The notes beneath the pieces were generated by a model. It ran no database searches. It was not told the origin of the DNA and was given only the letters and a program-made list of their open reading frames with translations. 64,000 nt of DNA, from contig CAYZTC010000001.1 in the NCBI GenBank assembly GCA_964481345.1, forward strand, positions 7,766-71,765, given 5' to 3'. Positions 1-64,000 of this stretch are shown here, one piece after another; the first letter of the stretch is position 1, and every line of letters begins with the position of its first letter. This DNA comes from an uncultured Candidatus Saccharibacteria bacterium. Lineage in GTDB: Bacteria; Patescibacteriota; Dojkabacteria; SC72; JAFGCJ01. The position numbers were made by a program, and so were the translations under genes.

Positions 1-1
1 A

Positions 2-568
2 TGGGGATGGGAAGAAAATGAAGGAATACATTGGAGAGGAGATTACGACTTAACTCAACATGGTAAATTTGCAAAGAAAGATTTTACATACACAGATCAA
101 AACACCGGTGAAAAATACATACCATATATTGTTGAAACGTCTGGCGGACTGGATAGAACATTTTTATTTGCACTATTCGATGGGTATGAGGAGGAGAACC
201 TAGAAAATAACACAGAAAGAGTCATTCTTAAACTAAATCCATTAGTTGCAGCATACCAGGCTGCCATATTTCCTTTAGTATCAAACAAAGAAAAGCTGGT
301 CGAAATATCAAAGGAAATATTTAAAGACCTATCCAGAAAATTTTCTACAGTAATAGATACAAGAGGCAACATCGGTAAAAGATATAGATATCAAGATGAA
401 ATAGGTACGCCATATTGCATTACAGTAGACTACGAAACTCTCGAAAACAACACTGTCACCATAAGGGATAGAGATACTATGGAACAAGAAAGAGTTAAGA
501 TTGAAAAACTTGATGACATTATCAGTAAAAAGCTTGAAGAGGAAAGAGGCAAGTTGTTTAAAGAATAA
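2..568 (+). CDS. glyQS: Glycyl-tRNA synthetase (class II, dimeric type), C-terminal part; 5' end outside window
   Basis: Frame-2 translation is open from the window start to TAA at 566-568. The segment ...ETSGGLDRTFLFAL...IGKRYRYQDEIGTPYCITVDYETLENNTVTIRDRDTMEQERVKIEKL matches the GlyRS anticodon-binding domain. The listed ORF 97..372(-) is an antisense shadow. Confidence 0.8.
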   Translation, partial: WGWEENEGIHWRGDYDLTQHGKFAKKDFTYTDQNTGEKYIPYIVETSGGLDRTFLFALFDGYEEENLENNTERVILKLNPLVAAYQAAIFPLVSNKEKLVEISKEIFKDLSRKFSTVIDTRGNIGKRYRYQDEIGTPYCITVDYETLENNTVTIRDRDTMEQERVKIEKLDDIISKKLEEERGKLFKE

Positions 569-574
569 GGAAAT

Positions 575-1048
575 CTAGCGGATCTTCAATATTTTGTACT
601 TGCTTTTTCCAGTAGGGGTCTCCACTTGAACCACATCCCCAACCTTTTTTCCCATCACTGCTTTTCCTATTGGTGATTCAATAGAAATATTTTTCTTAGC
701 AGGATCTGCACTTATACTTGATACCACGGCCATCTTCATTTTCTTTCCCCTACTTTCTAGCACAATCTTACATCCAACATCTACAATCTTACGTTTACCC
801 TTTCCTTTTACAATCTCCGACTTCTCCAAAGTTCCCTCAAGTTTGGATATATCTCTTTCAAGGCTTGCCTTTTCCTCCAAAACCTCACTAATTGCAGAGT
901 TTTCCTCAAAGTTTTCATCATTTCTATAATGATCTAACTTATCAGCTAACAACTTCCTACCAATGGTCTTCATTTCTCGAATTTTATCCACCAAAAACTT
1001 ATAGGTTCGTTGAGTTATTTTCTTTTTTTTCTTCTTGGAAGTCTTCAT
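575..1048 (-). CDS. greA: Transcription elongation factor GreA
   Basis: 157 aa. N-terminal coiled-coil and C-terminal FKBP-like domain (…SIESPIGKAVMGKKVGDVVQVETPTGKSKYKILKI) typical of GreA. Confidence 0.8.
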   Translation of the reverse strand: MKTSKKKKKKITQRTYKFLVDKIREMKTIGRKLLADKLDHYRNDENFEENSAISEVLEEKASLERDISKLEGTLEKSEIVKGKGKRKIVDVGCKIVLESRGKKMKMAVVSSISADPAKKNISIESPIGKAVMGKKVGDVVQVETPTGKSKYKILKIR

Positions 1049-1112
1049 CTAAATTGTCAACAATATAAGGTAACGACAGTATATAAAACTAATTACATAT
1101 TACTAAAAGGGT

Positions 1113-1748
1113 TTATTTAACAGCGTTTTTCTTTCTCCAGTTTTCTATCTTTTTATGATCTCCAGATAATAGCACATCAGGTACCTTCCAACCATGAAAC
1201 TCCTCTGGTCGGGTGTATTGAGGATATTCTGACTTCATATCTCTTTCAAAACTTTCCTCTTTAAGTGACTCGGGATTTCCTAGAATTCCTGATACATGCC
1301 TCAACATTGCGTCCACGATCACTAAAGCAGGAAGCTCACCTCCCGAGAGAACATAATCCCCAATTGAGATCTCTTGATCTACGAGATTTTTTCTTACTCT
1401 CTCATCAACACCCTCATAGTGACCACAGATGATTATTAAATGATCTTTTTTGGATAGAGATTTTGCATATTTAGAATTAAACCTCTTTCCTTTAGGAGAT
1501 GTAAGCAAAACTAATGAGTTATCTTTCCTCAGGTCATTTAGAGCTTTGTATATTGGCTCAACTTTCATCACCATTCCAGCCCCACCTCCAAAAGGTCTAT
1601 CATCTACCGTCTTATGTTTATCTGTTGTCCATGCCCTAAGATCATACACTTTTATATCTACCCCGGAATCCTTAGCTATCCTAAAAATACCTTCTGATGT
1701 AAAAGAACTTACTTGAGCAGGAAAAATCGTTATGATATCAACTTTCAT
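1113..1748 (-). CDS. trmD: tRNA (guanine37-N1)-methyltransferase TrmD
   Basis: 211 aa. MKVDIITIFP… start and SPOUT-fold motifs (LLTSPKGKRF, IIICGHYEGVDERV, LSGGELPALVIVDA) match TrmD. Confidence 0.85.
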   Translation of the reverse strand: MKVDIITIFPAQVSSFTSEGIFRIAKDSGVDIKVYDLRAWTTDKHKTVDDRPFGGGAGMVMKVEPIYKALNDLRKDNSLVLLTSPKGKRFNSKYAKSLSKKDHLIIICGHYEGVDERVRKNLVDQEISIGDYVLSGGELPALVIVDAMLRHVSGILGNPESLKEESFERDMKSEYPQYTRPEEFHGWKVPDVLLSGDHKKIENWRKKNAVK

Positions 1749-1876
1749 ATCAGTTGAGGGATTATACAGGTATAATGGTGAAAAATATAGATGGTAAAAA
1801 CACTGTTACAGCAACAAAAAAGGCCACACCTTACATAAAAAATCATAAGGTCTGGCCTATTGCGAATCCTTCTTGG

Positions 1877-2308
1877 TTAACTATTAACCCAAATATTACT
1901 ACAGATTTGGGCCGCAAGATCACGGTCAGATTTATTATCCTTGCTAGAAATACCTACAGAAATTCTAAATTTTCCTACAGCGTGATCTCTAACTGCGGGT
2001 CTTCCCAAGAATCGCAAATTACCCACATACCTTCCAGGGAAAAACAAGCTACCAAATACCTCATTTGGAATCGCTTCAGGGATCCAATCCATTCTACGAT
2101 CGGATCCTTCCTCGTTAAGGACTCTGGAGATCAAAATGATTTCCCCACTTTCAAATTTAATCCCAATTGCTATAATCATCTTCTTCCCCCACTTTACTGC
2201 TCTTTTTTGAGCAGTTCCAAAGAACTTCCCTAACTCTTTATACATGTTGTCAAATTTACTCATTTCTTCCTCCTTTAAAGAGCTTTTTTTTTCTGGCTCC
2301 GCGAGCAC
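1877..2308 (-). CDS. Hypothetical protein, possibly RimM-like (trmD-operon position)
   Basis: 143 aa with proteome-like K/E-rich composition, directly upstream of trmD as rimM usually is, but similarity to RimM is weak. The opposite-strand ORF 1754..2233 has an implausible composition and is treated as a shadow. Confidence 0.35.
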   Translation of the reverse strand: MLAEPEKKSSLKEEEMSKFDNMYKELGKFFGTAQKRAVKWGKKMIIAIGIKFESGEIILISRVLNEEGSDRRMDWIPEAIPNEVFGSLFFPGRYVGNLRFLGRPAVRDHAVGKFRISVGISSKDNKSDRDLAAQICSNIWVNS

Positions 2309-2365
2309 AGTTATGGTAATTGTAGCACAAAAAGTGAGAAACTTAAATATTATAGGATACTATTT

Positions 2366-2965
2366 CTAAGACAAGACTATTGAATAGAGAGAAGAATTAT
2401 TAATAAAATGAAGAAGAATCATCAAATACAGATTCGGATGTTTCAAATAGACACTTGTCCACCCTAGACTAAGGAGAAATGAGAAGATAAGCAAGTTATA
2501 GTTATAACCAATTATTGGCATAAGTAATACATGAACCATACCAAACAATATACTTATAATTAAAGCAACCTTAAATTTACTTTGTGTAAAGACTTTTATT
2601 CGAATCGGAAGATATCCTCGATAATAGAGCTCTTGGGCCACAGATGACAGAAATACAAGCCACATCATCCGAAACTCTACTATCTCTTTGTCAAAAGAAA
2701 CTCCACTTATTTTAACAATATAAGCACCCACAACGGTTATCACATAAAGAAGTAAATATATTGGTAAGGTTTTCAAGAGATTATCTGTCCGCAAACCCAT
2801 CTGCCTTTGTGAAATTATTCCAGTTCTAATTAAGATTACACATATCAAGATGCCAGCCAAAAATAAAACTACCCCACCAAAATAGAATAATATAAAAGCA
2901 ATCACAAAAGATGTTAATACTAGTTCAGTGGCAACCAATAACTTCTTTTTTGTACTATTAATCAT
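2366..2965 (-). CDS. CPBP-family (CAAX/Abi-like) intramembrane metalloprotease
   Basis: Polytopic membrane protein carrying the three CPBP motifs: QELYYRG (EExxxR-like), FGMVH (FxxxH) and HFINN (HxxxN). Confidence 0.65.
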   Translation of the reverse strand: MINSTKKKLLVATELVLTSFVIAFILFYFGGVVLFLAGILICVILIRTGIISQRQMGLRTDNLLKTLPIYLLLYVITVVGAYIVKISGVSFDKEIVEFRMMWLVFLSSVAQELYYRGYLPIRIKVFTQSKFKVALIISILFGMVHVLLMPIIGYNYNLLIFSFLLSLGWTSVYLKHPNLYLMILLHFINNSSLYSIVLS

Positions 2966-2999
2966 AAGTATGAATTATTCACTTTTTCCCAAAATATAC

Positions 3000-3878
3000 T
3001 CACGCCAAAAGCCAGATGCCTACAGAAGAAAGAATAGATGCACTAACAACTTTCAGTATGTTTTTCTTTTCGTTAAGAAATAATATTGATAAAACAACAA
3101 TCAATACATTTTGCGTTGATAAAATAAAGTTTGCCTGAGAGGCATTAACACCAAAGTTATATGAAGAGTAAATAAAATAATATGAAATAAATGATGATAT
3201 TACAGCAATAAATAATAAATGACGGTTACTCCCGTCACTTAACATCCTCGGGATTTTAGCTACACTTCTACAAAACACTATAGAAATAATAATTGCAGGA
3301 AAGAGATAAGAAAGGACAACCCAAAACAACGGTGATATCTCATACTCAAAAATTATCTTATTATCTAGAATCATTGCAATTGCAGAGGATACCGTTGCAA
3401 ACAAAATATAGAAGAAAACTCCTTTAAATTTCCATTTCTCATTTCCAAGACTCACAATGGCAACACCTATCAAAACCAGCACTCCACCAATGATTCCGTT
3501 GATTTCTAACCCACTAATTCCCAAGATCCGCGATAACAATAAAGTTATAAAACCTGATGAAGACATCAAAACAGTAATTTCAGACAATGGTGCTTTTTTA
3601 AGGAGCGTCTGAAAGATTACCGCGTTGATAGCTACAAAAATAAACTCTAAAATCACTAAGACCAAAATCTCGGTCCTTAAAACTGTCGCGAGATCATCCT
3701 TATTAAAGTAAAAAAGTGTATATAGCAAAAAACTCATAATGGAAACCGTAAAAAGAAGAGATATTACGTATGAGATTGGATCATTATCTTTTTTTAAATG
3801 GAACTTTTTAGTAAAAAGACAGTAAATACTTGAAGAAACAACAGAGATTAAAATCATATATATGCCCATGTTTTTCAA
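3000..3878 (-). CDS. Polytopic integral membrane protein (possibly a DMT/EamA-like transporter)
   Basis: 292 aa with about ten hydrophobic helices arranged in two halves. No catalytic motif recognised. Confidence 0.4.
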   Translation of the reverse strand: MKNMGIYMILISVVSSSIYCLFTKKFHLKKDNDPISYVISLLFTVSIMSFLLYTLFYFNKDDLATVLRTEILVLVILEFIFVAINAVIFQTLLKKAPLSEITVLMSSSGFITLLLSRILGISGLEINGIIGGVLVLIGVAIVSLGNEKWKFKGVFFYILFATVSSAIAMILDNKIIFEYEISPLFWVVLSYLFPAIIISIVFCRSVAKIPRMLSDGSNRHLLFIAVISSFISYYFIYSSYNFGVNASQANFILSTQNVLIVVLSILFLNEKKNILKVVSASILSSVGIWLLA

Positions 3879-3893
3879 GACAAAACTAATTAC

Positions 3894-3968
3894 TGGTGCC
3901 GCTACAGAGAATCGAACTCTGATTATTGAGTTGAGAACCCAACGTCCTAACCGTTAGACGATAGCGGC
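3894..3968 (-). tRNA. tRNA-Glu (anticodon CUC)
   Basis: The minus-strand read GCCGCTATCGTCTAACGGTTAGGACGTTGGGTTCTCAACTCAATAATCAGAGTTCGATTCTCTGTAGCGGCACCA folds as a cloverleaf. It has a 7-bp acceptor stem, a D arm, the anticodon loop TTCTCAA (CTC), a T-loop TTCGATT and an encoded CCA. Confidence 0.85.
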
Positions 3969-3970
3969 TC

Positions 3971-4007
3971 AGCTAACTTATAGCGTGATCCACACTATAA
4001 GTTAGCT
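3971..4007. repeat. Perfect 13-bp inverted repeat (hairpin) abutting the tRNA-Glu 5' end
   Basis: agctaacttatag / ctataagttagct separated by an 11-nt loop. There is no U-tract on either strand. Confidence 0.5.
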
Positions 4008-4095
4008 GGACCGCCCATAAATCTTACACTTAAATACGCTAACAAAGAACAAAATCTACAACGATTTCCACTTTACGATACCCACCCGTATTTCC

Positions 4096-4731
4096 TCACT
4101 CAATCGCCACCACGTAAGTACCGATCTCTAAAATATCAAACAGCGCTATTATATCAGCATTATTATGATATACACAACCCAAACTGAACGGTGTGCCTAT
4201 CCTATCAGGCTCATTTGTGCCATGAAGGGCTACATTTGTCTCAATCCACACTCCACTCACATATCTATCCAACATCATCATTCTAGACCCATACAGCGGC
4301 GCTACCTCATATCCAATCTTGCTTGCAACCCTCCACAAGCTTTTCGTCATCTCCCTATCTGTCCCTCCCTGACCAGTTGAAACTCTATAAGAGGAGATTA
4401 ATGAGCCCAATTTATCAAAAACATACTCCTTTTGCTCAGAAATATCTACCACAACAACATAATTTGACCGTTCAACATTTCCTAGAAAACTAGTCAAATA
4501 ATCTATGGCATAATCGTACTTTGATTGGTAGACAAGCCCTACTGAGCTATTTTGAACAGAATCCTCTACAATATCAATTTCAGCTTGAGAACCCACATTA
4601 TGCCAAGAAAGCTTGTTATATAAGTAAGAATTAAGTATGTATAAACCCGCAAAACTAGCCAAAATCATCAAAAATGTACCTATTTTGCTCTTCATGATAA
4701 TATTATGCCTCAATTGACATAAAATCTCCAA
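4096..4731 (-). CDS. L,D-transpeptidase (YkuD-domain) with N-terminal signal/TM
   Basis: The C-terminal segment …VALHGTNEPDRIGTPFSLGCVYHNNADIIALFD matches the L,D-transpeptidase catalytic motif H-G-(S/T)…S-x-G-C-(I/V)-(R/H). Confidence 0.7.
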   Translation of the reverse strand: MEILCQLRHNIIMKSKIGTFLMILASFAGLYILNSYLYNKLSWHNVGSQAEIDIVEDSVQNSSVGLVYQSKYDYAIDYLTSFLGNVERSNYVVVVDISEQKEYVFDKLGSLISSYRVSTGQGGTDREMTKSLWRVASKIGYEVAPLYGSRMMMLDRYVSGVWIETNVALHGTNEPDRIGTPFSLGCVYHNNADIIALFDILEIGTYVVAIE

Positions 4732-4834
4732 AATAGTATCATTAATAGCTTTATATCAAGCTGTTAGTATATTCCGCTAAAAATTTTAGAGATGTAAAAC
4801 AATATTAACAAATTTTATTTTGTGACCCAGAAAT

Positions 4835-5311
4835 ATGGGAAAAAAGAAAACCTACAAGATCACCAAAGAAGGTTTTGAGGAACTCAAAAAAGAATTAAAG
4901 AAAAGAAAAGAGGTCACTAAGAAGAGACTGCAGGACCAGTTGGACATAGAATTGGGAGATGGAGATATCAGTGAAAACAGTAACTACTACAAAGTACAGG
5001 AAGATATCGCCTCAAACGACAAAAGGATAGATGAACTGGAAGAAATAGTTGACAATTCAGTAATAATTGACACTAAGTCATCTAATTCATCTTCAAGTAA
5101 AGTACAGCCAGGTTCTACTGTAAAACTCTCAAAAAATGGTGAGGAACTAACCTATACAATAGTGGGTGCAACTGAATCGAACCCAGCTAAAAAAAGAATT
5201 TCTATTGAATCACCTCTTGGAGAGGCATTAAAAAATAAGAAAAAAGGAGATCAAGTGATACTGGAAACACCTTTAGGACAACAAAAGTATGATATTATAG
5301 AGGTGTCTTAA
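4835..5311 (+). CDS. greA: Transcription elongation factor GreA (second paralogue)
   Basis: 158 aa. It has the same architecture as the 575..1048 gene, with C-terminus …ISIESPLGEALKNKKKGDQVILETPLGQQKYDIIEV. Confidence 0.75.
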   Translation: MGKKKTYKITKEGFEELKKELKKRKEVTKKRLQDQLDIELGDGDISENSNYYKVQEDIASNDKRIDELEEIVDNSVIIDTKSSNSSSSKVQPGSTVKLSKNGEELTYTIVGATESNPAKKRISIESPLGEALKNKKKGDQVILETPLGQQKYDIIEVS

Positions 5312-5580
5312 TAAAAACTGCCCCAAAATAACTGCCCAAGTAAGCTGTTTTTAACGGTAAAATAGCAAGAAAAAAATATCTACAACTCGGGCTATTCATA
5401 ATAATTGCAATTGTTTTTGCGTTAACTCCTAGGGATATTGACTCGTACACCTTTGAAACTGAAGGATCCGAAGAGGTTATAGAAAGTATTACAGAAACAG
5501 GAATTTCTGCTAAGATTTATTCAAATACGGCTGAAATACCAGTAATCCGCTCCTTTTTTGTTGAAATCCCCAAAATCAAC

Positions 5581-5985
5581 TTGAAAAAAGATATTACTCC
5601 AAATGTTGATCCCACAAATAGAGACGAGTACATGAACGTGATAGAAAACTCTGTGGCACATGGAATGTACACAGCTCTACCATATATTCAAAATGGTAAT
5701 ACATACTTGTTTGCACACAGTAAAATATCGGAAAACGGAGATACTCCTGAAGGTGGATGGTTTACAAGAATAGATGAGCTAAAAGAAGGAGACACCATTA
5801 CATTAATCCTTAACCAAACAAGATATGACTATACTGTAAAAACTAGTACAATTGTCGATCCACTTGACACTTCAGTTTATACTGGAAAATCAGCATTTAA
5901 CGGGAACAACTCCCTTACACTACAAACCTGCTGGCCAAGAGGAACTACAGAAAAAAGACTGATTGTCCAAGCGATCAGCGAATAA
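5581..5985 (+). CDS. Sortase (transpeptidase); real start probably upstream near 5362
   Basis: Carries the TLQTC active-site motif. The same frame is open back to the stop at 5341 and encodes a membrane anchor (KIARKKYLQLGLFIIIAIVFALTP) plus the sortase beta-barrel N-half, but has no ATG/GTG/TTG before 5581. Confidence 0.65.
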   Translation: MKKDITPNVDPTNRDEYMNVIENSVAHGMYTALPYIQNGNTYLFAHSKISENGDTPEGGWFTRIDELKEGDTITLILNQTRYDYTVKTSTIVDPLDTSVYTGKSAFNGNNSLTLQTCWPRGTTEKRLIVQAISE

Positions 5986-6391
5986 GACTCTCAAGCTTCC
6001 CAATTATTTCCTTAGGATAAATGTTTACACTACCCAAATCTGTAATTGAAAGCCACATAGAGTCATACTTACTCTTCCTTTTTTGTTCCTCCACCACCAC
6101 TTGAACAACCGGGTAACCATCTTCATCCAGCTGAACTTCTTGATCCTTATCTAATTCACAGGAAAAATAATAAGTATGATGATCTTTTTCCTTAGTTTTC
6201 TGAATCATATTAACAATCCTTACCCTCAATCCTGTCTCCTCGAAAAATTCTCTTATACACGCATCTTCCAATGACTCCCCCTTTTTTCCATGACCACCTG
6301 GAAAGGTATAGTATTCCCTTTTTCCTTTTCCTATTCTAACAACAAGAAATTTGTCACGAAATACTAGAATTCCCCTGGACCTTTGTTTCAT
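5975..6391 (-). CDS. NUDIX hydrolase
   Basis: Nudix box GGHGKKGESLEDACIREFFEETGL (G-x5-E-x7-REUxEExGU). Confidence 0.75.
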   Translation of the reverse strand: MKQRSRGILVFRDKFLVVRIGKGKREYYTFPGGHGKKGESLEDACIREFFEETGLRVRIVNMIQKTKEKDHHTYYFSCELDKDQEVQLDEDGYPVVQVVVEEQKRKSKYDSMWLSITDLGSVNIYPKEIIGKLESLIR

Positions 6392-6408
6392 ATACCAAAT
6401 ACCTCAAC

Positions 6409-7188
6409 TTAATGAATAGTTGTACATTCAACCTTTTCCCCTGCAACAATCTTTTTAATAATGGAAGGATCTCTACCATCCATAAGACATAGAGAGACTC
6501 TGTTATCCTTAGCAAGCCTAGCACCCAAAATATCAACTGGTACATTCTGTCCTGGCTTATGACCATCTCCTTCGAACATTCCAAGATATTTATCCCAGGT
6601 TAGGTCATACGGAAGTGACGTAGTTATATCATCAATTGGAGTCGCATCCGGGTTTTTATTCGGATCTTCTGTATATACATAATCAATATTGGAAAGCTTA
6701 AACACTCTATCTATTTCCAACTTCGAAGCGAGCACGAACGCATTCAAATCTGTACTAGCACCATTCACAAACCCACCGCTAACTAAGATAGATTTATCAC
6801 CATTCTTCCAGTCGTTAAAATCGGATGTGATACCCTCAATTCCCACTTCAAGACTATTTGCAAATACCCCAATTCCCAGAGTTCTTCTGAATACCAACGA
6901 ATCAACATCCAACAATATTCTAACAAGCTCAGCGTTCATCCACGTTGCTACAATACCAATTCTGTGCTGATCTATTTCCTCTTTGTTACCTATCGAAATT
7001 GCAATATCCCTGTAACGCCTAGAAAGGTTTCCACCACCCGTCACTATTACAAGCTTCAAATCAGAGTTTTTAGAGTCTGCAAAAATATCTTTCACTGAAT
7101 GAGCTAGCTTTTCTAAAAAATCCTCATCTGCAATTTTACCCTTGGGTGAAATAAGTGAACCCCCAATCTTAATAACTACATACCTCAT
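6409..7188 (-). CDS. pyrH: Amino-acid-kinase family protein, probable uridylate (UMP) kinase
   Basis: MRYVVIKIGGSLIS… N-terminus and VIVTGGGNLSRRYRDIA…IGIVATWMNAELVRILL resemble the PyrH GGGN and MNAL motifs. Confidence 0.5.
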   Translation of the reverse strand: MRYVVIKIGGSLISPKGKIADEDFLEKLAHSVKDIFADSKNSDLKLVIVTGGGNLSRRYRDIAISIGNKEEIDQHRIGIVATWMNAELVRILLDVDSLVFRRTLGIGVFANSLEVGIEGITSDFNDWKNGDKSILVSGGFVNGASTDLNAFVLASKLEIDRVFKLSNIDYVYTEDPNKNPDATPIDDITTSLPYDLTWDKYLGMFEGDGHKPGQNVPVDILGARLAKDNRVSLCLMDGRDPSIIKKIVAGEKVECTTIH

Positions 7189-8063
7189 TAAATATACAAG
7201 ATCAAAATTATTACCATAATGGCAAAAATTATATATTGAGACATAGTGTCACTATCATATGTTCCCTCCAACTTGTGATGCCAAAACACATCTGCTAAAT
7301 AATAACCTACCGTAATAAGTAATGATAAAGTTGCAATATTTAATAATGGTATCTGCATAACTACGAAAGATCCAATTCCAACAAGAAGTGCCGTAAACAA
7401 AGAGTATAAAAGTATTTTTACTTTCAACTGGTCAAACATAACTACCATCATAGCTACAAGAATAAACGATATTGCACTAGTTCCAATATATATCATCCAT
7501 CTTGGCCAGCCATGATAAAAAATTGAGTTTACAAATATATCAGTATAAAAGTAAAAAACAATTATGTTCATGAAATCAAAGATGTACTTTGTGCTTCTTG
7601 ATATGCTGTAAATTTTTCTATAAGTGCATGAAATATTGTAAAAAAGTATAAGAAATCCTATTGTGACAATCAAAACAGCAACCTGATCAAGTACCCTTAC
7701 TCTGTTGTAAAAGATGAACAACGCACCTGAAATATAAAAAAGACTAGGTAAAACCAGATGATACAAAAATGACTCATTCCATATTCTTTTTCTCCAATGC
7801 TTCACCTTCACTGAAAAGGGAGTCATATACTCATTCACTCTTGAATATAGAAGCTCAAAGATAACAACAAAGAACCCTATTACAAATAATAGCCAGAAAT
7901 TTATGTAAGACTTAACCTGAACTAAAATAAGCATAAATTCAAATACAGCAAAGAGACAAACAGAATAAAACAAGCTCCTTCTATAAATATTTGAAAGCCG
8001 AACTTTTTTCCTTGTAGATTTCTTTTTACCCGCCATATTATGAGATGGTACCGGTTGCTCCAA
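7188..8063 (-). CDS. Hypothetical polytopic membrane protein
   Basis: 291 aa with at least 8 predicted TM helices and no recognisable motif. Confidence 0.4.
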   Translation of the reverse strand: MEQPVPSHNMAGKKKSTRKKVRLSNIYRRSLFYSVCLFAVFEFMLILVQVKSYINFWLLFVIGFFVVIFELLYSRVNEYMTPFSVKVKHWRKRIWNESFLYHLVLPSLFYISGALFIFYNRVRVLDQVAVLIVTIGFLILFYNISCTYRKIYSISRSTKYIFDFMNIIVFYFYTDIFVNSIFYHGWPRWMIYIGTSAISFILVAMMVVMFDQLKVKILLYSLFTALLVGIGSFVVMQIPLLNIATLSLLITVGYYLADVFWHHKLEGTYDSDTMSQYIIFAIMVIILILYI

Positions 8064-9429
8064 TTAATAATGTCACTCCCAAGATAATAACCCAAAGACT
8101 TGTCTTGAACAATGTTTTACCATGACTCTCAAGTTTCTTTAGTTTATACAAATAATAAATATCCAGTCCAAAAAGTATTGCTAGGCCAACTATTATCACT
8201 TTGTTAAAAATTGATGATAAAGATCCTAAACTAAGCCCCGAGTCTTCTGACGAACTTACTAACGCCCTCACCTCATTTGCAATACCCAAACTAGAATAGT
8301 TTCCACTTGTATCAGAAGCCACAATCTCACACTCCCCCAATGTATCACCAGAAGTCACAAGAAGTGATCCTTCGTAATACCCCTCCTCTGATTTCTCAAG
8401 ATCTACCCTTTTATCTCCGATAGTCAGACTAACACCAGCTGGCTCTTCCATAAGTTCTACTCTTACAACCAGTATTCCTACCTCATATGTTATTTCTAAA
8501 CTCTCCTTATCAAACTCTGGAGGTACTGTATCCACAGTAAACCCGACACTATCTGAAACTCCAGCTATACTTCCCTCAGCATGAACATCATATTCACCCT
8601 CATCCCATTTTTCTTCAGGCCTATAATCCCATATCCCCTCCTCACACACCGCATCACCCAAAAGCTCTTCATCATTAAATATCTCTATGTCCTGTTCACT
8701 TACTCCAGAAGTTCCTTCAAGATCAAAATCATTTTCGTTAATAAAGTCACCATCCTCAGGATAAGTTATGTCTAAACTATCATCTATTGGCTCTGGAACA
8801 GGCTCTGGAGTGGTACTTGGTTGATCTTGAGAGTCACCTTGGGTATCAGTATCACCATTAGTCTCAGATGTTTCTGGAAGTACTGAGGTCGCTCCAAACA
8901 TTTGAACTACAAGAATGACATTTTCACCAAGAAGAGTACCAGGAACAGCAGCAATACCGATATTTTTATAATTAGGACTCATAATATTCTCTCTGTGAGA
9001 CTCACTCGCCATCCATGCACTATGCACTCCCTCCGAAGTAGTGAAGCCTTTAGCTAAATTCTCTCCTGCATATACATAACTGTAGCCAGCAGCAAGAATA
9101 AACTGCCAGGGGGTTTCTCCGTTCGGACCATAATGATCCCAGTACTGCTCATCAAACATATTTTGCGCCTTAGCATGAGCAGCAGATACTAACCTAGAGT
9201 CCTGACTTAGAGCATTTAATCCAGTAGCCTGCCTTTCTTGATTACAGAGAGTGATAAGCTCAGAGCCAGAGACCGCTCCAGCAGACACAGGAGTACCGAA
9301 TGCACCAGAAAACATATTAACAAGAAGTATCAAAACAGTATAAACAAAGAAGGCACCCTTTCTTAGTAGACGAGGCTGATAATCATTTTTCTTTGTAGGA
9401 ATAATCCAATCCACGAAAGACAGTTTCAT
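8038..9429 (-). CDS. Secreted CAP/SCP/PR-1-like domain protein with acidic linker and C-terminal TM anchor
   Basis: CAP-domain signature (…AHAKAQNMFDEQYWDHYGPNGETPWQFI…YAGENLAKGF…HSAWMASESHRENIMSPNYKNIGIA), followed by a D/E/T-rich linker and C-terminal hydrophobic segments. Confidence 0.6.
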   Translation of the reverse strand: MKLSFVDWIIPTKKNDYQPRLLRKGAFFVYTVLILLVNMFSGAFGTPVSAGAVSGSELITLCNQERQATGLNALSQDSRLVSAAHAKAQNMFDEQYWDHYGPNGETPWQFILAAGYSYVYAGENLAKGFTTSEGVHSAWMASESHRENIMSPNYKNIGIAAVPGTLLGENVILVVQMFGATSVLPETSETNGDTDTQGDSQDQPSTTPEPVPEPIDDSLDITYPEDGDFINENDFDLEGTSGVSEQDIEIFNDEELLGDAVCEEGIWDYRPEEKWDEGEYDVHAEGSIAGVSDSVGFTVDTVPPEFDKESLEITYEVGILVVRVELMEEPAGVSLTIGDKRVDLEKSEEGYYEGSLLVTSGDTLGECEIVASDTSGNYSSLGIANEVRALVSSSEDSGLSLGSLSSIFNKVIIVGLAILFGLDIYYLYKLKKLESHGKTLFKTSLWVIILGVTLLIGATGTIS

Positions 9430-9460
9430 AACTAAATCATTTTACAGGATAAATTGGGTC

Positions 9461-9496
9461 AAAAAAAGTGGAGTCCTCGCTACGCTCGGACTCCAC
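9461..9496 (-). terminator. Rho-independent terminator downstream of hu
   Basis: GC-rich 9-bp stem (gtggagtcc…ggactccac, 11-nt loop) at 9468-9496, followed on the minus strand by a T7 tract (plus A-run 9461-9467). Confidence 0.65.
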
Positions 9497-9521
9497 CCTT
9501 ATCCACAGAGCTTACAGGCTA

Positions 9522-9794
9522 TTATTTAACAGCCACTTTTAAGCCCTTTCCTGCCTTAAATGCAGGAACTCTTGTTGCGGGAAGCTGAATTTTCTCCATT
9601 GTTTGAGGATTAATTCCAGCTCTTGATGCTCTCTCTCTAACCATGAATTTTCCAAATCCAGTAAGAAGGACACTATCGCCTTTCTTGAGAGCGTCAGTTA
9701 CAACACCGAGGAATGATTCTACAGCATCTCCAGCTGCCTTCTTGGTCAAGCCTGTCCTTGCTGCTACTTCCTCTATTACGTCTCTCTTTAACAT
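9522..9794 (-). CDS. hup: DNA-binding protein HU
   Basis: MLKRDVIEEVAARTGLTKKAAGDAVESFLGVVTDALKKGDSVLLTGFGKFMVRERASRAGINPQT… The start was moved to the internal ATG at 9794, which is preceded by a strong SD (AAGAAAGGAGGAG); the track's longer ORF to 9851 is unlikely. Confidence 0.85.
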   Translation of the reverse strand: MLKRDVIEEVAARTGLTKKAAGDAVESFLGVVTDALKKGDSVLLTGFGKFMVRERASRAGINPQTMEKIQLPATRVPAFKAGKGLKVAVK

Positions 9795-9884
9795 TTGATG
9801 TCTCCTCCTTTCTTTGTGATTTAACATGAGCTTTTTTGCTTCACGTCGCATAAAATGTATCTAAAAACGCGAAAAATGTCAATA

Positions 9885-10679
9885 CTAAAGCACTTTGTTT
9901 ATTCTTCGAATTTTTGAGCAGCTTTTTCCTGAATCTATCTCTAAAATTACAGCGTCAAAGCGGCATTTTCCGGACTCGTCGATATCGTACGCAGGAGCAT
10001 AAGGGTATTTCAGCTGCTGGAAAATTATTTCAGGTTTAACCCAAAGTGCTGAATCCAAAGGTCCAACCATACCAATATCTGTAATATATCCACTGCCATT
10101 TGGAAGCACTCTTTCGTCTGCAGTAGGCACATGGGTGTGAGTACCAACTACTGCACTCACCTTCCCATCAAACATAAGTCCAAGTGATATCTTTTCAGAT
10201 GTGGCCTCTGCATGAACCTCGATAATACTTGCAGCAAGATTCTCCTTTTCTGTCTCCTTAATCATATTTTCAAGAGGGCGTATCATATCACCAGTTACAT
10301 TTTCATTATGAAAAAAAGCCCTTCCAAGAACAATAGAAAAAAGCACCTTTCCTTTCTTTCCCAGGTCCACAATCTCATATCCCTTTCCAGGTATGTCAAC
10401 GGGATAGTTGATAGGTCTTATTACTGGATACTCTCCACTAAGAAGTACTTCAAAATCAAGCCTTCTCCAAATATGATTCCCAGCGGTCATAAAATCGACT
10501 CCATAAGACATAATTTCCTTCACAGTTTTTTCTGTTGCTCCTTTCCCATGTGCTAGGTTTTCAATATCGCACACAACAAGATCAATCTTCTCCTTTTTCC
10601 GAATACTGGGAATTACCTTAGAAAGAGAATCCCTTCCAGGTGAGCCACATACATCACCTGTATACAATACCTTAATCAT
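9885..10679 (-). CDS. ymdB: YmdB-like metallophosphoesterase (2',3'-cNMP phosphodiesterase family)
   Basis: MIKVLYTGDVCGSPGR…DLVVCDIENLAHGKG…GVDFMTAGNHIW… matches the YmdB/TIGR00282 family; lies immediately downstream of rny as in Bacillus. Confidence 0.75.
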   Translation of the reverse strand: MIKVLYTGDVCGSPGRDSLSKVIPSIRKKEKIDLVVCDIENLAHGKGATEKTVKEIMSYGVDFMTAGNHIWRRLDFEVLLSGEYPVIRPINYPVDIPGKGYEIVDLGKKGKVLFSIVLGRAFFHNENVTGDMIRPLENMIKETEKENLAASIIEVHAEATSEKISLGLMFDGKVSAVVGTHTHVPTADERVLPNGSGYITDIGMVGPLDSALWVKPEIIFQQLKYPYAPAYDIDESGKCRFDAVILEIDSGKSCSKIRRINKVL

Positions 10680-10696
10680 TACTTTAATTTCACAAA

Positions 10697-12241
10697 TTAT
10701 TTTGCAGTACTCATCGCTCTGCTCTCCCTAACGATAGTAACCTGTACAGTGCCTGGAAATGTCTGAGTCTTTTGAATTTCATCAGAAATCTTTTTTGCAA
10801 GCACAACAATCTCATCATCATCGACGATATCAGGCTTAACTATTACTCTCACCTCTCTACCTGCATGTATTGCATAAATTTCAGAGGCTTTATTACCAGA
10901 TATTTTTTTGGCAACATCTTCTATACTCTTAACCCTTTTTACATAGTTCTCATAGCTATCTTTCCTTGCCCCAGGTCTTGCACCAGAAATTGCATCTGCA
11001 AGGTAAACAACAACAGCCTCAATAGTTTCTGCCTCCACATCCAGATGATGTGCCTCAATTGCATTCACAAGCTCCTCTGGAAGTTTGTACTTTCTCGCAA
11101 TTTCAGCACTTATGTGATGATGCTGACCCTCAACTTTATGAGAGACAACTTTCCCAACATCGTGAAGTAAGCATGCCCTTTTTACTAAGGAAACATTTGC
11201 ATCAACCTCTTTTGCAATTGCCTCGCCAAGTCTAATTACCTCAATAGTATGCTCTACCAAGGTCTGCCCGTAACTAGACCTGTATTTCATTTTTCCAAGA
11301 AGTTTAAGTAGCCCATCATCTATAGACTGCCAGTCAGCTTCGTCTGCAAGAAGTTGCCCAGTTTTTCTAATCTCCTTAGAGACTTCAGATTTTGCTTTTT
11401 CAACAAGCTCCTCGATCCTTCCAGGATGAATCCTTCCATCTTTTATCAACGTATTCATCGTGATCACTGCAATATGTCTTCTTAACGGATCAAAAGAGGA
11501 AATTGCAATTGCTTCTGGTGATTCATCAACTATCACATCTACCCCCGTAGCTTTTTCAAATGCTCTAATATTCCTTCCTTCTTTTCCAATAATCCTTCCC
11601 TTGATTTTTTCATCATTAATCTTTATCGTAGAAACTGTAGTTTCACCTACATAATCAGTCGCTACACTTTGCATAGCGTTAACTAGGATCTCCTTTGCCT
11701 TATCTTCTGATTCACTTTGAACTTTCTTTTCTGCCTCCCTAATCTTTTGAGCAGTGTATTCATTTAGATCCTCTCCCACCTGTTTTTTTAGAAGCTCTTC
11801 TGCTTCAGACCTAGAAAGTTTTGAGATCTCTTCTAGTTTTTTTGCTAGATCTTTTCTGTCCACAAGTATCAGATTCCTTTCCTTTTCAAGCCTAGTTCTA
11901 TATTTATCAATCTTGTCTAGTTGAGTTTGTACGTTTGCTTCTTTCTCAATCAACCTTGACTCTCTACCAGAAATCTTTTTATCAATTTCGTGAGCTTCAT
12001 TTCTGATCCTTCTTGCTTCGCCTTTTGCACTTTGGACAATTTGGTTTGATTTGTTTTCTGTTTTTTCCAGAATTTGTTTTGCTTTTCCACTAGCAATCTT
12101 TACTGCTTCACCCTCAGTCATTTTCGGCTTTCTAATTACACTCTTTTTAATAACACTTCTAGGCTTCTTAGTTATTAAATAAGCCGTAGTACCTATACCT
12201 GCGACTGAGATGATACCTAACACGACAATTAATGCTGTCAT
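10697..12241 (-). CDS. rny: Ribonuclease Y
   Basis: 514 aa. N-terminal TM, coiled-coil, KH domain and HD domain (…RACLLHDVGKVVSHKVEGQHHHISAEIARKY…AHH). Confidence 0.85.
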   Translation of the reverse strand: MTALIVVLGIISVAGIGTTAYLITKKPRSVIKKSVIRKPKMTEGEAVKIASGKAKQILEKTENKSNQIVQSAKGEARRIRNEAHEIDKKISGRESRLIEKEANVQTQLDKIDKYRTRLEKERNLILVDRKDLAKKLEEISKLSRSEAEELLKKQVGEDLNEYTAQKIREAEKKVQSESEDKAKEILVNAMQSVATDYVGETTVSTIKINDEKIKGRIIGKEGRNIRAFEKATGVDVIVDESPEAIAISSFDPLRRHIAVITMNTLIKDGRIHPGRIEELVEKAKSEVSKEIRKTGQLLADEADWQSIDDGLLKLLGKMKYRSSYGQTLVEHTIEVIRLGEAIAKEVDANVSLVKRACLLHDVGKVVSHKVEGQHHHISAEIARKYKLPEELVNAIEAHHLDVEAETIEAVVVYLADAISGARPGARKDSYENYVKRVKSIEDVAKKISGNKASEIYAIHAGREVRVIVKPDIVDDDEIVVLAKKISDEIQKTQTFPGTVQVTIVRESRAMSTAK

Positions 12242-12507
12242 CTCAATAAATAATTAAATTAAGCGCAAGGAAATAGTGGGGAATACTAAACACTCACAAA
12301 TAGCCACTAGGGCTTCATATAAGGCTACTTTCGAGGTATATTAGTCATTTTTTTGTTCCAAATTTCAATATACTTTCAATAATCGTCTTTTTTTTCTCTA
12401 CTCTATGTCTACCTTACAAAAACACTTACATTAAAACACTATCCTCACTTATTCCTAACATGCGAATGATATCACTATGAATACCTCCGGTCAATAACTT
12501 ACACAGA

Positions 12508-13530
12508 TTACTCATCCTGAAGGCTCTTCATTAAATCTGAATAGTAGGTAAGATTATGGATGGTAGCAAGACTTTGACATGCAATCTCTCCAGATCTAAA
12601 AAGATGATGAAGATATCCTCTTGAGTACTTTTGGCAAGCAAGACAGCCACATTTACTATCGATTGGCTTCAAATCATATTTATATCTAGTATTTTTTATT
12701 CTAATAATTCCTTTCCTTGTATATAAAAACCCATGTCTTGCATTTCTTGTAGGAAGTACACAATCAAACATGTTGTATCCCATTTTGTAACATTTTTTTA
12801 TATCATCAGGAGTACCTACTCCCATTGCATACTTTGGTTTATCATCCGGAAGAAGATTTACAGTATACCTCAAAATGTCTGAAACTAATCTTCTATCTCT
12901 ATCAATCGGCCATCCCCCAAAGCAGTATCCATCAAATCCAATACTTTTAAGTTGATCTGCACTTCTTTCCCTTAAAGATTTATGACTCCCTCCTTGTACA
13001 ACTGCAAACACTTTTACCTTACCTGAATATTTGGGATATTTTTTTATCAAATGATTTTTTCCTCTCTCCGCCCAATAAGTAGTGTTGTCAACCGACTTTT
13101 CTGCATTTTTAACGTCAACACCCTCAGATCTACAATCATCCAGCATTATCATCACATCTGAACCTATTGCCACTTGCATATCCACAGATATTTCAGGAGT
13201 AAGTTTGTGCTCACTTCCATCAACTGGTGACTTAAATACTGCACCATCATTAGTAACCTTACCCATTTTCTTTTTTTCATGTATTAAAGAAAAAACCTGA
13301 AATCCCCCAGAATCTGAGATCACTTTTCCACTCCAATTCATGAAACTCCTAATTCCACCTAGTTTCTTCATCCCATCAAGCCCAATTTTAGTAAGCAAAT
13401 GAAAAGTATTAACAACAAGCATCCTCGTACCTGTCTCTTCTACCTGCTGGGAATTCAACGTTTTTACTGCCCCCAAAGTAGCATCTGGCATAAATACTGG
13501 TAGTTTAAATCCTAGAAATTTTGAAATCAT
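12508..13530 (-). CDS. tgt: Queuine tRNA-ribosyltransferase (tRNA-guanine transglycosylase)
   Basis: TIM-barrel Tgt motifs (MLDDC, VQGG, GVGTPDD) and the zinc site CGCLACQKYSRGYLHHL. Confidence 0.8.
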   Translation of the reverse strand: MISKFLGFKLPVFMPDATLGAVKTLNSQQVEETGTRMLVVNTFHLLTKIGLDGMKKLGGIRSFMNWSGKVISDSGGFQVFSLIHEKKKMGKVTNDGAVFKSPVDGSEHKLTPEISVDMQVAIGSDVMIMLDDCRSEGVDVKNAEKSVDNTTYWAERGKNHLIKKYPKYSGKVKVFAVVQGGSHKSLRERSADQLKSIGFDGYCFGGWPIDRDRRLVSDILRYTVNLLPDDKPKYAMGVGTPDDIKKCYKMGYNMFDCVLPTRNARHGFLYTRKGIIRIKNTRYKYDLKPIDSKCGCLACQKYSRGYLHHLFRSGEIACQSLATIHNLTYYSDLMKSLQDE

Positions 13531-14591
13531 ATCGGTCCACCAATAAACAAGTCACCTTCTTGACGTTGAAGATCATCCTCAAGTTCTTCGGTTTCTTCAG
13601 GTTCTTCTTTTTCTTCTGAAACAATGACGTAGTTTGGATCTATAGGAGATACTATCATCAACACATCAGCACCAAATATCTGATCTAAAGAATCAATCTC
13701 TGCAACACCACTTCCATATCCAAGATACATAGGCAGAGCATATCCATTATCTTGATCAAAATATACCCAAGAACTTAAAAGCTCACTGATTCTTACCTCA
13801 GAAAGATAAGCTTCCTCTTGTATGGCTGGATGTAAATCAGAAAAACCGCTATCTGTTACTTCAAAACTTATGCTTTTGGGAAATGATTCAATGGTAAAAT
13901 TTTGAGATAACTCTTCGTCGTCCATTATGGGTACTCTTTCATATAATTCCACACCTGATAACATGAGTGCAGACATACTGTTTACCTTCCCGAAATTAGT
14001 AAGTTCTATCTGAAGTGCAGAACCATTTAAATGGTAGCTTGAAATATATGAGTTATAACCATCTACTTCATAGTCAATGTCAATTATTGCACTTCCATCA
14101 ATCACACTTGAAAGTACTCTAAATTCAGGAAGATCAGAAAAACCCTTATCATGAAGCTGTTTTACTGCATCATCAATATTATCATCTGAAATTTCACTAT
14201 CAAGCTGTATTCCAACATCTAGTGGAGTTTCAAAGGTAAAAAATGCAAGTCCTGTAGATGGATAAAAATAACAGTATCTAGACTCATCCCCATATTTATA
14301 TGAATCCTCATACTCATCACTATCAGTACTAAGACCTAACAACTGAAGAAGAGACTCAAAGTCCGATTTGTCATATGTATCTACCTGAAACACAGGAGCT
14401 GTACCATCAAGATTCCCATCAGCCAAAAGAGTTATATCTATCTCTGAATCATATGCCGTTAACGGAATCTCCACAGGAGTAGCCTTCAAAAAAGTCCCTC
14501 GTTGAAACCAGTAAATAAAAACAATAGAGGCAAGGAAGAATGCACCAACCACATACCAATATTCTTTTATAAAGATTATTATTTTCTTCAT
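13527..14591 (-). CDS. Hypothetical secreted/anchored acidic protein (cassette gene 4)
   Basis: 354 aa with an N-terminal TM (VVGAFFLASIVFIYWF), then a D/E/S-rich ectodomain. No motif recognised. Overlaps the tgt start by 4 nt. Confidence 0.4.
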   Translation of the reverse strand: MKKIIIFIKEYWYVVGAFFLASIVFIYWFQRGTFLKATPVEIPLTAYDSEIDITLLADGNLDGTAPVFQVDTYDKSDFESLLQLLGLSTDSDEYEDSYKYGDESRYCYFYPSTGLAFFTFETPLDVGIQLDSEISDDNIDDAVKQLHDKGFSDLPEFRVLSSVIDGSAIIDIDYEVDGYNSYISSYHLNGSALQIELTNFGKVNSMSALMLSGVELYERVPIMDDEELSQNFTIESFPKSISFEVTDSGFSDLHPAIQEEAYLSEVRISELLSSWVYFDQDNGYALPMYLGYGSGVAEIDSLDQIFGADVLMIVSPIDPNYVIVSEEKEEPEETEELEDDLQRQEGDLFIGGPI

Positions 14592-14600
14592 GTGTATTTC

Positions 14601-17600
14601 CTAATTACACTTATTTCCTATTGTTGCTCCAGTAATAAATGAACGTACCTGACTTGCACATGCAGTACCAGAAAGTGCCTTACCTTTAGCTATTTCATCC
14701 AGCTCGGACTTAGTACACTTCCCTGAATCAAGTAACGACTGGGATACCTGAAGTCCCCTCATACAATACCCTGACGAAGTAGAAAACATATAATGACCAC
14801 CGTTCCCTGATAAATGCTCCGCACCCCACTCCCTATGACGAAGATAAGGCCAATTTGAAATACTTCCATTACTATGCTGTACCTGATGTGCAATCTCATG
14901 TCTAAATAAACCAGTCAGCATTGCACTACTTGCACTCAATATTTCATCTGGTAAGCACGATATTACCCCTGCTCCACTCCAACACCATGCTCCCGCTTCA
15001 GTTAACCTTCCGTACAATCCAGATCCAGGATATAAAAACTCTAGTCTTGCATTCACACCAAACTCTGCTGCTACTTGATTCAAAATATCAAATGCTGTAC
15101 CAGAAAGTACACTTCCACCATATGACATACTTCCTCCAGTATAGTTTGGATATACCGACCCACCCGTACCAACACACAGCTGACCTGTCGCTCTACTTGG
15201 ATCCTTTATTTTTGAAGGTAGTGAGGCACCTGGCTTAATCCATTGATATATCTCTTTTATTCCGGGGTTATCACCTTTTCCATTAAGATACTCAGGTCCA
15301 GTAATGCCGTTTACATCCCGAGTAGCATCGCAAGTACCAGTCAGATATCTTGTAGCCCATGATGTCCAGTAATCAAGTCCTGGACAGCTATAGTTGTGGC
15401 TGAGTGCCATAAAGGTATTTACTTGAGAATTGAAGTCCTCAGCTGGTGTAACACCATCGTTAATCCCAAAATCTTGCACAGGAAGACTGCTGGAGTCGTA
15501 GTTGCTGGCTCCGGACTCATGTAGCCAGATTAATAGTGCAAATGCAGGATCGACACCTTTGGACAGAGCCCTACATATCACATCGTTATAGCATTCATCT
15601 GCATAGTTAACACCGCCTGTCCATCTATCCGCAAGATCCCCGAAAACCTCTTTACTTATTATTCCAGGAATATTTTGATCTGGAAGTGTTTGATTACAAT
15701 TGATTTTTCCATCGCTATAGTCAGGAAAATCAAAATCCACCGGGCCATACACAAGATGACCACTTGTAAAATCAACCGGCTCACTTAGATATGGCTGGGC
15801 TAGAGTCTGCTTTCCAAAAAAACTTAACCCTGCCGATCCTAAAATTAAACCAATACTAAATAATCCGAGAACTATCAAGGCTATAAACTCAATTAATGGC
15901 TTCAAGAAAAATTCTCCAAGTTTCCATCCCATTTTTATTGCCCAATCAGCAACAAAAGCTGCTATATTCCCTATTCCAGGAATAATGCTACCAAGTGCTT
16001 GAACAAGTACCTTCTGAATAACACTAGTAAGAAGTTGCTTAAAGGGCATCTTAAGCAATTGCCCTACAGTCATCTGGGAAAAATCTGAGAGATATCTCTG
16101 CGCAAACTTTGCAAAAGGCCTCTTCAAAGCATTAGCGATACCTCTTCCAAGTTTATTATTTGCAAAGTCCTCAAGTTTCTTTTTGACGTGAAAAAGAAAC
16201 TGACCTGGCATAATTTTTGCCAATCTTTCTGCAATATGAGGGGGCATCCTTCCCATATCACTAAGTTTTTTCCAGAATCTCCCATCCCAAAAGATACCTT
16301 TTGCGATATTTACTGGATGCCAGTAGTAATATGCATTTGCTACCTTGCCCAGTATATTGTTCTTCCCCTCAAGCCAGCTAAGTCCAAACTCACGATCACC
16401 TGGAACGATTCTACTTTCATATTTAGTAGCAAAATGGTCTAGTGCACCACTTAGCCAGAGATCATTCTTATAATCAAATAGGGTTCCCATCATTAAGCTT
16501 CCAAGAAACTTTCCCTTCAGCTCATCCTTTATCCACGACCTAAGGTACATCCCCTGACCTATCCTTCCCCCTATAGACCCTAAAAAGCCTCCTCTTCCAC
16601 CCAGCACTCTCTGAACAAACTGGCTTCTAAAGGCTAAAGCCTTATTAATCTGTCTCTGGGTAAAATTGCCGCTAGATCTCATGTACCCAATTTCCTCATC
16701 CAGCTTTCTTATCACGCTTTGAGTAGATGCATATCGAATTCGGGCTGTTGTATCAGAATCCTTTTCTTCCACAACTCTCTGGCCAGCTACATATCTGACT
16801 GTTTTTTCTATCTTAGTATAATACCCAAGATCATCATAAATACTAGAGTCACCCCATATCCCATCCACAGATCTAACTAGGTTATCACCAGAGATATTTA
16901 TTCCAGCTCTTGGCTGGATACTGGCTAAATGATTTCCTAAGGCCTGTCTTCTCCGATTTTTATCAGTTAAACTACCAGTATCTCTAACTCCAGTGATAAA
17001 CTGGCTCCTCAAACTCCTCTTTTCTGCACTAGTCAGTAGAATTCCATTCTCCCTTTCGTACTGCTTTATTGCTGCATCTATCTCTGAGTTCCAACCTCTA
17101 GACAGAGCACCTACACTTCCAGCCCTTGGCTCAGCACCAAGTCCTGTCTGATCACCAGTTACTGCATCCCAATGCGACGATAGATCCCTCGACCGTCCAC
17201 GCGTCACCCTTCCACCACCAGGATGGTCTGCCCCAAAACGAAGGGGACTGTACGGACCATAGCCAGTAGCATCATGCATCGTGCTACCAAGATCAAAGGC
17301 AAACCCAGTACTAAAACCAGCATGTTTAGCGTATAGGGAAGAATAAGCTGATTCAAGATATCTCAAATTACCTGTCCATTTGGCAAGTTTTTGATAATCT
17401 TGATACTTTTTCCAGGCAGCATTTATTACTCCCCTTGGATTTGCTACAAATTGAGCAAGAGAGGCAGGTCCAACCTGCATCTTAAATCCTGGAACAGGCT
17501 CTACTTTTACTCGGGATGCAAGGTCTATTTGAAAATTGAAGTCATCAATAAGCTTTTCTGCCGGATATACTACAGGGCGACCTGCAATTTCTGCCAATCC

Positions 17601-17723
17601 TTTTCCTACTCCTGACAGTCCAGAAATATCTACTCCCTCAAGCGGATTTCCACCTTTTGCTTTTTTCGTAGAAAAGATAAAATCAAAAAGCGAACTGTAT
17701 ACTTCATCTTTATCTTTTGGCAT
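14601..17723 (-). CDS. Giant membrane-associated protein with HExxH zincin-like motif and lysozyme/SLT-like segment (cassette gene 3)
   Basis: 1040 aa. Central TM helices (…IEFIALIVLGLFSIGLILGSAGLSFFG…), a C-terminal Cys-rich region with …AFALLIWLHESGASNYD… (lytic-transglycosylase-like) and …LFRHEIAHQVQH (HExxH). No NTPase motifs. Local GC content appears higher than in flanking sequence. Confidence 0.45.
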   Translation of the reverse strand: MPKDKDEVYSSLFDFIFSTKKAKGGNPLEGVDISGLSGVGKGLAEIAGRPVVYPAEKLIDDFNFQIDLASRVKVEPVPGFKMQVGPASLAQFVANPRGVINAAWKKYQDYQKLAKWTGNLRYLESAYSSLYAKHAGFSTGFAFDLGSTMHDATGYGPYSPLRFGADHPGGGRVTRGRSRDLSSHWDAVTGDQTGLGAEPRAGSVGALSRGWNSEIDAAIKQYERENGILLTSAEKRSLRSQFITGVRDTGSLTDKNRRRQALGNHLASIQPRAGINISGDNLVRSVDGIWGDSSIYDDLGYYTKIEKTVRYVAGQRVVEEKDSDTTARIRYASTQSVIRKLDEEIGYMRSSGNFTQRQINKALAFRSQFVQRVLGGRGGFLGSIGGRIGQGMYLRSWIKDELKGKFLGSLMMGTLFDYKNDLWLSGALDHFATKYESRIVPGDREFGLSWLEGKNNILGKVANAYYYWHPVNIAKGIFWDGRFWKKLSDMGRMPPHIAERLAKIMPGQFLFHVKKKLEDFANNKLGRGIANALKRPFAKFAQRYLSDFSQMTVGQLLKMPFKQLLTSVIQKVLVQALGSIIPGIGNIAAFVADWAIKMGWKLGEFFLKPLIEFIALIVLGLFSIGLILGSAGLSFFGKQTLAQPYLSEPVDFTSGHLVYGPVDFDFPDYSDGKINCNQTLPDQNIPGIISKEVFGDLADRWTGGVNYADECYNDVICRALSKGVDPAFALLIWLHESGASNYDSSSLPVQDFGINDGVTPAEDFNSQVNTFMALSHNYSCPGLDYWTSWATRYLTGTCDATRDVNGITGPEYLNGKGDNPGIKEIYQWIKPGASLPSKIKDPSRATGQLCVGTGGSVYPNYTGGSMSYGGSVLSGTAFDILNQVAAEFGVNARLEFLYPGSGLYGRLTEAGAWCWSGAGVISCLPDEILSASSAMLTGLFRHEIAHQVQHSNGSISNWPYLRHREWGAEHLSGNGGHYMFSTSSGYCMRGLQVSQSLLDSGKCTKSELDEIAKGKALSGTACASQVRSFITGATIGNKCN

Positions 17724-17743
17724 TTATACAAAACTACACCAGT

Positions 17744-19159
17744 TTAGCTACCAAACAAACCACCTACTAATGGAATCTTACTTGCAGACTTTTGAATATC
17801 TTGAGAAGCCTTTGCTGATCCAGGAGACTGCTTAAGTTGAAATATATCCTCTACTAGTGTAGGTGCACTTGCTGCAACAAAGTAGCCTGCAAGTATAATG
17901 GCACCCTTCAACTGAATAACTGGGCTTCCAGTACTTGATCCCCCTCCCATAAATCCTGAAAAATTTCCACCCAGTGGATTCGTAATATTCGGACTTCCAA
18001 TGTATCTGAAAAGATTGATTATCAAGAACACAAACGGAAATACAAGTGAATTTACAAGAAGTCTTTTTATCCAGTTTGTTACATTAGTCTTACCCCCCGG
18101 AAGCGACCCAATCAACAGATATATTGGTCCAAGTACTAGATCCATTACAATTTTTATGTATGACATCACTAAAGTGAAAAATAGCTTGAAGGCCGCATAA
18201 AGTGCCACAAATCCCAATATTACAGTAAGAATTATTTTCAAAGAACCAGTTACAATATCAACCAAAACCTTAATTGCACCACTTAAAAATCCTGTTTGCG
18301 GAGTAGCCCAAGTAGCACCTGTTGCACTACCGAATGCATCCCGTGCCATCTGGAGTGGACCACCAATTGGTACAGAATCAAATCCAGGTAGTGCACCATC
18401 CAACTGATTATCTATTACACGAGTAACAAGTCGGCTAATATCTATTGCAAACCCTACTATTGCAAAACTGAAAGTGACAAGCACTAGTCCTACCAATATC
18501 GAGGGAAGTGAATTCATTACAGTAACAGCCACCTGACCCCCAATTTTTGTCCTGAACATTATCATAAATCCTGTAGCAACAAGTATTAAGACAAACCCAA
18601 CATATGCAATATTTCTAAACATTAACCATACTTGCTCTACTCCCAAGTCTTGAAGATGAGAATATCCGGTATCAGCTGCAAGCACTGAAACAGATGCCCC
18701 GTCAGCACCAGGAATCCACTGCCTTGCAAGATGTGAGGGAATATCAACCCCAGGCGGATTGTACAATAGTGCAGTTACCTGCTCATCAGTAGTATTTATC
18801 AAACCTGCTCTAGTTGAAGAAGACAAATCAGAACGGTTTACCCCCGCCGAAACACCCCCACCATCAAATGAGTCAGTCCCAAATTGAAGAACTGCCATAT
18901 CTATAAAGAAACTATTCCTTGTGGCTGTACCAGTAGTAGCACTACTCATGGTATCACCAGTAACATACACTGTAGCATTTTGACCCTCTTGGAAGACCTC
19001 TGCTGCATTTAAGAATGGTTCTGTCGTCTCATCATCCTGTGCAAGAACAACTGAAAAAGAACTCAGTACAAATACTTGAGTCAGTATGAGAGCAATAATC
19101 GATGGAAGATACTTAGTATTTTTCTTAAACCATCTGAATATTTTCATTATTTTGTTCAT
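17744..19159 (-). CDS. Polytopic membrane protein with signal peptide and S/T/G-rich ectodomain (TrbL/VirB6-like topology) (cassette gene 2)
   Basis: 471 aa. N-terminal signal, then a ~170-aa extracytoplasmic domain, then at least 6 TM helices. Confidence 0.4.
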   Translation of the reverse strand: MNKIMKIFRWFKKNTKYLPSIIALILTQVFVLSSFSVVLAQDDETTEPFLNAAEVFQEGQNATVYVTGDTMSSATTGTATRNSFFIDMAVLQFGTDSFDGGGVSAGVNRSDLSSSTRAGLINTTDEQVTALLYNPPGVDIPSHLARQWIPGADGASVSVLAADTGYSHLQDLGVEQVWLMFRNIAYVGFVLILVATGFMIMFRTKIGGQVAVTVMNSLPSILVGLVLVTFSFAIVGFAIDISRLVTRVIDNQLDGALPGFDSVPIGGPLQMARDAFGSATGATWATPQTGFLSGAIKVLVDIVTGSLKIILTVILGFVALYAAFKLFFTLVMSYIKIVMDLVLGPIYLLIGSLPGGKTNVTNWIKRLLVNSLVFPFVFLIINLFRYIGSPNITNPLGGNFSGFMGGGSSTGSPVIQLKGAIILAGYFVAASAPTLVEDIFQLKQSPGSAKASQDIQKSASKIPLVGGLFGS

Positions 19160-19183
19160 CTATATAGTAAATAAATTAAGATC

Positions 19184-20656
19184 TTAGTTAGCTTGCCCAT
19201 CAATTATCAACTGGCAAGATTTATATTCATCACTACTAATTTCAGTACAACTTCCATTAATCACACAATCACATCTCTTTGTCACATACTGCATATATGA
19301 AAAGTAGCCAAACGGCCCATCATATTCACAGAAGTTAAACCTGATTGGTGGCTCTCCCTCCTCAGCAATGACTGTAGCATAATTTACCTCTGGATCACAT
19401 ATCGAAGATCCAAGCTCACTACTTTGCCATACTGCAAACATATAATCAGGCCATACACAAGCAGCCTTTGCAATTTTACCAGAACACTCGACCTTAACCT
19501 GACATGGAGTAGCAACATATTTTCTAACACTCCCACCTCCAGGAATTGTCCTTGCATCTATTTTTATCCTTCCTGCGTTACTTGTATGTTCCTCCATATT
19601 AAGAAGAACTCTAGCATCAGTACTTCCAGTACAAATCCCCATTTTTATACAATATTCAGTCGCTTTTACAAAAATACTCCACACCCCTCCCCATCCTAGA
19701 AACCCATGGTCATCGATACAGGATCTTTCAGTAGTACCTATCACCACTCTTAAATCAGAATAGTCGTCGCAAGATGCAGTATCATCAGGATATAGGTATT
19801 CCACAGTTTCAGCTACGGACATAGGTACTGGCTCATTCCCAGATATTATCCTGGGATACAGCGTTTTAGCAGAATAGGTTGGACTTGCACATCCCTTATC
19901 ACCAATGAGAGTGCTCCCCGGTGCTGATTGCAAGCACTGAGGGCTATACCATGTCTGAGTTTCTCCCTTATGCGTTGTCTTTTCTACAAAATCTAGTGAA
20001 TAATCTATACCAGCCCGAGGTGACCCATCATTCGTCTCAAATACGCTACTACCTGGTGCCTCATATATTGCCCCATAGTTATTACCCGCTACCGTCGGGG
20101 TACCATCCTTTGCATTTACCACAGCCCCTCCTGAATCTTTACCTGCAACATATGGCCATTCTCCGGTATGAATGTCATATCTATTATCTGTGCTTCCGCC
20201 CACAAATTTATTATGCCCATTCCAATACACAGGGTAGGTTATCTCGTGAACACTTAGTATACAATCTTTACTTACCCATAAACTCTCAGTGATGCCTTGT
20301 ACTGATGCAGATAAAGTAAAAGAGGCAGAATCACACACATTATCAATTGCTGGAACTTTCACTCCGTCACAATCTTCCCTCGAAGTGCCAAGTACACTTC
20401 CCGATCCACACTCATAACACGCATTTTCCTCCTCTTCCAATATATTTAGTGTTGATAAACGTGGAACATCCTGATCTTCCAAAATCCTTTTTTCCTCACT
20501 TACGCTTGAATTATCACTTAATGCTCCTGTCTCAATAAAATCCCTCAAAAATGAAAACATTATAACAAATGCAACTCCACCCACAAGAATCAGAAGAGCC
20601 ATCATTTTTTCAGATTTAAAACTCACCTTTAGCTTTGAGAAAATAAGCTTTTTCAT
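19184..20656 (-). CDS. Secreted cysteine-rich protein (cassette gene 1)
   Basis: 490 aa with an N-terminal TM/signal (MMALLILVGGVAFVIMFSF) and more than 25 Cys. No motif recognised. Confidence 0.4.
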   Translation of the reverse strand: MKKLIFSKLKVSFKSEKMMALLILVGGVAFVIMFSFLRDFIETGALSDNSSVSEEKRILEDQDVPRLSTLNILEEEENACYECGSGSVLGTSREDCDGVKVPAIDNVCDSASFTLSASVQGITESLWVSKDCILSVHEITYPVYWNGHNKFVGGSTDNRYDIHTGEWPYVAGKDSGGAVVNAKDGTPTVAGNNYGAIYEAPGSSVFETNDGSPRAGIDYSLDFVEKTTHKGETQTWYSPQCLQSAPGSTLIGDKGCASPTYSAKTLYPRIISGNEPVPMSVAETVEYLYPDDTASCDDYSDLRVVIGTTERSCIDDHGFLGWGGVWSIFVKATEYCIKMGICTGSTDARVLLNMEEHTSNAGRIKIDARTIPGGGSVRKYVATPCQVKVECSGKIAKAACVWPDYMFAVWQSSELGSSICDPEVNYATVIAEEGEPPIRFNFCEYDGPFGYFSYMQYVTKRCDCVINGSCTEISSDEYKSCQLIIDGQAN

Positions 20657-20689
20657 CTCCTTAAAGTTTACACTAGAACAATATGCCTG

Positions 20690-21712
20690 TTAAGTAATCA
20701 GCATACTGTCTCCATAGCTTAAAAACCTACATTTTTCTTTTTTAGCCTCTTCATATGCCCTCATAATAAGGCCCCTTCCAGCAAATGCTGATACTAAAGT
20801 CAAAAGACTAGTCCTAGGTGCATGAAAATTAGTGACTAGTACATCCACAACCTTAAACTTGTATCCAGGATAAATAAATAAACTGGTTTCCCCTTCATAT
20901 CGCTTTATTTTGTCACTGTCAATTGCAACACTTTCAAGTGCTCTTACTACAGTTGTACCAAATGCCCATACTCTACCTTTACATTTATTCACACAATCAA
21001 CAGCTGACTTTCCAATAGATATTTCTTCTGGATGAATTTGAAAGTCTTCTACTTTTTCGGTATTTATTGGAGCAAAAGTCCCCCATCCAACCTCAAGATC
21101 CACATAACAAACCTTCGCACCTCTATCCTTTATCCCCTTTAAACTCTTTTCAATAAGATTAAGGCTTGCAGTTGGAGCGGCGACAGAATTATCATCCTCA
21201 GCAAACACGGTGTTATACCTAATTTTATCTGAATCAACATCCTTTCTTTTGATATACGGAGGAAGCGGGACATGACCATACTTGCTCATTATTTCTTTTG
21301 CATTCCTTGCTTGTATCATGAATCCAGGATCACTCTCTTTCCTTTCAACAATTTCCAATTCATACTCATTCAATAACAGCCTGTCACCTATCTTTACATT
21401 CCTAGCCCTTCCGACAAGACAATGCCATAGGCCCTTTTCAGCATTTTTTAAAAATAATACTTCTACCCTTCTTCCCGTCCTTTTTACAGTTGGAAAGATT
21501 CTTGCCCATAATACTTTTGTTTTATTCAGTACTACCACATCATCTTTTTTAATATAGTCAGGAATATCACTGTAATGCTTATGCTGAATACTCCTAGTTT
21601 TTCTGTTTAACACTAACAACTTTGTATCACCTCTTTTTTCTGGTGGATTTTGTGCAATAATCTCTTTTGGCAACTCATAATCAAACAAACTCGTTTTCAT
21701 AAACTTCAACAA
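20690..21712 (-). CDS. queA: S-adenosylmethionine:tRNA ribosyltransferase-isomerase
   Basis: …TSLFDYELPKEIIAQNPPEKRGDTKLLVL… matches the QueA signature and length (340 aa). Confidence 0.8.
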   Translation of the reverse strand: MLKFMKTSLFDYELPKEIIAQNPPEKRGDTKLLVLNRKTRSIQHKHYSDIPDYIKKDDVVVLNKTKVLWARIFPTVKRTGRRVEVLFLKNAEKGLWHCLVGRARNVKIGDRLLLNEYELEIVERKESDPGFMIQARNAKEIMSKYGHVPLPPYIKRKDVDSDKIRYNTVFAEDDNSVAAPTASLNLIEKSLKGIKDRGAKVCYVDLEVGWGTFAPINTEKVEDFQIHPEEISIGKSAVDCVNKCKGRVWAFGTTVVRALESVAIDSDKIKRYEGETSLFIYPGYKFKVVDVLVTNFHAPRTSLLTLVSAFAGRGLIMRAYEEAKKEKCRFLSYGDSMLIT

Positions 21713-21752
21713 TAATGTAAAATTCCAGCATTAACATAGAAATTATAAAGTA

Positions 21753-22682
21753 ATGAAACCAGTTAATACAGTTTTCATAGGTTCATCTTTTGAGGGAAAA
21801 GAAATTCTCAAATCACTGCATGGTAAAAAAGAATACAACATTACAGGAGTCATAACTCAACCGGATAGACCAGTTGGAAGAAAGAAAGTACTTACCCCTA
21901 CTGACATTAAATCAACTGCACTCAACCTCAGAACAGAAATATTCGAACCAGACGGTAAAGAAGAAAATTACAAAGAGATAATTGAAAAAACTCAGCCAGA
22001 ACTAGTAATATGCATCGGATTTGGAGAATTTATCCCTAAGGTTATTCTTGAATACCCCAGATATAAATGTTTAAATATTCATTATTCCCTTTTACCAAGG
22101 CTCAGAGGAGCATGTCCTGTACAATCTGCCATACTGGAAGGATTTAAAAAAACTGGTGTTTCAATTCAGATAATGGAGGAAAAAATGGATATAGGTCCAA
22201 TCATTGGACAAAAAGAGATAGAAATTGCACCCAAGGAAACAACAGCAACTCTTAAGAAAAAACTAATTCCAGCAGGCCATGACTTACTCTTCGAAATACT
22301 CCCTAAATGGATAAAAGGAGAGATCCAACCAAAAGAACAAAATCATAGCAAAGCCACATACTGTTATAAAAATGATATATCTAAAGAAACTGCTGAAATA
22401 AGCTGGGAAATTGAAGATCCGGAACAGGTTGTAAGAAAAATAAGAGCACTCATTCCTTGGCCAGTAGCATGGACTGCTCTTAATAAAAAAAGGTTGAAGA
22501 TATTTGAGGCTGAACTTGTTGAGGACGATACAAAATCAAAACCTGGAGAGATACTCAATATCAACAATGAACCAGCAATCTCGACAAAAGACCAAAAAAC
22601 AAAACTAAAGCTCCTGTCAGTCCAAATGGAAGGAAAAAATAGAATATCAGGTAAGGACTTCATTGTGGGATACAGAACCTAG
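21753..22682 (+). CDS. fmt: Methionyl-tRNA formyltransferase
   Basis: Formyltransferase N-domain (…LNIHYSLLPRLRGACPVQSAIL…) plus C-terminal domain; 309 aa. Confidence 0.8.
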   Translation: MKPVNTVFIGSSFEGKEILKSLHGKKEYNITGVITQPDRPVGRKKVLTPTDIKSTALNLRTEIFEPDGKEENYKEIIEKTQPELVICIGFGEFIPKVILEYPRYKCLNIHYSLLPRLRGACPVQSAILEGFKKTGVSIQIMEEKMDIGPIIGQKEIEIAPKETTATLKKKLIPAGHDLLFEILPKWIKGEIQPKEQNHSKATYCYKNDISKETAEISWEIEDPEQVVRKIRALIPWPVAWTALNKKRLKIFEAELVEDDTKSKPGEILNINNEPAISTKDQKTKLKLLSVQMEGKNRISGKDFIVGYRT

Positions 22683-22927
22683 TAGTAATCATTAAAAAAA
22701 GATTAAAATTGACACTGAGGTCTAATCTCACGAAAACACTGTTCAAACAGCACAAAGCTCGATTTTCATAAAACTACAAACTGAAAAACTTAAACATTTG
22801 ATGCTACAAAGGGGAAACCTTCAGGTTAAACCTCAATTTGTCCCATCATAACAGCCTTTATTTAAAATTTTTATAACAAACACCACAAAATTCATAGAAA
22901 ATACTGTCAACCTCGGTTTTCAGGAAA

Positions 22928-23421
22928 AGCTGGACTAAGCAGTACATAAGCCGAATTCTGTCTAGATGACCATTTATCTTCCAATTCGCCAGAGGCGAAT
23001 GGACCCACAGCCGAACTCAAATTTTCAAGATGAGTGCGACATAGGGTGCGGCACTAGGCCTTGCTCCAAGCGGGGGTTACCACGCACTCTTCGATTACTC
23101 TCAGAGCCGGTGGTCTCTTACACCACCTTTTCACCCTTCCCGCCTTCGTTCTCGTCTCCGACTCGAACTACGGCGAGGTGAATCCCCACACAATAAATAA
23201 ATATTTTGGGGCTCGCCTCGTCGCAGCCTCAGCGAAGCTGAGAGCGAAGACGGGGGTTTGCTTTCTGTTGCCCTTTTATCCAAAAGATCACTCCCTTCCT
23301 GCTTTCACAGGCACTTACTCCGAATCGTCGGAGCCACAAGGAGTCCGGACTTTCCTCCCTTCGGCAAGCTCAGAGCAAGCCCCTCACTCACCAAACGGCG
23401 GTCATCAGTAATACTTAGTCC
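22928..23421 (-). ncRNA. rnpB: RNase P RNA (bacterial type)
   Basis: The minus strand contains the P4 5' strand GGGAGGAAAGTCCGGACTCC, GGGTGAAAAGGTGGTGTAAGAGACCACC (P10-P12-like), the P4 3' strand ACAGAATTCGGCTTATG, and a P1 pairing GGACTAAGTA/TGCTTAGTCC. GC-rich in an AT-rich genome, so the three listed + strand ORFs inside are spurious. Confidence 0.8.
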
Positions 23422-23470
23422 AGATGGGATTATACCATGAAAAACAGTGATAATTAAGAGTAAAAAAACG

Positions 23471-23875
23471 TTATCTTTTAGAGAATTGTGGTCTCTTTCT
23501 TGCTTTCCTGAAGAAGTATTTCTTTCTCTCTTTCTCTCTAGAATCCCTTGTAAGTAGCTTCTCTTTTCTCAGCTCTTTTGCGGTAGATTCATCCCATCCT
23601 ACAATAGCCCTTGCAAGACCAAGTACTAATGCACCTCTTTGTCCTTTCACTCCACCTCCTTTTGTCAAAGCAGAAAAATGCAGCTTTGTTTTATTTCCTG
23701 TAACAATCAAAGGCCTATAAATTTCATCCCGATCTACCTCTAATTTATATATGTCTTCTACTGGCTTTCCATTTACTGTAGATGAAGCTTTTCCCTTAAA
23801 TACTCTCACTCTTGCAGTGGAAGTCTTTCTTCTTCCTACACCCTCCCAATATTTTTTCTTGCTATTTGTTGCCAC
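23471..23875 (-). CDS. rpsI: 30S ribosomal protein S9
   Basis: C-terminus …LTRDSREKERKKYFFRKARKRPQFSKR. Confidence 0.85.
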   Translation of the reverse strand: MATNSKKKYWEGVGRRKTSTARVRVFKGKASSTVNGKPVEDIYKLEVDRDEIYRPLIVTGNKTKLHFSALTKGGGVKGQRGALVLGLARAIVGWDESTAKELRKEKLLTRDSREKERKKYFFRKARKRPQFSKR

Positions 23876-23881
23876 GAATTT

Positions 23882-24316
23882 TTATTTCTTTAACTTAATC
23901 TCTACTGGCTTTTGAGCCTTATGTAGATGATCGCTTCCCTTATATACCATAAGCCTAACAATCATACTATTTCTAAGCTTGTTTTTAGGTAGCATGTTTT
24001 TTACAGCTGTTTCAATGACCTTTCTAGAATCTCTTTTAAGCAAATCCTTAAGCTTTTCCTGTCTAAAACCCTTAGGATAACCAGTATGTCTATAGTACAT
24101 TTTATCCTCAAGTTTTTTTCCGGTAACTTCTATTTTATCCGAATTAATAACAATCACGTGATCTCCACAATCCATATTTGGTACAAAATCTACTTTTCCT
24201 TTACCTATTAGCAAGGTAGCAATTTCAGTTGATGCCCTACCAAGTATTATTCCATCAACATCGACTAGATACCATTTTCTTTCTATTTCTTCCCTTTTAT
24301 TCCAAGTAGTATCCAT
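23882..24316 (-). CDS. rplM: 50S ribosomal protein L13
   Basis: …RKWYLVDVDGIILGRASTEIATLL…; the start was chosen at the internal ATG (MDTTWNKREE…) to match the normal L13 N-terminus. The track ORF extends to 24412 (GTG) and would overlap rplQ. Confidence 0.75.
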   Translation of the reverse strand: MDTTWNKREEIERKWYLVDVDGIILGRASTEIATLLIGKGKVDFVPNMDCGDHVIVINSDKIEVTGKKLEDKMYYRHTGYPKGFRQEKLKDLLKRDSRKVIETAVKNMLPKNKLRNSMIVRLMVYKGSDHLHKAQKPVEIKLKK

Positions 24317-24332
24317 AAATAAGTCGACTATT

Positions 24333-25004
24333 TTATATTCCTGATCTAGATCTTGCTCGACCCTTTCTTTCAATTTCGGGCCCTTTTGTACCTCTTCCCA
24401 AGAATCTTTCACTAAGCTTTGTGAATAGACTCTTTCTCTTCTCCTCCTCCACTTTCTTTATTTCAGGTTCTTTCCTTTTTTGAGGTTTTATCTTTTTCAC
24501 TGGTTGCTTCTTAACTTCCTTTTTTTCTTCTTTTTTAGGCTGCTCTTCTACAGATTCCTTTGGTTTTTTGACAGCTTTTGCAGGTTTCTTAGACTTCTTT
24601 AGTTTTTTTACTGACTTCACTGCTTTTACATAGTCCACATAACCAAGTAGTCTAACCTCAACCATAAGTGAATTATCACCTTTTCTATACCTGGTTCTCA
24701 CTAAAGTTGTAAACCCAGACACATTTTTTTTATCTTGCTTTTTAAGAAAACCAACAAACCCAACTACCTTTTCTGCAATTCTTACTGAACTAACTCTTTT
24801 TACTAAAGAATTATCTACCTTTGTATTATCAAGACTAAAAGCATAACTAATTTGACCATCTGCATAGCTTTTTAAAACCTTCGCTTTAGATAGTGTAGTC
24901 TCTACTTTACCGTGATCCATCAACGACTCAAATAAGTTCCTCTTCATACTCCTACTATGGGAGACTTTTACATTTAGTTTTTGTTTTCTTACTCCCTTTT
25001 TCAT
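24333..25004 (-). CDS. rplQ: 50S ribosomal protein L17 with long Lys/Glu-rich C-terminal extension
   Basis: L17 core (…SHSRSMKRNLFESLMDHGKVETTLSKAKVLK…) followed by a ~100-aa K/E-rich tail. Confidence 0.8.
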   Translation of the reverse strand: MKKGVRKQKLNVKVSHSRSMKRNLFESLMDHGKVETTLSKAKVLKSYADGQISYAFSLDNTKVDNSLVKRVSSVRIAEKVVGFVGFLKKQDKKNVSGFTTLVRTRYRKGDNSLMVEVRLLGYVDYVKAVKSVKKLKKSKKPAKAVKKPKESVEEQPKKEEKKEVKKQPVKKIKPQKRKEPEIKKVEEEKRKSLFTKLSERFLGRGTKGPEIERKGRARSRSGI

Positions 25005-25012
25005 TTGAAGAA

Positions 25013-25954
25013 TTATTTTTTCAACTCCAACTTATTTTTGCCCAGCATATCTAGGACTTCATCCAAGGCCTTTTGACCAAAACCCCTCATACTCATAAGT
25101 TCAGCTTCTGTCTTTTCTAGTAAATCCACTACCTTCTTTACTCCAGCATTTACAAGAGCAGATTTAGTCCTAGTAGAAAGCACTGTATCCTCAACCAGCA
25201 TAGAAGAAAAATCATCAACCTTTTTGCTGTCTTTCTTCTGAGCCTTATCTTCTTTATCCCTTTCAACTAAACCACCACCCGCAATAACCATAACTCTTTC
25301 TGAAAGATCCATAAGGATATTGGATGATTTAATAATTGCATCTTTTGGATCGATTGAGCCATCGGAAAACACGGAAATTGTAATCATATCGAGGTCCATC
25401 TTCCCACCTTTTCTTGTCTCCTCAACATTGTACATAACTCTTTCAATTGGACTAAACTTCGTATCAAGTGGAAGTCTACCTACCTCAGCCCTCACACCCT
25501 CATCTCCAAACTCATACCCGACACCTTTTTCAACAGTCATTTCCATATCAAGCTTTGAACCCTTTCCCGTAACAGTTGCAATCTTTTGTTTTGGATCACT
25601 TATGGAAACAGACTCTGTAAGATCAAGATCACCAGCCTTAACGTCTGATGGCCCTTTTACAGATAGTTTTACAACTTGAGGTTCATCACTTTCACACTTA
25701 AACTTAACCTCTTTTATATTTAAAAGCATCTCAACTACAGTTTCTTTTACTCCTTCAATCGTACTGTACTCATGGTCAACTCCAGAAATTTTTATACTTG
25801 TAACCCCAGCTCCCTCCATCGAGGAAAGAAGTACCCTTCTTAAGGCATTTGCTAAGGTGTTACCATATCCTTTTGGAAGTGGACCAATCTTAAATACACC
25901 TTTCTTCCCATCGTTTTCTACGACCTCAACATTTAAATCTGAAAAATCAATCAT
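25013..25954 (-). CDS. rpoA: DNA-directed RNA polymerase subunit alpha
   Basis: …GPLPKGYGNTLANALRRVLLSSMEGAGVTSIKI… N-terminal domain and C-terminal domain; 313 aa. Confidence 0.85.
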   Translation of the reverse strand: MIDFSDLNVEVVENDGKKGVFKIGPLPKGYGNTLANALRRVLLSSMEGAGVTSIKISGVDHEYSTIEGVKETVVEMLLNIKEVKFKCESDEPQVVKLSVKGPSDVKAGDLDLTESVSISDPKQKIATVTGKGSKLDMEMTVEKGVGYEFGDEGVRAEVGRLPLDTKFSPIERVMYNVEETRKGGKMDLDMITISVFSDGSIDPKDAIIKSSNILMDLSERVMVIAGGGLVERDKEDKAQKKDSKKVDDFSSMLVEDTVLSTRTKSALVNAGVKKVVDLLEKTEAELMSMRGFGQKALDEVLDMLGKNKLELKK

Positions 25955-25974
25955 GATTCTGTCATAAAAAATTA

Positions 25975-26574
25975 TTACTTAGAGTAGAACTCTATAATTA
26001 GATTTTCTCTAATTTCTTCATCAATCATATTCCTATCAGGGGTACTTAGAACCTCTCCCCCCTTTGCTGACTTTTTCAGCCAGTTTGGCGTTTTAATGTA
26101 AGAAGGTGAAGATGCCTTCTTACTTGGATCCTTCAACTCAATTTTTTCACCTACTGAAACTCGATATGAGGGAATATCAACCTTTTTACCATCAACTACC
26201 ACTTTCCCATGATTTACCATCTGTCTTGCATGAGGTCTAGAAGACGCAGTTCCCAAAAGGTATACAACATTATCAAGTCTCATTTCTAGAAGCTGAAGTA
26301 ATCTTAATCCCTTATCCCCTCTAAAGGAAGTTGCCTCCTTATACAACTTTTTCATTTGAGCCTCATTTAAACCATACACCCTTTTAACCTTCTGTTTTTC
26401 CCTTAGCTGTTGTCCATAGTTTGAAAGCCTTGTATGAAAAAATGAGGTTTTACCAGGAAGACTTTGCTTTCTGGTTAAAGCACATTTCTCTGTAAAGCAT
26501 CTCTCTCCCTTCAGATAGAGTTTCGTCTGCTCTCTTCTACATAATTTGCATTTACTATCTGTAATTCTTGACAT
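25975..26574 (-). CDS. rpsD: 30S ribosomal protein S4
   Basis: Zn-knuckle N-terminus (CKLCRREQTKLYLKGERC) and S4 domain. Confidence 0.85.
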   Translation of the reverse strand: MSRITDSKCKLCRREQTKLYLKGERCFTEKCALTRKQSLPGKTSFFHTRLSNYGQQLREKQKVKRVYGLNEAQMKKLYKEATSFRGDKGLRLLQLLEMRLDNVVYLLGTASSRPHARQMVNHGKVVVDGKKVDIPSYRVSVGEKIELKDPSKKASSPSYIKTPNWLKKSAKGGEVLSTPDRNMIDEEIRENLIIEFYSK

Positions 26575-26590
26575 AAATTATTAATAAAAT

Positions 26591-27079
26591 CTAATTTCTA
26601 GGTCTCTTCCTTGGCCTACAACCATTAAAGGGAAGTGTCGTAACATCTGCAAGTGAAGAAATTCTTAATCCCGCAGAATCCAACCCTTTTACTGCCGCAT
26701 TCCTTCCAGAACCAGGGCCTTTGATAAATACTTTTGCTTCTATTATTCCATACTTTTGTGCCTTTCCTGCAGCATCCTGAGCAGCTTTTGTTGCTGCAAA
26801 AGCTGTACTTTTTTTCGTACCTCTAAATCCAACAACTCCCGCGCTACTTGAAGATAAAACATTTCCATCAGGATCAGTGATTGTTATCATTGTGTTATTG
26901 AAACTTGCATTGATATATACGTTACACTGTGGGACTTTTTTTCTGGCTTTAGACTTTTTTACAGGCTTTTTCGTGGATGTTTTCGTAGGCTTTTTTTCAG
27001 ATTTTTTAACAGACTTTTTTGCAGACTTTTTTACCTTTTCTTCCTTCTTTGGTTTTGTCTTTTCTGTAGTCTTAGCCAT
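26591..27079 (-). CDS. rpsK: 30S ribosomal protein S11 (K-rich N-terminal extension)
   Basis: …NVYINASFNNTMITITDPDGN… …CRPRKRPRN. Confidence 0.85.
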   Translation of the reverse strand: MAKTTEKTKPKKEEKVKKSAKKSVKKSEKKPTKTSTKKPVKKSKARKKVPQCNVYINASFNNTMITITDPDGNVLSSSSAGVVGFRGTKKSTAFAATKAAQDAAGKAQKYGIIEAKVFIKGPGSGRNAAVKGLDSAGLRISSLADVTTLPFNGCRPRKRPRN

Positions 27080-27095
27080 CTGTTAAAGATAAATA

Positions 27096-27476
27096 TTACG
27101 TCTTTTCAAGTATTCTCTTAAGCCCACCGACAGGAAGATTTTTTCCTTTTCTAGTACGAGCATTATGTCTTGTCCTTTGACCTCTTACTGGTAATCCAAG
27201 TTTGTGCCTAAGCCCTCTATAACATCTGATATCCTGAAGTCTTTTAATATTCCTAAACTTTATCTGCCTTAACTCACCCTCAAGCTTCATCTTCTCCAAA
27301 ATTTCTCTTAATCTTGAAGACTCTGCAGATGTGATGTCCTTCAACCTTTTTTCAGAGTTAATATTTGCCTGTTTCAATATCTCTAATGATTTCGAATCAC
27401 CAATACCATAAATATAGGTTAATGAAACCTTTATCTTTTTCTCATCCGGTATTTCAACTCCTACAAACCTTGCCAC
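27096..27476 (-). CDS. rpsM: 30S ribosomal protein S13
   Basis: MARFVGVEIPDEKKIKVSLTYIYGIG…. Confidence 0.85.
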   Translation of the reverse strand: MARFVGVEIPDEKKIKVSLTYIYGIGDSKSLEILKQANINSEKRLKDITSAESSRLREILEKMKLEGELRQIKFRNIKRLQDIRCYRGLRHKLGLPVRGQRTRHNARTRKGKNLPVGGLKRILEKT

Positions 27477-27498
27477 TATAAACTAAACAATACATAAC

Positions 27499-27618
27499 TT
27501 ATTTACCCTGCCTTTGTTTATGCTTAGGATTTTTTTTACAATACACATATACACGCCCCTTCCTTCTGACTACGTAACAATGCTCACATCTTTTTTTCAC
27601 AGATGCTTTTACTTTCAT
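27499..27618 (-). CDS. rpmJ: 50S ribosomal protein L36 (zinc-binding form)
   Basis: Not in the ORF track because it is below the size cutoff. Minus-strand translation is [39 protein letters not shown] (39 aa, C-x2-C…C…H), sitting between rpsM and infA as expected. Confidence 0.85.
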
Positions 27619-27626
27619 TTCGACAG

Positions 27627-27872
27627 TTACTTATATCTATAAATAATACGACCTTTTGCAAGATCATAAGGGCTAATTTCCACTCGTACCTTATCCCCTT
27701 TCATAATCCTTATATAGTTCTTCCTCATCTTCCCGGAAAGGTGCCCCACTACATTATGGGATTTGCCCCCAATATCAAGACATACCTTGAACTTGGCATT
27801 AGGTAGGCATTCTTCAACCACACCCTCCACCTCAAATTTTTTGTTCTTTTGATCCTGGCTAATCTGATCCAT
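27627..27872 (-). CDS. infA: Translation initiation factor IF-1
   Basis: S1-like OB fold: …[67 protein letters not shown]. Confidence 0.85.
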
Positions 27873-27937
27873 ATATCAAAATATCAAAATACCCTATCAG
27901 CACGGCGCATTATAGCAAAGAGAGATGGATATTGCAA

Positions 27938-28675
27938 TTATAAAGACGTCAGAATTTCCGGTTGTTGAGCCACAACTACAGTATTTTCAAAAAGCGCTGA
28001 TAAACTACCATCTCTAGTCCTACTTGTCCAATAATCTTTCTTCGAAATGTTTATCTCAGGCCCACCCTCATTAATTATTGCCTCTATGGCTAAAGTTTGA
28101 CCTTCATATAACAGTTCTCCAGTATTTTGTTCCCCAAGCCCCGGTATCATAGGTTCTTCATGAAGTCTTTCACCTACCCCATGACCTACCATTTCTCTTA
28201 CTACAGAATATCCTTTTCCCTCTGCAGTAGATTGTATCTCATGCCCAATATCACCAACTCTTTTTCCAGGAATAGCTACAGATGAAGCATTATCTAGGCA
28301 GAGCCTGCAAGTATTAATAAAACTCTGGGTTTTAGTATCGATAGACCCTATTCCAACTGTTCTTGCCATATCCAGATAAACCTTTTTATATATTATCCCC
28401 ATATCAATACTTAAAATTTCTCCTTCTTCCAATGGAATATTATCTGGAATGCCGTGGACAACTATATCATTTGTTCCTACACAAAGGGTATTGGGAAAAT
28501 CTTCATATCCCTTAAATGCTGGTTTTACTCCATCTACCTCACATAAACTTTCTGCAAGTCTATCAAGTTGAAGAGTTGTAACTCCTGGCTCTACATGTGA
28601 TATGATTTCCTTCATTATCCCAGCGATTATCCTACCACCCTCCCTCATTCTTTTAACTCTTTCTTTAACCTTCAT
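27938..28675 (-). CDS. map: Methionine aminopeptidase type I
   Basis: Pita-bread fold metal ligands (…VVHGIPD…, HGVG, ENTVVV). Confidence 0.8.
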   Translation of the reverse strand: MKVKERVKRMREGGRIIAGIMKEIISHVEPGVTTLQLDRLAESLCEVDGVKPAFKGYEDFPNTLCVGTNDIVVHGIPDNIPLEEGEILSIDMGIIYKKVYLDMARTVGIGSIDTKTQSFINTCRLCLDNASSVAIPGKRVGDIGHEIQSTAEGKGYSVVREMVGHGVGERLHEEPMIPGLGEQNTGELLYEGQTLAIEAIINEGGPEINISKKDYWTSRTRDGSLSALFENTVVVAQQPEILTSL

Positions 28676-29342
28676 TTACCAACCTTTCCATCAATTCTTC
28701 ATGAACTTCTTCTACCAATGGCTCACCATCAACTCTAAGGAGTAACCCCCTATTTTCAAATTCTTTAAGAACGTCACCGATAACATCCCGCTCTTCTCTT
28801 ATTCTTGCCCTTATTAATTCTGGTTTATCATCCTCCCTCTGAATAAGTTTTTCACCATCAATGTCACAAAACCCTTCTTTTTTACTTTTCTTAAAATCAG
28901 GATGGTATGTAGTCCCACATTTAGGGCAGAATCTTCTCTTTGAGAGCCTGTTTATTATTGATTCATCAGACAGCTCTAGACAGATTACTTTGTCCAAAGT
29001 CCTTCCAAAAAATTCCAATGTTTCATCAAACATTGGAATTTGGTTAATAGTCCTCACAACACCAGTGAACACCCAACGTTTTTTACTACCAAAATCTTTT
29101 AAGCCTGATCTTAATATTTTATTGATTATATCATCAGGTATCAGCAAGCCCTTTGGGACATACTGATTTGCAATTTTTCCCAGCTCAGTTCCTTTTTTTA
29201 TTTCTGCTCTTGCAAGTAACCCTGTTGAAATTTTTGCACCATCACAAAGATTACATAAAATATCCGCCTGAGTGTCCTTGCCAGAACCAGCAAGACCTAA
29301 AAACAATAGAGTCTTAGGGATTTTTTTACAGATAACTTTCAT
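28665..29342 (-). CDS. adk: Adenylate kinase (zinc-lid type)
   Basis: P-loop GLAGSGKDTQA and a lid with CPKCG…CDIDG. Confidence 0.85.
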   Translation of the reverse strand: MKVICKKIPKTLLFLGLAGSGKDTQADILCNLCDGAKISTGLLARAEIKKGTELGKIANQYVPKGLLIPDDIINKILRSGLKDFGSKKRWVFTGVVRTINQIPMFDETLEFFGRTLDKVICLELSDESIINRLSKRRFCPKCGTTYHPDFKKSKKEGFCDIDGEKLIQREDDKPELIRARIREERDVIGDVLKEFENRGLLLRVDGEPLVEEVHEELMERLVNEG

Positions 29343-30603
29343 AACTTCTAGTTACTATTAGTGACTCAATTTGCCTTTTAATGTCCAACACTACCCCCAC
29401 AACAATTAAAAGTCCAGTTCCACTTACTATTGCACTTGAAATATATCCCATGTTTTGAGCAATACCAGGCAGTATTGCAATTACTGCAAGAAATATTGAC
29501 CCAAGAATACTTAATCTAAGGGCAGATCTAGACAGATACTGCTCAGTCTGTTTTCCAGGACGAATGCCAGGAATAAATGCACCCTGTTTTTGAAGATTTT
29601 CTGCAACGTTTGAAGGATTAAATACAACAAAAGTATAAAATATCGAAAAAAAGACTATTACAACCGCCAAAAGTATGTTGTATACCGTCTGATCATTTAA
29701 CTGAGTAACAATCCAATCAGAAACATTTTTTACAACTTCAGGAATCATATCCCCAGTCAAAAACCTCGCAATCAACTGCGGAAAAGATAACATAGACAAG
29801 GCAAAAATTACGGGCATTACACCGGCCTGATTTAGCTTCAGTGGTATATGACTTTCAGCTCCAGCACCAGTCATCCTTACCCTTCTTGCATACTGAATCT
29901 TTACTCTCCTTTCAGCCACATTAATAATAACTACTGTTAAAACAATAAGAAGAGACAATATCCAAATTATCCACGATCCATTCCTACTAAGATCAGTAGA
30001 ATTTGCCTGAAGACTTCCAGGAATTCCTGCCAAAATACCCGCCATTATTAAAAAAGACGATCCGTTTCCTAATCCCATGTCAGATATCAATTCCCCCATC
30101 CACATCATAATCACTGACCCAGCTGTCAAGGTAGCAATCATATTTACCAAATTAATACCTGAAAGCTCCTCCATAATTCCATACTGCTTCAACACTGAAT
30201 AAATCACAAAAGATTGCAAAATAGCAAGAGGCACTGACAATAATCTTGTATACATATTTATTACTCTTCTTCCCTGCTCTCCCTCTTTTTGTAATTCCTC
30301 GATCTTAGGAATTACAGAACCCAATAATTGGAAAATAATAGATGCGTTAATATACGGACCAAGACCAATAGCCACTATTGTGGCTTTTTCAAGCACACCT
30401 CCAGATACAAGAGACAATACATCTCCAAACCCACTATCACCAAAAAACTGTTTTAAAGCATCCTCTGGCAATCCTGGAACTGGTACGGCCGCCATAAACC
30501 TAAATACTATGAGAATAAAAATTGAAAAAAGGAGCTTATCTCTAATCTCCTTATTTTTTATTATCTGACCTAAAGTATTTCTGATATCAGCCAGACTTGC
30601 CAT
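29326..30603 (-). CDS. secY: Preprotein translocase subunit SecY
   Basis: 425 aa with 10 TM helices and SecY signature regions (…GLGNGSSFLIMAGIL…). Confidence 0.85.
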   Translation of the reverse strand: MASLADIRNTLGQIIKNKEIRDKLLFSIFILIVFRFMAAVPVPGLPEDALKQFFGDSGFGDVLSLVSGGVLEKATIVAIGLGPYINASIIFQLLGSVIPKIEELQKEGEQGRRVINMYTRLLSVPLAILQSFVIYSVLKQYGIMEELSGINLVNMIATLTAGSVIMMWMGELISDMGLGNGSSFLIMAGILAGIPGSLQANSTDLSRNGSWIIWILSLLIVLTVVIINVAERRVKIQYARRVRMTGAGAESHIPLKLNQAGVMPVIFALSMLSFPQLIARFLTGDMIPEVVKNVSDWIVTQLNDQTVYNILLAVVIVFFSIFYTFVVFNPSNVAENLQKQGAFIPGIRPGKQTEQYLSRSALRLSILGSIFLAVIAILPGIAQNMGYISSAIVSGTGLLIVVGVVLDIKRQIESLIVTRSYESYL

Positions 30604-30607
30604 GTGA

Positions 30608-31045
30608 TTACTTCTTATTTAATTTCTTTACTATCTCACTTGCCGACTTTGACATTTTCACATCCTTGAACTTTAGCTTTTTAGTAAGTTTTCCTTTACC
30701 AAGGACTTTCACATTTTTTGTCTTTTTTCTTATCATTCCCTTTTCCATCAAATTCTTCTTAGAGACTTCTTCTCCCGACTTAAAGTTCTTCTCAAGATCA
30801 GCAAAGTTGATAACTTGGTACTCCACTCTATCAGGATTTCTGAAACCCCTAAACTTGGGAAGTCTTCTATATAAAGGCACATTTCCACCCTCAAAGCCAA
30901 CTTTTGTTTTCCCTCCTGATCTCGATCTTTGTCCCTTTTGTCCCCTTCCTACTGTATGGCCACCCTTCCCAGATCCATATCCTCTTCCTACCCTTTTGGA
31001 TTTATTTCTTTGTTTTTTTCTTTTTGGTAATGCGTTTAGCTCCAT
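30608..31045 (-). CDS. rplO: 50S ribosomal protein L15
   Basis: …KRVGRGYGSGKGGHTVGRGQKGQRSRSGG…. Confidence 0.85.
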   Translation of the reverse strand: MELNALPKRKKQRNKSKRVGRGYGSGKGGHTVGRGQKGQRSRSGGKTKVGFEGGNVPLYRRLPKFRGFRNPDRVEYQVINFADLEKNFKSGEEVSKKNLMEKGMIRKKTKNVKVLGKGKLTKKLKFKDVKMSKSASEIVKKLNKK

Positions 31046-31619
31046 CTTTCTTTGAATTATTTAATTTCTTTTTACTAGTTTTCTTAAGCTTTTCAGTTCT
31101 TTTTTCCAATACCCTACTTTTTCGTAGAGATAGCAGTGCCTCATATGTACAGTATGCATTAGTAACTTCACTTGATGAACCAAGCTTTTTCGACAGCACA
31201 TTCCTCACCCCTGAAAGTTCAAGTACTGCTCGAACTGGCGCACTGGCAATAATACCTGTTCCAGGACCAGTTGGTTTAAGTATAAGTTTTGCTGCCCTGA
31301 ATTTTTTGTATACTGCGTGCGGAATAGTATCCCCGACAAGTTCAACATTTACTGAATGAGATTTAGCATATTTAAACCCCTTATCAATAGCACTTTTAGT
31401 GTCTTGACCTCTTCCAAGTCCGACTCCAACCCTCCCCTTCCTATTTCCTGCAACTACTAACGCACTGAACCTCAACCTTTTCGATCCTGACCTTACCTTT
31501 GCAACCCTTCTCACAGATACTACCTTCCTATCATATTCCTCCCTTTGTTTTTCGCCTCTATATATTCTCTCTCTCACAACAATCGATTTAAAACTTAATT
31601 CCTGATTTTCTGATACCAT
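31002..31619 (-). CDS. rpsE: 30S ribosomal protein S5 (K-rich C-terminal tail overlapping rplO start; no L30 gene between)
   Basis: …VSVRRVAKVRSGSKRLRFSALVVAGNRKGRVGVGLGRGQD…. Confidence 0.85.
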   Translation of the reverse strand: MVSENQELSFKSIVVRERIYRGEKQREEYDRKVVSVRRVAKVRSGSKRLRFSALVVAGNRKGRVGVGLGRGQDTKSAIDKGFKYAKSHSVNVELVGDTIPHAVYKKFRAAKLILKPTGPGTGIIASAPVRAVLELSGVRNVLSKKLGSSSEVTNAYCTYEALLSLRKSRVLEKRTEKLKKTSKKKLNNSKKDGAKRITKKKKTKK

Positions 31620-31941
31620 CTGCTACTGCTTTTACACTTCCATGATACTTGTAGCCAGATCTATCAAAAACAACATTTTCTGTTTTCTTTTTCTTTAGCA
31701 AATCCCCAAATTTCTCTCCTAGCCTCATTGCTGTTTGCACAGGTTTTTCATCTTTCACTGATTTCAATTTCATACTCGAAAGAGCACAAAGTGCCTTTCC
31801 ATCTTCATCATCCACTGCTTGTACATACATATGCTTATTACTCTTAAATACATTTACTCTTAGCACCTCTTTTGTTCCGCTTACTCTCTTTCGAATATGT
31901 AATTTTCTTTTTTGTCTCATCTGTTTTCGTGTCTTATGCAT
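31588..31941 (-). CDS. rplR: 50S ribosomal protein L18
   Basis: …RKRVSGTKEVLRVNVFKSNKHMYVQAVDDEDGKALCALSS…. Confidence 0.85.
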   Translation of the reverse strand: MHKTRKQMRQKRKLHIRKRVSGTKEVLRVNVFKSNKHMYVQAVDDEDGKALCALSSMKLKSVKDEKPVQTAMRLGEKFGDLLKKKKTENVVFDRSGYKYHGSVKAVADGIRKSGIKF

Positions 31942-32503
31942 TTTCTTCCTCCTTTACAGATTTACTTGTTTTCCTTCTTATTACTTCATCGACATACTTA
32001 ATTCCTTTTCCTTTATAGGGCTCAGGTTTCTTTATCTTTCTTATATTTGCAGCCCAAAGACCAACCTTTTGTTTGTCGGCACCACTTACATCTACGTAAA
32101 CCTGGTCTCTAACTTCAAAATTAACACCCTCTGGAGAAGTAATCTTTACAGGGTGGTTCCAGCCAAGATACATAACTAACTCCCTTCCCCTTACTTCTGC
32201 CCTATAACCCATTCCTACGAGCTCAAGCTCTTTTTTAAAACCTTTCTTAACCCCTTCCACCATATTTGCAATTATTGATCTTGTGGTACCATGGTTGGAT
32301 TTTGCCTGTTTGGTATCTTTTTCCCTCTCCACAACGACCTCATTATCCTCCACTGTAATCTTAATTCCTTTTGGAAAGATCTTTTTCAATTCCCCTTCCG
32401 GACCCTTTACTTTTACAGTATGACCTTCCGTTTCCACTGATATCCCTTCTTCAATTTTGATTGGTTTAATACCTATTCTTGACATTTTTACCAAATTTGA
32501 CAA
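31934..32503 (-). CDS. rplF: 50S ribosomal protein L6
   Basis: MSRIGIKPIKIEEGISVE…GHTVKVKGPEGEL…. Confidence 0.85.
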   Translation of the reverse strand: MSNLVKMSRIGIKPIKIEEGISVETEGHTVKVKGPEGELKKIFPKGIKITVEDNEVVVEREKDTKQAKSNHGTTRSIIANMVEGVKKGFKKELELVGMGYRAEVRGRELVMYLGWNHPVKITSPEGVNFEVRDQVYVDVSGADKQKVGLWAANIRKIKKPEPYKGKGIKYVDEVIRRKTSKSVKEEENA

Positions 32504-32862
32504 ATATATTCTCCTCCAAGACCTTTTGCTTTTGCATCCTCAGAAGTCACAATCCCACCAGACGTACTTATAATTCCAATACCTCTACCATTTAATACAG
32601 GTTTTATCTCACCACTTCTTATATATCTTCTTTGCCCAGGTTTTGAAATCCTCTTTAAATGAGTCATCTTCGGCTCCCTTCCCATATAACTCAAGCTTAC
32701 TGATATTTTTCCATCCTTTTCTGAGTAGTCACTAATAAATGATTCCTTTTTCAATATTGCAACTATCTCTCTAACAAGATTGCTACTTTTAAGCTCGACT
32801 TGTTTCTTCCCTACCATGCATGCATTTTTTATTTTTGATAAAGCATTAGATACTGAATCCAT
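32488..32862 (-). CDS. rpsH: 30S ribosomal protein S8
   Basis: …DSVSNALSKIKNACMVGKKQVEL…IISTSGGIVTSEDAKAKGLGGEYICQIW. Confidence 0.85.
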   Translation of the reverse strand: MDSVSNALSKIKNACMVGKKQVELKSSNLVREIVAILKKESFISDYSEKDGKISVSLSYMGREPKMTHLKRISKPGQRRYIRSGEIKPVLNGRGIGIISTSGGIVTSEDAKAKGLGGEYICQIW

Positions 32863-32866
32863 ATTT

Positions 32867-33061
32867 TTACCAACTTGATTTAACTATTCCGGGAATCTCA
32901 CCCTTATGGGCAAGCTGTCTAAAACATATTCTGCACAGGCCAAATTTTCTCATATAACCCCTAGCACGTCCACATCTCATACATCTAGAGTACTTTCTTG
33001 TTCTATACTTTGAATATTTCTTAAGTTTCTTATACTGTTCTACTTTAGATTTTTTTGCCAT
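32867..33061 (-). CDS. rpsN: 30S ribosomal protein S14 (Z-type, zinc-binding)
   Basis: [64 protein letters not shown]; start moved to the internal ATG. Confidence 0.8.
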
Positions 33062-33608
33062 CCTTTTGTAATGGAAAACCAAATTTATCTAATAAAGCTT
33101 TTGCATATTTATCATCTTCAGTTGAGGTAACAATCGTTACTTCTAAACCCCTAAGTTTCTCTACTTCACTTGGGTCTATTTCTGGAAAAGCAGTTTGCTC
33201 CTTTATTCCAATTGTGTAATTTCCACTCCCATCAAAAGAATTCAAAGGAAGTCCTCTAAAGTCCTTTGTCCTAGGTAGTGTAATATTTATTAATCTGTCA
33301 ATAAAATGCCACATTCTATTTCCCCTCAATGTAACTACAAGTCCTATTTCCTCTCCCTTTCTTATCTTAAAGCCTGATACTGCCTTTCTTGCAAGAGTCA
33401 CAACAGGCTTTTGGCCAGTAATTAATTCAATCTGTCTAGACATATCCTCAATTGCATCTTTATTTTCAACAGCCTCCCCCAAACCAACGTTTACTACTAT
33501 TTTCTCAAACCGAGGAACTTCCATAACATTATCCAATTTAAGCTCTTTTTTAAGCTCATCTCTGTACTTTTCTATGTATTCTTTTTTCAGTCTTGGTATC
33601 TCTTTCAT
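33045..33608 (-). CDS. rplE: 50S ribosomal protein L5
   Basis: …[19 protein letters not shown]… and L5 C-terminal domain. Confidence 0.85.
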
Positions 33609-33609
33609 T

Positions 33610-33634
33610 CTTGTCCTGGAGCGAAGTGATAGGA
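33610..33634. repeat. 25-nt element CTTGTCCTGGAGCGAAGTGATAGGA at the rplE start (copy 1)
   Basis: 24/25 identical to 51720..51744. On the minus strand it places CCAGGACAAG immediately 5' of the rplE ATG and can pair with the 3' end of rplX. Confidence 0.6.
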
Positions 33635-33651
33635 TCTATACATAGGGTCTA

Positions 33652-34080
33652 TCACTTAGACCCGCTATTCTTCGCTTTAGAATTTATTTTCTTCCTTGTA
33701 CTTCCCTTGGTCCTCTTTGTCTTCTTTTCCCTTGATTTAACAGTCTTTTTAGAACTTTCCTGCTTCGCCTCAGCATCTAAAGGTTTCATACATTTTTTAC
33801 ATATCCTTATCTTTTTTCCTTTTTCAATAACAAAACCTATCCTTGATGGCTTACCACACGAATTGCACACAACCATAACATTAGATATTGAAACTGGTTT
33901 TACAACATCCACTATTGCAGATTCTTTATCCTTGTTATCTCCCTTTATATGTCTTTTATAAATATTTATTCCCTCCACAATGACCTTACCTTCTACAGGA
34001 AGAACCTTAAGCACCTTACCCTGCTTTCCAACATCTTTTCCTTTCCTTATTTTTACTGTATCCCCTCTTTGGATTCTCAT
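33652..34080 (-). CDS. rplX: 50S ribosomal protein L24 with C4 zinc ribbon and K-rich C-terminal tail
   Basis: KOW N-terminus (MRIQRGDTVKIRKGKDVGKQGKVLKV) and …VVCNSCGKPSRIGFVIEKGKKIRICKKCMKP (C-x2-C-x17-C-x2-C). Confidence 0.8.
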   Translation of the reverse strand: MRIQRGDTVKIRKGKDVGKQGKVLKVLPVEGKVIVEGINIYKRHIKGDNKDKESAIVDVVKPVSISNVMVVCNSCGKPSRIGFVIEKGKKIRICKKCMKPLDAEAKQESSKKTVKSREKKTKRTKGSTRKKINSKAKNSGSK

Positions 34081-34451
34081 AATACCTCCGGTGCTAAAGA
34101 TACAATCTTATCAAAACCCTTCTCTTTCAACTCTCTCGCTATCGGACCAAATATCCTTGTCCCCTTCGGAAGTTTACTTTCAGTCCCCTGTAAAATAACA
34201 ACAGAATTATCATCAAATCTAATATATGATCCGTCTTTTCTCCTACACTCTTTCTTTGTCCTTACTACTACAGCTATTTCTTTACCATGCTCTTTTACAA
34301 GTCCATAAGGGTTTGCCTTCATAATACTTACCCTTAAAATATCCCCAACCCTCGCAACTCTTTCCCTTGAGCTCCCTGGCACACCAATGACTCTTGCAAG
34401 CATTCCACCAGTATTGTCAGTTACTTTTACTCTTGTTCCAATTCTTACCAT
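34077..34451 (-). CDS. rplN: 50S ribosomal protein L14
   Basis: MVRIGTRVKVTDNTGGMLARVIGV…. Confidence 0.85.
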   Translation of the reverse strand: MVRIGTRVKVTDNTGGMLARVIGVPGSSRERVARVGDILRVSIMKANPYGLVKEHGKEIAVVVRTKKECRRKDGSYIRFDDNSVVILQGTESKLPKGTRIFGPIARELKEKGFDKIVSLAPEVL

Positions 34452-34544
34452 TTTGTTTCTAGACTATATTATTATCAATTTACTTGTCTAATCTGCTCAC
34501 TCTGAGCAAATCGAAGGACCCTTGTCTTGAGTGAAGTCGAAGGA

Positions 34545-34796
34545 TCATTTTTTTCTACCCTTCTTAGATATATTATCGATAACCCTCCATCTCTTTGTTT
34601 TAGAAATAGGTCTTACTAATTCAATGGTTACCTCATCACCAATATCCAACTTTTCCTCAGTATGAACATAGTACTTTTTCTTTCTTGTAAGTATCTTTTT
34701 ATACTTCGGATGAGCAGTCTTTCTTTCTACTTCAACCACAACCGTTTTATCCATCTTATTTTTTATTACTTTTCCCCTACGTCTTGCCTTTGCCAT
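34545..34796 (-). CDS. rpsQ: 30S ribosomal protein S17
   Basis: …GKVIKNKMDKTVVVEVERKTAHPKYKKIL…. Confidence 0.85.
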   Translation of the reverse strand: MAKARRRGKVIKNKMDKTVVVEVERKTAHPKYKKILTRKKKYYVHTEEKLDIGDEVTIELVRPISKTKRWRVIDNISKKGRKK

Positions 34797-35007
34797 CTTT
34801 TGCTTTCTTAATTAACTTATCTTTTTGTTTTTCATTAATAATTGTCTCTAGTCGTGCAAGTTCTCTTCTTGTTTTCTTAGGCTTTCTCATATCTTTTAAC
34901 TTTCCAACTCTCATCTCAAGACACTCATCCGCATATCTTGTTCTCAAATCATCCCTCATCTTAAATAGTTCTTTTGTTATTTTTTTCCGAGTCAGTTTCG
35001 TATCCAT
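34777..35007 (-). CDS. rpmC: 50S ribosomal protein L29
   Basis: Position between rplP and rpsQ; coiled helical 76-aa protein (…ELFKMRDDLRTRYADE…). Confidence 0.7.
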   Translation of the reverse strand: MDTKLTRKKITKELFKMRDDLRTRYADECLEMRVGKLKDMRKPKKTRRELARLETIINEKQKDKLIKKAKDGKGKT

Positions 35008-35417
35008 TAGTCAATCCTCTTTAAAAATCTAGTTGCAACAGACAACTTATGACCAGCCAACCTAAATGCAGCCTTGGCAGTCTCTTCATCAACACCACCC
35101 AGCTCAAAAATTACCCTACCTGGTCTTACAACTGCCACATGTCTATCAATATCACCTTTTCCAGATCCCATTTTTACCTCAGCTGGTTTCTTCGTAACAG
35201 GCTTATCAGGAAACACCCTCACCCATATTTTCCCTTTCCTTTTAATACTTCCAGTAATAGCCCTTCTTGCAGCCTCAATCTGACTTGCCGAAACCCAACC
35301 ACACTCCTTTGACTGCAGACCATACTCTCCAAAATCCACAGTGCTAGCCCCAAAGGATATCCCTTTCATTTTTCCTCTAAATTGTTTTCTATATTTTGCG
35401 TTTTTGGGTTCTAACAT
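35007..35417 (-). CDS. rplP: 50S ribosomal protein L16
   Basis: MLEPKNAKYRKQFRGKMKG…. Confidence 0.85.
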   Translation of the reverse strand: MLEPKNAKYRKQFRGKMKGISFGASTVDFGEYGLQSKECGWVSASQIEAARRAITGSIKRKGKIWVRVFPDKPVTKKPAEVKMGSGKGDIDRHVAVVRPGRVIFELGGVDEETAKAAFRLAGHKLSVATRFLKRID

Positions 35418-35425
35418 TTTCTTCT

Positions 35426-36079
35426 TTATTTACTTGATTTTTCTGATTCCTCCAACTCATCACATTTATAAATCCAAACCTTTACACCAAGCAATCCTGC
35501 ATTTGCAGTTGAAGCCACCTCTTTTGCAAAATCGATATCTGCTCTTATAGTCTGTAAAGGTACTGGCCCTTCATGAGCTTTAATACTTCTTGCAATATCA
35601 TTTCCACGAATTCTTCCGGATATCACAATCTTTACACCTTTTGCACCCGCTTGAATCGCCTTTTCCTTCTCTGTTTCCATCAGTTTTTTAGGTGACATTC
35701 TTCTTTCAATACCATCGGCAATTGTTCTTGCAATTACCCTTGCTGATAATTCTGACTTCCTAACCTCATTTATTTTAATATCTATAGGAATTTTATACTT
35801 TTTTGTAAGTTCATTTTTAATCTCGTCTATTCCTTTCCCACCTCTTCCAATTGCAACACCAGGCCTTGCAACATATACATTTACAGTGACATTATTCATA
35901 GACCTATGGATCTCAACTCTTGCAAGTCCTGCCATACTTAATTTTTGGGTTAGATACTTCCTTATAGAAATATCCTGATGAAGCTGTTGTGTATATTTTT
36001 CACGCTCTGCATACCATAGAGAGCTCCATGTTTTCCCACTTCCAAGTCGCATAGCTATTGCACTCATTTTTTGTGCCAT
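35426..36079 (-). CDS. rpsC: 30S ribosomal protein S3
   Basis: KH domain and S3 C-terminal domain (…RIRGNDIARSI…GLLGVKVWIYK). Confidence 0.85.
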   Translation of the reverse strand: MAQKMSAIAMRLGSGKTWSSLWYAEREKYTQQLHQDISIRKYLTQKLSMAGLARVEIHRSMNNVTVNVYVARPGVAIGRGGKGIDEIKNELTKKYKIPIDIKINEVRKSELSARVIARTIADGIERRMSPKKLMETEKEKAIQAGAKGVKIVISGRIRGNDIARSIKAHEGPVPLQTIRADIDFAKEVASTANAGLLGVKVWIYKCDELEESEKSSK

Positions 36080-36080
36080 A

Positions 36081-36494
36081 TTACTTCTCCATTAGTTCAA
36101 TATTAATTATCGATCTTCTCTTCAAGATCTTGTTCACCCTTCCTCTTGAAGCAATTCTATATCGAGGTAATTTTACCCCATCGCCTACCTCAACTCTAGA
36201 AATAAATAAACCATCAGGATTTAAACCATATAGACTTTCTGCATTTGCAACAGCAGATTTCAAAAGTTTAATCAGCTGATCAGCAGCCTTTTTTCTAGTA
36301 AAAGTAAGTATCTCTAAAGCATCATTTACATTCTTTCCCCTAATCAAATTCACAACTAACCTCATTTTTTGAGGAGAAGAGCTCGCATCAGTCATCTTTG
36401 CACTCACTTTTCTTTTTTCAACAACAACTGGAGCTTTTTCATCCTGTTTTTTTTCTTCCGTATTCTTTTTTGCTTGTTCTTTCTTTTTAGCCAT
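36081..36494 (-). CDS. rplV: 50S ribosomal protein L22 (K-rich N-terminal extension; alternative start at MTDAS possible)
   Basis: …SPQKMRLVVNLIRGKNVNDALEILTF…. Confidence 0.8.
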   Translation of the reverse strand: MAKKKEQAKKNTEEKKQDEKAPVVVEKRKVSAKMTDASSSPQKMRLVVNLIRGKNVNDALEILTFTRKKAADQLIKLLKSAVANAESLYGLNPDGLFISRVEVGDGVKLPRYRIASRGRVNKILKRRSIINIELMEK

Positions 36495-36561
36495 CTAACA
36501 CCTATTTAAAATATTCTTCTACTCCCCTCGACGTAGCTCCGTCTTACGGAGCGAAGGCGGG

Positions 36562-36867
36562 TTATTCTTCATATCTTCCTGCACCACCATACACCTTAGA
36601 AATCTTTCCTTTCTTTGCATGACCCTTAAACTTCCTTGTGGGAGAAAATTCTCCAAGTCTATGACCAACCATAGATTCTGTAACTAATACTGATATATGC
36701 TCTTTCCCATTATGTACAGCAATTGTAAAACCAACCATCTCAGGAGAAATCATTGAGGCCCTTGCCCAGGTTTTAATTGGGGAAGCATCTCCTGTTTCTT
36801 TCGATTTATTAATCTTTTCTAACAACCTTTCATCTACATATGGTCCTTTTTTAAGCGATCTTGCCAT
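36562..36867 (-). CDS. rpsS: 30S ribosomal protein S19
   Basis: [19 protein letters not shown]…[36 protein letters not shown]…. Confidence 0.85.
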
Positions 36868-36883
36868 GACTTTTTATTAATAA

Positions 36884-37744
36884 TTAAATCTTAGAGAATG
36901 GTCTTCTCCTTGTCTTCCTTCTCTTAATAATATATTTTCCTGTTTTCTTGTTTTTTCTAGTTCTAGTACCAACTCTATGCCCCCAAATATCTTTTGGACC
37001 ACTTAATCCACTTCTTACCACTCCCTTACCTTCCCCACCACCGTGTGGATGCTGTCCCGGGTGCATTGCCATACCTCTTACCGTAGGTCTTATTCCCTTA
37101 CGCCTTTTCCTTCCGGCTTTACCTAGCTTTACATTCATATGCTCCTCATTTCCTACCTGTCCCACTGTTGCATAGCAGGTATTTAAAACCAATCTTATTT
37201 CCCCCGAAGGCATTTTTAGTTGCATGTACTTTCCTGTAGCATCCAGTCCTTGGACAACAATGGCAGTACCAGCAGATCTGCCAAGTTGACCACCCTTTCC
37301 AGGTGTAAGCTCAACATCATATACTGGCGTGCCTGTAGGAATATTTTTCATCATCAGTGTATTCCCAACCTCAGGTTCTACATCCTCTCCTGATATAACC
37401 TTATCCCCAACTTTTATTCTTCTTGGTGCAAGAACATACCTTCTTTCACCATCAGCATATTTTATAAGAGCAAGATTAGCAGAGATATTTGGATCATACT
37501 CTAATCTTTCAACAACTCCCTCCACACCATGTTTATCTTTTCTATGATCAACATTCCTAAGAAGTCTCTTCACCCCACCACCCCTATGCCTTACAGTAAT
37601 CCTTCCCTTTGTGTTTCTTCCACCAGAGCTTTTCTTACCAACAGTCAACGACTTAACTGGTTTTTCAGAATAAAGGTTACTCCTATCCTCAAGATGGGTA
37701 TGTCTTAATGTACTAGTTGTAGGTTTTCTTTTCTTTAACGCCAT
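36884..37744 (-). CDS. rplB: 50S ribosomal protein L2
   Basis: …MAMHPGQHPHGGGEGKG…. Confidence 0.85.
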   Translation of the reverse strand: MALKKRKPTTSTLRHTHLEDRSNLYSEKPVKSLTVGKKSSGGRNTKGRITVRHRGGGVKRLLRNVDHRKDKHGVEGVVERLEYDPNISANLALIKYADGERRYVLAPRRIKVGDKVISGEDVEPEVGNTLMMKNIPTGTPVYDVELTPGKGGQLGRSAGTAIVVQGLDATGKYMQLKMPSGEIRLVLNTCYATVGQVGNEEHMNVKLGKAGRKRRKGIRPTVRGMAMHPGQHPHGGGEGKGVVRSGLSGPKDIWGHRVGTRTRKNKKTGKYIIKRRKTRRRPFSKI

Positions 37745-37747
37745 TTT

Positions 37748-38035
37748 TTATGCCTTAAATATATCAATAGTATCGCCTGGCTTTAGTGTTACCATAGCGT
37801 GCTTATAGTCTTTCCTGTAACTTGTTGCCCTCCTTCTCCAATCAGTAATCTTTTTCCCCCTCCGGTTTAATATCCTTACTTTTTCAACTTTCACTTTAAA
37901 TCTTCTTTCAATCTCACTTTTTATACCCGATTTTGTAGATTCTCTTGCCACACGAAAAGTATATATTCCTCTTTCGCTACCTTCATAACTTTTTTCTGAA
38001 ATATTTGGTTGTATTATTAAGCTTTTTCTTTTCAT
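37748..38035 (-). CDS. rplW: 50S ribosomal protein L23
   Basis: Position and …IYTFRVARESTKSGIKSEIERRFKVKVEKVRIL…. Confidence 0.8.
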   Translation of the reverse strand: MKRKSLIIQPNISEKSYEGSERGIYTFRVARESTKSGIKSEIERRFKVKVEKVRILNRRGKKITDWRRRATSYRKDYKHAMVTLKPGDTIDIFKA

Positions 38036-38670
38036 TTCATCCTTTTTGCAAAGTCAGATACTGCTTTTTCACTAATTAAAAGCTTTTGAGCCTTTATCAA
38101 CTCATATGAATTCACATTATTAACATCTGTAGCTTGGACCTTTTTAAGATTTCTTAAACCCCTCCTTATGCTTTCTCTATCTTTCAATTCATTTTCATAA
38201 ACAACGAGTATCTTGTTATCTAATATTCCAAGCTTTTCAAAGAGCTTTACCATATCCTTTGTTTTTACATTCTTACTTCCCTCTATCTCACTTATCACTA
38301 AAATATTTTCTTTTTCTGCTTTATCAGAAAGAAGACACTTTAATGCCAAGTCTCTCATCTTTTGAGGTACCTTCAGTATTCGTTTCTTTCCTGTCGGACC
38401 AAACGCTACTCCACCCCCAACCCAGATTGGTGATCTAATCGATCCATGCCTTGCCCTACCTGTACCCTTCTGTCTCCAAGGTTTCTTCCCACCGCCTCTT
38501 ACCTCACCCCTTGTCTTTGTTTTAGCTGAATGCTTCCTTTGATTATTAAGGTACACATGTATCACCTGCGCCACAACATCTTTTTTCATCGGCACTTTCC
38601 ATATAGAGTCTATAAGATCAACTTTCTTTTCTGATTTATTTCCACTTTTAGTATATGCGTTAACTTTCAT
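38032..38670 (-). CDS. rplD: 50S ribosomal protein L4
   Basis: …KPWRQKGTGRARHGSIRSPIWVGGGVAFGP…. Confidence 0.85.
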   Translation of the reverse strand: MKVNAYTKSGNKSEKKVDLIDSIWKVPMKKDVVAQVIHVYLNNQRKHSAKTKTRGEVRGGGKKPWRQKGTGRARHGSIRSPIWVGGGVAFGPTGKKRILKVPQKMRDLALKCLLSDKAEKENILVISEIEGSKNVKTKDMVKLFEKLGILDNKILVVYENELKDRESIRRGLRNLKKVQATDVNNVNSYELIKAQKLLISEKAVSDFAKRMK

Positions 38671-39266
38671 GTTTTTTTAGTAACTTCAATTTTTAATATT
38701 CCTTCATTATTTCCTGGAAGAGATCCTTTCACCAATATGTAATCCTCACCAACCTCCAAAACCTTCCTTTTAATTACCGTTGATGTCACCCCTCCCATTC
38801 TTCCTGGCATTTTTTTACCAGGTAAAACTCTACCGGGATCTGTACCTGCTCCTATTGAACCTGGAGCCCTTAGTCTATCTGATTGACCATGGGTTCTAGG
38901 TCCACCCTTGAATCCGTGCCTCTTTACTACACCAGCAAAACCTTTCGACTTTGTTGTACCAGTAATTTTTAAAAGATCTCCTTCACTCAACATATCAACT
39001 CCAAACTCACCACCAATATCTAAATCACCCTCTGTATATACATCCCAAAACCGCTTTGGTGCATATCCTACTTTTTTATACATTCCTTTCTCTGGTTTAT
39101 TCATTTTTTTCTTTTTACCTATCCCCATTCTTATAAGTATCCCTTTTTTCCCTTCATCTTTTTTAAAGATCTTATTCTTAGGCACTTCAATAACGGTAAC
39201 AGGTACCACCCTGTCTTCAACATATATTTGAGTCATTCCTTTTTTTATTCCAATTATTTTTTTCAT
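38667..39266 (-). CDS. rplC: 50S ribosomal protein L3
   Basis: MKKIIGIKKGMTQIY… …FKGGPRTHGQSDRLRAPGSIGAGTDPGRV…. Confidence 0.85.
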   Translation of the reverse strand: MKKIIGIKKGMTQIYVEDRVVPVTVIEVPKNKIFKKDEGKKGILIRMGIGKKKKMNKPEKGMYKKVGYAPKRFWDVYTEGDLDIGGEFGVDMLSEGDLLKITGTTKSKGFAGVVKRHGFKGGPRTHGQSDRLRAPGSIGAGTDPGRVLPGKKMPGRMGGVTSTVIKRKVLEVGEDYILVKGSLPGNNEGILKIEVTKKT

Positions 39267-39331
39267 TTAAGTAGCATAGTAGTTAACCCACCTATGGCGG
39301 GGGCTTTACCACAATGAAACTACAAGATAAA

Positions 39332-39643
39332 TTACATAATCTCGATTCCAACACCTGCAGGGACCTGCAAATGTTGTAAAGCATCAATTGTTTGAGCCGT
39401 AGGCTCAAGAATATCTATCAAACGTTTATGCGTTCTTATTTCAAAATGCTCCATCGACCTTTTGTATACATGAGGAGATCTATTTACTGCATAACGTTGA
39501 ATCCTGGTAGGTAACGGGATAGGACCAGACACTTTTGCTCCAGTTCGTACAGCCGTCTCTATAATACTCTTTGCAGAGCGATCGACAACCCTAGAATCAT
39601 ATCCCTTAAGCTTTACCCTAATTGTTGGTGTTTTCCCTACCAT
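39332..39643 (-). CDS. rpsJ: 30S ribosomal protein S10
   Basis: …[40 protein letters not shown]…. Confidence 0.85.
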
Positions 39644-39701
39644 TTCAATAAAGAGCCAAAAATTACATAAACTAAAAGGGGAGATCTCTCTCCCCCATTA
39701 T

Positions 39702-40874
39702 TTACTTGACTATATCGGTCACAACACCTGCTCCTACAGTCATTCCACCCTCTCTAAGTGCAAATCTCATTCCCTTTTCAACTACCACTGGAACAATAAG
39801 TTTGCAGTTGATCTCAACATCATCACCTGGCATTACCATTTCTGTTCCTTCAGGAAGTTTCACTTCACCAGTGACATCTGCCATCCTTACAAAGAACTGA
39901 GGTTTATATCCATCGATAAATGGTGTATGTCTTCCACCTTCTTCTTTCTTTAGTACATAAACCTGCGCCTTAAACTCCGTATGAGTCTTTACAGTACCTG
40001 GCTTCGCAACAATCTGCCCCCTTTCAACATCCTCTCTCTTAAGACCTCTAAGTAATAGGCCAACATTATCACCAGCCATACCTTCATCAAGAGTTTTATT
40101 GAACATCTCAACTCCAGTTATTGTTGATTTTGTATCTTTATTCAATCCAAGTATATCTACAGCATCCCCAACTTTTATCTTCCCTCTTTCAATTCTTCCT
40201 GTTGTTACTGTACCTCTCCCCTCAATTGAGAATACATCCTCAATTGGCATCAAAAGGTCTTTGTCCACCTCTCTTTTGGGCATTTTAATATACTCATCTA
40301 CAGCTTTCATAAGCTCTTTTACGGCCTCTACTCCTTCAGGCTTTCCATCCTCTGCGGCCTTTGCATCACCAACGATAATTGGACAATTCTCATCAAACTC
40401 ATACTTCTTCAAGATTTCTTTTATCTCAGTTTTTATAAGATCAATGATCTCATCATCAGCATCACCAAATTTGTTTATGAATACAACAATGTTTGGCACA
40501 CCAACCTGTTTTGCAAGAAGAACATGCTCCTTAGTCTGGGGCATTGGTCCATCAGCTGAGCTGACCACAAGAATTGCACCATCCATCTGTGCGGCACCTG
40601 TAATCATGTTTTTTACATAGTCCCTATGTCCTGGACAATCAACATGAGCATAGTGCCTATTGTCTGTAGAATACTCAACATGAGCTACAGCAATAGTAAG
40701 ACTCTTTGACCTTGATTCTGGTGACTTATCAAGCTTTTCTATCCACTTTTTTGCTTCATCACTTGAGTAAAGCTTCAAAATCCCCCTTACTAACGTGGTT
40801 TTACCATGATCAACATGACCAATAGTACCAATATTTAAGTGAGGCTTTGATCTCTCGAATTTTGTCTCTGCCAT
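39702..40874 (-). CDS. tuf: Elongation factor Tu
   Basis: [18 protein letters not shown] and NKFD G-motifs; 390 aa. Confidence 0.9.
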
Positions 40875-40954
40875 TTTATTAAGATTTATAAATTATTATT
40901 TTGATTTATATTTACTGTAAATCAATATTTTGTTATTTATTTGCAACGTTGCGT

Positions 40955-40983
40955 ATAATACCAAAAATAACTTTGCCTTTCAA
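40955..40983 (-). promoter_or_regulatory. Putative sigma70-type promoter for tuf (-35 TTGAAA, 17-nt spacer, -10 TATTAT)
   Basis: The minus strand reads TTGAAAggcaaagttatttttggTATTAT about 80 nt upstream of the tuf ATG; the -35 lies in the loop of the fusA terminator hairpin. Confidence 0.4.
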
Positions 40984-41006
40984 GAAAGCCCTTAGGCCAA
41001 AGTTAT
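40961..41006 (-). terminator. Rho-independent terminator/attenuator downstream of fusA
   Basis: Minus-strand hairpin ATAACTTTGGCC…GGCAAAGTTAT (11-bp stem with one bulge, 17-nt loop) followed by TTTTTGG. Confidence 0.5.
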
Positions 41007-41018
41007 CAGATATCGATT

Positions 41019-43124
41019 TTACTCCTCTGACTTAGCCGCCATTTCCTTCATAATATTACGAGGAACTTTATCATAATGAGAAAATTCGATATTTGGCACC
41101 CCTCTTCCAGAGGTCATAGACCTTAACTGATTGGTAAAACCAAAAAGTTGTGCGAGAGGAACTTTTGCCTTAATAACCTGTAAATTCCCTCGAACCTCTG
41201 TACCTTCAATTCTTCCTCTTTTGCTGCTTAAATGTCCAGTAACATCACCCATATGCTCTTCTGGTAACACTACCTCAACATCCATTATTGGTTCGAGTAT
41301 TACTGGGCTCGCCTTTTTTGCTCCAGCCCTAAATGCTTGAGCACCTGCTATCTTAAATGCGGCTTCTGATGAGTCAACTTCATGAAATGACCCATCGTAG
41401 ACGGCAACCTTTACATCTACTACTGGATATCCAGCAATAACTCCTGATAACAAAGCCTCCTCTACTCCTTTTCTTACTGCAACAATATATTCCTTTGGAA
41501 TAGAACCACCCCTAACTTCATCTACAAACTCAAAACCCTCTCCAGTCTTGTTTGGCTCAATCCTAATCCAACAATGACCATACTGGCCCCTACCACCAGA
41601 CTGGTGAATATACTTTCCTTCTTGCTCAACAGTTTTTTGTACTGTCTCTTTATATGCTACCTGTGGCTTTCCAACACCAGCCTCAACATTAAATTCTCGT
41701 TTCATCCTATCAACAATAATTTCCAGATGAAGCTCACCCATTCCAGAAATAATTGTCTGTCCAGTTTCATTATTTACAGAAACCTTAAAAGTAGGATCCT
41801 CTCCTGTAAGTCTTTTTAATGCAATACCCATCTTTTCCTGGTCAGCTGAAGATTTTGGCTCAACCGCAACATTAACAACTGGATCAGGGAAATCAATCTT
41901 TTCAAGAAGAACTGGATGCTTTGGATCACAAAGGGTATCACCAGTCGTAGAATTCTTCAGTCCAACAACTGCTGCTATATCACCAGTTCGAACGCCTCCA
42001 ACCTCTTCTCTGTCATTTGCATGCATAAGCACCAATCGTCCAACTCTTTCTTTTGTCCCTCTTCCAGCGTTTAAAACATAGGTTCCAGCATCTAATTGCC
42101 CAGAATAAACTCTTACATAGGCAAGACTTCCAATATGTGGGTCACTAGCAATTTTAAACACGAGTCCAGTAAAAGGCTGGTCATCTGAACATTTTATCTT
42201 TACCTTTTTTTCAGGATTATTGATCTCCATTCCTTCTATTTCAATGATATCATTTGGAGCTGGAAGCAGTCTTACTACTAAATCCAAAAGTTTAGGAACA
42301 ACATTACCCTTTCTTGAATCACCACCAGAGACCGGAAAAAACTGACCACTTAAAACAGCCTTTCTTAAAACTTTCCAGATTTCTTCATTACTAAGATCTT
42401 CACCATCGAGATACCTTTCCATAAAAGCATCATCGTACTCAGCAATCCCTTCGATAATTTCTGTTCTTAGCTTGTCAACCTTTTCTTTATATTCATCTGG
42501 AATCTCAATTTCCTCAAGAGTCTCAACCTCTGAATTAGGATCATATTTATAGGCTTTCTTTGTAACAATATTTATTATTCCATTAATTCCCTTTTCAAAA
42601 CCCATTGGAAGATGGACAACATATGCATTTTTACTTAGTCTTTCCCTAATTGAGTCCAAGGACATCTGGAAGTCGCCACCCACAAGGTTCAGTTTATTTA
42701 TAAAGCAAATCCTTGGTACATTATATTTATCAGCCTGTCTCCATACTGTCTCTGATTGAGGCTCTACCCCCATTTTCCCATCAAAAATCACAACTGCACC
42801 ATCAAGTACTCTTAAAGACCTTTCAACCTCAGCCGTGAAATCTACATGACCAGGAGTATCGATAATATTTATTCTATGCTTAACATTATCTACTGTCCAA
42901 AAACAAGTTGTTGCTGCAGACTGAATTGTAATACCTCTTTCTTGTTCAAGTTCCATCCAATCCATCTGGGTATTCCCATCATCTATCTTTCCAAGCTTAT
43001 GAATTTTCCCAGTAAAATACAGGACAGATTCAGTCGTAGTGGTTTTTCCTGCATCGATATGTGCAATAATTCCAATATTTCGGATTTTATCCAGATCAAA
43101 TTTTACGTTTTCCCCTTTTGCCAT
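41019..43124 (-). CDS. fusA: Elongation factor G
   Basis: AHIDAGKTTTTE, DTPGHVDF and NKLN G-motifs plus domains II-V; 701 aa. Confidence 0.9.
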   Translation of the reverse strand: MAKGENVKFDLDKIRNIGIIAHIDAGKTTTTESVLYFTGKIHKLGKIDDGNTQMDWMELEQERGITIQSAATTCFWTVDNVKHRINIIDTPGHVDFTAEVERSLRVLDGAVVIFDGKMGVEPQSETVWRQADKYNVPRICFINKLNLVGGDFQMSLDSIRERLSKNAYVVHLPMGFEKGINGIINIVTKKAYKYDPNSEVETLEEIEIPDEYKEKVDKLRTEIIEGIAEYDDAFMERYLDGEDLSNEEIWKVLRKAVLSGQFFPVSGGDSRKGNVVPKLLDLVVRLLPAPNDIIEIEGMEINNPEKKVKIKCSDDQPFTGLVFKIASDPHIGSLAYVRVYSGQLDAGTYVLNAGRGTKERVGRLVLMHANDREEVGGVRTGDIAAVVGLKNSTTGDTLCDPKHPVLLEKIDFPDPVVNVAVEPKSSADQEKMGIALKRLTGEDPTFKVSVNNETGQTIISGMGELHLEIIVDRMKREFNVEAGVGKPQVAYKETVQKTVEQEGKYIHQSGGRGQYGHCWIRIEPNKTGEGFEFVDEVRGGSIPKEYIVAVRKGVEEALLSGVIAGYPVVDVKVAVYDGSFHEVDSSEAAFKIAGAQAFRAGAKKASPVILEPIMDVEVVLPEEHMGDVTGHLSSKRGRIEGTEVRGNLQVIKAKVPLAQLFGFTNQLRSMTSGRGVPNIEFSHYDKVPRNIMKEMAAKSEE

Positions 43125-43170
43125 AGCTATAGACTAAGTAAAATGAAACTCGAGGATTATATACAAACTT

Positions 43171-44634
43171 TTATATCCTGTCCAACGTCTTTGTTGCTTC
43201 TGCAGAAACCTTACCCTCAAGGTCTAACTCCACAGTTCTTTCAAGTTCTACTAATGCCTCACTATCCATACCTGTCTGATAAAGGATTCTACCATAAAGA
43301 AGGTGATATTTCGCTTCTTTTTCATCTAATTCGACTGCATGCTGAACAAATTCTTCAGCCTTATCCCATTCTCCATTACCATAACTCACTCCTGCATTTA
43401 GATAGTAATACTCAGGCTTTAAATCGTCATCCAGCCAGTCAACATCTATTTGTTCAATCTTGTTTTGAAGTTGAGAGTACAACTCTCGGTCAAGCAATGA
43501 GCTACACCATACTAGCTGCAAGTAATCACTATCGATATCATCACTTAATAAAAGAATAATCTCCTGCTCTTCTGCTCTTGCATATTGCTCCTTAGATAAA
43601 AGAACATCAAAATACTCGTGCCTAATATTAGTCTCATCATCTGAGAGGTTTATGGCCTTTTCATAATATTTGATCATTTCACTTTCATCGTCACGTCCCA
43701 TATGAGCTCTTGCTAGAAGTAACACTCCGATAGGATCATCACTATCTAAAACATATGCATTTTGCAGATATTCCACAGCATTTTCATAATCTCCCTTCAT
43801 CAAGTACGCATGCCCAAGATATAGATTAAGCTCCCAATATAATTCATACTCAGACAAGTAATCAGATAAAATCCCTATTACTAAATCAGGATACTCTGAA
43901 AAAAGTGCGGCTCTGGATACCATTACTGAGACATATACATCTGTCTTATACTCATCATCAAGATTGTCGATATCCCCAAGTACATCTTTAAAAAAGTCTA
44001 CCTCATCTGCAACATCATCACCTACATCACTTAAATCCAAGTCATCAATTATATCTTCTGCTTCCTCAACATCATCACCAAGTAGCATTGCATCTAAAAG
44101 TTTTGCTCTCACATACAGATTATAATCATCATCAGAAATATCTAATTTCCTACTGGACTTTTCAAAATCTCCAGCCCCAACATAGGCCTGTGCTAGCTGA
44201 AAACTTGCAAGATCATTATCTTTATCTTTTTTTACTGCACTTTCTAGAAAGTATATTGCCCTACTATAATTACCATCATTCAAATATATCTCCCCTAACA
44301 TCCCATACATTTCACTTGACTGTCTTGATTTATTAACTCCAACTTGAAGTATCTCTACAGCACTATCTTCTCTATTCTTTAATAGATAAACTTCTGCAAG
44401 CCCAGAATATATTTCGTAGTTACCTCCATCAATTTCCTCAGCCTCCTGATACTTTTCTACTGCAAGAAAATAGTACTGATCCTCAACATATTCCTTTGCC
44501 TCCCCAACCAACTCACCAGCTCTTGCAATATTTTCCTGGGATGGAACATAAATAAAAAAATAATAAATTACTCCCAAAGGAATCAATACACCAATTGCAA
44601 TAAGGAGATACTTTATCAGTTTCTTTTTATTCAT
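43171..44634 (-). CDS. TPR-repeat protein with N-terminal TM anchor
   Basis: 487 aa with N-terminal TM (LLIAIGVLIPLGVIYYFFIYV) and repeated 34-aa TPR-like units (…YFLAVEKYQEAEEID…AEVYLLKNR…). Confidence 0.55.
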   Translation of the reverse strand: MNKKKLIKYLLIAIGVLIPLGVIYYFFIYVPSQENIARAGELVGEAKEYVEDQYYFLAVEKYQEAEEIDGGNYEIYSGLAEVYLLKNREDSAVEILQVGVNKSRQSSEMYGMLGEIYLNDGNYSRAIYFLESAVKKDKDNDLASFQLAQAYVGAGDFEKSSRKLDISDDDYNLYVRAKLLDAMLLGDDVEEAEDIIDDLDLSDVGDDVADEVDFFKDVLGDIDNLDDEYKTDVYVSVMVSRAALFSEYPDLVIGILSDYLSEYELYWELNLYLGHAYLMKGDYENAVEYLQNAYVLDSDDPIGVLLLARAHMGRDDESEMIKYYEKAINLSDDETNIRHEYFDVLLSKEQYARAEEQEIILLLSDDIDSDYLQLVWCSSLLDRELYSQLQNKIEQIDVDWLDDDLKPEYYYLNAGVSYGNGEWDKAEEFVQHAVELDEKEAKYHLLYGRILYQTGMDSEALVELERTVELDLEGKVSAEATKTLDRI

Positions 44635-44783
44635 CTGAATGCAGATTAAATGGAGCTAACTTATATAATTAAAGATAAACATCTCAATGTCAAATGTCCA
44701 AAATCACCCAGGTTGATTTCAGAACCTACACTATCTATACTTGACTAGTCCATAATTGGACTTTAATTAAATCTGCTTAGAGG

Positions 44784-45719
44784 ATGTCGTCTGAGTCAAA
44801 AGGAATGATTGTAAGAAGGTTTGTTACTTTCCTTTCCGCATTCATAATAACCTCATTATTTGCGGGTAAACTTACTGATTACACTTTAGCTGAGGATCCA
44901 GAACTTGAGACAGAAGTATTAGGAGTAAGTACTGAAGATAATGTAATAGAAGTCCTTCCAACAAAACCAAGAATACTATCGATTTTTAAACCTAAAACTG
45001 TAGAGATATACCATATGGGCACAATATATAGAGGTGTAACATACTCCAGAACAGTGGAAGAAGCCATAGAAGACCTAGGGGTTGAAATAATAGAAAACTC
45101 ACTCATTACACCGGATAAGGACTACATTCTAGGGCTTTTTACATCAGTCAGAATAGATGAAATCGAAAGGGTAAAACATGTCGAATATGAGTACATAGCA
45201 TACGACACTATTGAGCAAGAAGATGATACTACTGAATGGGGAAAGGAAAGCATAGTCCAACCTGGAATAACCGGTCAAAGAAAACTAACGTTTGAATACC
45301 TCTATATAAACAATGTATACAAAGGAAAAATACTAGTATCAGAGGAGATAGTTGTAGAGCCGCAGGAAGAGATAGTTGCGATTGGTACAAAGAAGGTATT
45401 TAAAGAAATTACAATAAATGGTGATACATTCTCATACTGGATAACTATGAACGTATATGCAACCTCATATGATAGCTCCTGTCCCGGATGTTCAACTAGA
45501 ACTGCAACAGGCATGACACTAGACAAGGGCATTATTGCTGTCGACCCAACAGTAATTCCACTTCACACTAAAATGTATGTACCTGGATACGGCTTTGGTG
45601 CTGCTGAGGATACAGGAGGAGCAATTAAAGGATACAAAATTGACTTAGGATTTGATGACCTTAAGGAACATCAGGGTGAATGGAGTGCAAGATATGTCGA
45701 TATCTACCTTCTAGACTGA
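44784..45719 (+). CDS. G5 + 3D domain cell-wall protein (YabE/YuiC/Rpf-like)
   Basis: N-terminal signal/TM, a G5-like segment (…VQPGITGQRKLTFEYLYINNVYKGKILVSEEIVVEPQEEIVAIGTKK) and a C-terminal 3D domain (…ATSYDSSCPGCSTRTATGMTL…GIIAVDPTVIPLHTKMYVPGYGFGAAEDTGGAIKGYKIDL). Confidence 0.6.
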   Translation: MSSESKGMIVRRFVTFLSAFIITSLFAGKLTDYTLAEDPELETEVLGVSTEDNVIEVLPTKPRILSIFKPKTVEIYHMGTIYRGVTYSRTVEEAIEDLGVEIIENSLITPDKDYILGLFTSVRIDEIERVKHVEYEYIAYDTIEQEDDTTEWGKESIVQPGITGQRKLTFEYLYINNVYKGKILVSEEIVVEPQEEIVAIGTKKVFKEITINGDTFSYWITMNVYATSYDSSCPGCSTRTATGMTLDKGIIAVDPTVIPLHTKMYVPGYGFGAAEDTGGAIKGYKIDLGFDDLKEHQGEWSARYVDIYLLD

Positions 45720-47753
45720 AGAGTTATCCCAAGAATAAAAATCTACTAGATCAGGTGGTATCTCAGATATAAATCTGGACGGAATCCTCTCTCCAAAACC
45801 TCCATATGTACTCCTGTTTTCAGCATAGGAAAGAAATAGTCTCTTTTTTGCCCTAGTTATTCCCACATAACAAAGTCTTCTTTCTTCCTCCAGCTCAGAT
45901 GGACTGGTGAATGAACGCACATGTGGAAACAGACCTTCCTCCATCCCAACAACAAATACATCGTTATACTCTAGACCTTTTGCAGAATGAAGAGTCATTA
46001 GTGTAACCATTTCATCATCTATCTGGTCATCATCATACTTACTATCCTGCTCAACAAGTGCTACATCAGAAAGAAATTCCAAAAGCGAATCCTTAGGACC
46101 AAGCTTGGAATATTTATCAGCTACAACCTTTAGCTCATATATATTTTCTTTTCTGGACTCTGCTTGTTCTGTACCGTCATCTATCCACTTTTCATATTTA
46201 GTCATATCCAATATTTCGTCTATTAGCAACCTTGCATTTATTGATTTTGAAATATCATAAAGATTGCCAAATAAGTTGATAACCTTTTCATATTTTGAAT
46301 AAATATTTAGATTTTTTCCCTTTTCCAATTCATCCTTAAACCCTTTTGCAATCTTTTCACTTGGAATAAACTTTTCAATATTCTTTACATTATTTTTCCC
46401 CGCCCAAAGAAGTAAAAGAGCTACCCCAAGTTTGTACTTGCCACCACAAAACTCTTTTGCAAACCTTTTCAGTTCTTCAAGAGACTTTTCCCCAATCTTT
46501 CTCGATGGTACATTCAATATCCTAACTAGCGACGTCATGTCTTGAGGATTTGCAAGAAATCTAAGATATGCAAGTAAGTCTTTGATCTCTCTTCTTTCGT
46601 AGAATCTCACTCCTCCCACCAATCTATATGGAATGGTATTTCTAATCAAAATTTCCTCAATAATTCGCGACTGTGCATTTGTCCGATAAAGGATAACAAT
46701 ATCATTTAGTTTATTCCCTTCATTTCGTATTTCTTTAATTCTATCAATAACAAACTCCACCTCATCTTTTCCACTTTTAGCCTGATACAGTACAACCTTT
46801 TCACCCTCCCTCGCATCTGTCCACAGGTCCTTATCAGCTCTTTCTGTATTTTGAATAATTACTGAATGTGCCGCATGAAGGATATTCCTTGAGGAGCGGT
46901 AGTTCTTTTCAAGCTTAATAACTTTCGCACCTGGAAAATCTTTTTCAAAACTTAATATATTTTTTATGGTTGCACCTCTCCATGAATAAATTCCCTGATC
47001 ATCATCCCCAACAACACATATATTCTTATGTTTGTTTACAATATTTTTTATCAGCTGATACTGAATCAAATTTGTATCCTGATACTCATCAACCAAAACA
47101 TATTTATACTGAGTGTGATACTTTTTTCTAATATCTGGATTTTCCTCAAGTATCTGTAAAGGAAGAATCTGTAGATCATCAAAGTCAGCCGCATTCTGAG
47201 ATCTTAACCTTTTCTCATACTCAGAATATACATCTGAAACGACCTCTTCCAATTGCCCCCTTACAAAACTCGGATATTCTTTAGGAGAAATCCTCTCATT
47301 TTTTGCTGAGCTTATAAGACTTGCTATCACAGTAGGATTGAACTGCTTCCTGTCAATGTTTTTATCATCCATGATCTGCTTAATCAAATGAAGAACATCG
47401 TCAGGATCATATATTGAAAAACCATAGGGCAAACCTATTATTCTTCCCTCTTTTCTTAATAGTTGCGCACCAAAAGAATGGAAAGTTCCAATAAATGGCA
47501 GCCTCCCAGTCCACTTGCCCTTTAAGTTTTCCTTCATAAGCTGTCTTACCCTTGACTTCATTTCCCCTGCAGCCTTTCTGGTAAATGTCACTGCAAGAAT
47601 ATTTTCTGGTTCAACCACCTTATCCAAAATCAACCTTGCGATTCTATAGGTAATCACCCTTGTTTTACCGGAGCCTGCACCAGCAAAAATTAAAAGAGGC
47701 CCACTATCATGTAACACAGCTTCCTTTTGCTGCTGGTTTAAAGATTCAATCAT
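45711..47753 (-). CDS. pcrA: ATP-dependent DNA helicase UvrD/PcrA family
   Basis: SF1 helicase motifs: AGAGSGKTRV (Walker A), DEYQDTN, and C-terminal …VTLMTLHSAKGLEYNDVFV… …YVGITRAKKRL. Confidence 0.85.
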   Translation of the reverse strand: MIESLNQQQKEAVLHDSGPLLIFAGAGSGKTRVITYRIARLILDKVVEPENILAVTFTRKAAGEMKSRVRQLMKENLKGKWTGRLPFIGTFHSFGAQLLRKEGRIIGLPYGFSIYDPDDVLHLIKQIMDDKNIDRKQFNPTVIASLISSAKNERISPKEYPSFVRGQLEEVVSDVYSEYEKRLRSQNAADFDDLQILPLQILEENPDIRKKYHTQYKYVLVDEYQDTNLIQYQLIKNIVNKHKNICVVGDDDQGIYSWRGATIKNILSFEKDFPGAKVIKLEKNYRSSRNILHAAHSVIIQNTERADKDLWTDAREGEKVVLYQAKSGKDEVEFVIDRIKEIRNEGNKLNDIVILYRTNAQSRIIEEILIRNTIPYRLVGGVRFYERREIKDLLAYLRFLANPQDMTSLVRILNVPSRKIGEKSLEELKRFAKEFCGGKYKLGVALLLLWAGKNNVKNIEKFIPSEKIAKGFKDELEKGKNLNIYSKYEKVINLFGNLYDISKSINARLLIDEILDMTKYEKWIDDGTEQAESRKENIYELKVVADKYSKLGPKDSLLEFLSDVALVEQDSKYDDDQIDDEMVTLMTLHSAKGLEYNDVFVVGMEEGLFPHVRSFTSPSELEEERRLCYVGITRAKKRLFLSYAENRSTYGGFGERIPSRFISEIPPDLVDFYSWDNSSV

Positions 47754-47760
47754 GAAATGA

Positions 47761-48975
47761 TTATAGCTTTTTTACATATTCACAAAATACCCATCCCTCA
47801 TTTACCCCATCGTACACAATATTGCACCATCCAACCTTTTCTTCTTTAAGTATAGTCGCATATCCAACATCCACAGCACTAATCTGATCACAACTTGGAT
47901 GTCCACACTCTCTTACAGTCAAAACACCTGTACCTGTCTCTCTAATTTCAACAAGCTGATAGCCACCCTCAGATACACTTATGCTTATACTTAAGGCTGT
48001 ATCAACAATCCAGCTTGCAGGTAGTCTTATTAGCTCATATTGCTCAGTGTATGTGTCTGGAAGTATTGGTGCTCTACCGGAAAACTCAAATGTAGCTACC
48101 TCCCCTGGCATCACAATCTCCTCAGTAGGTGTAACAATTCTTGAAAAGCTTGACCATTCATCTGGAAAATAAATAACACTTGCATGCCCTCGAGGATCAG
48201 AAGTTGCAAGATATGTAGCTCTACTTCCACTGTTATACCATGGAAAATCACCTGTATTTTCTGCAGTCACTACCACACTAAAAGTTTCCCATGATTTCGC
48301 ACTGCCTTCATAAGTAACTTCGATAATTTCACCAGACAAATCGAGACCTAGGCCATCACCAGTCTTATATTCCTTCTTAAAATTGCTTACCCAGTTTACA
48401 AGGTATCCATCAGCAGCAGTAGTAATATTTATTACAGATGGCTGACTCTCCTGAGAAATACTAAATGATAGATCACCAATAAAGATATCTTGCATCTCGA
48501 TTGAAAAGGTTGTCGCGGCTTTACTGACAATATCTGTCAAAGTGTCATCCCCTTGGTTTGTAAGTCCTCTTTCATTATCAAAATATGCTATTAAAAGAGG
48601 ATTGCTGTAGTCTTTTTCAACATCAAACGTTGCAAGTGGGTTTACTTCATACTCACCTCCCCTGCCTTCATAAACATCACCTTGCCAGGAAACTACATAG
48701 TGAAATGGCACATCCAAAAAGTTTAAATGTGTAATCATATAATAGTACAATCCCTTCATCCATTCATCTCCATCACTAAAGCTGATTGACTCCCCACTTT
48801 CTATCCTTACAATACAAATTGAATCTATATAACCATAAGTATTTTGACTTTGATCAGAAAGCCCCTCATCGAAATTAAGATCATCCCTTGTTACTATCTC
48901 CTGGGCAAAAACAGGAGATGTGAGGAAAAATACTGAAAATAAGATTAGTAATACAAAAAACAATAATTTCTTCAT
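47761..48975 (-). CDS. Secreted protein, possible PGRP/amidase_2-like domain with C-terminal SH3b-like domain
   Basis: Signal peptide; …HYVVSWQGDVYEGRGGEYEVNP… weakly resembles amidase_2; the C-terminal …GWCNIVYDGVNEGWVFCEYV is SH3b-like. Confidence 0.3.
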   Translation of the reverse strand: MKKLLFFVLLILFSVFFLTSPVFAQEIVTRDDLNFDEGLSDQSQNTYGYIDSICIVRIESGESISFSDGDEWMKGLYYYMITHLNFLDVPFHYVVSWQGDVYEGRGGEYEVNPLATFDVEKDYSNPLLIAYFDNERGLTNQGDDTLTDIVSKAATTFSIEMQDIFIGDLSFSISQESQPSVINITTAADGYLVNWVSNFKKEYKTGDGLGLDLSGEIIEVTYEGSAKSWETFSVVVTAENTGDFPWYNSGSRATYLATSDPRGHASVIYFPDEWSSFSRIVTPTEEIVMPGEVATFEFSGRAPILPDTYTEQYELIRLPASWIVDTALSISISVSEGGYQLVEIRETGTGVLTVRECGHPSCDQISAVDVGYATILKEEKVGWCNIVYDGVNEGWVFCEYVKKL

Positions 48976-49017
48976 GTTGTTAAGTATACAAAAAACAAGT
49001 AGTAAATTGAAATGTAT

Positions 49018-50697
49018 TTATTCTTCAAGATTTCTAATAAAATCCTTTTCCCATCTATACCTTCTTTCTTCATTATAGTAATTTCCAAGTATGACAACTC
49101 CATAAATTATCAACACTAAAGATACAGTCAAAGCCACTGCTGCAATACCATTAATAGCTGTCTCAGGAAGCTCAGCTATTGTAGATTCCCCTTCTTTATT
49201 TATATTTAGCTCAAGTCCAAGTACTTCTCCATCAGTATCACTAATAGTATATGACTTTACATCACTATCTCCAGCAGCAAGACCTGTCAGAACTAATGTG
49301 TCACTTTGTTCATAATCAAAATATGAATCATAATCAGCTGTTCTTACTGACCCTAAATCAAAAAGCCAGTCACCATCAGAATCTGTTGCTACTGAAACTA
49401 TAGAGGAATCTGATGATCCAGAGGATACCTTACCAAGCACAACTGCATCTGCCAATGCTGTACCAGTCACAACTCCAACTATTGTTTGAGATGTAGGAGG
49501 AGAAGACTGAGTAGCTGGTGTAGTTTGAGAATAGGCTGATCCATTATCATCATACAAAACTCCCCCAGAGCTTATTTTGAAATGGTATGTAGTTTCTGGC
49601 TCAAGGTCTTCCAACGTCACATGATGCATATAGTATTGAGATTGAGAAGTGAGGGAATCTCTGTCATCTACTGCTTCATCTCCAAGGGACGAGGATGTAC
49701 CATAGGTAACATAACCTGTCTCTTTTTCATCGCTTTCCCAAATCACAGAAAAGGAGTTTTCAGTAACGTTTGCAATCCCCACATCTTCTATTGCAGATCC
49801 TGATTCAGACAATTCAGGTGTACCCATAGGTGTTAAAATAATCTCGTCAGAATCTGATGTGTCAGTATCAGAGGTATCTTCTGTAGAGGTGTCGGCTTCA
49901 TCTCCCACATCAAGCATTGAAGAGTCAGAAAATATCTGAGTGGTTGAGACATTTTCATCCATTGTCATTTCAATCGTAGTACCTATTCCAACAGTAGTTT
50001 CCACAATTGCACCACCCTTATCTGCCCCCTGTGCAAATATGTTCATCTTTGTACTATCCGTATAAGAGTAGTTACCACTCAGGGTAGAAGTTCGAATGTG
50101 AGATAGATCGACCTCAAAATTACCAGAGTCATTTGTAAGAGTAGAAACTGGAAATGACCTACTTCCCTCTGCTCCCAAAGTAACATACACAATTGCACTT
50201 TTATTCTCACCATTAGTCACACTACCATAAACTGGATCTGGTGAAGGTGGCACCGAAAAACTTCCTGACGATGCAGTTGTAAAATCAAATGCACCGCCAT
50301 CTTCATCCTTATATTCCTGAGTCCCAGAGCCTATTACAAAGTAATGTTTTGTAGAAGGATCAAGACTGGACATCGTAACATAATGAGTATTTCTTTTTGA
50401 GGTACTTCCCGAACTAACATCTCTAGTATCCTGTGCTATTTGTGCACCATCTCCAAGTTGAGAGGACGTCCCATATTTTATCCATCCTTCAGCTGACAGA
50501 TCTGGGGTGACCCACGAAATGACAACTGAAGTTTCAGTAAGATCACTTATTCTTATCTCTTCAGGAGTAGGGCTAGAAACAGCTCTAGCGCGCCAATCAC
50601 TATAATAATTAAAACCTAAAACACTTATGGGAATAGCAAACAGTATTATTGCTGCAATTATCGTATATGTCTTTTTTTTACGAGGAGATACATACAT
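49018..50697 (-). CDS. Surface protein with two fibronectin-III-like domains and a C-terminal LPETA sorting signal (probable sortase substrate)
   Basis: Two repeats (…ETSVVISWVTPDLSAEGWIKYGTS… and …NSFSVIWESDEKETGYVTYGTS…) separated by a D/S/T-rich linker. The C-terminus ELPETA is followed by a hydrophobic helix and the RRYRWEK tail. Confidence 0.6.
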   Translation of the reverse strand: MYVSPRKKKTYTIIAAIILFAIPISVLGFNYYSDWRARAVSSPTPEEIRISDLTETSVVISWVTPDLSAEGWIKYGTSSQLGDGAQIAQDTRDVSSGSTSKRNTHYVTMSSLDPSTKHYFVIGSGTQEYKDEDGGAFDFTTASSGSFSVPPSPDPVYGSVTNGENKSAIVYVTLGAEGSRSFPVSTLTNDSGNFEVDLSHIRTSTLSGNYSYTDSTKMNIFAQGADKGGAIVETTVGIGTTIEMTMDENVSTTQIFSDSSMLDVGDEADTSTEDTSDTDTSDSDEIILTPMGTPELSESGSAIEDVGIANVTENSFSVIWESDEKETGYVTYGTSSSLGDEAVDDRDSLTSQSQYYMHHVTLEDLEPETTYHFKISSGGVLYDDNGSAYSQTTPATQSSPPTSQTIVGVVTGTALADAVVLGKVSSGSSDSSIVSVATDSDGDWLFDLGSVRTADYDSYFDYEQSDTLVLTGLAAGDSDVKSYTISDTDGEVLGLELNINKEGESTIAELPETAINGIAAVALTVSLVLIIYGVVILGNYYNEERRYRWEKDFIRNLEE

Positions 50698-50755
50698 TAA
50701 AACCAGTATAAAGCATCAAACTGACGATCACAACAAAGAAATAAAGTCATGTGGA

Positions 50756-50998
50756 CTACTCAACCATTTCCCTTATTTTCTCTTTTACATCCCTTTTTAC
50801 TTGGTTTACCTTTGGCTCAATATTTTCCTTCACTTTATCCACTTTTTTACCAAAGTCCTTCGACTTCTTTTTAAGAAGATCCCTAGTCTCTTCTCCAGTC
50901 ATTGGAGTAAAAAGCATTGCCAGTGCAGCACCAACTATACCTCCAATAAATGCTCCAGTAAGAAAACTAGTAACACCTGATTTTTCCTCGTCTCTCAT
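50756..50998 (-). CDS. YtxH-like small membrane/stress protein
   Basis: 80 aa; N-terminal TM (FLTGAFIGGIVGAALAMLF) followed by a charged helical tail, as in the YtxH/DUF948 family. Confidence 0.45.
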   Translation of the reverse strand: MRDEEKSGVTSFLTGAFIGGIVGAALAMLFTPMTGEETRDLLKKKSKDFGKKVDKVKENIEPKVNQVKRDVKEKIREMVE

Positions 50999-51019
50999 TA
51001 TATTTCAGTAATAAATTAG

Positions 51020-51424
51020 CTATTCTAACTCTCCAGGATCATCGACAGGAGACTCATCTTCTGGATAATACTCAGGCTCCTCTTTTGCTGAAGAATTTGA
51101 AGTGTCCTGGTCTTGACCTTCGAAACCTGGGATTTTTCTTTTTATTTTATTAACAAAGGAAGAGATAAGCTCAAATGGTCTAATCACATACCCTGATACA
51201 GTATCCACTGTTTTTTGAACAATACCAAGCATATCATTGATCTTTTTAAACGCCTCTTTCGCTGATGTAATAATTTCCTTAGATTCTTTTACAACAAATC
51301 TAACCTCCCTCATAGTAAGGCCACCTTCCCTTAAAAGCATTGCAGTATAGAAAAGAATCATGCCAAACATGCCTGACAGACCAGCAATTATCACCATCCA
51401 AAACCAAGAAGGAATTTCACTCAT
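51020..51424 (-). CDS. Small membrane protein with acidic C-terminus (DUF948-like?)
   Basis: 134 aa; N-terminal TM (WFWMVIIAGLSGMFGMILFYTAMLL), a helical middle and a D/E/P-rich tail. Confidence 0.4.
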   Translation of the reverse strand: MSEIPSWFWMVIIAGLSGMFGMILFYTAMLLREGGLTMREVRFVVKESKEIITSAKEAFKKINDMLGIVQKTVDTVSGYVIRPFELISSFVNKIKRKIPGFEGQDQDTSNSSAKEEPEYYPEDESPVDDPGELE

Positions 51425-51470
51425 AGACAGACTTTGGCAGTCAATTTATCTTCGGCAAGAGTATCGCACA

Positions 51471-51716
51471 TTAGTTTTTTTCAGTCAATAAACCCATAGG
51501 GGGCCTGTCCCCCTTATCCACAAACCATAATAAACCAGCATTTCTGGCCCCTAAGGTTTGCATACCCTCAGTATGGAAACGAACTAAACTAGACCAACCA
51601 GCATTATTAATCAAATAGCCAGAATCTATCCATTGAATTACGTCATGACAACTCGAACGATTGGATCCTATCGTCTCGCTTCGCGGGACTCCAGGATATG
51701 CGTTCAAGGGATGCAT
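51471..51716 (-). CDS. Orphan GC-rich small ORF (81 aa); coding status uncertain
   Basis: An ATG preceded by the same CCAGGACAAG element found at the rplE start. Composition is GC-rich relative to the genome and it contains the GGGGCCTGTCCCC repeat, so it could instead be part of a structured RNA. Confidence 0.25.
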   Translation of the reverse strand: MHPLNAYPGVPRSETIGSNRSSCHDVIQWIDSGYLINNAGWSSLVRFHTEGMQTLGARNAGLLWFVDKGDRPPMGLLTEKN

Positions 51717-51719
51717 CCG

Positions 51720-51744
51720 CTTGTCCTGGAACGAAGTGATAGGA
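51720..51744. repeat. 25-nt element CTTGTCCTGGAACGAAGTGATAGGA (copy 2) upstream of the orphan ORF
   Basis: Same sequence as at the rplE start. It pairs with 51661-51690 to form a long imperfect stem enclosing the orphan ORF's ATG. Confidence 0.6.
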
Positions 51745-51780
51745 ATAGAGCCTCATACCACAATTCCCATCCTGACAAAC

Positions 51781-53436
51781 TCACAATCCTTTCTTCATAT
51801 ACAACTCACCCATCTCATACCCAAGCCTCTCATAGTACTTCCTAGTCCCCACTGCTGATATAACAGAAATGCCGTTATAACAATCTTCTTTGGATATTTC
51901 TTCAGCAAGTTTAACCAGTTTTGATCCAATTCCAATATGCTGTGCTTTTCCCTTCTCTTTCTTACCGACATCCGCAACCTCACCATACACATGGACCTCC
52001 CGAATCAAAGCATTTATTCCTAGTTCATCGATGAAACATTTTTCTTTGGGCAAACTAAGTCTAAGGAAGCCAGCTAGTTTGTCATCTTTTGTAACATAGG
52101 ATAGAAACATTTCTTTTCCAACAGATGTTTCATACTCAATTTTTTCAACTTTTAGATTAGACCACTTTACTTTTTTTGCTTTAATCTCCCTACATCTAAT
52201 GCACTTACAAGGGGTACCTTGTTTAATCAGTTCATCCTCAACATACTGCCTTAAGTTAGTGACTTTATTACCTTCCACAATGTATTCTCCTGGAATATCC
52301 CGAATTACTCTGGTAAGCCTGCAGTATCGGGGTGTTAGTTTCATCAAATCTTCCAGAAGCTCCTTCAATTCATCACCTACATATGGTTTATATTTCCCAC
52401 TTTTATATAAATTGAACAGTTTTGTTCCTCGCATTATAGATGTTGGGTAAATCTTTAGTTCATCAGGTCTAAAATCCCTTCCCCACAGCCTTTTGTAGTC
52501 TTTTATGTCTTTTTTAACAGTCGACCCGTGGAGGTTTGCCATCCAGTGCGCATGTATCTTAAAGCCTGTCTGTCTAAGCAGTTTAAATGCTTTCTTGGTT
52601 CTCTCAACATCATGTCCTCTATCATTTAACTTCAGTATTTCATCATCTAGTGACTGTACACCTATTTGAACTTTTGTAACACCAAGTTTTCGGTATTTAA
52701 TAATTTCTTCTTCAGTAATATAGTCAGGCCGAGTTTCAACGCACAGTCCAACACATCGACATTTAGCTGTTTCATTATGTTTCTGCAGTCGAAACAGGCT
52801 TTCCCAGGATGGGGCCTGTCCCCGTTCGCCAGCGGCGAACCAGCCTTTGGCTGGCCGGGGACAGGCCCTGTTTAACGCTCTGAAGCACTCAGTCACAAAC
52901 CATACTTTATAATCCTCAGGATAAAAATCCCATGTGCCGCCCAGAATAATCAGCTCAACTTTGTCAGTAGAGTGACCAATGTTTTTCAAAGCTAACAAAC
53001 GGTTGTAAACCTGAAGGTATGGATCAAACTTATTTTCCAGTGCCCTTTGCGCACCAGGCTCCTTCGATACATAGCTTTTGGGAAGATTATCTTCACTTGG
53101 ACAATAGATGCACTTTCCAGGGCACTCATATGGCTTTGTAAGCACTGTGACAACAGCCACCCCAGAAAGCGTCCTTACCGGTTTTCTCCTTATTCGTCTC
53201 TCCAGTAAATCACTTTTTACCAACAGTCCGTTGTCCATAAAATACTTGTATCCAGCAACGAGCTCATCTTTGCTAAAAAACACTCCTTTTTCTTTCAAGT
53301 TGCTCTTCAAAATGGTATGAAGGGAGTTTGATCTCCACTTTTTTGTCCCCTTTATCTCAGTAAAAATCTTCTGAAGCTTTTTACTGTATTTTCTAGGTTT
53401 AAAATTGTCTTTCATAAGCAGGTATAATTGTATCAT
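51781..53436 (-). CDS. elp3: Elp3-family radical-SAM / GNAT tRNA-modification enzyme (elongator protein 3 homologue)
   Basis: …RTLSGVAVVTVLTKPYECPGKCIYCPSE…KFDPYLQVYNRLLALKNIGHSTDKVELIILGGTW… (radical SAM, CxxxCxxC) and a C-terminal GNAT domain (…QHIGIGSKLVKLAEEIS…YYERLGYE). Confidence 0.75.
   Translation of the reverse strand: MIQLYLLMKDNFKPRKYSKKLQKIFTEIKGTKKWRSNSLHTILKSNLKEKGVFFSKDELVAGYKYFMDNGLLVKSDLLERRIRRKPVRTLSGVAVVTVLTKPYECPGKCIYCPSEDNLPKSYVSKEPGAQRALENKFDPYLQVYNRLLALKNIGHSTDKVELIILGGTWDFYPEDYKVWFVTECFRALNRACPRPAKGWFAAGERGQAPSWESLFRLQKHNETAKCRCVGLCVETRPDYITEEEIIKYRKLGVTKVQIGVQSLDDEILKLNDRGHDVERTKKAFKLLRQTGFKIHAHWMANLHGSTVKKDIKDYKRLWGRDFRPDELKIYPTSIMRGTKLFNLYKSGKYKPYVGDELKELLEDLMKLTPRYCRLTRVIRDIPGEYIVEGNKVTNLRQYVEDELIKQGTPCKCIRCREIKAKKVKWSNLKVEKIEYETSVGKEMFLSYVTKDDKLAGFLRLSLPKEKCFIDELGINALIREVHVYGEVADVGKKEKGKAQHIGIGSKLVKLAEEISKEDCYNGISVISAVGTRKYYERLGYEMGELYMKKGL
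52811..52869. repeat. GC-rich palindromic three-way-junction element inserted in-frame in elp3
   Basis: A 13-bp perfect outer stem (gggcctgtccccg/cggggacaggccc) encloses two 6-bp hairpins (ttcgcc-agc-ggcgaa; ccagcc-ttt-ggctgg). It encodes an extra ~17 aa (…PRPAKGWFAAGERGQAPSW…) relative to the Elp3 consensus between the conserved …FRALN and …CVETRPDY. Confidence 0.6.
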
Positions 53437-53441
53437 CAGAA

Positions 53442-54167
53442 ATGAAGGATGATATAGTTCAAAAGTTAAACAAGATAAATACGAGGTTCTACGAAGAAGC
53501 CGCTGAAAGTTTTGACTGCAAAAGAAGAGTCATATTTGGCGGTGTTGATGACTTCATAGGTCACTTGGAGGAAAAAAACTTCACCCCAAAATTCATCCTG
53601 GACATTGCTTGTGGTAACGGGAAGTTCTATCCAGCACTTCATAAGGTATTTCCAGAAGCAAAATACATCGGGATAGATAATAGCCTTCCTCTTATTGAGA
53701 TAGCAAGAAAACGATACACTGCTCCAAATTCAGGTTTTATTCACATAGATGTATTTGATTATCTCAAACTTCCAAATGAAACAAAGTTCGATCTTATCAT
53801 TTTAATAACCTTCATCCATCACATTCCTGAAAAGAAAAACAGAATTAAGTTAATTAAAGATATATCCAAACTTCTTTCTCCAAAAGGATTAATTGTTATA
53901 ACATTCTGGCAGTTTATGGAGAATGAAAAGCTCAGCAAAAAGATACTCAACTGGAAAAATGTGGGTATCGATCCAAAAGATGTCGAAAAAAATGACTACC
54001 TGCTCGGTTGGGATAGACAAGAGGGTATCTACCGCTACTGCCACTACCATGATGACAAGGAGATCGAGGAGATTATCAGCAAAGCTGGCTTGGAAACCAT
54101 CCACTCGTGGGTACAAAAAAACAAATCAGGTAAACTAAACAAAACTATTATCTGCAAGAAAAAATGA
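53442..54167 (+). CDS. Class I SAM-dependent methyltransferase
   Basis: Motif I ILDIACGNGKF and motif II/III spacing typical of Methyltransf_11/25. Confidence 0.65.
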   Translation: MKDDIVQKLNKINTRFYEEAAESFDCKRRVIFGGVDDFIGHLEEKNFTPKFILDIACGNGKFYPALHKVFPEAKYIGIDNSLPLIEIARKRYTAPNSGFIHIDVFDYLKLPNETKFDLIILITFIHHIPEKKNRIKLIKDISKLLSPKGLIVITFWQFMENEKLSKKILNWKNVGIDPKDVEKNDYLLGWDRQEGIYRYCHYHDDKEIEEIISKAGLETIHSWVQKNKSGKLNKTIICKKK

Positions 54168-54595
54168 TATACAGAAAACCTCCAAAAGATTGGAACCCAA
54201 AATATACAGTTGTTAGTTGTATTGTAGAGTGTAACGGTAAGATTTTGCTTCTCAAGAGGGCCCCAAATAAATATGAGGGCAATAAATGGGGTGTTGTTGC
54301 AGGAAAAGTTGAACAAGAAGAAAAGGACATTGATGCTATCATCAGGGAGAGTAAGGAGGAAGCAGGGCTAAGTTTCACACATAAAATGCTTACATCCTTC
54401 AGAACCTATTATGTAGAACACCCCTGGTACAAATTCAGCTATCACGTATACACAAGTAAGATGGATAAGGTTCCAGATATAAAAATAAAAGATGACGAAA
54501 ACACCGAGTATAAATGGGTCACCCCAAAAGATGCGATAACCCCTACTTTAGTCATGGATGAACATATGATTATCGAAGATTATTACGGTTTATAG
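54164..54595 (+). CDS. NUDIX hydrolase (second copy)
   Basis: Nudix box GKVEQEEKDIDAIIRESKEEAGL. Confidence 0.7.
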   Translation: MIYRKPPKDWNPKYTVVSCIVECNGKILLLKRAPNKYEGNKWGVVAGKVEQEEKDIDAIIRESKEEAGLSFTHKMLTSFRTYYVEHPWYKFSYHVYTSKMDKVPDIKIKDDENTEYKWVTPKDAITPTLVMDEHMIIEDYYGL

Positions 54596-54629
54596 ACCGA
54601 GGCCCCGCACAGCGGGATAAACCTGCCTA

Positions 54630-55787
54630 CTACTCCACCACCACCCTCCTCGTAGCCACATCCAGTTTAACCAGTATCACATACGGAATTGTCCCACACG
54701 TCTTAGCAATATTATCTATAGAATTCTTATCCTCACTATTTGAAGAAATCACCTCCACCTTGCTCCACCGAGTAGCCTTTGTTCCTGTCAAATCAAGTGT
54801 TGTCAGATTCATCGAGACTCTCCCAATAATTGGCAAGTATTTATTCTTAAACTTTACAAAACCTTTGTTGCTCAGCCTTCTATCTACTCCCTCATAATAC
54901 CCTAGCGGAAGTACTCCAAGCTTAGTTTTTCTTTTCGTAGTATAGGTACACCCATAGCCTATTTTTTCGTTCTTCGGAATTTCTTTTACATTGATAATTC
55001 GTGACTTCATCCTAAGGCTAGGTTTTAAACCAAGGTAGCTTTTAAACAGAGGATCGTTTGGTACATAAGGGTTATACCCATAAATCGCTTTCCCAACCCT
55101 CAACGCATTAGTCTGAATATCATGTACTTTTAGCGATCCAGCTGATGCACCAATATGAACATACTTTACTGGTCCACAAAGTTTTTTAACCTGTTCAACT
55201 GCCTCCACAAATAGTTTCTTTTGACGCTTGGTATATGAATTACTTGGACAGTCAGCATTTGAGAAGTGAGACATCACTCCCTCAAGTTCAATATTTCTGT
55301 ACTTTTTAATCCCTTTAACAATTTGTTCTATCTGATCTAATTCAATACCTTGCCTCCTCATACCAGTATCAATCTTGAGATGAATCCTCACTCTCTTACC
55401 AATTCTTCCAAGCTCTTTAATTGTGCCAATATCATATACTGCAAGTGCAAGATTCTTAAAATGCAGATTCCTAAGGTTCTTAGGATCCATAACTCCAATC
55501 AGAAGTACTGGTTGCTTAGACACCTCCCAAATTTGCAGTGCCTCAAAATATCCGTCCACAACAGCATATTTAAACTTCCTGGCCTTTAAAATCTCAGCAA
55601 TCTGACTTATCCCATGACCATATGCATTCGATTTAAGAACAGGCCATACATTCATATCGGGATTAAGTTTCTTGATCAGGTCGTAGTTGTGAAGAATATT
55701 TTTCCTGCTTACCTCGATGACATTTAGAGGCTCAAAACCCCTCTCAAATTTCGATATTAGACTTGCTACCTTTTCCCTTATAGACAT
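54630..55787 (-). CDS. alr: Alanine racemase
   Basis: PLP-lysine motif VLKSNAYGHG, TIM-barrel and C-terminal beta domain; 385 aa. Confidence 0.8.
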   Translation of the reverse strand: MSIREKVASLISKFERGFEPLNVIEVSRKNILHNYDLIKKLNPDMNVWPVLKSNAYGHGISQIAEILKARKFKYAVVDGYFEALQIWEVSKQPVLLIGVMDPKNLRNLHFKNLALAVYDIGTIKELGRIGKRVRIHLKIDTGMRRQGIELDQIEQIVKGIKKYRNIELEGVMSHFSNADCPSNSYTKRQKKLFVEAVEQVKKLCGPVKYVHIGASAGSLKVHDIQTNALRVGKAIYGYNPYVPNDPLFKSYLGLKPSLRMKSRIINVKEIPKNEKIGYGCTYTTKRKTKLGVLPLGYYEGVDRRLSNKGFVKFKNKYLPIIGRVSMNLTTLDLTGTKATRWSKVEVISSNSEDKNSIDNIAKTCGTIPYVILVKLDVATRRVVVE

Positions 55788-55875
55788 GCTTTTACTCTAT
55801 ACGAACAATTGAATACTTCATGACATCTTAACAAGTAAAATAATTGCTAAATAACAGACTGCATATTCTGGAGCC

Positions 55876-55896
55876 CTCCGCCTCTGGCGGAGGCGA
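55876..55896. other. GC-rich hairpin between the P-loop kinase gene and alr
   Basis: cctccgc-ctctg-gcggagg: 7-bp GC stem with no U-tract. Confidence 0.3.
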
Positions 55897-55917
55897 TAGA
55901 ACCCCACATTCCCACAA

Positions 55918-56529
55918 CTAATTACCCTTTCTCTCTAAAACCTCATCTAGCCTTCTTTTAACTTCTTCATAATTGTCTCCACTGTATTCTACATAATAAT
56001 CAGCCTCAGATGGTTTGGGTTTGACAAAAGAAGGTTTTTGCACTTTTTCGTATAAATCAACCCAGGCGGGTTTTTCATTATTTTCAACATTTCTTTTATC
56101 CACTTCCCTTAAATTTTTATAAAGTTCTTTTTCAGTAATCTTGTTATAAATAATCATTGTTATAGTACTTGAGTTTGCCTCTTTTGCTTTCGATAGTCTT
56201 GACTTTCTCTTTTCCTCAGAAAGGTTGCAACTATCGAGCAGTACTGAATATCCGTTTGATAACAAAACACCAATCATTGCCTCCCTTACTGAAGAGGTTG
56301 TACTCTGCCTTATCTCAAATCCCTCCCCAGTAACAGTATTGTCATCCTGGTAAATCGGATAGGTTTCGTTTAAAAAATCATGAATTTTGTTAGCATCTAT
56401 CCTAGTAAATACCTTTCCAAAATCTTTTACGATTTTATTGCACAATGTAGATTTGCCAGATTGAGAAAACCCTACAATCATTATAAAAACCGGAGTTTTT
56501 TCCTCTTTTTTTACACTATTCTTATTCAT
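55918..56529 (-). CDS. P-loop NTPase/kinase (AAA_33-like small kinase)
   Basis: Walker A IVGFSQSGKSTL near the N-terminus; 203 aa. Confidence 0.4.
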   Translation of the reverse strand: MNKNSVKKEEKTPVFIMIVGFSQSGKSTLCNKIVKDFGKVFTRIDANKIHDFLNETYPIYQDDNTVTGEGFEIRQSTTSSVREAMIGVLLSNGYSVLLDSCNLSEEKRKSRLSKAKEANSSTITMIIYNKITEKELYKNLREVDKRNVENNEKPAWVDLYEKVQKPSFVKPKPSEADYYVEYSGDNYEEVKRRLDEVLERKGN

Positions 56530-56539
56530 AAAGCCTATT

Positions 56540-57037
56540 TTAAGCTTTTACCAAATACTTTTCAAAGTCCTCCACCACCATCCTCTTCTTACTCCTACCC
56601 TTAGGTATAACTTTGAAACCATCTTTTTCCAAAAGTTTCTTGTGAGCTTCAAGTCCTCCTGGATATTTAGGATTCAATTCACCATCAGCTTTCAGTGTTC
56701 TCCAATATGGTACGCCGTACCCTCTGAAGTCCTTTTTCAACTCCTCCTCGGCGTTTGCTACTATCATTATAAATATTCCAGTAGTAAGTGAACAGCATGC
56801 CTGGACATTATGGTTTTCAGCAAGAATCTTACATATCTCATGAATAGTAATCAGTTTACCTTCTGGGATATTCCTCATGACTTCCAGCACTTCCGATTTC
56901 TTCGTAATCACAACATCGTCACCTTCCTTTGCCCCAAGAAACACTGCTGCCTTATAACATGGAAACTTCTCCTCAAGTTTCAAAATCTTCGGATACCCAT
57001 CCGTATCCTGCAACTTCTCCTCCCATGTTTTTGCCAT
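56540..57037 (-). CDS. MGMT-family DNA-binding protein lacking the catalytic Cys (alkyltransferase-like, ATL)
   Basis: …IPEGKLITIHEICKILA… helix-turn-helix and …GVPYWRTLKADGEL…YPGGLEAHKKLLEKDGFKV, where Tyr-Trp replaces the PCHR cysteine. Confidence 0.45.
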   Translation of the reverse strand: MAKTWEEKLQDTDGYPKILKLEEKFPCYKAAVFLGAKEGDDVVITKKSEVLEVMRNIPEGKLITIHEICKILAENHNVQACCSLTTGIFIMIVANAEEELKKDFRGYGVPYWRTLKADGELNPKYPGGLEAHKKLLEKDGFKVIPKGRSKKRMVVEDFEKYLVKA

Positions 57038-57054
57038 TACTAACAGATTTAAAA

Positions 57055-57303
57055 TTAGTCATACTTAAGTTTCAAATACAATTGAACAAAGACTACTGCA
57101 AGAAAAATCGCGTTCATAATCCCTACCGGCAAGCTTCCAATCATAAATCCATATGCAGTCCAAAGTACCGACCCTAAAGCAGTGGCTGCTATCATCTCCA
57201 GCGAGACATCTTTCACGCTTTTGGTTTTATAGGAAAGAATAACCTGAGGAACAAAACTAATCATTATGAGAAAACCAGCAGCGTAACCAATAAATTCAAC
57301 CAT
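57055..57303 (-). CDS. SemiSWEET (PQ-loop) sugar transporter
   Basis: 82 aa with three TM helices and the PQ motif (…ISFVPQVILSYKTKS…). Confidence 0.7.
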   Translation of the reverse strand: MVEFIGYAAGFLIMISFVPQVILSYKTKSVKDVSLEMIAATALGSVLWTAYGFMIGSLPVGIMNAIFLAVVFVQLYLKLKYD

Positions 57304-57332
57304 TTGTATGACTTAAGAAGTTAATCAATTCA

Positions 57333-57917
57333 TTATACCTTAATCTTTGGACGCAACCTTCCGGTTCTCTTCATATACTCTTCATACTCTTTTCCAAACT
57401 CTTCAATCATCATCCGCTCTTCTGCTTCTACCCTGAAAAGATAAACTGCCCAAAACACAACAAAAATCGATGGTCCAACTATCCAATTATGAAGCATCAT
57501 GAATTGAGCAACTCCCCAATATAGATGAGCAGCATACATTGGATGGCGGATGTATTTAAAGACCCCAGTCGTGATAAGTTTGTGACCCTTACGGATTGCC
57601 AGGTATTCAGTCCAGTTTCTACCAAGATCGTAATGAGATCTCCAAAGCAGCCAGATTGCAAAAAGAAATACTGGAATTCCTAAGTAGCCAATGTAATCGG
57701 GAAGATAATAATCTGCAAAATCAAAACTGTCAGAAAAGACATATACGGCAGGTAGAATCATTCCTACGCCAGCAAAACAAAGAAATAGTGTATCAACAAT
57801 GTTTCTGCTCCCTTTTTCAACAGGCTCTTTTCTGTACCCTCTCATCCCTACCCTTCTTACAATCCCCATAATCAAGTAGCCGATTGCGTATATTATCTTA
57901 AACGTTGAGTTAAACAT
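57333..57917 (-). CDS. Isoprenylcysteine carboxyl methyltransferase / phospholipid methyltransferase family membrane protein
   Basis: …FKYIRHPMYAAHLYW… …EERMMIEEFGKEYEEYMKRTGRL C-terminal signature of the ICMT/PEMT family. Confidence 0.65.
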   Translation of the reverse strand: MFNSTFKIIYAIGYLIMGIVRRVGMRGYRKEPVEKGSRNIVDTLFLCFAGVGMILPAVYVFSDSFDFADYYLPDYIGYLGIPVFLFAIWLLWRSHYDLGRNWTEYLAIRKGHKLITTGVFKYIRHPMYAAHLYWGVAQFMMLHNWIVGPSIFVVFWAVYLFRVEAEERMMIEEFGKEYEEYMKRTGRLRPKIKV

Positions 57918-57940
57918 GATTACATTTTAAAGGAATTACT

Positions 57941-58597
57941 TTACTTTTCCACCGCCTCCCTTACGTGCTTATACTGACACCATTTGCAATCCGGATTCTC
58001 CTTTGGAAGAGGACCTTTCAAGAGCTCATCGACTTCCTTCATAAACTTCAAAAACCCTTTATCATCTATGGGCACTTCCAGCCATTTTGGTGGAAAGTCA
58101 ATTTCCACTGAATCACTATCAAATTTCACTTCATCCGGATAGAAAATGAGTAAAGCTAGTTTTGAGATCTTCAACGGTGAGCCGGACTTGGGATTTTCTA
58201 TAGCATATTTATACGCCCAAAGCTGAGATTTAAATTTTTCTACTTTACTTTCTTCTGGCTGGCTGATTTTGAGGTCTACCACAGTATATGTACCATCAGA
58301 GTTTTTCACGAGCAGATCATATTTACCTTTTATAAATACGGAAGTGCCAGGTACAACTATCGAATCGATGTATCCTTCTTGGTTAATAATCTTTCCGTCA
58401 GGAAAGTCTTTATTCAGATCTTTCAAATCCTTTCCCAAAAGACCCCCTTGCACCCTGCTGTTGATAGCAGAAAACACTCCAGGCATCGGCATACTCGGCT
58501 GAATAACCTCAGCCTTAACCTTAAGACAAAAACAAAGCTTGCACTCTTCATAAAGATAAGCAAAGTCTGAGGGAGAGAGTTTGTAGGTGGTTTTCAT
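57941..58597 (-). CDS. Cas4/RecB-like PD-(D/E)xK nuclease with Fe-S cysteine cluster (defence-operon gene 4)
   Basis: Motifs …GKYDLLV…TVVDLKIS (D…D-x-K), QLWAY (QxxxY), N-terminal CKLCFC and C-terminal CKWC. Confidence 0.55.
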   Translation of the reverse strand: MKTTYKLSPSDFAYLYEECKLCFCLKVKAEVIQPSMPMPGVFSAINSRVQGGLLGKDLKDLNKDFPDGKIINQEGYIDSIVVPGTSVFIKGKYDLLVKNSDGTYTVVDLKISQPEESKVEKFKSQLWAYKYAIENPKSGSPLKISKLALLIFYPDEVKFDSDSVEIDFPPKWLEVPIDDKGFLKFMKEVDELLKGPLPKENPDCKWCQYKHVREAVEK

Positions 58598-58628
58598 TTT
58601 TGTATAGAGGGTAAAATAATAATTAAAT

Positions 58629-61600
58629 TTACTTTGTCTCTTTTATTGCATCTTTTAATTTCCAAAACATGCTTCCACCTTCTCGAATAAGATCGTTTAT
58701 TAGTAAATATGTTCCAGATTTAGTTTCCTGATTAGCATACAAAACACTGAATGCACTAACCCATTCTTCATCCAATGAAAAAGTACTGTTCTTTTTCAAT
58801 CGTACAAAACCTTCCAGTAAATATAGTTTTGAAATCTCGAGCGTATCTTTAGGTGAATCTTTTGCAAATTGAACAATTGAATCAATAAGACCATATTCAT
58901 ACTCAATTACACCTTTTGTTTTCTCAAGGGTTCTTCTTACATGATCTGAAAGCCAATGTATCTCAAAAACCTCTACTTTTGTATTCATCCAATGTCCAAA
59001 CTCTTCGAACAATCTCGGATTTTTCCTATTTTCAAGAACCCTATCCCATAAATTACATAACCTATCCTTGCACCATTTTTTCTTCAATAGCTCTTTAACT
59101 TTATTATTATCTCCTAAAATGTACCTTCCTAAAAAATTCAGAAAGCTAGCTTGTCTATCATAATCATTGTCTCTCCAAAAGGCTTTAAATAATGTATCAT
59201 CGAACCCAAACTCCTTATAATGAACAAACGCCAGAGCTAGGTGTATTGCAATACCTTCCTTCAAATCTTTAAAATATTTTCTATTTGGATCCATATTATT
59301 ATTCAAGCTTAATCCTTTTTTGTATAATTTCTGTAATTCTTTATCAAAGAATATTTCTTCGAATAGATCATTTGATAGATACCCTTCCCAGGAAGCAATA
59401 TAAAGATGCTTTTTCTTTTCACTCAGAGGAAAAATTTTAACTGTCAAATCTAGAATCCACTTTTTATCTCGAAAGTAAAAAGAAGGAAGATAATGTCCAA
59501 ACATAAAATATATGGCTCGAGTTTTCTCTTCTGTTAAAACATATTCGTATAACTTTTTTACATCTCTAGAAATCTTCACTTCCACTTTCTTATCAAATTT
59601 TTTGCCATCCTGAAATACGAAGTACACAAATGCTTCAAATGCTTTTCCTCGAACAGAGTTAATGGCAATAGAAAATGGATCGCTGACCAGTTTATCTTTA
59701 TTAACCCCAGAGATCTCTGTCATAGACGCTGTTTCTAATTTTTCATAATCTACGGTTGGATCTGGATAGCGAAGAAGATAGCTGATCATATCAAATATTT
59801 GGTCACGATACTTCGGGAAATCAATAACAACCTTTCCATTACTTTCCTCAAGTAATTTTTTAATTATATCCGCCATTGCACAATGCACGCTATTCCATCC
59901 TGCTAGCCAAGTATCAAAGTCCTTATAATCCCGTTTCAGTGATACAAAAGATTTTTTCTCCCCTGACTCTTTTATCACAGTAAGTAAATCTATCAAACCA
60001 TCCCAATTAATACTATTTAATTTCTCCTTATCTTTACTTATAGTTTCTTGCAAACCCCGTAAAAACGAATAAGTATAATGCGGATCAATCACATTCCTAT
60101 CAAAGAATAGTAATGAACTATTTATGTAGTCTTGTAATCGATTAGGAATATCCGACTGTATGTATTTACCAATCCCCCTTGCATTTATGCGATCGAAACT
60201 TGAATTATTAGTGTTCTGCTTTTTCAATTTTTCAGGAACCCACTCTGTCTTCAGATTTTGAACGATCTCTTTTATTTCAAGTTTATTAAAGACTTCTTGA
60301 GGAATTGGACCTCGTGATATTACAGTTCCACTTCGGAGAGGACCAATACTAGGTTTAGGCTTATAACTAGGATCTAATATGAATCCTGCTTTCTCTATTT
60401 TCTTCTCCTCCCCATTGGTAAGATAACCTATAATCATTGAGAGAACCCTTGAACCATATATCACTGACTGATCTCGATCTTCTTTATCCTTATCACGATT
60501 CTTAAAATACTCTACAACCATCTTTACATACTCACCCTTATCATCATTTGATAATACAGAAAACCCTTTTCTTAAAGCTTTTTCATACTCTGCGCCAGAG
60601 ATAATTTCATAATAATGTTCTGCTTCGAATAACCTGAAAAACTCTTCTTTAAGTTCGTTTTTAAATACCTTAGGACACAAACATAATACAAACAATCTCA
60701 AACGCCACATTGATCTGCTATCAGGTAGTGGCTCTATATATTTTTCATAAACCTCCCTTATAAGATCAATTTCTTCACACTTTTTACTAATCAATCTATT
60801 TAAAAATATTTTTATGATTGCCGCAAGATCTCTCATACCCTTTTCATATGATGGATATTCACTTTCATCAAGTTCTAAAGTGAAAAAGTCTACAACGTAC
60901 ATAGGAAATAAATCATTTATCTCGAACACTTTCTCAGTATTAGACTTTTCACCTAAATTAACGATTTTAGCCATTACTTTTGTAACTAACTTCAAAGCCT
61001 TTTCTGTATATTTCTCACTCATCAGAAAAAGATGTTCGATAACTTTTGTTGACGATAAATCTCCAAAATAAAATGGATTTTCACTGCTAGGTCGGTTATT
61101 CACTGTTTTCATTTCTTTTTTTGTACGTACGGATAAGACGGTTTCTACAAGTTTCAAGATATTCATATAATCTTTCACATCTACGAGAGTTCGAAACATC
61201 TTCTCATATTCAAAACCGTATTGTTTAAATGACCCCATCAATTTCACCCAATTTTCCCTGTGAATTTTTCCCACGATCCGAGCCAATTGCTTTGCGGATA
61301 GTTCACTGCAAATTCGAAGAAATCGATCGATTACTTCCGGATTAAATGTTTTCCTAGATATCGGAATCTCAAGCATAATATCAACAACTTCTGAAGGGTT
61401 TTTCTCTGAAACCTTCAGAAGATAATTTATCTCAGGCGATTGATATCCATATCTTGGTGCATCTTCCGCTTTTTTCTTTAGCACATCTAAGAATCCATTC
61501 TTCCAAAGCCATCTAAGCCATCTCCCATCAGCTCTAGCAAAAAAGTAATCCCGATCTTTCGAAACAAATTTCAAGACATCCTCTAGTACTGCCTCTTTAG

Positions 61601-61652
61601 AAGTCTTAGAAAGTAATTTCTCTATATTTTTATGTAACCTAATATAGTCCAT
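58629..61652 (-). CDS. Large (1007 aa) alpha-helical protein of unknown function (defence-operon gene 3)
   Basis: No NTPase, nuclease or protease motifs seen. Composition is helical-repeat-like. Translationally coupled to the CHAT gene (3-nt gap). Confidence 0.4.
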   Translation of the reverse strand: MDYIRLHKNIEKLLSKTSKEAVLEDVLKFVSKDRDYFFARADGRWLRWLWKNGFLDVLKKKAEDAPRYGYQSPEINYLLKVSEKNPSEVVDIMLEIPISRKTFNPEVIDRFLRICSELSAKQLARIVGKIHRENWVKLMGSFKQYGFEYEKMFRTLVDVKDYMNILKLVETVLSVRTKKEMKTVNNRPSSENPFYFGDLSSTKVIEHLFLMSEKYTEKALKLVTKVMAKIVNLGEKSNTEKVFEINDLFPMYVVDFFTLELDESEYPSYEKGMRDLAAIIKIFLNRLISKKCEEIDLIREVYEKYIEPLPDSRSMWRLRLFVLCLCPKVFKNELKEEFFRLFEAEHYYEIISGAEYEKALRKGFSVLSNDDKGEYVKMVVEYFKNRDKDKEDRDQSVIYGSRVLSMIIGYLTNGEEKKIEKAGFILDPSYKPKPSIGPLRSGTVISRGPIPQEVFNKLEIKEIVQNLKTEWVPEKLKKQNTNNSSFDRINARGIGKYIQSDIPNRLQDYINSSLLFFDRNVIDPHYTYSFLRGLQETISKDKEKLNSINWDGLIDLLTVIKESGEKKSFVSLKRDYKDFDTWLAGWNSVHCAMADIIKKLLEESNGKVVIDFPKYRDQIFDMISYLLRYPDPTVDYEKLETASMTEISGVNKDKLVSDPFSIAINSVRGKAFEAFVYFVFQDGKKFDKKVEVKISRDVKKLYEYVLTEEKTRAIYFMFGHYLPSFYFRDKKWILDLTVKIFPLSEKKKHLYIASWEGYLSNDLFEEIFFDKELQKLYKKGLSLNNNMDPNRKYFKDLKEGIAIHLALAFVHYKEFGFDDTLFKAFWRDNDYDRQASFLNFLGRYILGDNNKVKELLKKKWCKDRLCNLWDRVLENRKNPRLFEEFGHWMNTKVEVFEIHWLSDHVRRTLEKTKGVIEYEYGLIDSIVQFAKDSPKDTLEISKLYLLEGFVRLKKNSTFSLDEEWVSAFSVLYANQETKSGTYLLINDLIREGGSMFWKLKDAIKETK

Positions 61653-61655
61653 AAT

Positions 61656-62780
61656 TTATGTGAATTTACATTTATACAAAATTGGAATAGGAACACTCTC
61701 TTCATTTTCACTTCTATACTTTATTAAGGATTGTAAATAAGCATCTTCAATACTACTATTATCGAAGAGTTTTTTGTAGAAAACACTAGAGAAAGAATTA
61801 GCATGTTTAGTTTTTATTCCACCTTGATACCCAACCACGTATGCAGAGAGATTTTCTTGAGCAAGTTGGAAAGCAAGAGACCCCTTATACTCAGAGTATT
61901 CATCAATTTTGCCTAATTTTCCTCCTGAATGACAAGTTGATAGGTAAACTAGGTGATAGTTTCCCTTACGGAGTTCTGTAAGTAAATCTGATATGTTAAT
62001 CTCCACGTAATATTTGTAATATTGTCTCTCTGGAGATTCAAGATATAATTCTCCATTTGGACCTCCATGCATTGTAAAATGTAAATATTTGTACTCATCC
62101 CAGTGAAATTTTTTCATTGCATTCATTGTTGTATGCCTAGACAAAAGAACATTATCAATCCAAAATTTTTTATCTTTATCCTTACTCTCATCATCCACGA
62201 GAGATTTAATAAAATCATATATTGCAGTTATCTCAGTTCGTAGTCCTTTACTTATATCTTTCATACTATTTTCATCATCACTCCTACAAGCATTTGATAT
62301 TAGCAGAAGGATATTGTTCTCTGAAAGCTCTAGAGTTTTACTCTGTCCACAAGGTATTTGACGAATAACATATCCCTCATTGTTGAAAACTTGTTCCCAG
62401 GGAAGCTCTAAAAATAATGCGCTATCTGAAGATATGATTACTCCACTTTTGTGACGGCTGGTATCAATATTAATTTTCTTTACCAAATATCTCATTAAGC
62501 CAACAAAATCTAACATTTTCTCAGGTATATCGACAGATTCAGTATCAGATATAACATCTGGATCAGTAGATAAAATTGCTGATCTTTGTTTACCTATTCT
62601 TGGATCCAAATTTTTAAAATCATCAATCGGTATATAATTTTTTTTACCAGCTGACTCAATAAATAAATACGTTCCCTTCGGAAGACTCTCAATCTTCTCT
62701 TCTCTTACTTCAATAAAACTTCCGGATATATTAATAACATCCGTACAAGTCTCTTTGTTACCTTTATCTTCTATCGACAT
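61656..62780 (-). CDS. CHAT-domain (caspase-like) protease (defence-operon gene 2)
   Basis: …ALFLELPWEQVF… (the LP[WF]E motif) and a His/Cys dyad (…YLHFTMHGGPNGELYL… and …HLVYLSTCHSGGKLG…) about 45 aa apart, then …KGSLAFQLAQENLSAYVVGYQGGI. Confidence 0.6.
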   Translation of the reverse strand: MSIEDKGNKETCTDVINISGSFIEVREEKIESLPKGTYLFIESAGKKNYIPIDDFKNLDPRIGKQRSAILSTDPDVISDTESVDIPEKMLDFVGLMRYLVKKINIDTSRHKSGVIISSDSALFLELPWEQVFNNEGYVIRQIPCGQSKTLELSENNILLLISNACRSDDENSMKDISKGLRTEITAIYDFIKSLVDDESKDKDKKFWIDNVLLSRHTTMNAMKKFHWDEYKYLHFTMHGGPNGELYLESPERQYYKYYVEINISDLLTELRKGNYHLVYLSTCHSGGKLGKIDEYSEYKGSLAFQLAQENLSAYVVGYQGGIKTKHANSFSSVFYKKLFDNSSIEDAYLQSLIKYRSENEESVPIPILYKCKFT

Positions 62781-64000
62781 TTTCTCCCTCCACTATCTTA
62801 ATCTCTTCTTTCGTCAACCCATACAATATATAAACCTCTTGATCAATCTCATTATCAAGTTTTTTAATTTCTGCTTTCAAGCGAGCATATTTGTCGGTAT
62901 TTCCCGTTGTTTCTTGCAAATCCTGTTGCAGGTCAAGCATAAGCTGGGCTAGTTTCACTATTTCGGCTTGTTCTTTTTCGCTTGCTTCAGGTATTGGAAA
63001 AGTGGCAAGCTCTTTCACTTTGAATTGCGGGAAAGTTTTACGTTGAAATTTATCAAAAGTATTCACAAACCAAAAAGTAGTAATCCTGGAATTAAGAACA
63101 GCAAGAACAAAATGACTATTAACCTTAAAGTCCAAAACTATCATACTATTTCGATCGTTCATTAGCATATCTTCATTTATAAAAACTGCATTTATTGAAT
63201 ACGGTGGAAGAGAAGGTATCTGTCGAACTAGAATTCTTGGATTAACGTATAAATCTCGCGTTCTAGGTGCAGCAAGACATATACCATACTTTACCCATGA
63301 ACCTGACCAATCAATTTGATAACGCTTAACATCTTTACCATCTAAATATTTGTACCAATGTTCACCTTCATTTTTATCCGAGTGGTAAATACGATTATTC
63401 TTCATTTCATTGGTTTGTAGTGGGCTACCTTTTCCTGTTTCGTAAGCAACAAAACCTGACTTAATAGTTGTAACCTTTTTAAGTTGTTTTGATTTCTCGT
63501 TTACCTTTTTCAAAATCATCATCTTTTCTTTATTCTTTGCCAATGAAATGTTAATTATATAGTTGGTACTTTTAAAAGTATCCGGCACAAACTTTCCGAC
63601 AATTTTCAGCTTGCCATCTCTAAATTCACCGAGTGTTACTTTGCTTCTCCTGCCTTTTTTGAAAATCAAAAGACAGGTGTCAACATTGGCATCACCAAAA
63701 ACTTTGTTATAAATATTGATAATTTGAAGACTCCCGACTTCTTCAAGTAAAAACTTTCTAAGAGGAGCAAAGGTATCAATCGTCAGCCATGTATTAGGAA
63801 CGATAAAGCCGAAATATCCACCTTGTTGTAGGAGATTAAAGGCTCGCTCAATGAAAAGCAGGTATGTGTTAAGCTGATAGTTTGCCAGCTTGTAATCATC
63901 GTAAAAGTATTTTTTTATAGAATCATCAAAACTTTTTCCTCTGGCAAAAACATACGGCGGATTACCAATAATCACACCAAACCCACCTTGTTTGAAGACT
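62764..64000 (-). CDS. N6-adenine DNA methyltransferase (gamma-class NPPY) with C-terminal TRD; 5' end beyond window (defence-operon gene 1)
   Basis: The frame stays open to the window end (…VFKQGGFGVIIGNPPYVFARGKSF…). Motif IV NPPY is followed by ~400 aa. Overlaps the CHAT gene by 17 nt. Confidence 0.7.
   Translation of the reverse strand, partial: VFKQGGFGVIIGNPPYVFARGKSFDDSIKKYFYDDYKLANYQLNTYLLFIERAFNLLQQGGYFGFIVPNTWLTIDTFAPLRKFLLEEVGSLQIINIYNKVFGDANVDTCLLIFKKGRRSKVTLGEFRDGKLKIVGKFVPDTFKSTNYIINISLAKNKEKMMILKKVNEKSKQLKKVTTIKSGFVAYETGKGSPLQTNEMKNNRIYHSDKNEGEHWYKYLDGKDVKRYQIDWSGSWVKYGICLAAPRTRDLYVNPRILVRQIPSLPPYSINAVFINEDMLMNDRNSMIVLDFKVNSHFVLAVLNSRITTFWFVNTFDKFQRKTFPQFKVKELATFPIPEASEKEQAEIVKLAQLMLDLQQDLQETTGNTDKYARLKAEIKKLDNEIDQEVYILYGLTKEEIKIVEGENVDRR

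Follow-up and report, generated by a model that had tools for sequence, protein, structure and literature searches.

A candidate wall-opening hydrolase with predicted GH73-like and minimal gluzincin domains in a four-gene module related to Patescibacteria T4SS

A 1040-aa protein encoded in the window (the whole stretch of 64,000 nucleotides that we analysed, from an ultrasmall CPR/Patescibacteria bacterium) probably serves as the wall-opening enzyme in an envelope module of four genes, which is related to the T4SS of Patescibacteria. The protein is predicted to display a glycosidase and a peptidase domain outside the cell on one anchored polypeptide, an arrangement that would fit the VirB1/PrgK class of hydrolases. 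The two outside domains that the target combines belong to no curated family. The features discussed below are listed in Table 1.

Table 1. Positions in the window of the target gene, its predicted domains and motifs, and the neighbouring genes
Feature	Position	Strand	Description	Basis
tgt	12508..13530	-	Downstream flank of the module	Pfam TGT, E 1.5e-110
ORF354	13527..14591	-	N-terminal TM anchor and acidic outside domain	F17 homologue
Target gene	14601..17723	-	1040-aa predicted membrane-anchored bifunctional hydrolase	ORF call, homologues, alignment
C domain, aa 861-1040	14604..15143	-	Predicted minimal gluzincin core and Cys-containing C-terminal subdomain	AlphaFold2, Foldseek
E965, in R-E-W-G-A-[DE]	14829..14831	-	Predicted third zinc ligand	Invariance, 35/35
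H942-E-I-A-H946	14886..14900	-	Predicted zinc-binding/catalytic motif	Invariance, 35/35
MID domain, aa 674-860	15144..15704	-	Predicted lysozyme-superfamily domain, GH73-like	AlphaFold2, Foldseek
H-E-S-G-A-S-N-Y, aa 735-742	15498..15521	-	Putative catalytic motif	Invariance in 105 domains
Membrane anchor, aa 564-636	15816..16034	-	Predicted anchor	Hydropathy, family-wide flank charges
N-terminal domain, aa 1-560	16044..17723	-	Cys-free, signal peptide absent, predicted cytoplasmic
ORF471	17744..19159	-	Signal peptide, ~140-aa outside segment, 5-6 TM helices	Family F6
ORF490	19184..20656	-	N-terminal TM anchor and 20-Cys outside domain; first in the module
queA	20690..21712	-	Upstream flank of the module	Pfam Queuosine_synth, E 5e-110

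The target is an ATG-to-stop ORF on the minus strand, and the ORF call confirmed the 1040-aa protein that an earlier note on this DNA had described at these positions; that note gave no strand. The start codon is backed by the N-terminus of a 43%-identical homologue, P0003 (MAGKREEVYSSLFD vs MPKDKDEVYSSLFD), the closest complete orthologue, in which the C domain is kept and MID is missing. A word-indexed homologue search returned just 3 relatives, and an exhaustive profile search recovered 435, which divide into three modules. The whole target had no significant match among Pfam, NCBIfam and PDB sequence profiles, and the same was true of four sub-fragments scanned against Pfam and NCBIfam. 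A sub-threshold DUF6531 touch at aa 203-238, recurring in 1 of 25 relatives, was dismissed. The N-terminal domain, 54% of the target, has a conserved core, A-Y-Y-Y-W-H-P-V-N-I-A-K-G-x-F-W-D-G-R (aa 464-482). It has no Pfam, NCBIfam or PDB match, a motif scan of species genomes found no relatives, and a search for a Walker A motif found none. By hhalign, it showed no homology to the N-regions of VirB4-adjacent hydrolases, to pilin-adjacent and Dojkabacteria MID proteins, or to 19 neighbourhood families.

The anchor that follows comprises a weakly hydrophobic hairpin (aa 564-600; helices 564-581 and 586-600 with a P-G-I-G turn) and a strong main TM helix (aa 610-636, Kyte-Doolittle 2.7). The "central TM helices" reported in the earlier note thus stand as one strong helix, but the rest amount to the weaker hairpin, which gave weak hhalign matches to Shapirobacteria-type proteins (34% probability) and to F39 (71%). 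The flanks of the anchor obey the positive-inside rule, the family-wide net charge being +2.0 on the N-flank, +1.1 in the loop before the TM helix and -0.8 on the C-flank. The Cys-rich C-terminal region of the earlier note was borne out, since all 12 Cys of the target lie beyond aa 676, and across 25 family members there are 0.01 Cys per 100 aa on the N-side vs 3.85 on the C-side, in mostly even counts. The predicted topology is N-in/C-out, and charge and Cys distribution together place MID and the HExxH-bearing C domain on the extracytoplasmic side, a point that the earlier note had marked for checking. Both enzyme domains probably contain disulfides.

In connection with the first of these domains, the AlphaFold2 model of MID (pLDDT 93.3) matched lysozyme-superfamily enzymes almost exclusively in Foldseek. 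The best match, the GH73 glucosaminidase 8yxk_A, was borderline (prob 0.99, E 2.7e-3), with TM 0.46/0.55 over 155 columns at 14% identity, and the next were the GH23 enzymes MltE, goose (g-type) lysozyme and a GH23 chitinase (E 0.8-5). The earlier assignment of a lysozyme/SLT-like segment therefore survives as a lysozyme-like fold but not as SLT, the best match being GH73. The stretch ALLIWLHESGASNYD maps to aa 728-742, and the motif of the domain is W-x-H-E-S-G-A-S-N-Y…D-F-G-I. The 105 MID domains show no variation at W733, E736, S740, D751, G753 and Q767 or in the run D751-F-G753; S737 is conserved in 101 of them, and each of four Cys is at least 92% conserved. E736-S737 forms the C-terminal end of a model helix (aa 726-737), and E736 is the predicted general acid.

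GH23 enzymes carry the downstream motifs G-L-M-Q and A-Y-N-x-G. The MID family consensus contains (E/Q)-D-F-G-I-(H/N) and no A-Y-N-x-G, so that, judged by its motifs, the E-S-G…F-G-I of MID looks more like the GH73 pattern than like the SLT pattern E-S…G-L-M-Q…A-Y-N-x-G. The best hhalign register, to E. coli FlgJ, sets HESGASNY…DFGI over LESGWGQ…LFGV with a score that is not significant (prob 0.07%). MID may share with the GH73 enzymes FlgJ and C. difficile Ecd09610 (8yxk) the E-S-G…F-G-I/V pattern with a Glu at the helix end, but differs from them in its four conserved Cys and in its distribution: it occurs in 83 GTDB species genomes, almost all labelled as CPR lineages. An alignment to SLT profiles, as the earlier note had suggested, gave no significant match: SLT in Pfam/NCBIfam matched neither the whole protein, nor its sub-fragments, nor 36 family members. 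Pfam Glucosaminidase (PF01832) touched one of the 36, below threshold (E 0.03), and phmmer and hmmsearch found nothing significant for MID among PDB sequences.

The C domain was modelled with equal confidence (pLDDT 93.3), and its seven best PDB matches in Foldseek are minigluzincins (selecase, projannalysin; prob 0.84-0.99), which superpose at an rmsd of 2.8 A over 78 aa with 11-13% identity. The Foldseek E-values range from 0.01 to 0.5, the borderline figure given for C being 0.065, and because no single score is significant the gluzincin fold call rests on consistency across matches. Further matches were ERAP1, BlaR1, ZMPSTE24 and SPRTN, and SprT-like, M48 and IrrE-like proteins in a viral library. 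HExxH lies on a long active-site helix (model aa 933-951), and E965 follows H946 by 19 residues on the next helix (model aa 961-972), in good agreement with the zincin-type motif proposed in the earlier note. H942, E943, H946, E965, W966, G967 and A968 are invariant in 35 of 35 C domains; from composition, 0.012 occurrences of HExxH would be expected by chance, and the motif was present in 1.1% of shuffles. Like selecase MJ1213, projannalysin, SprT and eCIS_core/DUF4157, C is modelled with a core of ~80 aa made up of a β-sheet, an HExxH helix and a Glu helix. It differs from the minigluzincins in its extra Cys-containing C-terminal subdomain, in its predicted extracellular location and in its fusion to a predicted wall glycosidase. 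The zincin profile alignment that the earlier note had called for yielded no significant peptidase match, C having nothing above threshold among the curated peptidase families of Pfam/NCBIfam or the PDB sequences; sub-threshold matches were ColH (E 0.1), MJ1213 (E 0.58) and, in 7 of 30 members, eCIS_core (best E 0.042). Read literally, the lack of a significant SLT or peptidase profile match is an outcome that the earlier note would have taken as refuting its proposal, but we attribute the profile misses of MID and C to divergence beyond the reach of HMMs, the folds being present.

Because the structural matches of C are general proteases and not a dedicated peptidoglycan peptidase, its substrate is assigned by position only. 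It is accordingly conceivable, if doubtful, that the zincin is no second wall hydrolase but a protein-processing protease, acting in pilin or adhesin maturation or in self-processing of the hydrolase. All its structural neighbours (selecase, SprT/SPRTN, M48, BlaR1, IrrE-like) are general or regulatory enzymes, and P0003 has C without MID, so C can act without the partner glycosidase. Against this, Peptidase_M23 (best E 5.7e-14) takes the place of MID/C in 11 of the 25 N+TM family proteins, and a known peptidoglycan endopeptidase family thus sits at the position of the zincin; in phmmer and hmmsearch runs of the N+TM family against PDB sequences, these M23 heads were the only real match. Furthermore, MID+M23 is the commonest pairing beside VirB4 in other genomes, and Gram-positive T4SS hydrolases join a glycosidase to a wall peptidase (PMC12102498). 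We infer that peptidoglycan is the substrate of either domain.

The module consists of ORF490, ORF471, the target and ORF354. queA lies 33 nt from ORF490, and tgt runs 4 nt into the end of ORF354. Housekeeping genes (queA, tgt, rny and a ribosomal operon) surround the module, and the gaps between genes are very short. A promoter and terminator scan of 12000-23000 did not exceed shuffled expectation and was uninformative on operon structure. The four-gene order is kept in L001, L086 and L087 at 24-49% identity. ORF471 matches the F6 HMM at E 2.3e-60 and, from its position and topology only, is a candidate VirB6-like channel subunit; it has no Pfam, NCBIfam or PDB match and no detectable similarity to VirB6/TrbL. 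ORF354 aligns with F17 over 286 columns (hhalign probability 97.2%, E 4e-11), and neither F6 nor ORF354/F17 has a significant match among PDB sequences by phmmer or hmmsearch.

MID, F6 (ORF471) and F17 (ORF354) are tied to T4SS clusters in dozens of CPR loci. In 19 loci F6 comes directly after a MID protein, and most of these loci lie downstream of T4SS-pilin arrays (identified by PF18895, E 1.4e-10). In 26 loci of the VirB4-adjacent type the order is PrgI (PF12666), a split VirB4 (TraG P-loop match, E 1e-27 to 1e-31), a TM protein of ~1000-1200 aa with MID, and F17; an M23-like head is also found on 16 of these 26 MID proteins. The secretion-linked wall enzyme envisaged in the earlier note is thus upheld as far as MID, F6 and F17 adjoin T4SS genes in other CPR genomes, but the window itself holds no T4SS core, with no VirB4, PrgI or T4SS pilin within its 64 kb. 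A T4SS would be expected elsewhere in the target's own genome. A large part of bacterial diversity belongs to the Patescibacteria, and in the single species tested their T4SS is essential for epibiotic life. Microgenomatia seldom have canonical VirB1 and VirB6 (PMC12102498; PMC10633639 supplement); in a survey, canonical VirB1 hydrolases were seldom linked to virB4, and VirB6 was scarce or absent in Microgenomatia (PMC12102498). MID, the minigluzincin head, F6 and F17, all now annotated as hypothetical because Pfam and NCBIfam cover none of them, are candidates for these missing VirB1/VirB6-type parts and for a wall-opening unit with swappable heads.

A plausible mechanism would be that the 560-aa cytoplasmic domain and the N-in/C-out anchor keep both enzyme domains on the outside of the membrane, where MID, as a GH73-like glycosidase with E736 as general acid, would cut glycan strands, while C, as a minimal gluzincin with Zn on H942, H946 and E965 and with E943 as general base, would cut peptide stems or cross-links. 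Its partners in the module would be the polytopic VirB6-like candidate ORF471, the bitopic F17 protein ORF354 and the Cys-rich surface protein ORF490, and the target may be physically coupled to ORF471 and ORF354. The role would be of the VirB1/PrgK type, namely a local opening of peptidoglycan that lets a T4SS-related apparatus span the wall. The invariant E736, H942, E943, H946 and E965 offer direct mutational tests.

The VirB1-like hydrolases of Gram-positive conjugative T4SSs, PrgK (pCF10), TraG (pIP501) and CwlT (ICEBs1), are likewise membrane-anchored, outward-facing proteins with glycan-cutting and peptidase domains in one polypeptide. They make the opening in the wall for the apparatus, and their genes sit with those for VirB6-like, VirB3-like and VirB4 proteins (PMC12102498). 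Their domains are SLT/GH23 or muramidase joined to CHAP, NlpC/P60 or LytM, behind a short N-terminal anchor, whereas the target has a divergent GH73-like domain and a minimal gluzincin, a 560-aa cytoplasmic domain, a central anchor and no VirB4 in the window. In Ca. Southlakia epibionticum, which has a system of the same phylum-level kind, homologues of a peptidase and of lysozyme encoded downstream of virB4 are essential, and the T4SS cluster is reported to be essential for epibiotic growth (PMC12102498). There, SEML1_0007 (~1100 aa, downstream of VirB4) has a C-terminal metallopeptidase head as its only recognisable part, and SEML1_0006 has lysozyme-like domains including a Pfam-recognisable GH73 (PF01832) (Wang et al. 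2023, PMC10633639). The likeness to the target is one of description: in Southlakia the activities are divided between two proteins, the peptidase belongs to the LAS (M15/M23-like) type, and queA lies next to tgt, with the module absent between them.

Somewhat less likely still than a processing protease is a weapon directed at the host, in which the heads would break down host peptidoglycan, and not the cell's own wall, so as to attach, to feed or to open a conduit. The heads differ between orthologues at one and the same locus (M23, MID+C, or just C or MID), which is the pattern of polymorphic effectors, and exchange of the heads would follow the wall chemistry of the host. ORF490, which comes first in the module, encodes a fast-evolving Cys-rich surface protein; its position is conserved in L001, L086 and L087, and in L090 and L091 it is replaced by non-homologous proteins of like build, hhalign having found no homology of ORF490 to these positional analogues or to the neighbourhood families tested. 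Moreover, cultivated Patescibacteria are obligate epibionts (PMC10633639). The target is, however, tethered by a TM helix in its own membrane with a short linker of ~37 aa, and the reach of the enzymes is therefore limited; nor was a cleavage or release signal identified in it. Attack on a host would be compatible with the wall-opening role that we favour.

We consider it improbable that the target is a housekeeping autolysin, part of a wall-remodelling complex for growth or division that is controlled from the cytoplasm by the N-domain and unrelated to secretion. A chromosomal, syntenic site among closely spaced housekeeping genes, the lack of a T4SS ATPase nearby in the window and a large cytoplasmic domain suited to regulation from inside would all agree with it, but other CPR genomes repeatedly have MID, F6 and F17 beside T4SS pilins, PrgI and VirB4. 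Furthermore, the module has relocated as a unit, as core division genes do not usually do: at its second site it lies between orthologues of window genes that are 42 nt apart here, and ORF354 accompanies the target at both chromosomal sites. Equally hard to credit is a T4SS-derived module that would be a self-contained, relocatable envelope-spanning device, working in this lineage without VirB4, PrgI or pilins, its N-domain coupling or gating and its swappable heads tuned to the host. A prophage remnant with a tape-measure-like or tail-lysin protein, which a long N-region with TM segments and lytic domains superficially resembles and which the phage endolysin domain as top Foldseek match of MID might suggest, was rejected as barely credible, given that no phage genes are nearby, that synteny of the locus extends to relatives with as little as 24% identity, and that neither MID nor C was found in 2.9 million viral contigs.

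Lastly, the reading of the target as a T4SS-related wall-opening component can be set beside the Shapirobacteria-type MID+M23 proteins (e.g. L038:7856-11104). Like the target, these have a homologous MID, TM helices in their central part and a peptidase head on the outside, and a homologous F17/ORF354 gene comes next. They differ from it in N-regions without detectable homology and in a head that is M23 and not gluzincin, and their genes lie directly beside VirB4, near dnaA and dnaN.

Two motifs in the 1040-aa protein, ALLIWLHESGASNYD at aa 728–742 and HEIAH at aa 942–946, had led an earlier note to propose a bifunctional peptidoglycan-remodelling enzyme. All 12 cysteines of the protein lie beyond aa 676, in agreement with the Cys-rich C-terminal region described there. 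Neither the whole protein nor four sub-fragments gave a Pfam or NCBIfam match to SLT, lysozyme or peptidase families, and a search against PDB sequences returned no match. A word-indexed search of 5.8 billion clusters yielded three relatives, and alignment of the 43%-identical homologue P0003 (847 aa) showed that it lacks aa ~678–857, i.e. the 'SLT-like' segment, with the HExxH region nearly intact. When 1.84 billion representatives were searched exhaustively with profiles, the number rose to 435 relatives at E ≤ 1e-3, which fall into three modules: the N-domain plus anchor, a middle domain (MID) and a C-terminal domain (C).

Features of the window, with residue ranges for the modules of the 1040-aa protein
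Feature	Position	Strand	Description
YkuD L,D-transpeptidase	4096–4731	-	envelope protein
291-aa ORF	7188–8063	-	no Pfam match
CAP-domain protein	8038–9429	-	envelope protein
ORF354	13527–14591	-	N-terminal anchor, acidic outside domain (predicted)
1040-aa protein	14601–17723	-	ATG to stop; start backed by aligned N-terminus of the 43%-identical homologue
N-domain plus anchor	aa 1–640		shared by about 25 proteins
MID	aa 674–860		in >100 proteins with other architectures
C	aa 861–1040		shared by about 37 proteins
ORF471	17744–19159	-	signal peptide, ~140-aa outside segment, 5–6 TM helices (predicted)
ORF490	19184–20656	-	N-terminal anchor, outside domain, 20 Cys (predicted)
RNase P RNA, bacterial class A	22932–23417	-	156 bits, full model 1–367
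Ribosomal proteins L13/L17	23882–24412 and 24333–25004	-	mechanical ORFs overlap by 80 nt
G5+3D protein	44784–45719	+	envelope protein
SH3_3 protein	47761–48975	-	envelope protein
PAP/fn3 gene	49018–50697		42 nt from the SH3_3 gene
1007-aa ORF region	58629–63975	-	ORF without Pfam match

In the absence of a significant profile match, the folds of both putative enzyme domains were recovered from AlphaFold2 models built on the family alignments. The MID model (pLDDT 93.3, pTM 0.90) matched almost exclusively lysozyme-superfamily enzymes in the PDB, led by the glucosaminidase (GH73) domain of an endolysin from C. difficile (8yxk; E 2.7e-3, prob 0.99) and followed by a GH23 chitinase, MltE and goose-type lysozymes. 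Residues W733, E736, S740, D751, G753 and Q767 are invariant in all 105 sequences, and four cysteines in MID are at least 92% conserved. In the model, a helix has E736 at its C-terminal end, with Ser as the next residue, and the E-S-G…D-F-G-I arrangement resembles the pattern of GH73; the best hhalign register with E. coli FlgJ lays the motif onto L-E-S-G-W-G…L-F-G-V, with a score that is not significant by itself. Pfam Glucosaminidase was touched weakly by one of 36 family members. On the basis of the predicted structure we place MID in the lysozyme superfamily, nearest to GH73. The lysozyme-like character suggested for this segment thus stands, but we do not class it as SLT/GH23.

The C model was of equal quality (pLDDT 93.3, pTM 0.90), and its top matches were the minimal gluzincins selecase and projannalysin (prob 0.84–0.99, rmsd 2.8 Å over 78 residues), ahead of ERAP1, BlaR1, ZMPSTE24 and SPRTN; in a viral library it matched SprT-like, M48 and IrrE-like proteins. 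No dedicated peptidoglycan peptidase was found among its structural neighbours. The HExxH lies on a long helix (aa 933–951), and E965, on the following helix, is 19 residues past H946, a gluzincin-like spacing. Sub-threshold sequence matches to the ColH active-site helix, MJ1213 and eCIS_core/DUF4157 (7 of 30 members) agree with this. Indeed, the zincin-type motif noticed at the outset, for which the protein's own composition gives a chance expectation of only 0.012, is borne out by its conservation: H942, E943 and H946, together with E965, W966, G967 and A968, are invariant in 35/35 sequences. As modelled, the peptidase is a minimal gluzincin beyond all curated families.

Hydropathy analysis identified one strong TM helix (aa 610–636) and, ahead of it, a hairpin of weaker hydrophobicity (aa 564–600) with a P-G-I-G turn, so that only one of the central TM helices described earlier is clear-cut. 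No signal peptide was found. Across 25 family members, cysteines number 0.01 per 100 aa on the N-side of the main helix but 3.85 on its C-side, where their counts are mostly even (6, 8 or 12), and the net charge across the family falls from +2.0 ahead of the hairpin to +1.1 in the loop preceding the main helix and −0.8 beyond it. The cysteine distribution and flanking charges therefore support an N-in/C-out orientation, with MID and C both predicted outside the cell and probably disulfide-bonded. The large N-terminal domain, predicted to be cytoplasmic, is an orphan: profile and homology searches detected no relatives outside its own family, and it contains no nucleotide-binding motif.

In 11 of the 25 members of this N+TM family, Peptidase_M23 (best E 5.7e-14) replaces MID and C, and the heads are therefore interchangeable. 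M23, a known wall endopeptidase, thus takes the position of the zincin, and by this positional equivalence we infer that the zincin, too, may act on the wall.

The gene belongs to a compact minus-strand series, queA, ORF490, ORF471, the 1040-aa protein, ORF354 and tgt, with gaps of 33, 24, 20 and 9 nt and then a 4-nt overlap. Gene order is identical around the orthologues at loci L001 (43% identity), L087 (28%) and L086 (24%), and in two more relatives (L090, L091) the module lies at a different site. There, ORF490 is replaced by an anchored, Cys-rich protein of ~440 aa that is built alike but has no detectable homology to it, accompanied by a homologue of ORF471 (E about 1e-62), an N-family hydrolase and a homologue of ORF354 (E about 1e-15), between orthologues of the PAP/fn3 and SH3_3 genes. 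The window thus holds the 'empty site' and these relatives the 'occupied site'. The four genes therefore behave as a single cohesive and relocatable module. Synteny, and the failure to find either domain in 2.9 million viral contigs, rule out a phage origin.

Among species-representative genomes, 83 contain the MID motif, and almost all of them carry a CPR label (Shapiro-, Dojka-, Woese-, Gottesman-, Collier- and Amesbacteria, CPR3). Clustering the neighbours of 80 MID loci and annotating representatives revealed two recurrent arrangements. In the first, 7–10 tandem T4SS pilins (PF18895, E 1.4e-10) precede a ~800-aa MID protein and a gene of the ORF471 family (F6), which directly follows the MID gene in 19 loci; PrgI, a split VirB4 and another large protein lie farther along. 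In the second, PrgI (PF12666) and a split VirB4 (TraG P-loop, E 1e-27 to 1e-31) precede a ~1000–1200-aa protein with central TM helices and MID (26 loci), followed by a gene of family F17; an M23-like head is also present in 16 of these large proteins. Homology to F17 extends along the whole of ORF354 (hhalign 97.2%, E 4e-11) and the F6 profile matches ORF471 (E 2.3e-60), so T4SS clusters contain counterparts of MID and of the membrane proteins on either side of it. No VirB4, PrgI or pilin gene was found within the 64-kb window. By position and topology, ORF471 is a VirB6-like candidate.

Patescibacterial T4SSs resemble Gram-positive (MPF_FATA) conjugation systems and have pilin arrays, with relaxase and coupling protein usually missing; virB4 is seldom accompanied by a linked canonical VirB1, and in Microgenomatia VirB6 is scarce (PMC12102498). 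In Southlakia epibionticum, genes downstream of virB4 that encode homologues of peptidases and lysozymes are essential (PMC12102498; PMC10633639). Its annotation table lists SEML1_0006, with two lysozyme-like domains, one of them GH73, and a cysteine peptidase; SEML1_0007, a neighbour of VirB4 that is about 1100 aa long and has a peptidase of the LAS type at its C-terminus; the NTF2-like SEML1_0012; and SEML1_0013, weakly TrbL/VirB6-like. In Southlakia, however, queA and tgt are adjacent, whereas here the module lies between them. The best-supported mechanism is that a membrane-tethered glycosidase and metallopeptidase would open peptidoglycan locally for a T4SS-related envelope apparatus, the hydrolase presumably acting together with ORF471 and ORF354. 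The bifunctional wall-remodelling proposal is thereby supported in a refined form, with a GH73-like MID, a minimal gluzincin, an orphan cytoplasmic domain and a relocatable four-gene module: a putative bifunctional wall hydrolase of the T4SS type, whose novel scaffold carries two domain families that lack annotation.

Several further observations concern the MID loci. The pilin paralogues in L046–L083 (e.g. L056:4977–8034) are about 95–130 aa each, and upstream of these arrays, on the opposite strand, lies a conserved block of genes for SpoIID-domain (~580 aa) and bPH-domain (~220 aa) proteins, a 74-aa membrane protein and a ~625-aa protein without Pfam match. Dojkabacteria-type loci (L020, L021, L024) carry two ~700-aa MID genes in tandem beside neighbourhood families F20, F22 and F23, without PrgI, VirB4 or pilin families as defined here; MID therefore also serves outside T4SS neighbourhoods. 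Many of the contigs with MID are labelled 'uncultured Gammaproteobacteria' (L027, L032, L035, L040, L044, L048, L049 and others) and one 'Methanoperedens', yet they show CPR-type gene order, as in Shapirobacteria loci, so these labels look like mis-assignments.

Elsewhere in the window, the RNase P RNA spans 486 nt, roughly 120 nt of which are inserted compared with the consensus. The Pfam match of L13 begins at aa 45, so the listed GTG is probably upstream of the true L13 start. The 1007-aa ORF adjoins a weak, sub-threshold CHAT-domain protein (374 aa) and, at the edge of the window, a fragment of an Eco57I/TaqI_C-type N6-methylase; the region may be a defence island or a restriction island. 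Lastly, the CAP gene is syntenic in L086–L088, as is a sortase gene seen in those relatives only, and the 291-aa ORF between the CAP-domain and amino-acid kinase genes keeps its position in L001, L086 and L087 (281–325 aa).

Follow-up and report, generated by a model that had tools for sequence, protein, structure and literature searches.

Within the 64,000-nucleotide stretch of DNA analyzed here (the window), the elp3 gene carries a palindromic element of 59 nt in its reading frame, and a further copy of the palindrome's core lies downstream of the gene (Table 1). On the plus strand the element reads GGGGCCTGTCCCC G TTCGCC AGC GGCGAA CCAGCC TTT GGCTGG C CGGGGACAGGCCC T, and its sequence, its folds, and a local GC peak bear out an earlier note that had described a perfect 13-bp stem and two perfect 6-bp hairpins within an AT-rich coding sequence. 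The 13-nt arms of the outer stem are 100% complementary, all 25 of 25 stem pairs are perfect, and the junction leaves a single unpaired base. The placement in frame within elp3, also proposed there, holds as well: the gene product scores 515 bits against TIGR01211 (cut-off 350), has radical SAM, Radical_SAM_C, and GNAT domains, and codons 190–209 (window 52810–52869) coincide with the element.

Table 1. Features of the elp3 locus, in window coordinates
Feature	Position	Strand	Evidence
REP singlet at the tip of a 6-bp hairpin (AGGGGG-CCTGT-CCCCCT), within the 355-nt spacer that follows elp3	51500..51512	+	
elp3, intact gene for a radical SAM / GNAT tRNA U34 modification enzyme; all invariant residues present	51781..53436	-	
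Elp3 codons 190-210 (RACPRPAKGWFAAGERGQAPS), the variable loop flanked by the invariant residues N189 and W211	52807..52869	-	alignment, loop census
Whole palindromic element, REP doublet (REPIN-like); three-way junction on either strand	52811..52869	.	sequence, folding, GC scan
Left REP core GGGGCCTGTCCCC, left arm of outer stem	52811..52823	+	13-mer match scan
Right REP core, inverted, minus-strand AGGGCCTGTCCCC (12/13 bases match), right arm of outer stem	52857..52869	-	
Outer stem, 13 nt	52812..52824 x 52856..52868	.	
Spacer, two perfect 6-bp hairpins (TTCGCC-AGC-GGCGAA and CCAGCC-TTT-GGCTGG)	52825..52854	.	
Hairpin 1, 6 bp, AGC loop	52825..52830 / 52834..52839	.	
Hairpin 2, 6 bp, TTT loop	52840..52845 / 52849..52854	.	

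Folding of the mRNA region gave a three-way junction, which is the minimum-free-energy fold of either strand of the palindrome. As mRNA-sense RNA, it folds at -56.7 kcal/mol (z = -4.5), and as plus-strand DNA at -34.6 kcal/mol (z = -5.9), with 0 of 200 shuffles folding as well in either case. The palindrome is also the top 40-nt GC peak of the window, its 75% standing 4.7 SD above the mean of 37% (SD 8%), with the spacer reaching 70–75% GC in a genome of 37% GC, and the sequence that abuts it on both sides is native, AT-rich elp3. An assembly or sequencing artifact, or an ordinary lineage-specific loop whose DNA happens to be palindromic, is effectively refuted: although the length of the encoded loop is ordinary, nothing else speaks for such an origin, no shuffle folds as well, and the GC peak stands far above the window mean. 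Moreover, the palindrome is identical in contigs (L001–L003, L126, and L127) from JGI metagenome samples 3300008516, 3300008517, and 3300028837 and from SRA run SRR3095939, and identity across independent assemblies indicates that it is no assembly artifact.

The stability of the fold raises the question of a function in the message, which the earlier note had offered as a second possibility and for which we found no support. The structure might have evolved locally in elp3 mRNA or DNA, for example to pause translation, to block an RNase, or to bind a protein, and its likeness to REPs would then be coincidental; the mRNA-strand fold is indeed perfect and very stable, and a second 13-mer lies in the downstream spacer of the same transcription unit. 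We nevertheless regard this as improbable. Searching the whole window with Rfam 15 at gathering thresholds returned RNase P and a tRNA and no family at the palindrome; an E-value search of 51300–53000 gave nothing below 2 near it, and ribozyme and intron models had no match there. The homologous site is unstructured in relatives: the loop DNA of two of them has average GC and folds at -14 and -23 kcal/mol, against -59.5 kcal/mol in this elp3. Furthermore, the strands fold equally well, as expected for a DNA palindrome and not for RNA shaped by selection, and the exact 12/13-mer, in the same inverted-pair layout, is multi-copy elsewhere, whereas a permuted control is rare (see below). The very stable mRNA structure would be a tolerated by-product rather than the selected function, although a regulatory role may exist as a side effect.

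At the protein level, the element supplies residues 190–209 of a 21-residue loop, essentially all of it, and the loop has a GC content of 0.73, compared with 0.40 for the whole of elp3. Loop length ranges from 14 to 60 residues in 112 close homologs, and an archaeal Elp3 (PDB 6iad alignment) has ~5 residues at this site, ~15 fewer; the roughly 17 extra residues that the earlier note had estimated are therefore seen against the archaeal protein but not against the nearest relatives. REP-type peptides were found in 0 of 119 other Elp3 homologs. In an AlphaFold model, residues 190–210 form a coil (pLDDT ~60, falling below 50 at 201–204) flanked by helices 174–189 and 211–221, and the palindrome most likely encodes a disordered surface loop of Elp3. 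Because the closest Elp3 relative is just 58% identical, there is no empty-site allele for comparison. The names of the closest Elp3 hits point to a Dojkabacteria-like CPR bacterium as the host. Deleting the element would leave a loop of 1 residue, so that simple insertion is an incomplete history; since the element encodes essentially the entire loop, we infer that the DNA coding for the original loop was deleted or overwritten.

These loop lengths also bear on whether the 60 nt could be an intervening sequence, removed from the RNA or bypassed in translation and hence absent from the protein. The segment is compact, has a perfect helix at its bounds and a length that is a multiple of three, and the archaeal protein manages with ~5 residues at the site. 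Removal, however, would leave a 1-residue loop where 112 of 112 close homologs have at least 14, no ribozyme or intron model matches, and the frame is open, with a peptide like those encoded by in-frame REPs of SelB and MiaB-like genes. We know of no bacterial mechanism for such splicing and consider this explanation very improbable; the 60-nt segment is presumably translated.

We then turn to the distribution of the core within this genome. The 13-mer GGGGCCTGTCCCC, which the earlier note had seen recurring in a nearby intergenic region, has an exact repeat there, and a one-mismatch copy forms the right arm of the palindrome. Allowing up to two mismatches, the window holds 3 matches against 0.33 expected, a number reached in 0 of 100 shuffles. 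The pattern GGGG-N5-CCCC occurs in the window at these three cores only, and ~18 kb past the window ends adds none. The ~82 kb scanned, roughly a tenth of a CPR genome, thus holds a single doublet with a singlet 1.3 kb away, all inside 1.4 kb, and with only three cores the genome is not visibly REP-rich. A search for further copies, as the note had envisaged, therefore yielded one singlet core but no second doublet and no transposase in ~82 kb; within the window, neither tblastn nor a six-frame HMM search detected a RAYT, and blastn-short revealed no core copies beyond the known 13-mers. A 14/15 match between hairpin 1 and an RNase P RNA hairpin (22985–22999), also from blastn-short, was judged to be chance (E = 1.2). 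The singlet is extragenic, lying between a terminator-like hairpin and the promoter-like site of the next gene, in a spacer (51425–51780) with no significant fold (z = -1.45 and -1.07) and no Pfam match. An 81-aa ORF of the same spacer matches itself, with additional, spurious summed matches to unrelated repeat proteins.

Beyond this genome, the core belongs to a widespread repeat family. An exact outer-stem pair with a 20–45 nt gap was found at at least 119 loci in at least ~43 genomes (by a tally of record titles) from some ten phyla, the hosts listed including Acidobacteriota, Bacillota, Pseudomonadota, Actinomycetota, Poribacteria, Planctomycetota, Lentisphaerae, Spirochaetales, and Bacteroidota. 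The foreign copies form singlets, doublets, and tandem arrays, with up to ~15 copies per 8 kb; spacers and flanks of the doublets differ lineage by lineage, and many loci have extra singlets or arrays. The two-hairpin spacer of elp3 is absent from the other doublets among the at least 119 foreign loci listed, and a pattern built from the exact stems of this spacer gave 0 matches in metagenome_contigs, a collection that evidently does not contain the source contigs either. The family consensus is GGG-ACWGN-CCC, with GGGRCNKGYCCC-type cores, and a census of loop sequences gave ACAGG 411 times, ACAGT 63, ACTGG 13, and ACAGA 12. When the loop was permuted at unchanged composition, the resulting control core had 4 matches in metagenome_contigs (241 million records), the real core and the control having been counted in different collections. 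Whereas the cores in the window are flanked by GGAT, AACA, and ATAG and have no unpaired GTAG or CGTC tag as in classical REPs, the copies in Poribacteria do bear GTAG. Rfam showed no family across the repeats of 18 foreign loci, and a full-text literature search with the 13-mer and an 11-mer returned unrelated eukaryotic primer sequences only. Viral contigs held one doublet, terminator-like and directly past a stop codon, counts too small to serve as a control.

Several of these repeats neighbor transposase genes. In six lineages (L072, L115, L116, L030, L064, and L028), PF01797 Y1_Tnp genes lie ~10–300 nt from core copies, and core-flanked RAYT-like genes occur at two further loci (L129 and L130). 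The best NCBIfam match of the Y1_Tnp proteins, over the full profile length, is "REP-associated tyrosine transposase" (NF047646), at 54–69 bits and thus below the curated cut-off of 80; homologs of these proteins are labeled RayT or REP-associated transposase by their sources. A search begun from the transposase led back to the repeat, finding two orthologous loci with an exact core pair ~50 nt past the stop codon and three Bacillaceae relatives with one- or two-base core variants (GGGGACTGACCCC and GGGGTCAGACCCC). With just 27–34% identity among the RAYT-like proteins, it is surprising to find the identical 13-nt core in different phyla.

The core is also found in frame within other genes, having no stop codon in any of its six frames (GACP, GPVP, GLSP, GDRP, GTGP, and GQAP). 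In both SelB (L091) and a MiaB-like radical-SAM enzyme (L025), a copy lies in frame and is flanked on either side by Pfam domains. Mfd (L041) probably holds another, its frame being continuous and a domain identified downstream only. Of the foreign loci, 33 have a GC content below 0.50, and in just one of these (L064, 158 aa) does a frame of 150 aa or more run across the doublet with no stop. Among GC-rich loci with long open frames across the doublet, eight candidates (L016, L058, L020, L096, L039, L069, L040, and L111) were rejected as intragenic because their translations look antisense or in the wrong frame; at L090 the doublet probably precedes the true start codon, and at L059 the repeats immediately precede a DnaE2 finger domain, although the frame on their upstream side is interrupted.

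In our judgment, the element is probably a REPIN-like REP doublet that became fixed in a tolerant loop of Elp3. It would comprise two inverted GGGG-CCTGT-CCCC hairpin units with a spacer of 31–33 nt, its core belonging to the GGG-ACWGN-CCC family that elsewhere is multi-copy beside RAYT-like (IS200-like Y1/HUH) transposase genes. By analogy with RAYT enzymes, copies may move as single-stranded DNA hairpins, and we infer that a RAYT moved the elp3 copy as well. One doublet would have been fixed at the variable linker joining two helices of the radical-SAM domain, and would survive there because its 60 nt preserve the reading frame, because the core is stop-free in six frames, and because the Gly/Pro/Ala/Arg-rich 20-mer replaces a loop that is free in length and sequence. 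The earlier note had proposed a mobile, REP/MITE-like element tolerated as a protein loop; the REP/REPIN likeness, the multi-copy core, the RAYT neighbors, and the in-frame copies agree with this, but the comparison with MITEs does not hold, since the element measures 59 nt rather than ~70–400 bp, shows no IS-type terminal inverted repeats with target duplication, and has REP hairpin cores as its arms. No direct repeat (target-site duplication) was detected beside the 59-nt palindrome.

Alternatively, the doublet could be REP-derived yet placed without a resident RAYT. It might have been acquired through recombination or gene conversion, the foreign DNA coming perhaps from a host or a neighboring organism, or it might be the relic of an extinct REP population whose transposase was lost; in either case it would now be immobile. 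The ~82 kb with three cores inside 1.4 kb and no RAYT is consistent with this, as is the presence of RAYT relatives on plasmids, albeit rarely (18 of 72,556 records), and a spacer of 70–75% GC in a 37% GC genome, together with 25 perfect stem pairs, suggests a recent arrival. On the other side, the RAYT search covers about 10% of the genome, native AT-rich elp3 flanks reach right up to the palindrome, and no donor with the same spacer was found in metagenome_contigs. We consider such an origin unlikely, and placement of a REPIN-like doublet by a RAYT remains our preferred reading.

Intragenic REPs are known but rare, and CPR genomes are small, streamlined, and thought to be poor in selfish DNA. 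Our literature search found no report of an intragenic REP in the candidate phyla radiation, and most likely the type of event is already known whereas the host is new. Intragenic REP dimers encoding 20–30 residues have been documented in other bacteria (Di Nocera, De Gregorio and Rocco 2013, BMC Genomics 14:522; PMC3733652), and the elp3 element resembles them in being built of short GC-rich palindromic units, often arranged as inverted dimers, in frame in intact genes and encoding ~20–30 residues, and in belonging to a family that is otherwise extragenic and RAYT-linked. Genes associated with the present core elsewhere (Mfd and a DnaE2-like polymerase) fit the bias toward repair and replication genes described there (PMC3733652). 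Unlike those REPs, the core is absent from the sequences printed in that paper and its supplements (PMC3733652), the window copies have no GTAG/CGTC tag, copies are very few and sit in a small, AT-rich CPR genome, the spacer has two extra hairpins, and the elp3 dimer constitutes the whole variable loop rather than an addition to it.

The element likewise parallels REPIN-RAYT systems (Bertels and Rainey 2011, PMC3116915; Bertels et al. 2017, PMC5581495), in which an inverted REP pair and a short spacer form a hairpin and, as in other genomes with this core, a Y1/HUH transposase gene is flanked by the same REP. In the described systems the RAYT gene is typically single-copy, and classical REPINs lie outside genes, reach tens to hundreds of copies in a genome, and are described as confined to lineages and passed on vertically (PMC3116915; PMC5581495). 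The doublet differs in being intragenic, in having a 13-nt core that occurs in about ten phyla, in its minimal copy number, and in the absence of a RAYT from ~82 kb. Among other palindromic repeats, the elements of Rickettsia, as cited from Ogata et al. 2000 in PMC3733652, offer a likeness in the form of a selfish palindrome in frame in an intact ORF of a reduced genome; in the account given there, RPEs are tolerated through landing in surface segments of proteins (PMC3733652), as appears to be the case for the elp3 palindrome.

With respect to size and range, RPE-1 is ~100–150 bp and Rickettsia-specific, and no transposase for RPEs is known to us. GC clusters and double-hairpin elements of fungal mitochondria are likewise GC-rich, multi-hairpin mobile DNA in very AT-rich genomes, occasionally found in coding or rRNA regions, but they belong to eukaryotic organelles and to unrelated sequence families, and they may be mobilized by a different mechanism.

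More tentatively, the GGGG-ACWGN-CCCC core might define an undescribed and mostly tagless REP superfamily, with a diverged RAYT clade, spread across at least ten bacterial phyla including CPR, whose six-frame stop-free, Gly/Pro-coding design would let it repeatedly colonize genes and create or replace surface loops. If so, this superfamily would play across bacteria the part that RPEs play in Rickettsia, and would be at odds with the idea that REPIN-RAYT systems are lineage-bound and vertically inherited. In elp3, a probably mobile palindrome spells out an entire protein loop, which would be a concrete way for selfish DNA to remodel proteins. The presence of one 13-nt hairpin core beside RAYT-like genes in groups as different as Bacillaceae, Acidobacteriota, and Poribacteria may matter more than the elp3 case itself: if the recurrence of the core reflects common descent or transfer, the lineage-boundness of REPIN-RAYT systems would come into question, and the core would provide a simple sequence tag to find such elements, intragenic ones included, in metagenomes.

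On the plus strand the palindrome reads GGGGCCTGTCCCC-G-TTCGCC-AGC-GGCGAA-CCAGCC-TTT-GGCTGG-C-CGGGGACAGGCCC-T. Within the perfect 13-bp outer stem sit two 6-bp hairpins, likewise perfect, and a single unpaired base, the very architecture described in the earlier note, and folding returned this three-way junction as the minimum-free-energy structure of both strands, bearing it out for the mRNA as well (-56.7 kcal/mol, z = -4.5 for the RNA sense strand; -34.6 kcal/mol, z = -5.9 for plus-strand DNA; 0 of 200 shuffles as good in either case). In a 40-nt scan of the AT-rich window (mean GC 37%, sd 8%), the element is the top GC peak, at 75%. It is real, since contigs from three JGI samples and one SRA run contain the identical sequence; an artefact, against which this recurrence speaks, or a chance palindrome is scarcely credible. 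None of the 25 stem pairs is mismatched, and for a genome of 37% GC the base composition is extreme; this argues for either a recent event or a maintained structure, favoring neither. A junction this stable in the mRNA could impede ribosomes or exonucleases; there is no sign that it serves either purpose. The spacer's two-hairpin design was found in no other copy among the foreign doublets or in a pattern search of metagenome contigs, and that the structure was selected locally is improbable.

The host ORF encodes a full-length Elp3 (515 bits against TIGR01211; PDB matches of 1e-87 to 1e-106). Ribosomal protein genes of bacterial type and an RNase P RNA of class A mark the source as bacterial, and the closest named Elp3 homologues belong to Candidatus Dojkabacteria (WS6), within the candidate phyla radiation (CPR). 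The RNase P RNA has a GC-rich insertion of ~94 nt at model positions 136-137, in a helix that we take to be P12. In the alignment of Elp3 homologues, codons 190-209 (RACPRPAKGWFAAGERGQAP), which come from the element, together with S210 constitute the entire segment between the invariant N189 and W211, and these residues set the boundaries of the loop. The ~17 extra residues originally claimed hold approximately against archaeal Elp3 (6iad), which is ~15 residues shorter here, but not against relatives: of the 120 best homologues, 112 have 14-60 residues in this segment, and a length of 21, as in the query, is common. The element does not lengthen the loop; it is the loop. Peptides typical of it are absent from the other 119 of these homologues. 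In two relatives, loop DNA has a GC content (0.22 and 0.47) near the respective gene average and folds at -14 and -23 kcal/mol, with no structure, versus 73% GC in a 40% GC gene and -59.5 kcal/mol in the window. In the AlphaFold model (mean pLDDT 85.8), residues 190-210 are predicted as low-confidence coil between helices 174-189 and 211-221, as would be expected of a site where sequence is free to vary. No close relative with an empty site was found among the Elp3 homologues; that the sequence represents an excised segment is very improbable.

The outer-stem unit, or core, does recur near elp3 as a lone copy (singlet), as first noticed. The inverted pair of cores (doublet) and this singlet are the only GGGG-N5-CCCC sites in the window and ~18 kb beyond its ends, giving three cores and no further copies in ~82 kb of the source genome. 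A scan for the outer-stem pair (GGGCCTGTCCCC, a 20-45 nt gap, GGGGACAGGCCC), with each GTDB species represented by a single genome, found at least 119 loci in at least about 43 genomes, as tallied from record titles. Among the matches listed are Neobacillus, Bacillus and other Bacillaceae; Diplocloster and other Clostridia; Oxalobacteraceae, Massilia and Thioalkalivibrio; many Acidobacteriota and several Actinomycetota; and Poribacteria, Planctomycetota, Lentisphaerae, a spirochaete and Hymenobacter. The core does not vary among loci, and spacer and flanks are lineage-specific, the flanks often extending the palindrome. Many loci carry further singlets and tandem arrays, and a Poribacteria chromosome has long arrays of roughly 158-nt composite units, the unit bearing a GTAG tag. 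A permuted-loop control core, matched in composition, yielded 4 matches in 241 million metagenome records, a different collection from that used for the real core, making the comparison rough. When the loops of every GGG-N5-CCC site in the retrieved loci are counted, those next commonest after ACAGG are one-base variants (ACAGT 63, ACTGG 13, ACAGA 12, ACTGA 4), yielding the family consensus GGG-ACWGN-CCC. In the 18 foreign loci searched, no Rfam family covers the core repeats, and the core was not found in a full-text literature search or in PMC3733652; it is apparently undescribed yet widespread.

Features of the window and of loci fetched from other genomes or contigs (L-numbers; L126 continues the window's own contig)
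Feature	Position	Description
Elp3 ORF	51781-53436 (-)	Pfam Radical_SAM, Radical_SAM_C, GNAT
Element (doublet)	52811-52869	In frame within Elp3
Outer stem	52812-52824 with 52856-52868	13 bp
Singlet	51500-51512	Exact 13-mer, in 3' end of orphan ORF
DnaA box TTATCCACA	51514-51522	Perfect consensus, abuts singlet
Orphan ORF, 81 aa	51471-51716 (-)	Called gene in public assemblies
Spacer, 355 nt	51425-51780	GC 41-49%; contains orphan ORF
25-nt repeat CTTGTCCTGGAACGAAGTGATAGGA	51720-51744; 33610-33634	24/25 identical, E = 5e-6; directly precedes start codons of orphan ORF (51716) and rplE (33608)
RNase P RNA	22932-23417 (-)	Class A; 486 nt vs 367-position model
GC-rich hairpins	36522-36561; 55866-55913	7-9 bp stems, ~70% GC, just after minus-strand stop codons
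Gene cluster	57941-63975 (-), running on in L126	MmeI-like type IIL methyltransferase/endonuclease; PD-(D/E)XK nuclease; two large proteins (374 and 1007 aa), no Pfam match
Tandem array	L057 7610-7895	Neobacillus dielmonensis; six units, 39-nt period
Tandem array	L082 1177-1490	Coriobacteriales MAG; ~13 alternating 19/25-nt units
Tandem array	L046 5318-5860	Core repeats
Tandem arrays	L085, L098, L099, L105	
Doublet in frame	L091 1094-1137	SelB, Actinomycetes MAG; between beta-barrel and winged-helix domains
Doublet in frame	L025 5995-6059	MiaB-like radical-SAM enzyme, Lentisphaerae; between UPF0004 and radical-SAM domains
Several copies	L041 3554-3609	Lentisphaeraceae; frame continuous with Mfd, upstream of UvrB-interaction domain; Pfam domain only downstream
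Core cluster	L059 6385-6450	Vicinamibacteria; just before finger domain of DnaE2-like polymerase; upstream frame broken
PF01797 gene near core	L072, L115, L116, L030, L064, L028	Vicinamibacterales, Bacillus, Gaiellaceae, Actinomycetota, Spirochaetales, Bryobacterales (respectively)
RAYT homologue, then different array	L139 2565-2800	Rossellomorea; hairpin repeat TGAGCCAGGCTCA + A-rich linker

Around the singlet, a search of 1.8 billion representative proteins gave no true homologue of the orphan ORF, and the 355-nt spacer, whose GC exceeds the genome mean, has no significant fold. Read on the minus strand, the 25-nt repeat combines a hairpin foot with an AGGA Shine-Dalgarno-like site; its two copies may represent a common module of translation initiation or regulation. 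The DnaA box is probably there by chance; a replication origin at this site is ruled out by a GC skew that is monotonic across the window. Nearly every gene lies on the minus strand and plus-strand skew is negative throughout (cumulative -8.2), placing the window within a single replichore. Elsewhere, the two GC-rich hairpins, unrelated in sequence to the core and with no U-tract behind, look like terminators, and the gene cluster may be a defence island.

Clustering all ORFs of the at least 119 loci, we identified one small family recurring beside them in unrelated lineages: 150-190-residue PF01797 (IS200-like Y1) proteins with the HUH motif and catalytic tyrosine, encoded ~10-300 nt from core copies in six loci. 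If a genome has one or two such genes, their occurrence in 6 of 119 stretches of 8 kb exceeds expectation about tenfold, by a rough estimate. Among NCBIfam models, NF047646, 'REP-associated tyrosine transposase' (RAYT), fits these proteins best, over the whole profile at 54-69 bits, below the curated cut-off of 80, and database homologues carry the source names RayT or REP-associated transposase. Searching from the protein side recovered two orthologues of the Vicinamibacterales locus in which the exact core pair follows the stop codon by ~50 nt. Variant cores (GGGGACTGACCCC and GGGGTCAGACCCC) flank the gene in three Bacillaceae relatives, and a different repeat flanks it in one case; exact and variant flanking repeats indicate that the core co-varies with the transposase, as expected of pairs of REPs (short palindromic repeats) and RAYTs. 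The Rossellomorea array indicates that related RAYTs pair with unrelated REPs.

The RAYT-like proteins are 27-34% identical to one another, yet an identical 13-nt core adjoins them in different phyla, which is odd for a co-evolving pair and leaves room for horizontal spread or some constraint; plasmids seldom carry RAYT relatives (18 of 72,556). No RAYT was found in the window. This absence, which extends over the ~82 kb, the few cores, the lack of an empty site, the unique spacer and the divergence of the RAYTs are what give the competing explanations their footing, including an imported or relic copy, which we consider unlikely.

We conclude that the element is probably a REPIN-like doublet (an inverted REP pair) of the core family, fixed in the Elp3 loop. 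The original proposal of a mobile REP/MITE-like palindrome tolerated as a protein loop was broadly right, except that the element makes up the loop rather than lengthening it. By analogy with IS200/IS605 and RAYT enzymes, copies of the core would move as single-stranded hairpins. The doublet would then have become fixed in the loop and the ancestral loop-coding DNA lost or replaced, because without 60 nt the loop would be 1 residue long, and all close homologues have at least 14; such a loss, which we infer, plausibly fits a reductive genome.

The core is stop-free in every frame, encoding GACP, GPVP, GLSP, GDRP, GTGP or GQAP. Among the 33 loci with GC below 0.50, a subset chosen because reading frames are trustworthy there, a doublet is spanned by an uninterrupted frame of 150 aa or more only in the Spirochaetales locus L064 (158 aa); in some GC-rich genomes, doublets lie in frame within real genes. 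Di Nocera et al. 2013 (PMC3733652) described REPs within genes, for the most part dimers that encode 20-30 residues, with repair genes frequently the hosts, and equated some Rickettsia palindromic elements (RPEs) with REPs. The element in the window adds one more instance of the same phenomenon, an intragenic REP/REPIN that is RPE-like in behavior; its host phylum is new. More broadly, the core family raises the possibility of a pan-bacterial REP superfamily prone to coding insertions.

Follow-up and report, generated by a model that had tools for sequence, protein, structure and literature searches.

A CHAT protease gene paired with a HEAT-like solenoid gene next to a type IIG restriction-modification gene in a Saccharibacterium: a candidate effector-plus-sensor module with exchangeable partners

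Introduction

Several described systems resemble parts of the locus analysed here. DSR2 recognises a phage protein through its C-terminal domain and acts through its SIR2 domain (PMC10973363). The module centred on the 1007-aa protein of this locus (hereafter BIG) resembles DSR1 and DSR2: an N-terminal effector is combined with a helical-repeat, sensor-like C-terminal region of ~700-1000 aa, and no NTPase is present. It differs from them in its effector, which is a CHAT protease, a domain named N190 or a membrane protein, often encoded by a separate gene. To our knowledge, DSR systems have not been described as associated with restriction-modification (RM) genes.

CHAT proteases of type III CRISPR systems are held inactive and are switched on by a sensor partner. 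The CHAT protein of this locus (CHAT374) shares the protease fold and the His-Gly/Cys dyad with Csx29 (TPR-CHAT, Craspase) and with SAVED-CHAT. It differs from both: TPR, SAVED and CRISPR context are absent, a small N-terminal beta domain is found instead, and the place of Cas7-11 or of a cyclic-oligonucleotide sensor is taken by a predicted HEAT-like solenoid. With Avs and other STAND proteins the module shares swappable N-terminal effectors, and haloarchaeal BIG homologues carry a STAND-like P-loop; however, an NTPase is missing from BIG and its close relatives, the order effector-NTPase-sensor being reduced to effector plus sensor.

Two further comparisons concern the RM gene. The 898-aa protein encoded upstream of CHAT374 has the full architecture of single-chain R-M-S type IIG enzymes (Eco57I/MmeI-like) and nothing unusual; it differs from them only in its genetic setting, the CHAT-BIG module being located downstream and translationally overlapping. 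PrrC, associated with EcoprrI, is a suicide-type effector encoded in or next to an RM operon and acts as a backup layer. The module resembles PrrC in that an effector is genetically tied to an RM operon, a guard role of BIG being hypothetical; it differs in having no sequence or fold kinship with PrrC and in accompanying many RM types. The CHAT-BIG module was not found described in the literature on restriction-linked CHAT/helical-repeat systems, defence in bacteria of the candidate phyla radiation (CPR) and PF18165.

Organization of the locus

The window is the whole stretch of 64,000 nt that was analysed. ORF reading recovered the four minus-strand ORFs of the earlier note (Table 1), and the packing given there matched exactly on re-reading: an overlap of 17 nt between the methyltransferase (MTase) and CHAT genes, a gap of 3 nt between CHAT and BIG and a gap of 31 nt between BIG and the Cas4-like gene. 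The next gene, ICMT-like, follows the Cas4-like gene at 23 nt. Since tight co-directional packing runs beyond the fourth gene, spacing alone sets no operon limits; terminator and promoter scans were at or below chance level and thus uninformative on these limits. No CRISPR array was found in the 64-kb window. Together with the defence role proposed below, the locus is read as a composite (a type IIG enzyme, a CHAT-BIG module and an abutting CPR nuclease gene), a joint reading that is on balance probable.

Table 1. Coordinates of the features in the window. Assignments are predictions.
Feature	Position	Strand	Size
Cas4-like / RecB-family PD-(D/E)xK nuclease	57941..58597	-	218 aa
BIG, HEAT/ARM-like all-alpha solenoid	58629..61652	-	1007 aa
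CHAT/caspase-like cysteine protease (CHAT374)	61656..62780	-	374 aa
Type IIG enzyme	62764..64000	-	C-terminal 411 of 898 aa; N-terminus outside window

At base 64000 the MTase frame is still open and reads VFKQGGFGVIIGNPPY. The full gene (L001:6193-8889) is found on the same contig and encodes 898 aa, with the motifs D71...E85-A-K87 (N-terminal nuclease), DPACGSG and NPPY, the last of these being present as previously noted. Pfam matches are Eco57I (1.5e-36), N6_Mtase, TaqI_C and, weakly, HSDR_N_2 (residues 31-128); the PADLOC model REase_MTase_IIG (PDLC03604) matches residues 1-676 (6.3e-117). The protein is thus predicted from its motifs and profile matches to be a type IIG enzyme: PD-(D/E)xK nuclease, gamma-class N6-adenine methyltransferase and TaqI_C target recognition domain. 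It had been taken for the M half of an M+R pair, an assignment that is abandoned: the gene continues past base 64000 into a predicted type IIG fusion with its own nuclease, and an enzyme with its own PD-(D/E)xK domain needs no separate R subunit.

The earlier note had named, as something that would refute its reading, a continuation into a standard type IIG enzyme or a BREX PglX with its usual partners nearby. The type IIG part of this is what the prediction gives; BREX partners are not found nearby. PglX was rejected: the NCBIfam model BREX_1_MTaseX gives 116.9 bits for a cut-off of 500, and PglZ, BrxC and BrxL are missing from the 6 kb upstream of the type IIG gene (L001), which hold small orphans, a 728-aa orphan and an actin-like ATPase. 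The BREX-related systems of PMC12839542 involve DUF499 and BREX components, which are absent at this locus.

The CHAT protease

CHAT374 includes a beta domain (~15-58), a disordered linker (~60-92) and a caspase-fold domain (~113-373). The Pfam CHAT model (PF12770) matches at 1.5e-4 and 21.8 bits, below its gathering score of 24, and no model of PADLOC-DB v2 matched. CHAT374 belongs to a divergent CHAT subfamily that automatic annotation would miss. A word-indexed search returned the query alone; homologues came from an exhaustive HMMER search, which gave 85 cluster representatives, almost all of them standalone and 340-390 aa long. W128, H234, H238, C283 and Y335 are invariant across 70 sequences of the family. 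The catalytic dyad is H238-G239 plus C283, with both residues invariant in these 70 members. The family profile matches SAVED-CHAT (PDB 8tl0, 6.5e-5) with HG and C in register, the dyad residues lining up with LHFIGHG and LNAC of that protein. The dyad is therefore intact, as had been claimed.

The AF2 model (pLDDT 87.5, pTM 0.88) retrieved from the PDB with Foldseek 8tl0 (2.7e-10), Csx29 (8.8e-8) and then gingipain, caspase-3 and separase; a caspase-hemoglobinase fold is confirmed at the level of this model. P0205, a protein of 1245 aa that matches CHAT at its C-terminus, was tested as a possible BIG-CHAT fusion and found to be unrelated. We propose CHAT374 as the effector of the gene pair.

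The BIG family

BIG has no match in Pfam, NCBIfam or PADLOC, in agreement with the previous statement that it carries no recognisable motif. It is not the orphan it had been taken for: homologues fall into at least 270 clusters, full length at ~50% identity, and relatives are found in at least 108 GTDB species. The taxa are dominated by CPR and also include Nitrospirales, Caldilineaceae, gammaproteobacterial MAGs, Legionella and Streptomyces plasmids and one archaeal MAG, a patchy distribution across phyla at ~50% identity. No BIG match was found in phage genomes. Mean column identity is 61% (40 sequences, several phyla), which is unusually conserved for a sensor of phage proteins and could mean a conserved cellular or DNA ligand, or another function.

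The AF2 model of BIG (pLDDT 87.5, pTM 0.61) shows helices throughout and confidently predicts a HEAT/ARM-like all-alpha solenoid. A HEAT-like or a pore-forming fold had been suggested as something to look for. The former is predicted; structure searches gave no toxin-like or pore-forming fold, and no NTPase or other enzymatic domain was found in BIG. The family profile matched nothing among PDB sequences, and structure searches with BIG did not return DSR2. SIR2 had no match in BIG, in N190-BIG fusions or in CHAT374. Within the module BIG forms the conserved core, for which we propose a role as sensor or scaffold.

The relation to DSR1 is transitive. BIG aligns with the C-terminal 800 aa of a haloarchaeal STAND-like ATPase (Halocatena; hhalign probability 98.3%, E 2.5e-14), and the same solenoid region of that protein matches the PADLOC Dsr1 model (1.7e-18); the Dsr1 model has no direct match in BIG itself. 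Remote homologues on haloarchaeal plasmids carry the STAND-like P-loop (nSTAND1 7e-6, AAA_22) N-terminal to the solenoid, and these STAND-type, Dsr1-like proteins stand alone on their plasmids. Against the PDB, the Halocatena homologue gave weak and uninformative P-loop matches alone (E 0.005 or worse), and the Streptomyces homologue gave none.

Pairing of CHAT and BIG and exchange of partners

A BIG homologue is encoded directly downstream of the CHAT-family gene in all 11 loci with readable context (the window/L001, L046, L077 and 8/8 metagenome loci), at -8 to +5 nt. The CHAT-BIG linkage is strict. The scan for CHAT loci used a 12-sequence alignment, the 70-sequence alignment being too divergent. 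No conserved third gene was found downstream of CHAT-BIG in the loci examined; the gene that follows BIG differs from locus to locus almost without exception.

Among ~91 BIG loci, the partner is N190 in 65 (separate in 44, fused in 21), CHAT in 9 and a small single-pass membrane protein with an N-terminal transmembrane helix in 6. Fused partners are located at the N-terminus of BIG. N190 is a domain of ~190 aa with invariant R74 and H125; Pfam PF18165 ('predicted pPIWI-associating nuclease') matches 14/34 members, weakly (best 1e-5), and N190 is on this basis a predicted nuclease-like domain. Against the PDB, the N190 profile gave nothing above noise. Partner types are scattered over the BIG tree, and CHAT-linked BIGs have no clade or special features of their own. 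L046 (CHAT) is the sister of L049 (N190), both from the same MAG. Partners have thus been swapped between closely related BIGs. Within this widespread module BIG never occurs without an exchangeable small partner, encoded separately or fused to it, and the CHAT form is in the minority. The earlier statement that the composition has no described counterpart holds for this pair, neither protein being represented in PADLOC-DB v2.

Association with restriction-modification genes

RM genes account for ~25 of 51 close co-directional upstream neighbours of the BIG module: Eco57I-type methyltransferases, type III Res and Mod, DpnII, HaeII and type ISP. They are found upstream in 3/4 IMG/VR loci and in all three of the closest BIG relatives, and stop and start codons often overlap at the junction with the module. 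The type IIG gene of the window and CHAT-BIG may be co-transcribed. About half of the BIG loci have no RM gene directly upstream, so RM coupling is not obligatory.

The Cas4-like nuclease gene

The 218-aa protein matches PDDEXK_1 (2.2e-9, C-terminal two-thirds only) and PADLOC Cas4 (6e-9); NCBIfam cas4 (TIGR00372) gives 34 bits for a cut-off of 65. Its cysteines (C19-x2-C22-x-C24 and C203-x2-C206) include four possible Fe-S ligands, in a spacing that differs from canonical Cas4 (C...CxxCx5C). Homologues form 773 clusters; the best 120 of these have 63-76% identity and ~220 aa, and the named sources among them are all CPR bacteria. Homologue loci L110 and L112 carry neither CHAT nor BIG, and no cas gene was found in L001, L110 or L112. 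No Cas4-like orthologue was found at the other BIG loci examined; among these loci the gene adjoins the BIG family in this genome only. The nuclease, previously proposed as the R half of an RM system, most likely does not belong to the module and is a conserved CPR gene at the edge of the island.

Alternative readings of the locus

The four genes had been read as one novel system in which the MTase marks self, the Cas4-like nuclease restricts, with CHAT and the 1007-aa protein as a further layer under protease control. The genes are co-directional and tightly spaced, with no convincing terminator between them, and a few other loci do have a nuclease gene after BIG (Mrr_cat in 3, PDDEXK_1 in 2, HNH in 1; Mrr_cat in 2/32 tightly spaced downstream neighbours scanned). 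However, the same spacing runs into housekeeping genes, the MTase is already a predicted complete nuclease-methyltransferase fusion, and both the CPR distribution of the Cas4-like gene, with BIG and CHAT missing from L110 and L112, and its absence from other BIG loci separate it from the module, as does the lack of a recurrent gene downstream of BIG. These data largely refute a four-gene system, which is very improbable; the unit is the pair CHAT plus BIG. Also improbable, if less so, is that BIG is the substrate of CHAT or an effector activated by it, a toxic fragment being freed by cleavage. Bacterial gasdermins are cleaved by proteases of neighbouring genes, and Csx30 by its neighbouring protease. 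The strict CHAT-BIG pairing fits such an arrangement, and so does the habit of CHAT-type proteases in defence of acting on the product of a neighbouring gene, the Csx29 structure being a complex with Csx30. Nevertheless, ~85% of the loci pair BIG with a non-protease partner, often in one fused polypeptide, so that BIG function cannot generally depend on proteolytic activation; in addition, its model has no toxin-like or pore-forming fold, and CHAT-linked BIGs are not set apart on the tree.

Two other readings give more weight to the RM genes; each is unlikely, though less so than those above. Partner and BIG might be an accessory or regulator of RM systems or of their mobile elements, and not an autonomous anti-phage system, acting in control of restriction, in establishment or addiction, or against competing elements. 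The co-oriented association with many RM types, often with overlapping stop and start codons, is consistent with this, as are the high conservation of BIG and the resolvases, IS elements and Tn7-like genes found near BIG loci. Against it, the RM types (II, IIG, III, ISP, PLD-SNF2 helicase plus methyltransferase) are too diverse for one regulator, about half of the loci have no directly adjacent RM gene, the partners are effector-like (protease, nuclease-like domain, membrane protein) and the remote plasmid homologues are standalone. Alternatively, partner and BIG might be a generic guard of RM, in which a signal common to RM types would unleash the exchangeable effector. Candidate cues would be restriction products or DNA ends, unmodified invading DNA and phage anti-restriction proteins; the effector set free would be the CHAT protease, the N190 nuclease-like domain or the membrane protein. 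If true, this would make the module an unrecognised, widespread second layer of immunity, especially common in CPR bacteria, which, as far as we know, are devoid of most other known defence systems.

Proposed function

The favoured reading, held with only slightly more confidence than doubt, is that partner plus BIG is an effector-plus-sensor defence module genetically coupled to RM. The genomic context, with RM, other defence and mobile-element genes near BIG, suggests that the CHAT-BIG pair probably has an anti-phage role. By analogy with DSR1 and DSR2, BIG would serve as sensor or scaffold, with its upstream partner as effector. Once BIG has bound an infection cue, the CHAT protease would be set free or allosterically activated, and its cleavage of host or phage proteins would stop the infection. 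The module would thus form a second layer behind a co-oriented, probably co-transcribed RM system. In this scheme the physical contact between CHAT and BIG, the signalling direction, the trigger and the substrates are inferred, and so is the anti-phage role.

If the effector-plus-sensor reading is true, BIG, a family absent from Pfam, NCBIfam and PADLOC, would stand at the centre of a modular immune system not described before and shared by at least 108 species. Effector swapping could be studied there as a clean natural experiment, with a protease, a nuclease-like domain and a membrane protein as alternative partners of a single sensor chassis. CHAT374 would be a minimal CHAT protease activated by a HEAT solenoid and not by a CRISPR or cyclic-nucleotide sensor. 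The coupling of RM with a second defence layer would be testable. The annotation of the locus is corrected in two places: the MTase gene encodes a predicted complete type IIG enzyme, and the 'Cas4' gene is most likely a conserved CPR gene and no defence component.

Other defence genes near BIG loci

A CBASS system is located directly upstream of the module at one locus (L010), and genes encoding HEPN AbiU2 and AbiV are found near some others.

Composition of the locus

The locus is best read as three elements: a restriction-modification enzyme of type IIG, a module of effector and sensor whose two genes encode a CHAT protease (CHAT374) and a 1007-aa protein (BIG), and a nuclease gene that flanks them but is unrelated. 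The four minus-strand genes were found exactly where an earlier note had placed them, with the same spacing (one overlap of 17 nt, followed by gaps of 3 nt and 31 nt). The suggestion of a single transcript holds as regards this spacing, but spacing alone does not define a four-gene operon, because tight co-directional packing continues beyond the Cas4-like gene (an ICMT-like gene 23 nt off, then PQ-loop, AAA_33, alanine racemase and other genes) and scans for consensus promoters and terminators gave chance level only. The integrated four-gene system proposed in that note is reduced to two genes, those of CHAT374 and BIG.

Features of the window and of related loci (L handles, loci examined; L001, the contig of the window extended past base 64000)
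Feature	Location	Strand	Length or remark
Three large ORFs in succession	window 14601-20656	minus	1040, 471, 490 aa
RNase P RNA, bacterial class A	window 22932-23417	minus	486 nt
Tandem repeat	window 26933-27034		period 12 or 24 nt
Cas4-like ORF	window 57941-58597	minus	218 aa
BIG ORF	window 58629-61652	minus	1007 aa
CHAT ORF	window 61656-62780	minus	374 aa
Methyltransferase ORF	window 62764 to beyond 64000	minus	frame open at window edge
Gene run upstream of the restriction-modification gene	L001:1-6052		co-directional
Restriction-modification island, other CPR genome	L110:1767-7669		
CBASS pair (CD-NTase and Cap15)	L010:1911-3384		
HEPN AbiU2 gene	L051:8878-9522		
HEPN AbiV gene	L104:9996-10493		
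STAND-like ATPase, Halocatena salina plasmid	L100:2861-9652		1493 aa
Hypothetical protein, Streptomyces sp. NBC_00212 linear plasmid	L113:3657-6929		1090 aa

The restriction-modification enzyme

At base 64000 the methyltransferase ORF reads ...GVIIGNPPY. An exact-match look-up with BIG gave the same contig reaching beyond the window (L001), in which the full gene encodes 898 aa. Residues 31-128 form a weak HsdR-N-type domain with an intact PD-(D/E)xK motif (D71...E85-A-K87). AdoMet motif I (DPACGSG) and NPPY are present, as are Eco57I, N6_Mtase and TaqI_C (target recognition) domains. The PADLOC type IIG model PDLC03604 matches residues 1 to 676 (6.3e-117); the BREX PglX models score far under their cut-offs. 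The 6 kb upstream of the gene contain orphans and an actin-like ATPase, and nothing else. The protein is predicted from its sequence to be a self-contained type IIG enzyme, and, since it carries its own nuclease domain, a separate R subunit is not needed. A likeness of the methyltransferase and the small nuclease to the M and R halves of one system is therefore not supported: the former is already a complete nuclease-methyltransferase fusion. The extension past base 64000 thus supplied the missing N-terminus and agreed with one of the enzymes envisaged there, type IIG, but not with the other, BREX PglX.

The upstream run in L001 encodes an actin/FtsA-like ATPase (410+ aa), a 728-aa orphan and five small orphans (201, 51, 143, 147 and 128 aa). 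Scans of the 728-, 201-, 143-, 147- and 128-aa orphans against Pfam and PADLOC gave no credible match. The run may represent a further accessory or defence cassette, or may belong to the same island.

The Cas4-like gene

The Cas4-like protein is a RecB-family PD-(D/E)xK protein (PDDEXK_1, 2e-9) that reaches 34 bits with the NCBIfam cas4 model (cut-off 65). Its homologues form 773 clusters; the best 120 of these are about 220 aa long and 63-76% identical, and their source-named members are all candidate-phyla-radiation (CPR) bacteria. Such a pattern appears typical of a gene conserved within its lineage rather than of a variable defence gene. BIG and CHAT374 are absent near two homologues on long contigs (76% and 67% identity), no orthologue occurs in the roughly 90 other BIG loci examined, and no CRISPR array was found within the 64-kb window. 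The gene is concluded to flank the island and to be unrelated to the CHAT-BIG module; its proposed place as fourth member of the system is given up on account of its conservation in CPR bacteria, of the homologues lacking BIG and CHAT374, and of its absence from the other BIG loci.

In another CPR genome (L110), a 76%-identical orthologue likewise ends a restriction-modification island (D12 methyltransferase, AlwI endonuclease, N6_N4 methyltransferase, RnlA-like protein). As this homologue too abuts such an island, defence islands may insert preferentially at the site adjoining the gene, which would then be a hot spot.

The CHAT protease

The single CHAT374 sequence scores slightly under the Pfam CHAT threshold, and a word-based search with it returned only itself. 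HMMER, run exhaustively over 1.84 billion representatives, yielded 85 relatives, nearly all of them standalone proteins of 340-390 aa. Only W128, H234, H238, C283 and Y335 are invariant in an alignment of 70 sequences; they fall in the motifs HxIMHG and LSxCxSGG. The family profile matches 8tl0, a structure of SAVED-CHAT, and the HG and C residues of the two are in register. The AF2 model (pLDDT 87.5, pTM 0.88) has structural matches to SAVED-CHAT, Csx29, gingipain, caspases and separase. At the N-terminus a small beta domain (about residues 15-58) is followed by a disordered linker and then by the protease domain. The invariance, the alignment to 8tl0 and the fold matches together establish that the His/Cys dyad (H238, C283) is intact, as the earlier note had it, and under selection.

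BIG and its partners

BIG has no match in Pfam, NCBIfam or PADLOC, in keeping with the reported lack of a recognisable motif, but it is no orphan: at least 270 clusters of full-length homologues (about 50% identity) were found. Relatives occur in 108 GTDB species, mostly Patescibacteria; the other carriers are Caldilineaceae, Nitrospirales, Gammaproteobacteria MAGs, Omnitrophota, Elusimicrobia and one Methanosarcinales MAG. The family is absent from the phage genome collection. The AF2 model, a HEAT-like solenoid, is confident (pLDDT 87.5) and consists entirely of helices; neither an NTPase domain nor any other catalytic domain could be detected.

ORFs were called in about 91 non-redundant BIG loci and the upstream gene was classed by HMMs. 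The partner is N190, a predicted-nuclease-like domain of about 190 aa, as a separate gene (44 loci) or fused to the N-terminus of BIG in forms of 1150-1210 aa (21 loci), a CHAT374-family protease (9 loci), a protein of about 205-240 aa with an N-terminal transmembrane helix (6 loci), or unclassified or lacking (about 10 loci). In N190 the Arg of an SLRE motif and a His within AHH do not vary; 14 of 34 members match Pfam PF18165, 'predicted pPIWI-associating nuclease', weakly. BIG directly follows the CHAT374-family gene in every readable context (8/8 metagenome loci, the window, L046 and L077), with gaps of -8 to +5 nt. No gene is conserved downstream of BIG across loci.

Partner types are scattered over the BIG tree, which indicates repeated partner exchange. 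Two contigs of a single MAG (DATDXL01; L046 and L049) carry closely related paralogues, sister sequences with unlike partners: a CHAT protease in one, and in the other N190 preceded by an Eco57I-type methyltransferase. The pattern of exchange is that of a conserved chassis with swappable effectors.

Genomic neighbourhood

Of 51 close co-directional upstream genes, about 25 are restriction-modification components, among them Eco57I-type methyltransferases (which often follow a PLD-SNF2 helicase), type III Mod and Res, DpnII, HaeII and type ISP. Overlaps of stop and start codons are frequent. The three nearest relatives of the BIG of the window all lie downstream of such genes, and so it is in 3 of the 4 IMG/VR loci. 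Strong as it is, the association is not obligatory, since in about half of the loci no restriction-modification gene lies directly alongside. Other neighbours include a CBASS pair directly upstream (L010), an AbiU2 gene between methyltransferase and N190-BIG (L051), an AbiV gene two genes downstream (L104), and mobile-element genes (resolvases, IS elements, Tn7-like genes).

Remote relatives and proposed function

By tblastn against plasmids, distant BIG-like regions were found in 'ATP-binding proteins' of haloarchaea and in proteins from plasmids of Legionella and Streptomyces. In the Halocatena salina protein a STAND-like P-loop (nSTAND1, AAA_22) precedes a solenoid, which aligns to BIG residues 76-896 (hhalign probability 98.3%, E 2.5e-14) and matches the PADLOC Dsr1 model (1.7e-18). 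On these alignments BIG is a remote relative of the C-terminal, sensor-like parts of STAND-type defence proteins and, by a transitive link only, of those of DSR1-type ones. The Halocatena gene adjoins an ApeA-type HEPN protein and transposases, and similar 'ATP-binding proteins' occur on at least 8 other haloarchaeal plasmids. The Streptomyces protein, BIG-like at its C-terminus, starts with an N190-like motif (...SSLREVLLP...); its gene lies beside a Tn7-like TnsA/TnsB(Mu)/TniB cassette.

The CHAT proteases Csx29 and SAVED-CHAT are turned on by sensor partners. In DSR2, a phage protein is sensed by the C-terminal solenoid and the N-terminal SIR2 domain executes (PMC10973363). By analogy with both, BIG would sense an infection cue, cue-bound BIG would activate CHAT374, and the active protease would cleave host or phage proteins; these steps are inferred. 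The conservation of BIG is unusually high (61% mean column identity), which, as a caution, fits a conserved ligand (for example DNA or a host factor) better than it fits a phage protein that evolves fast. Frequent co-orientation suggests that the module is a backup layer to restriction-modification, possibly in a guard relationship.

The design in which exchangeable effectors are joined to a helical sensor is already known. The claim that no system of such composition has been described stands as regards PADLOC-DB v2, in which BIG, CHAT374, N190 and the membrane partner match no model, and the literature search, which found no description of the BIG module. On computational evidence alone, BIG stands as a candidate defence family that is widespread, undescribed and linked to restriction, with a CHAT effector of minimal form.

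Host region

The host DNA has 33-42% G+C and encodes EF-G, RNase Y, PcrA and SecY. This bacterium almost certainly belongs to the Patescibacteria (CPR), since every source-named sequence among the nearest relatives of the Cas4-like gene is from CPR bacteria. The RNase P RNA scores 156.5 bits; its length against a 367-position model implies sizeable insertions. The three large ORFs encode uncharacterised proteins with no NCBIfam match at E<=1e-10, in otherwise housekeeping surroundings. The tandem repeat is short, imperfect and T-rich, with about 7 copies and 68-71% matches.
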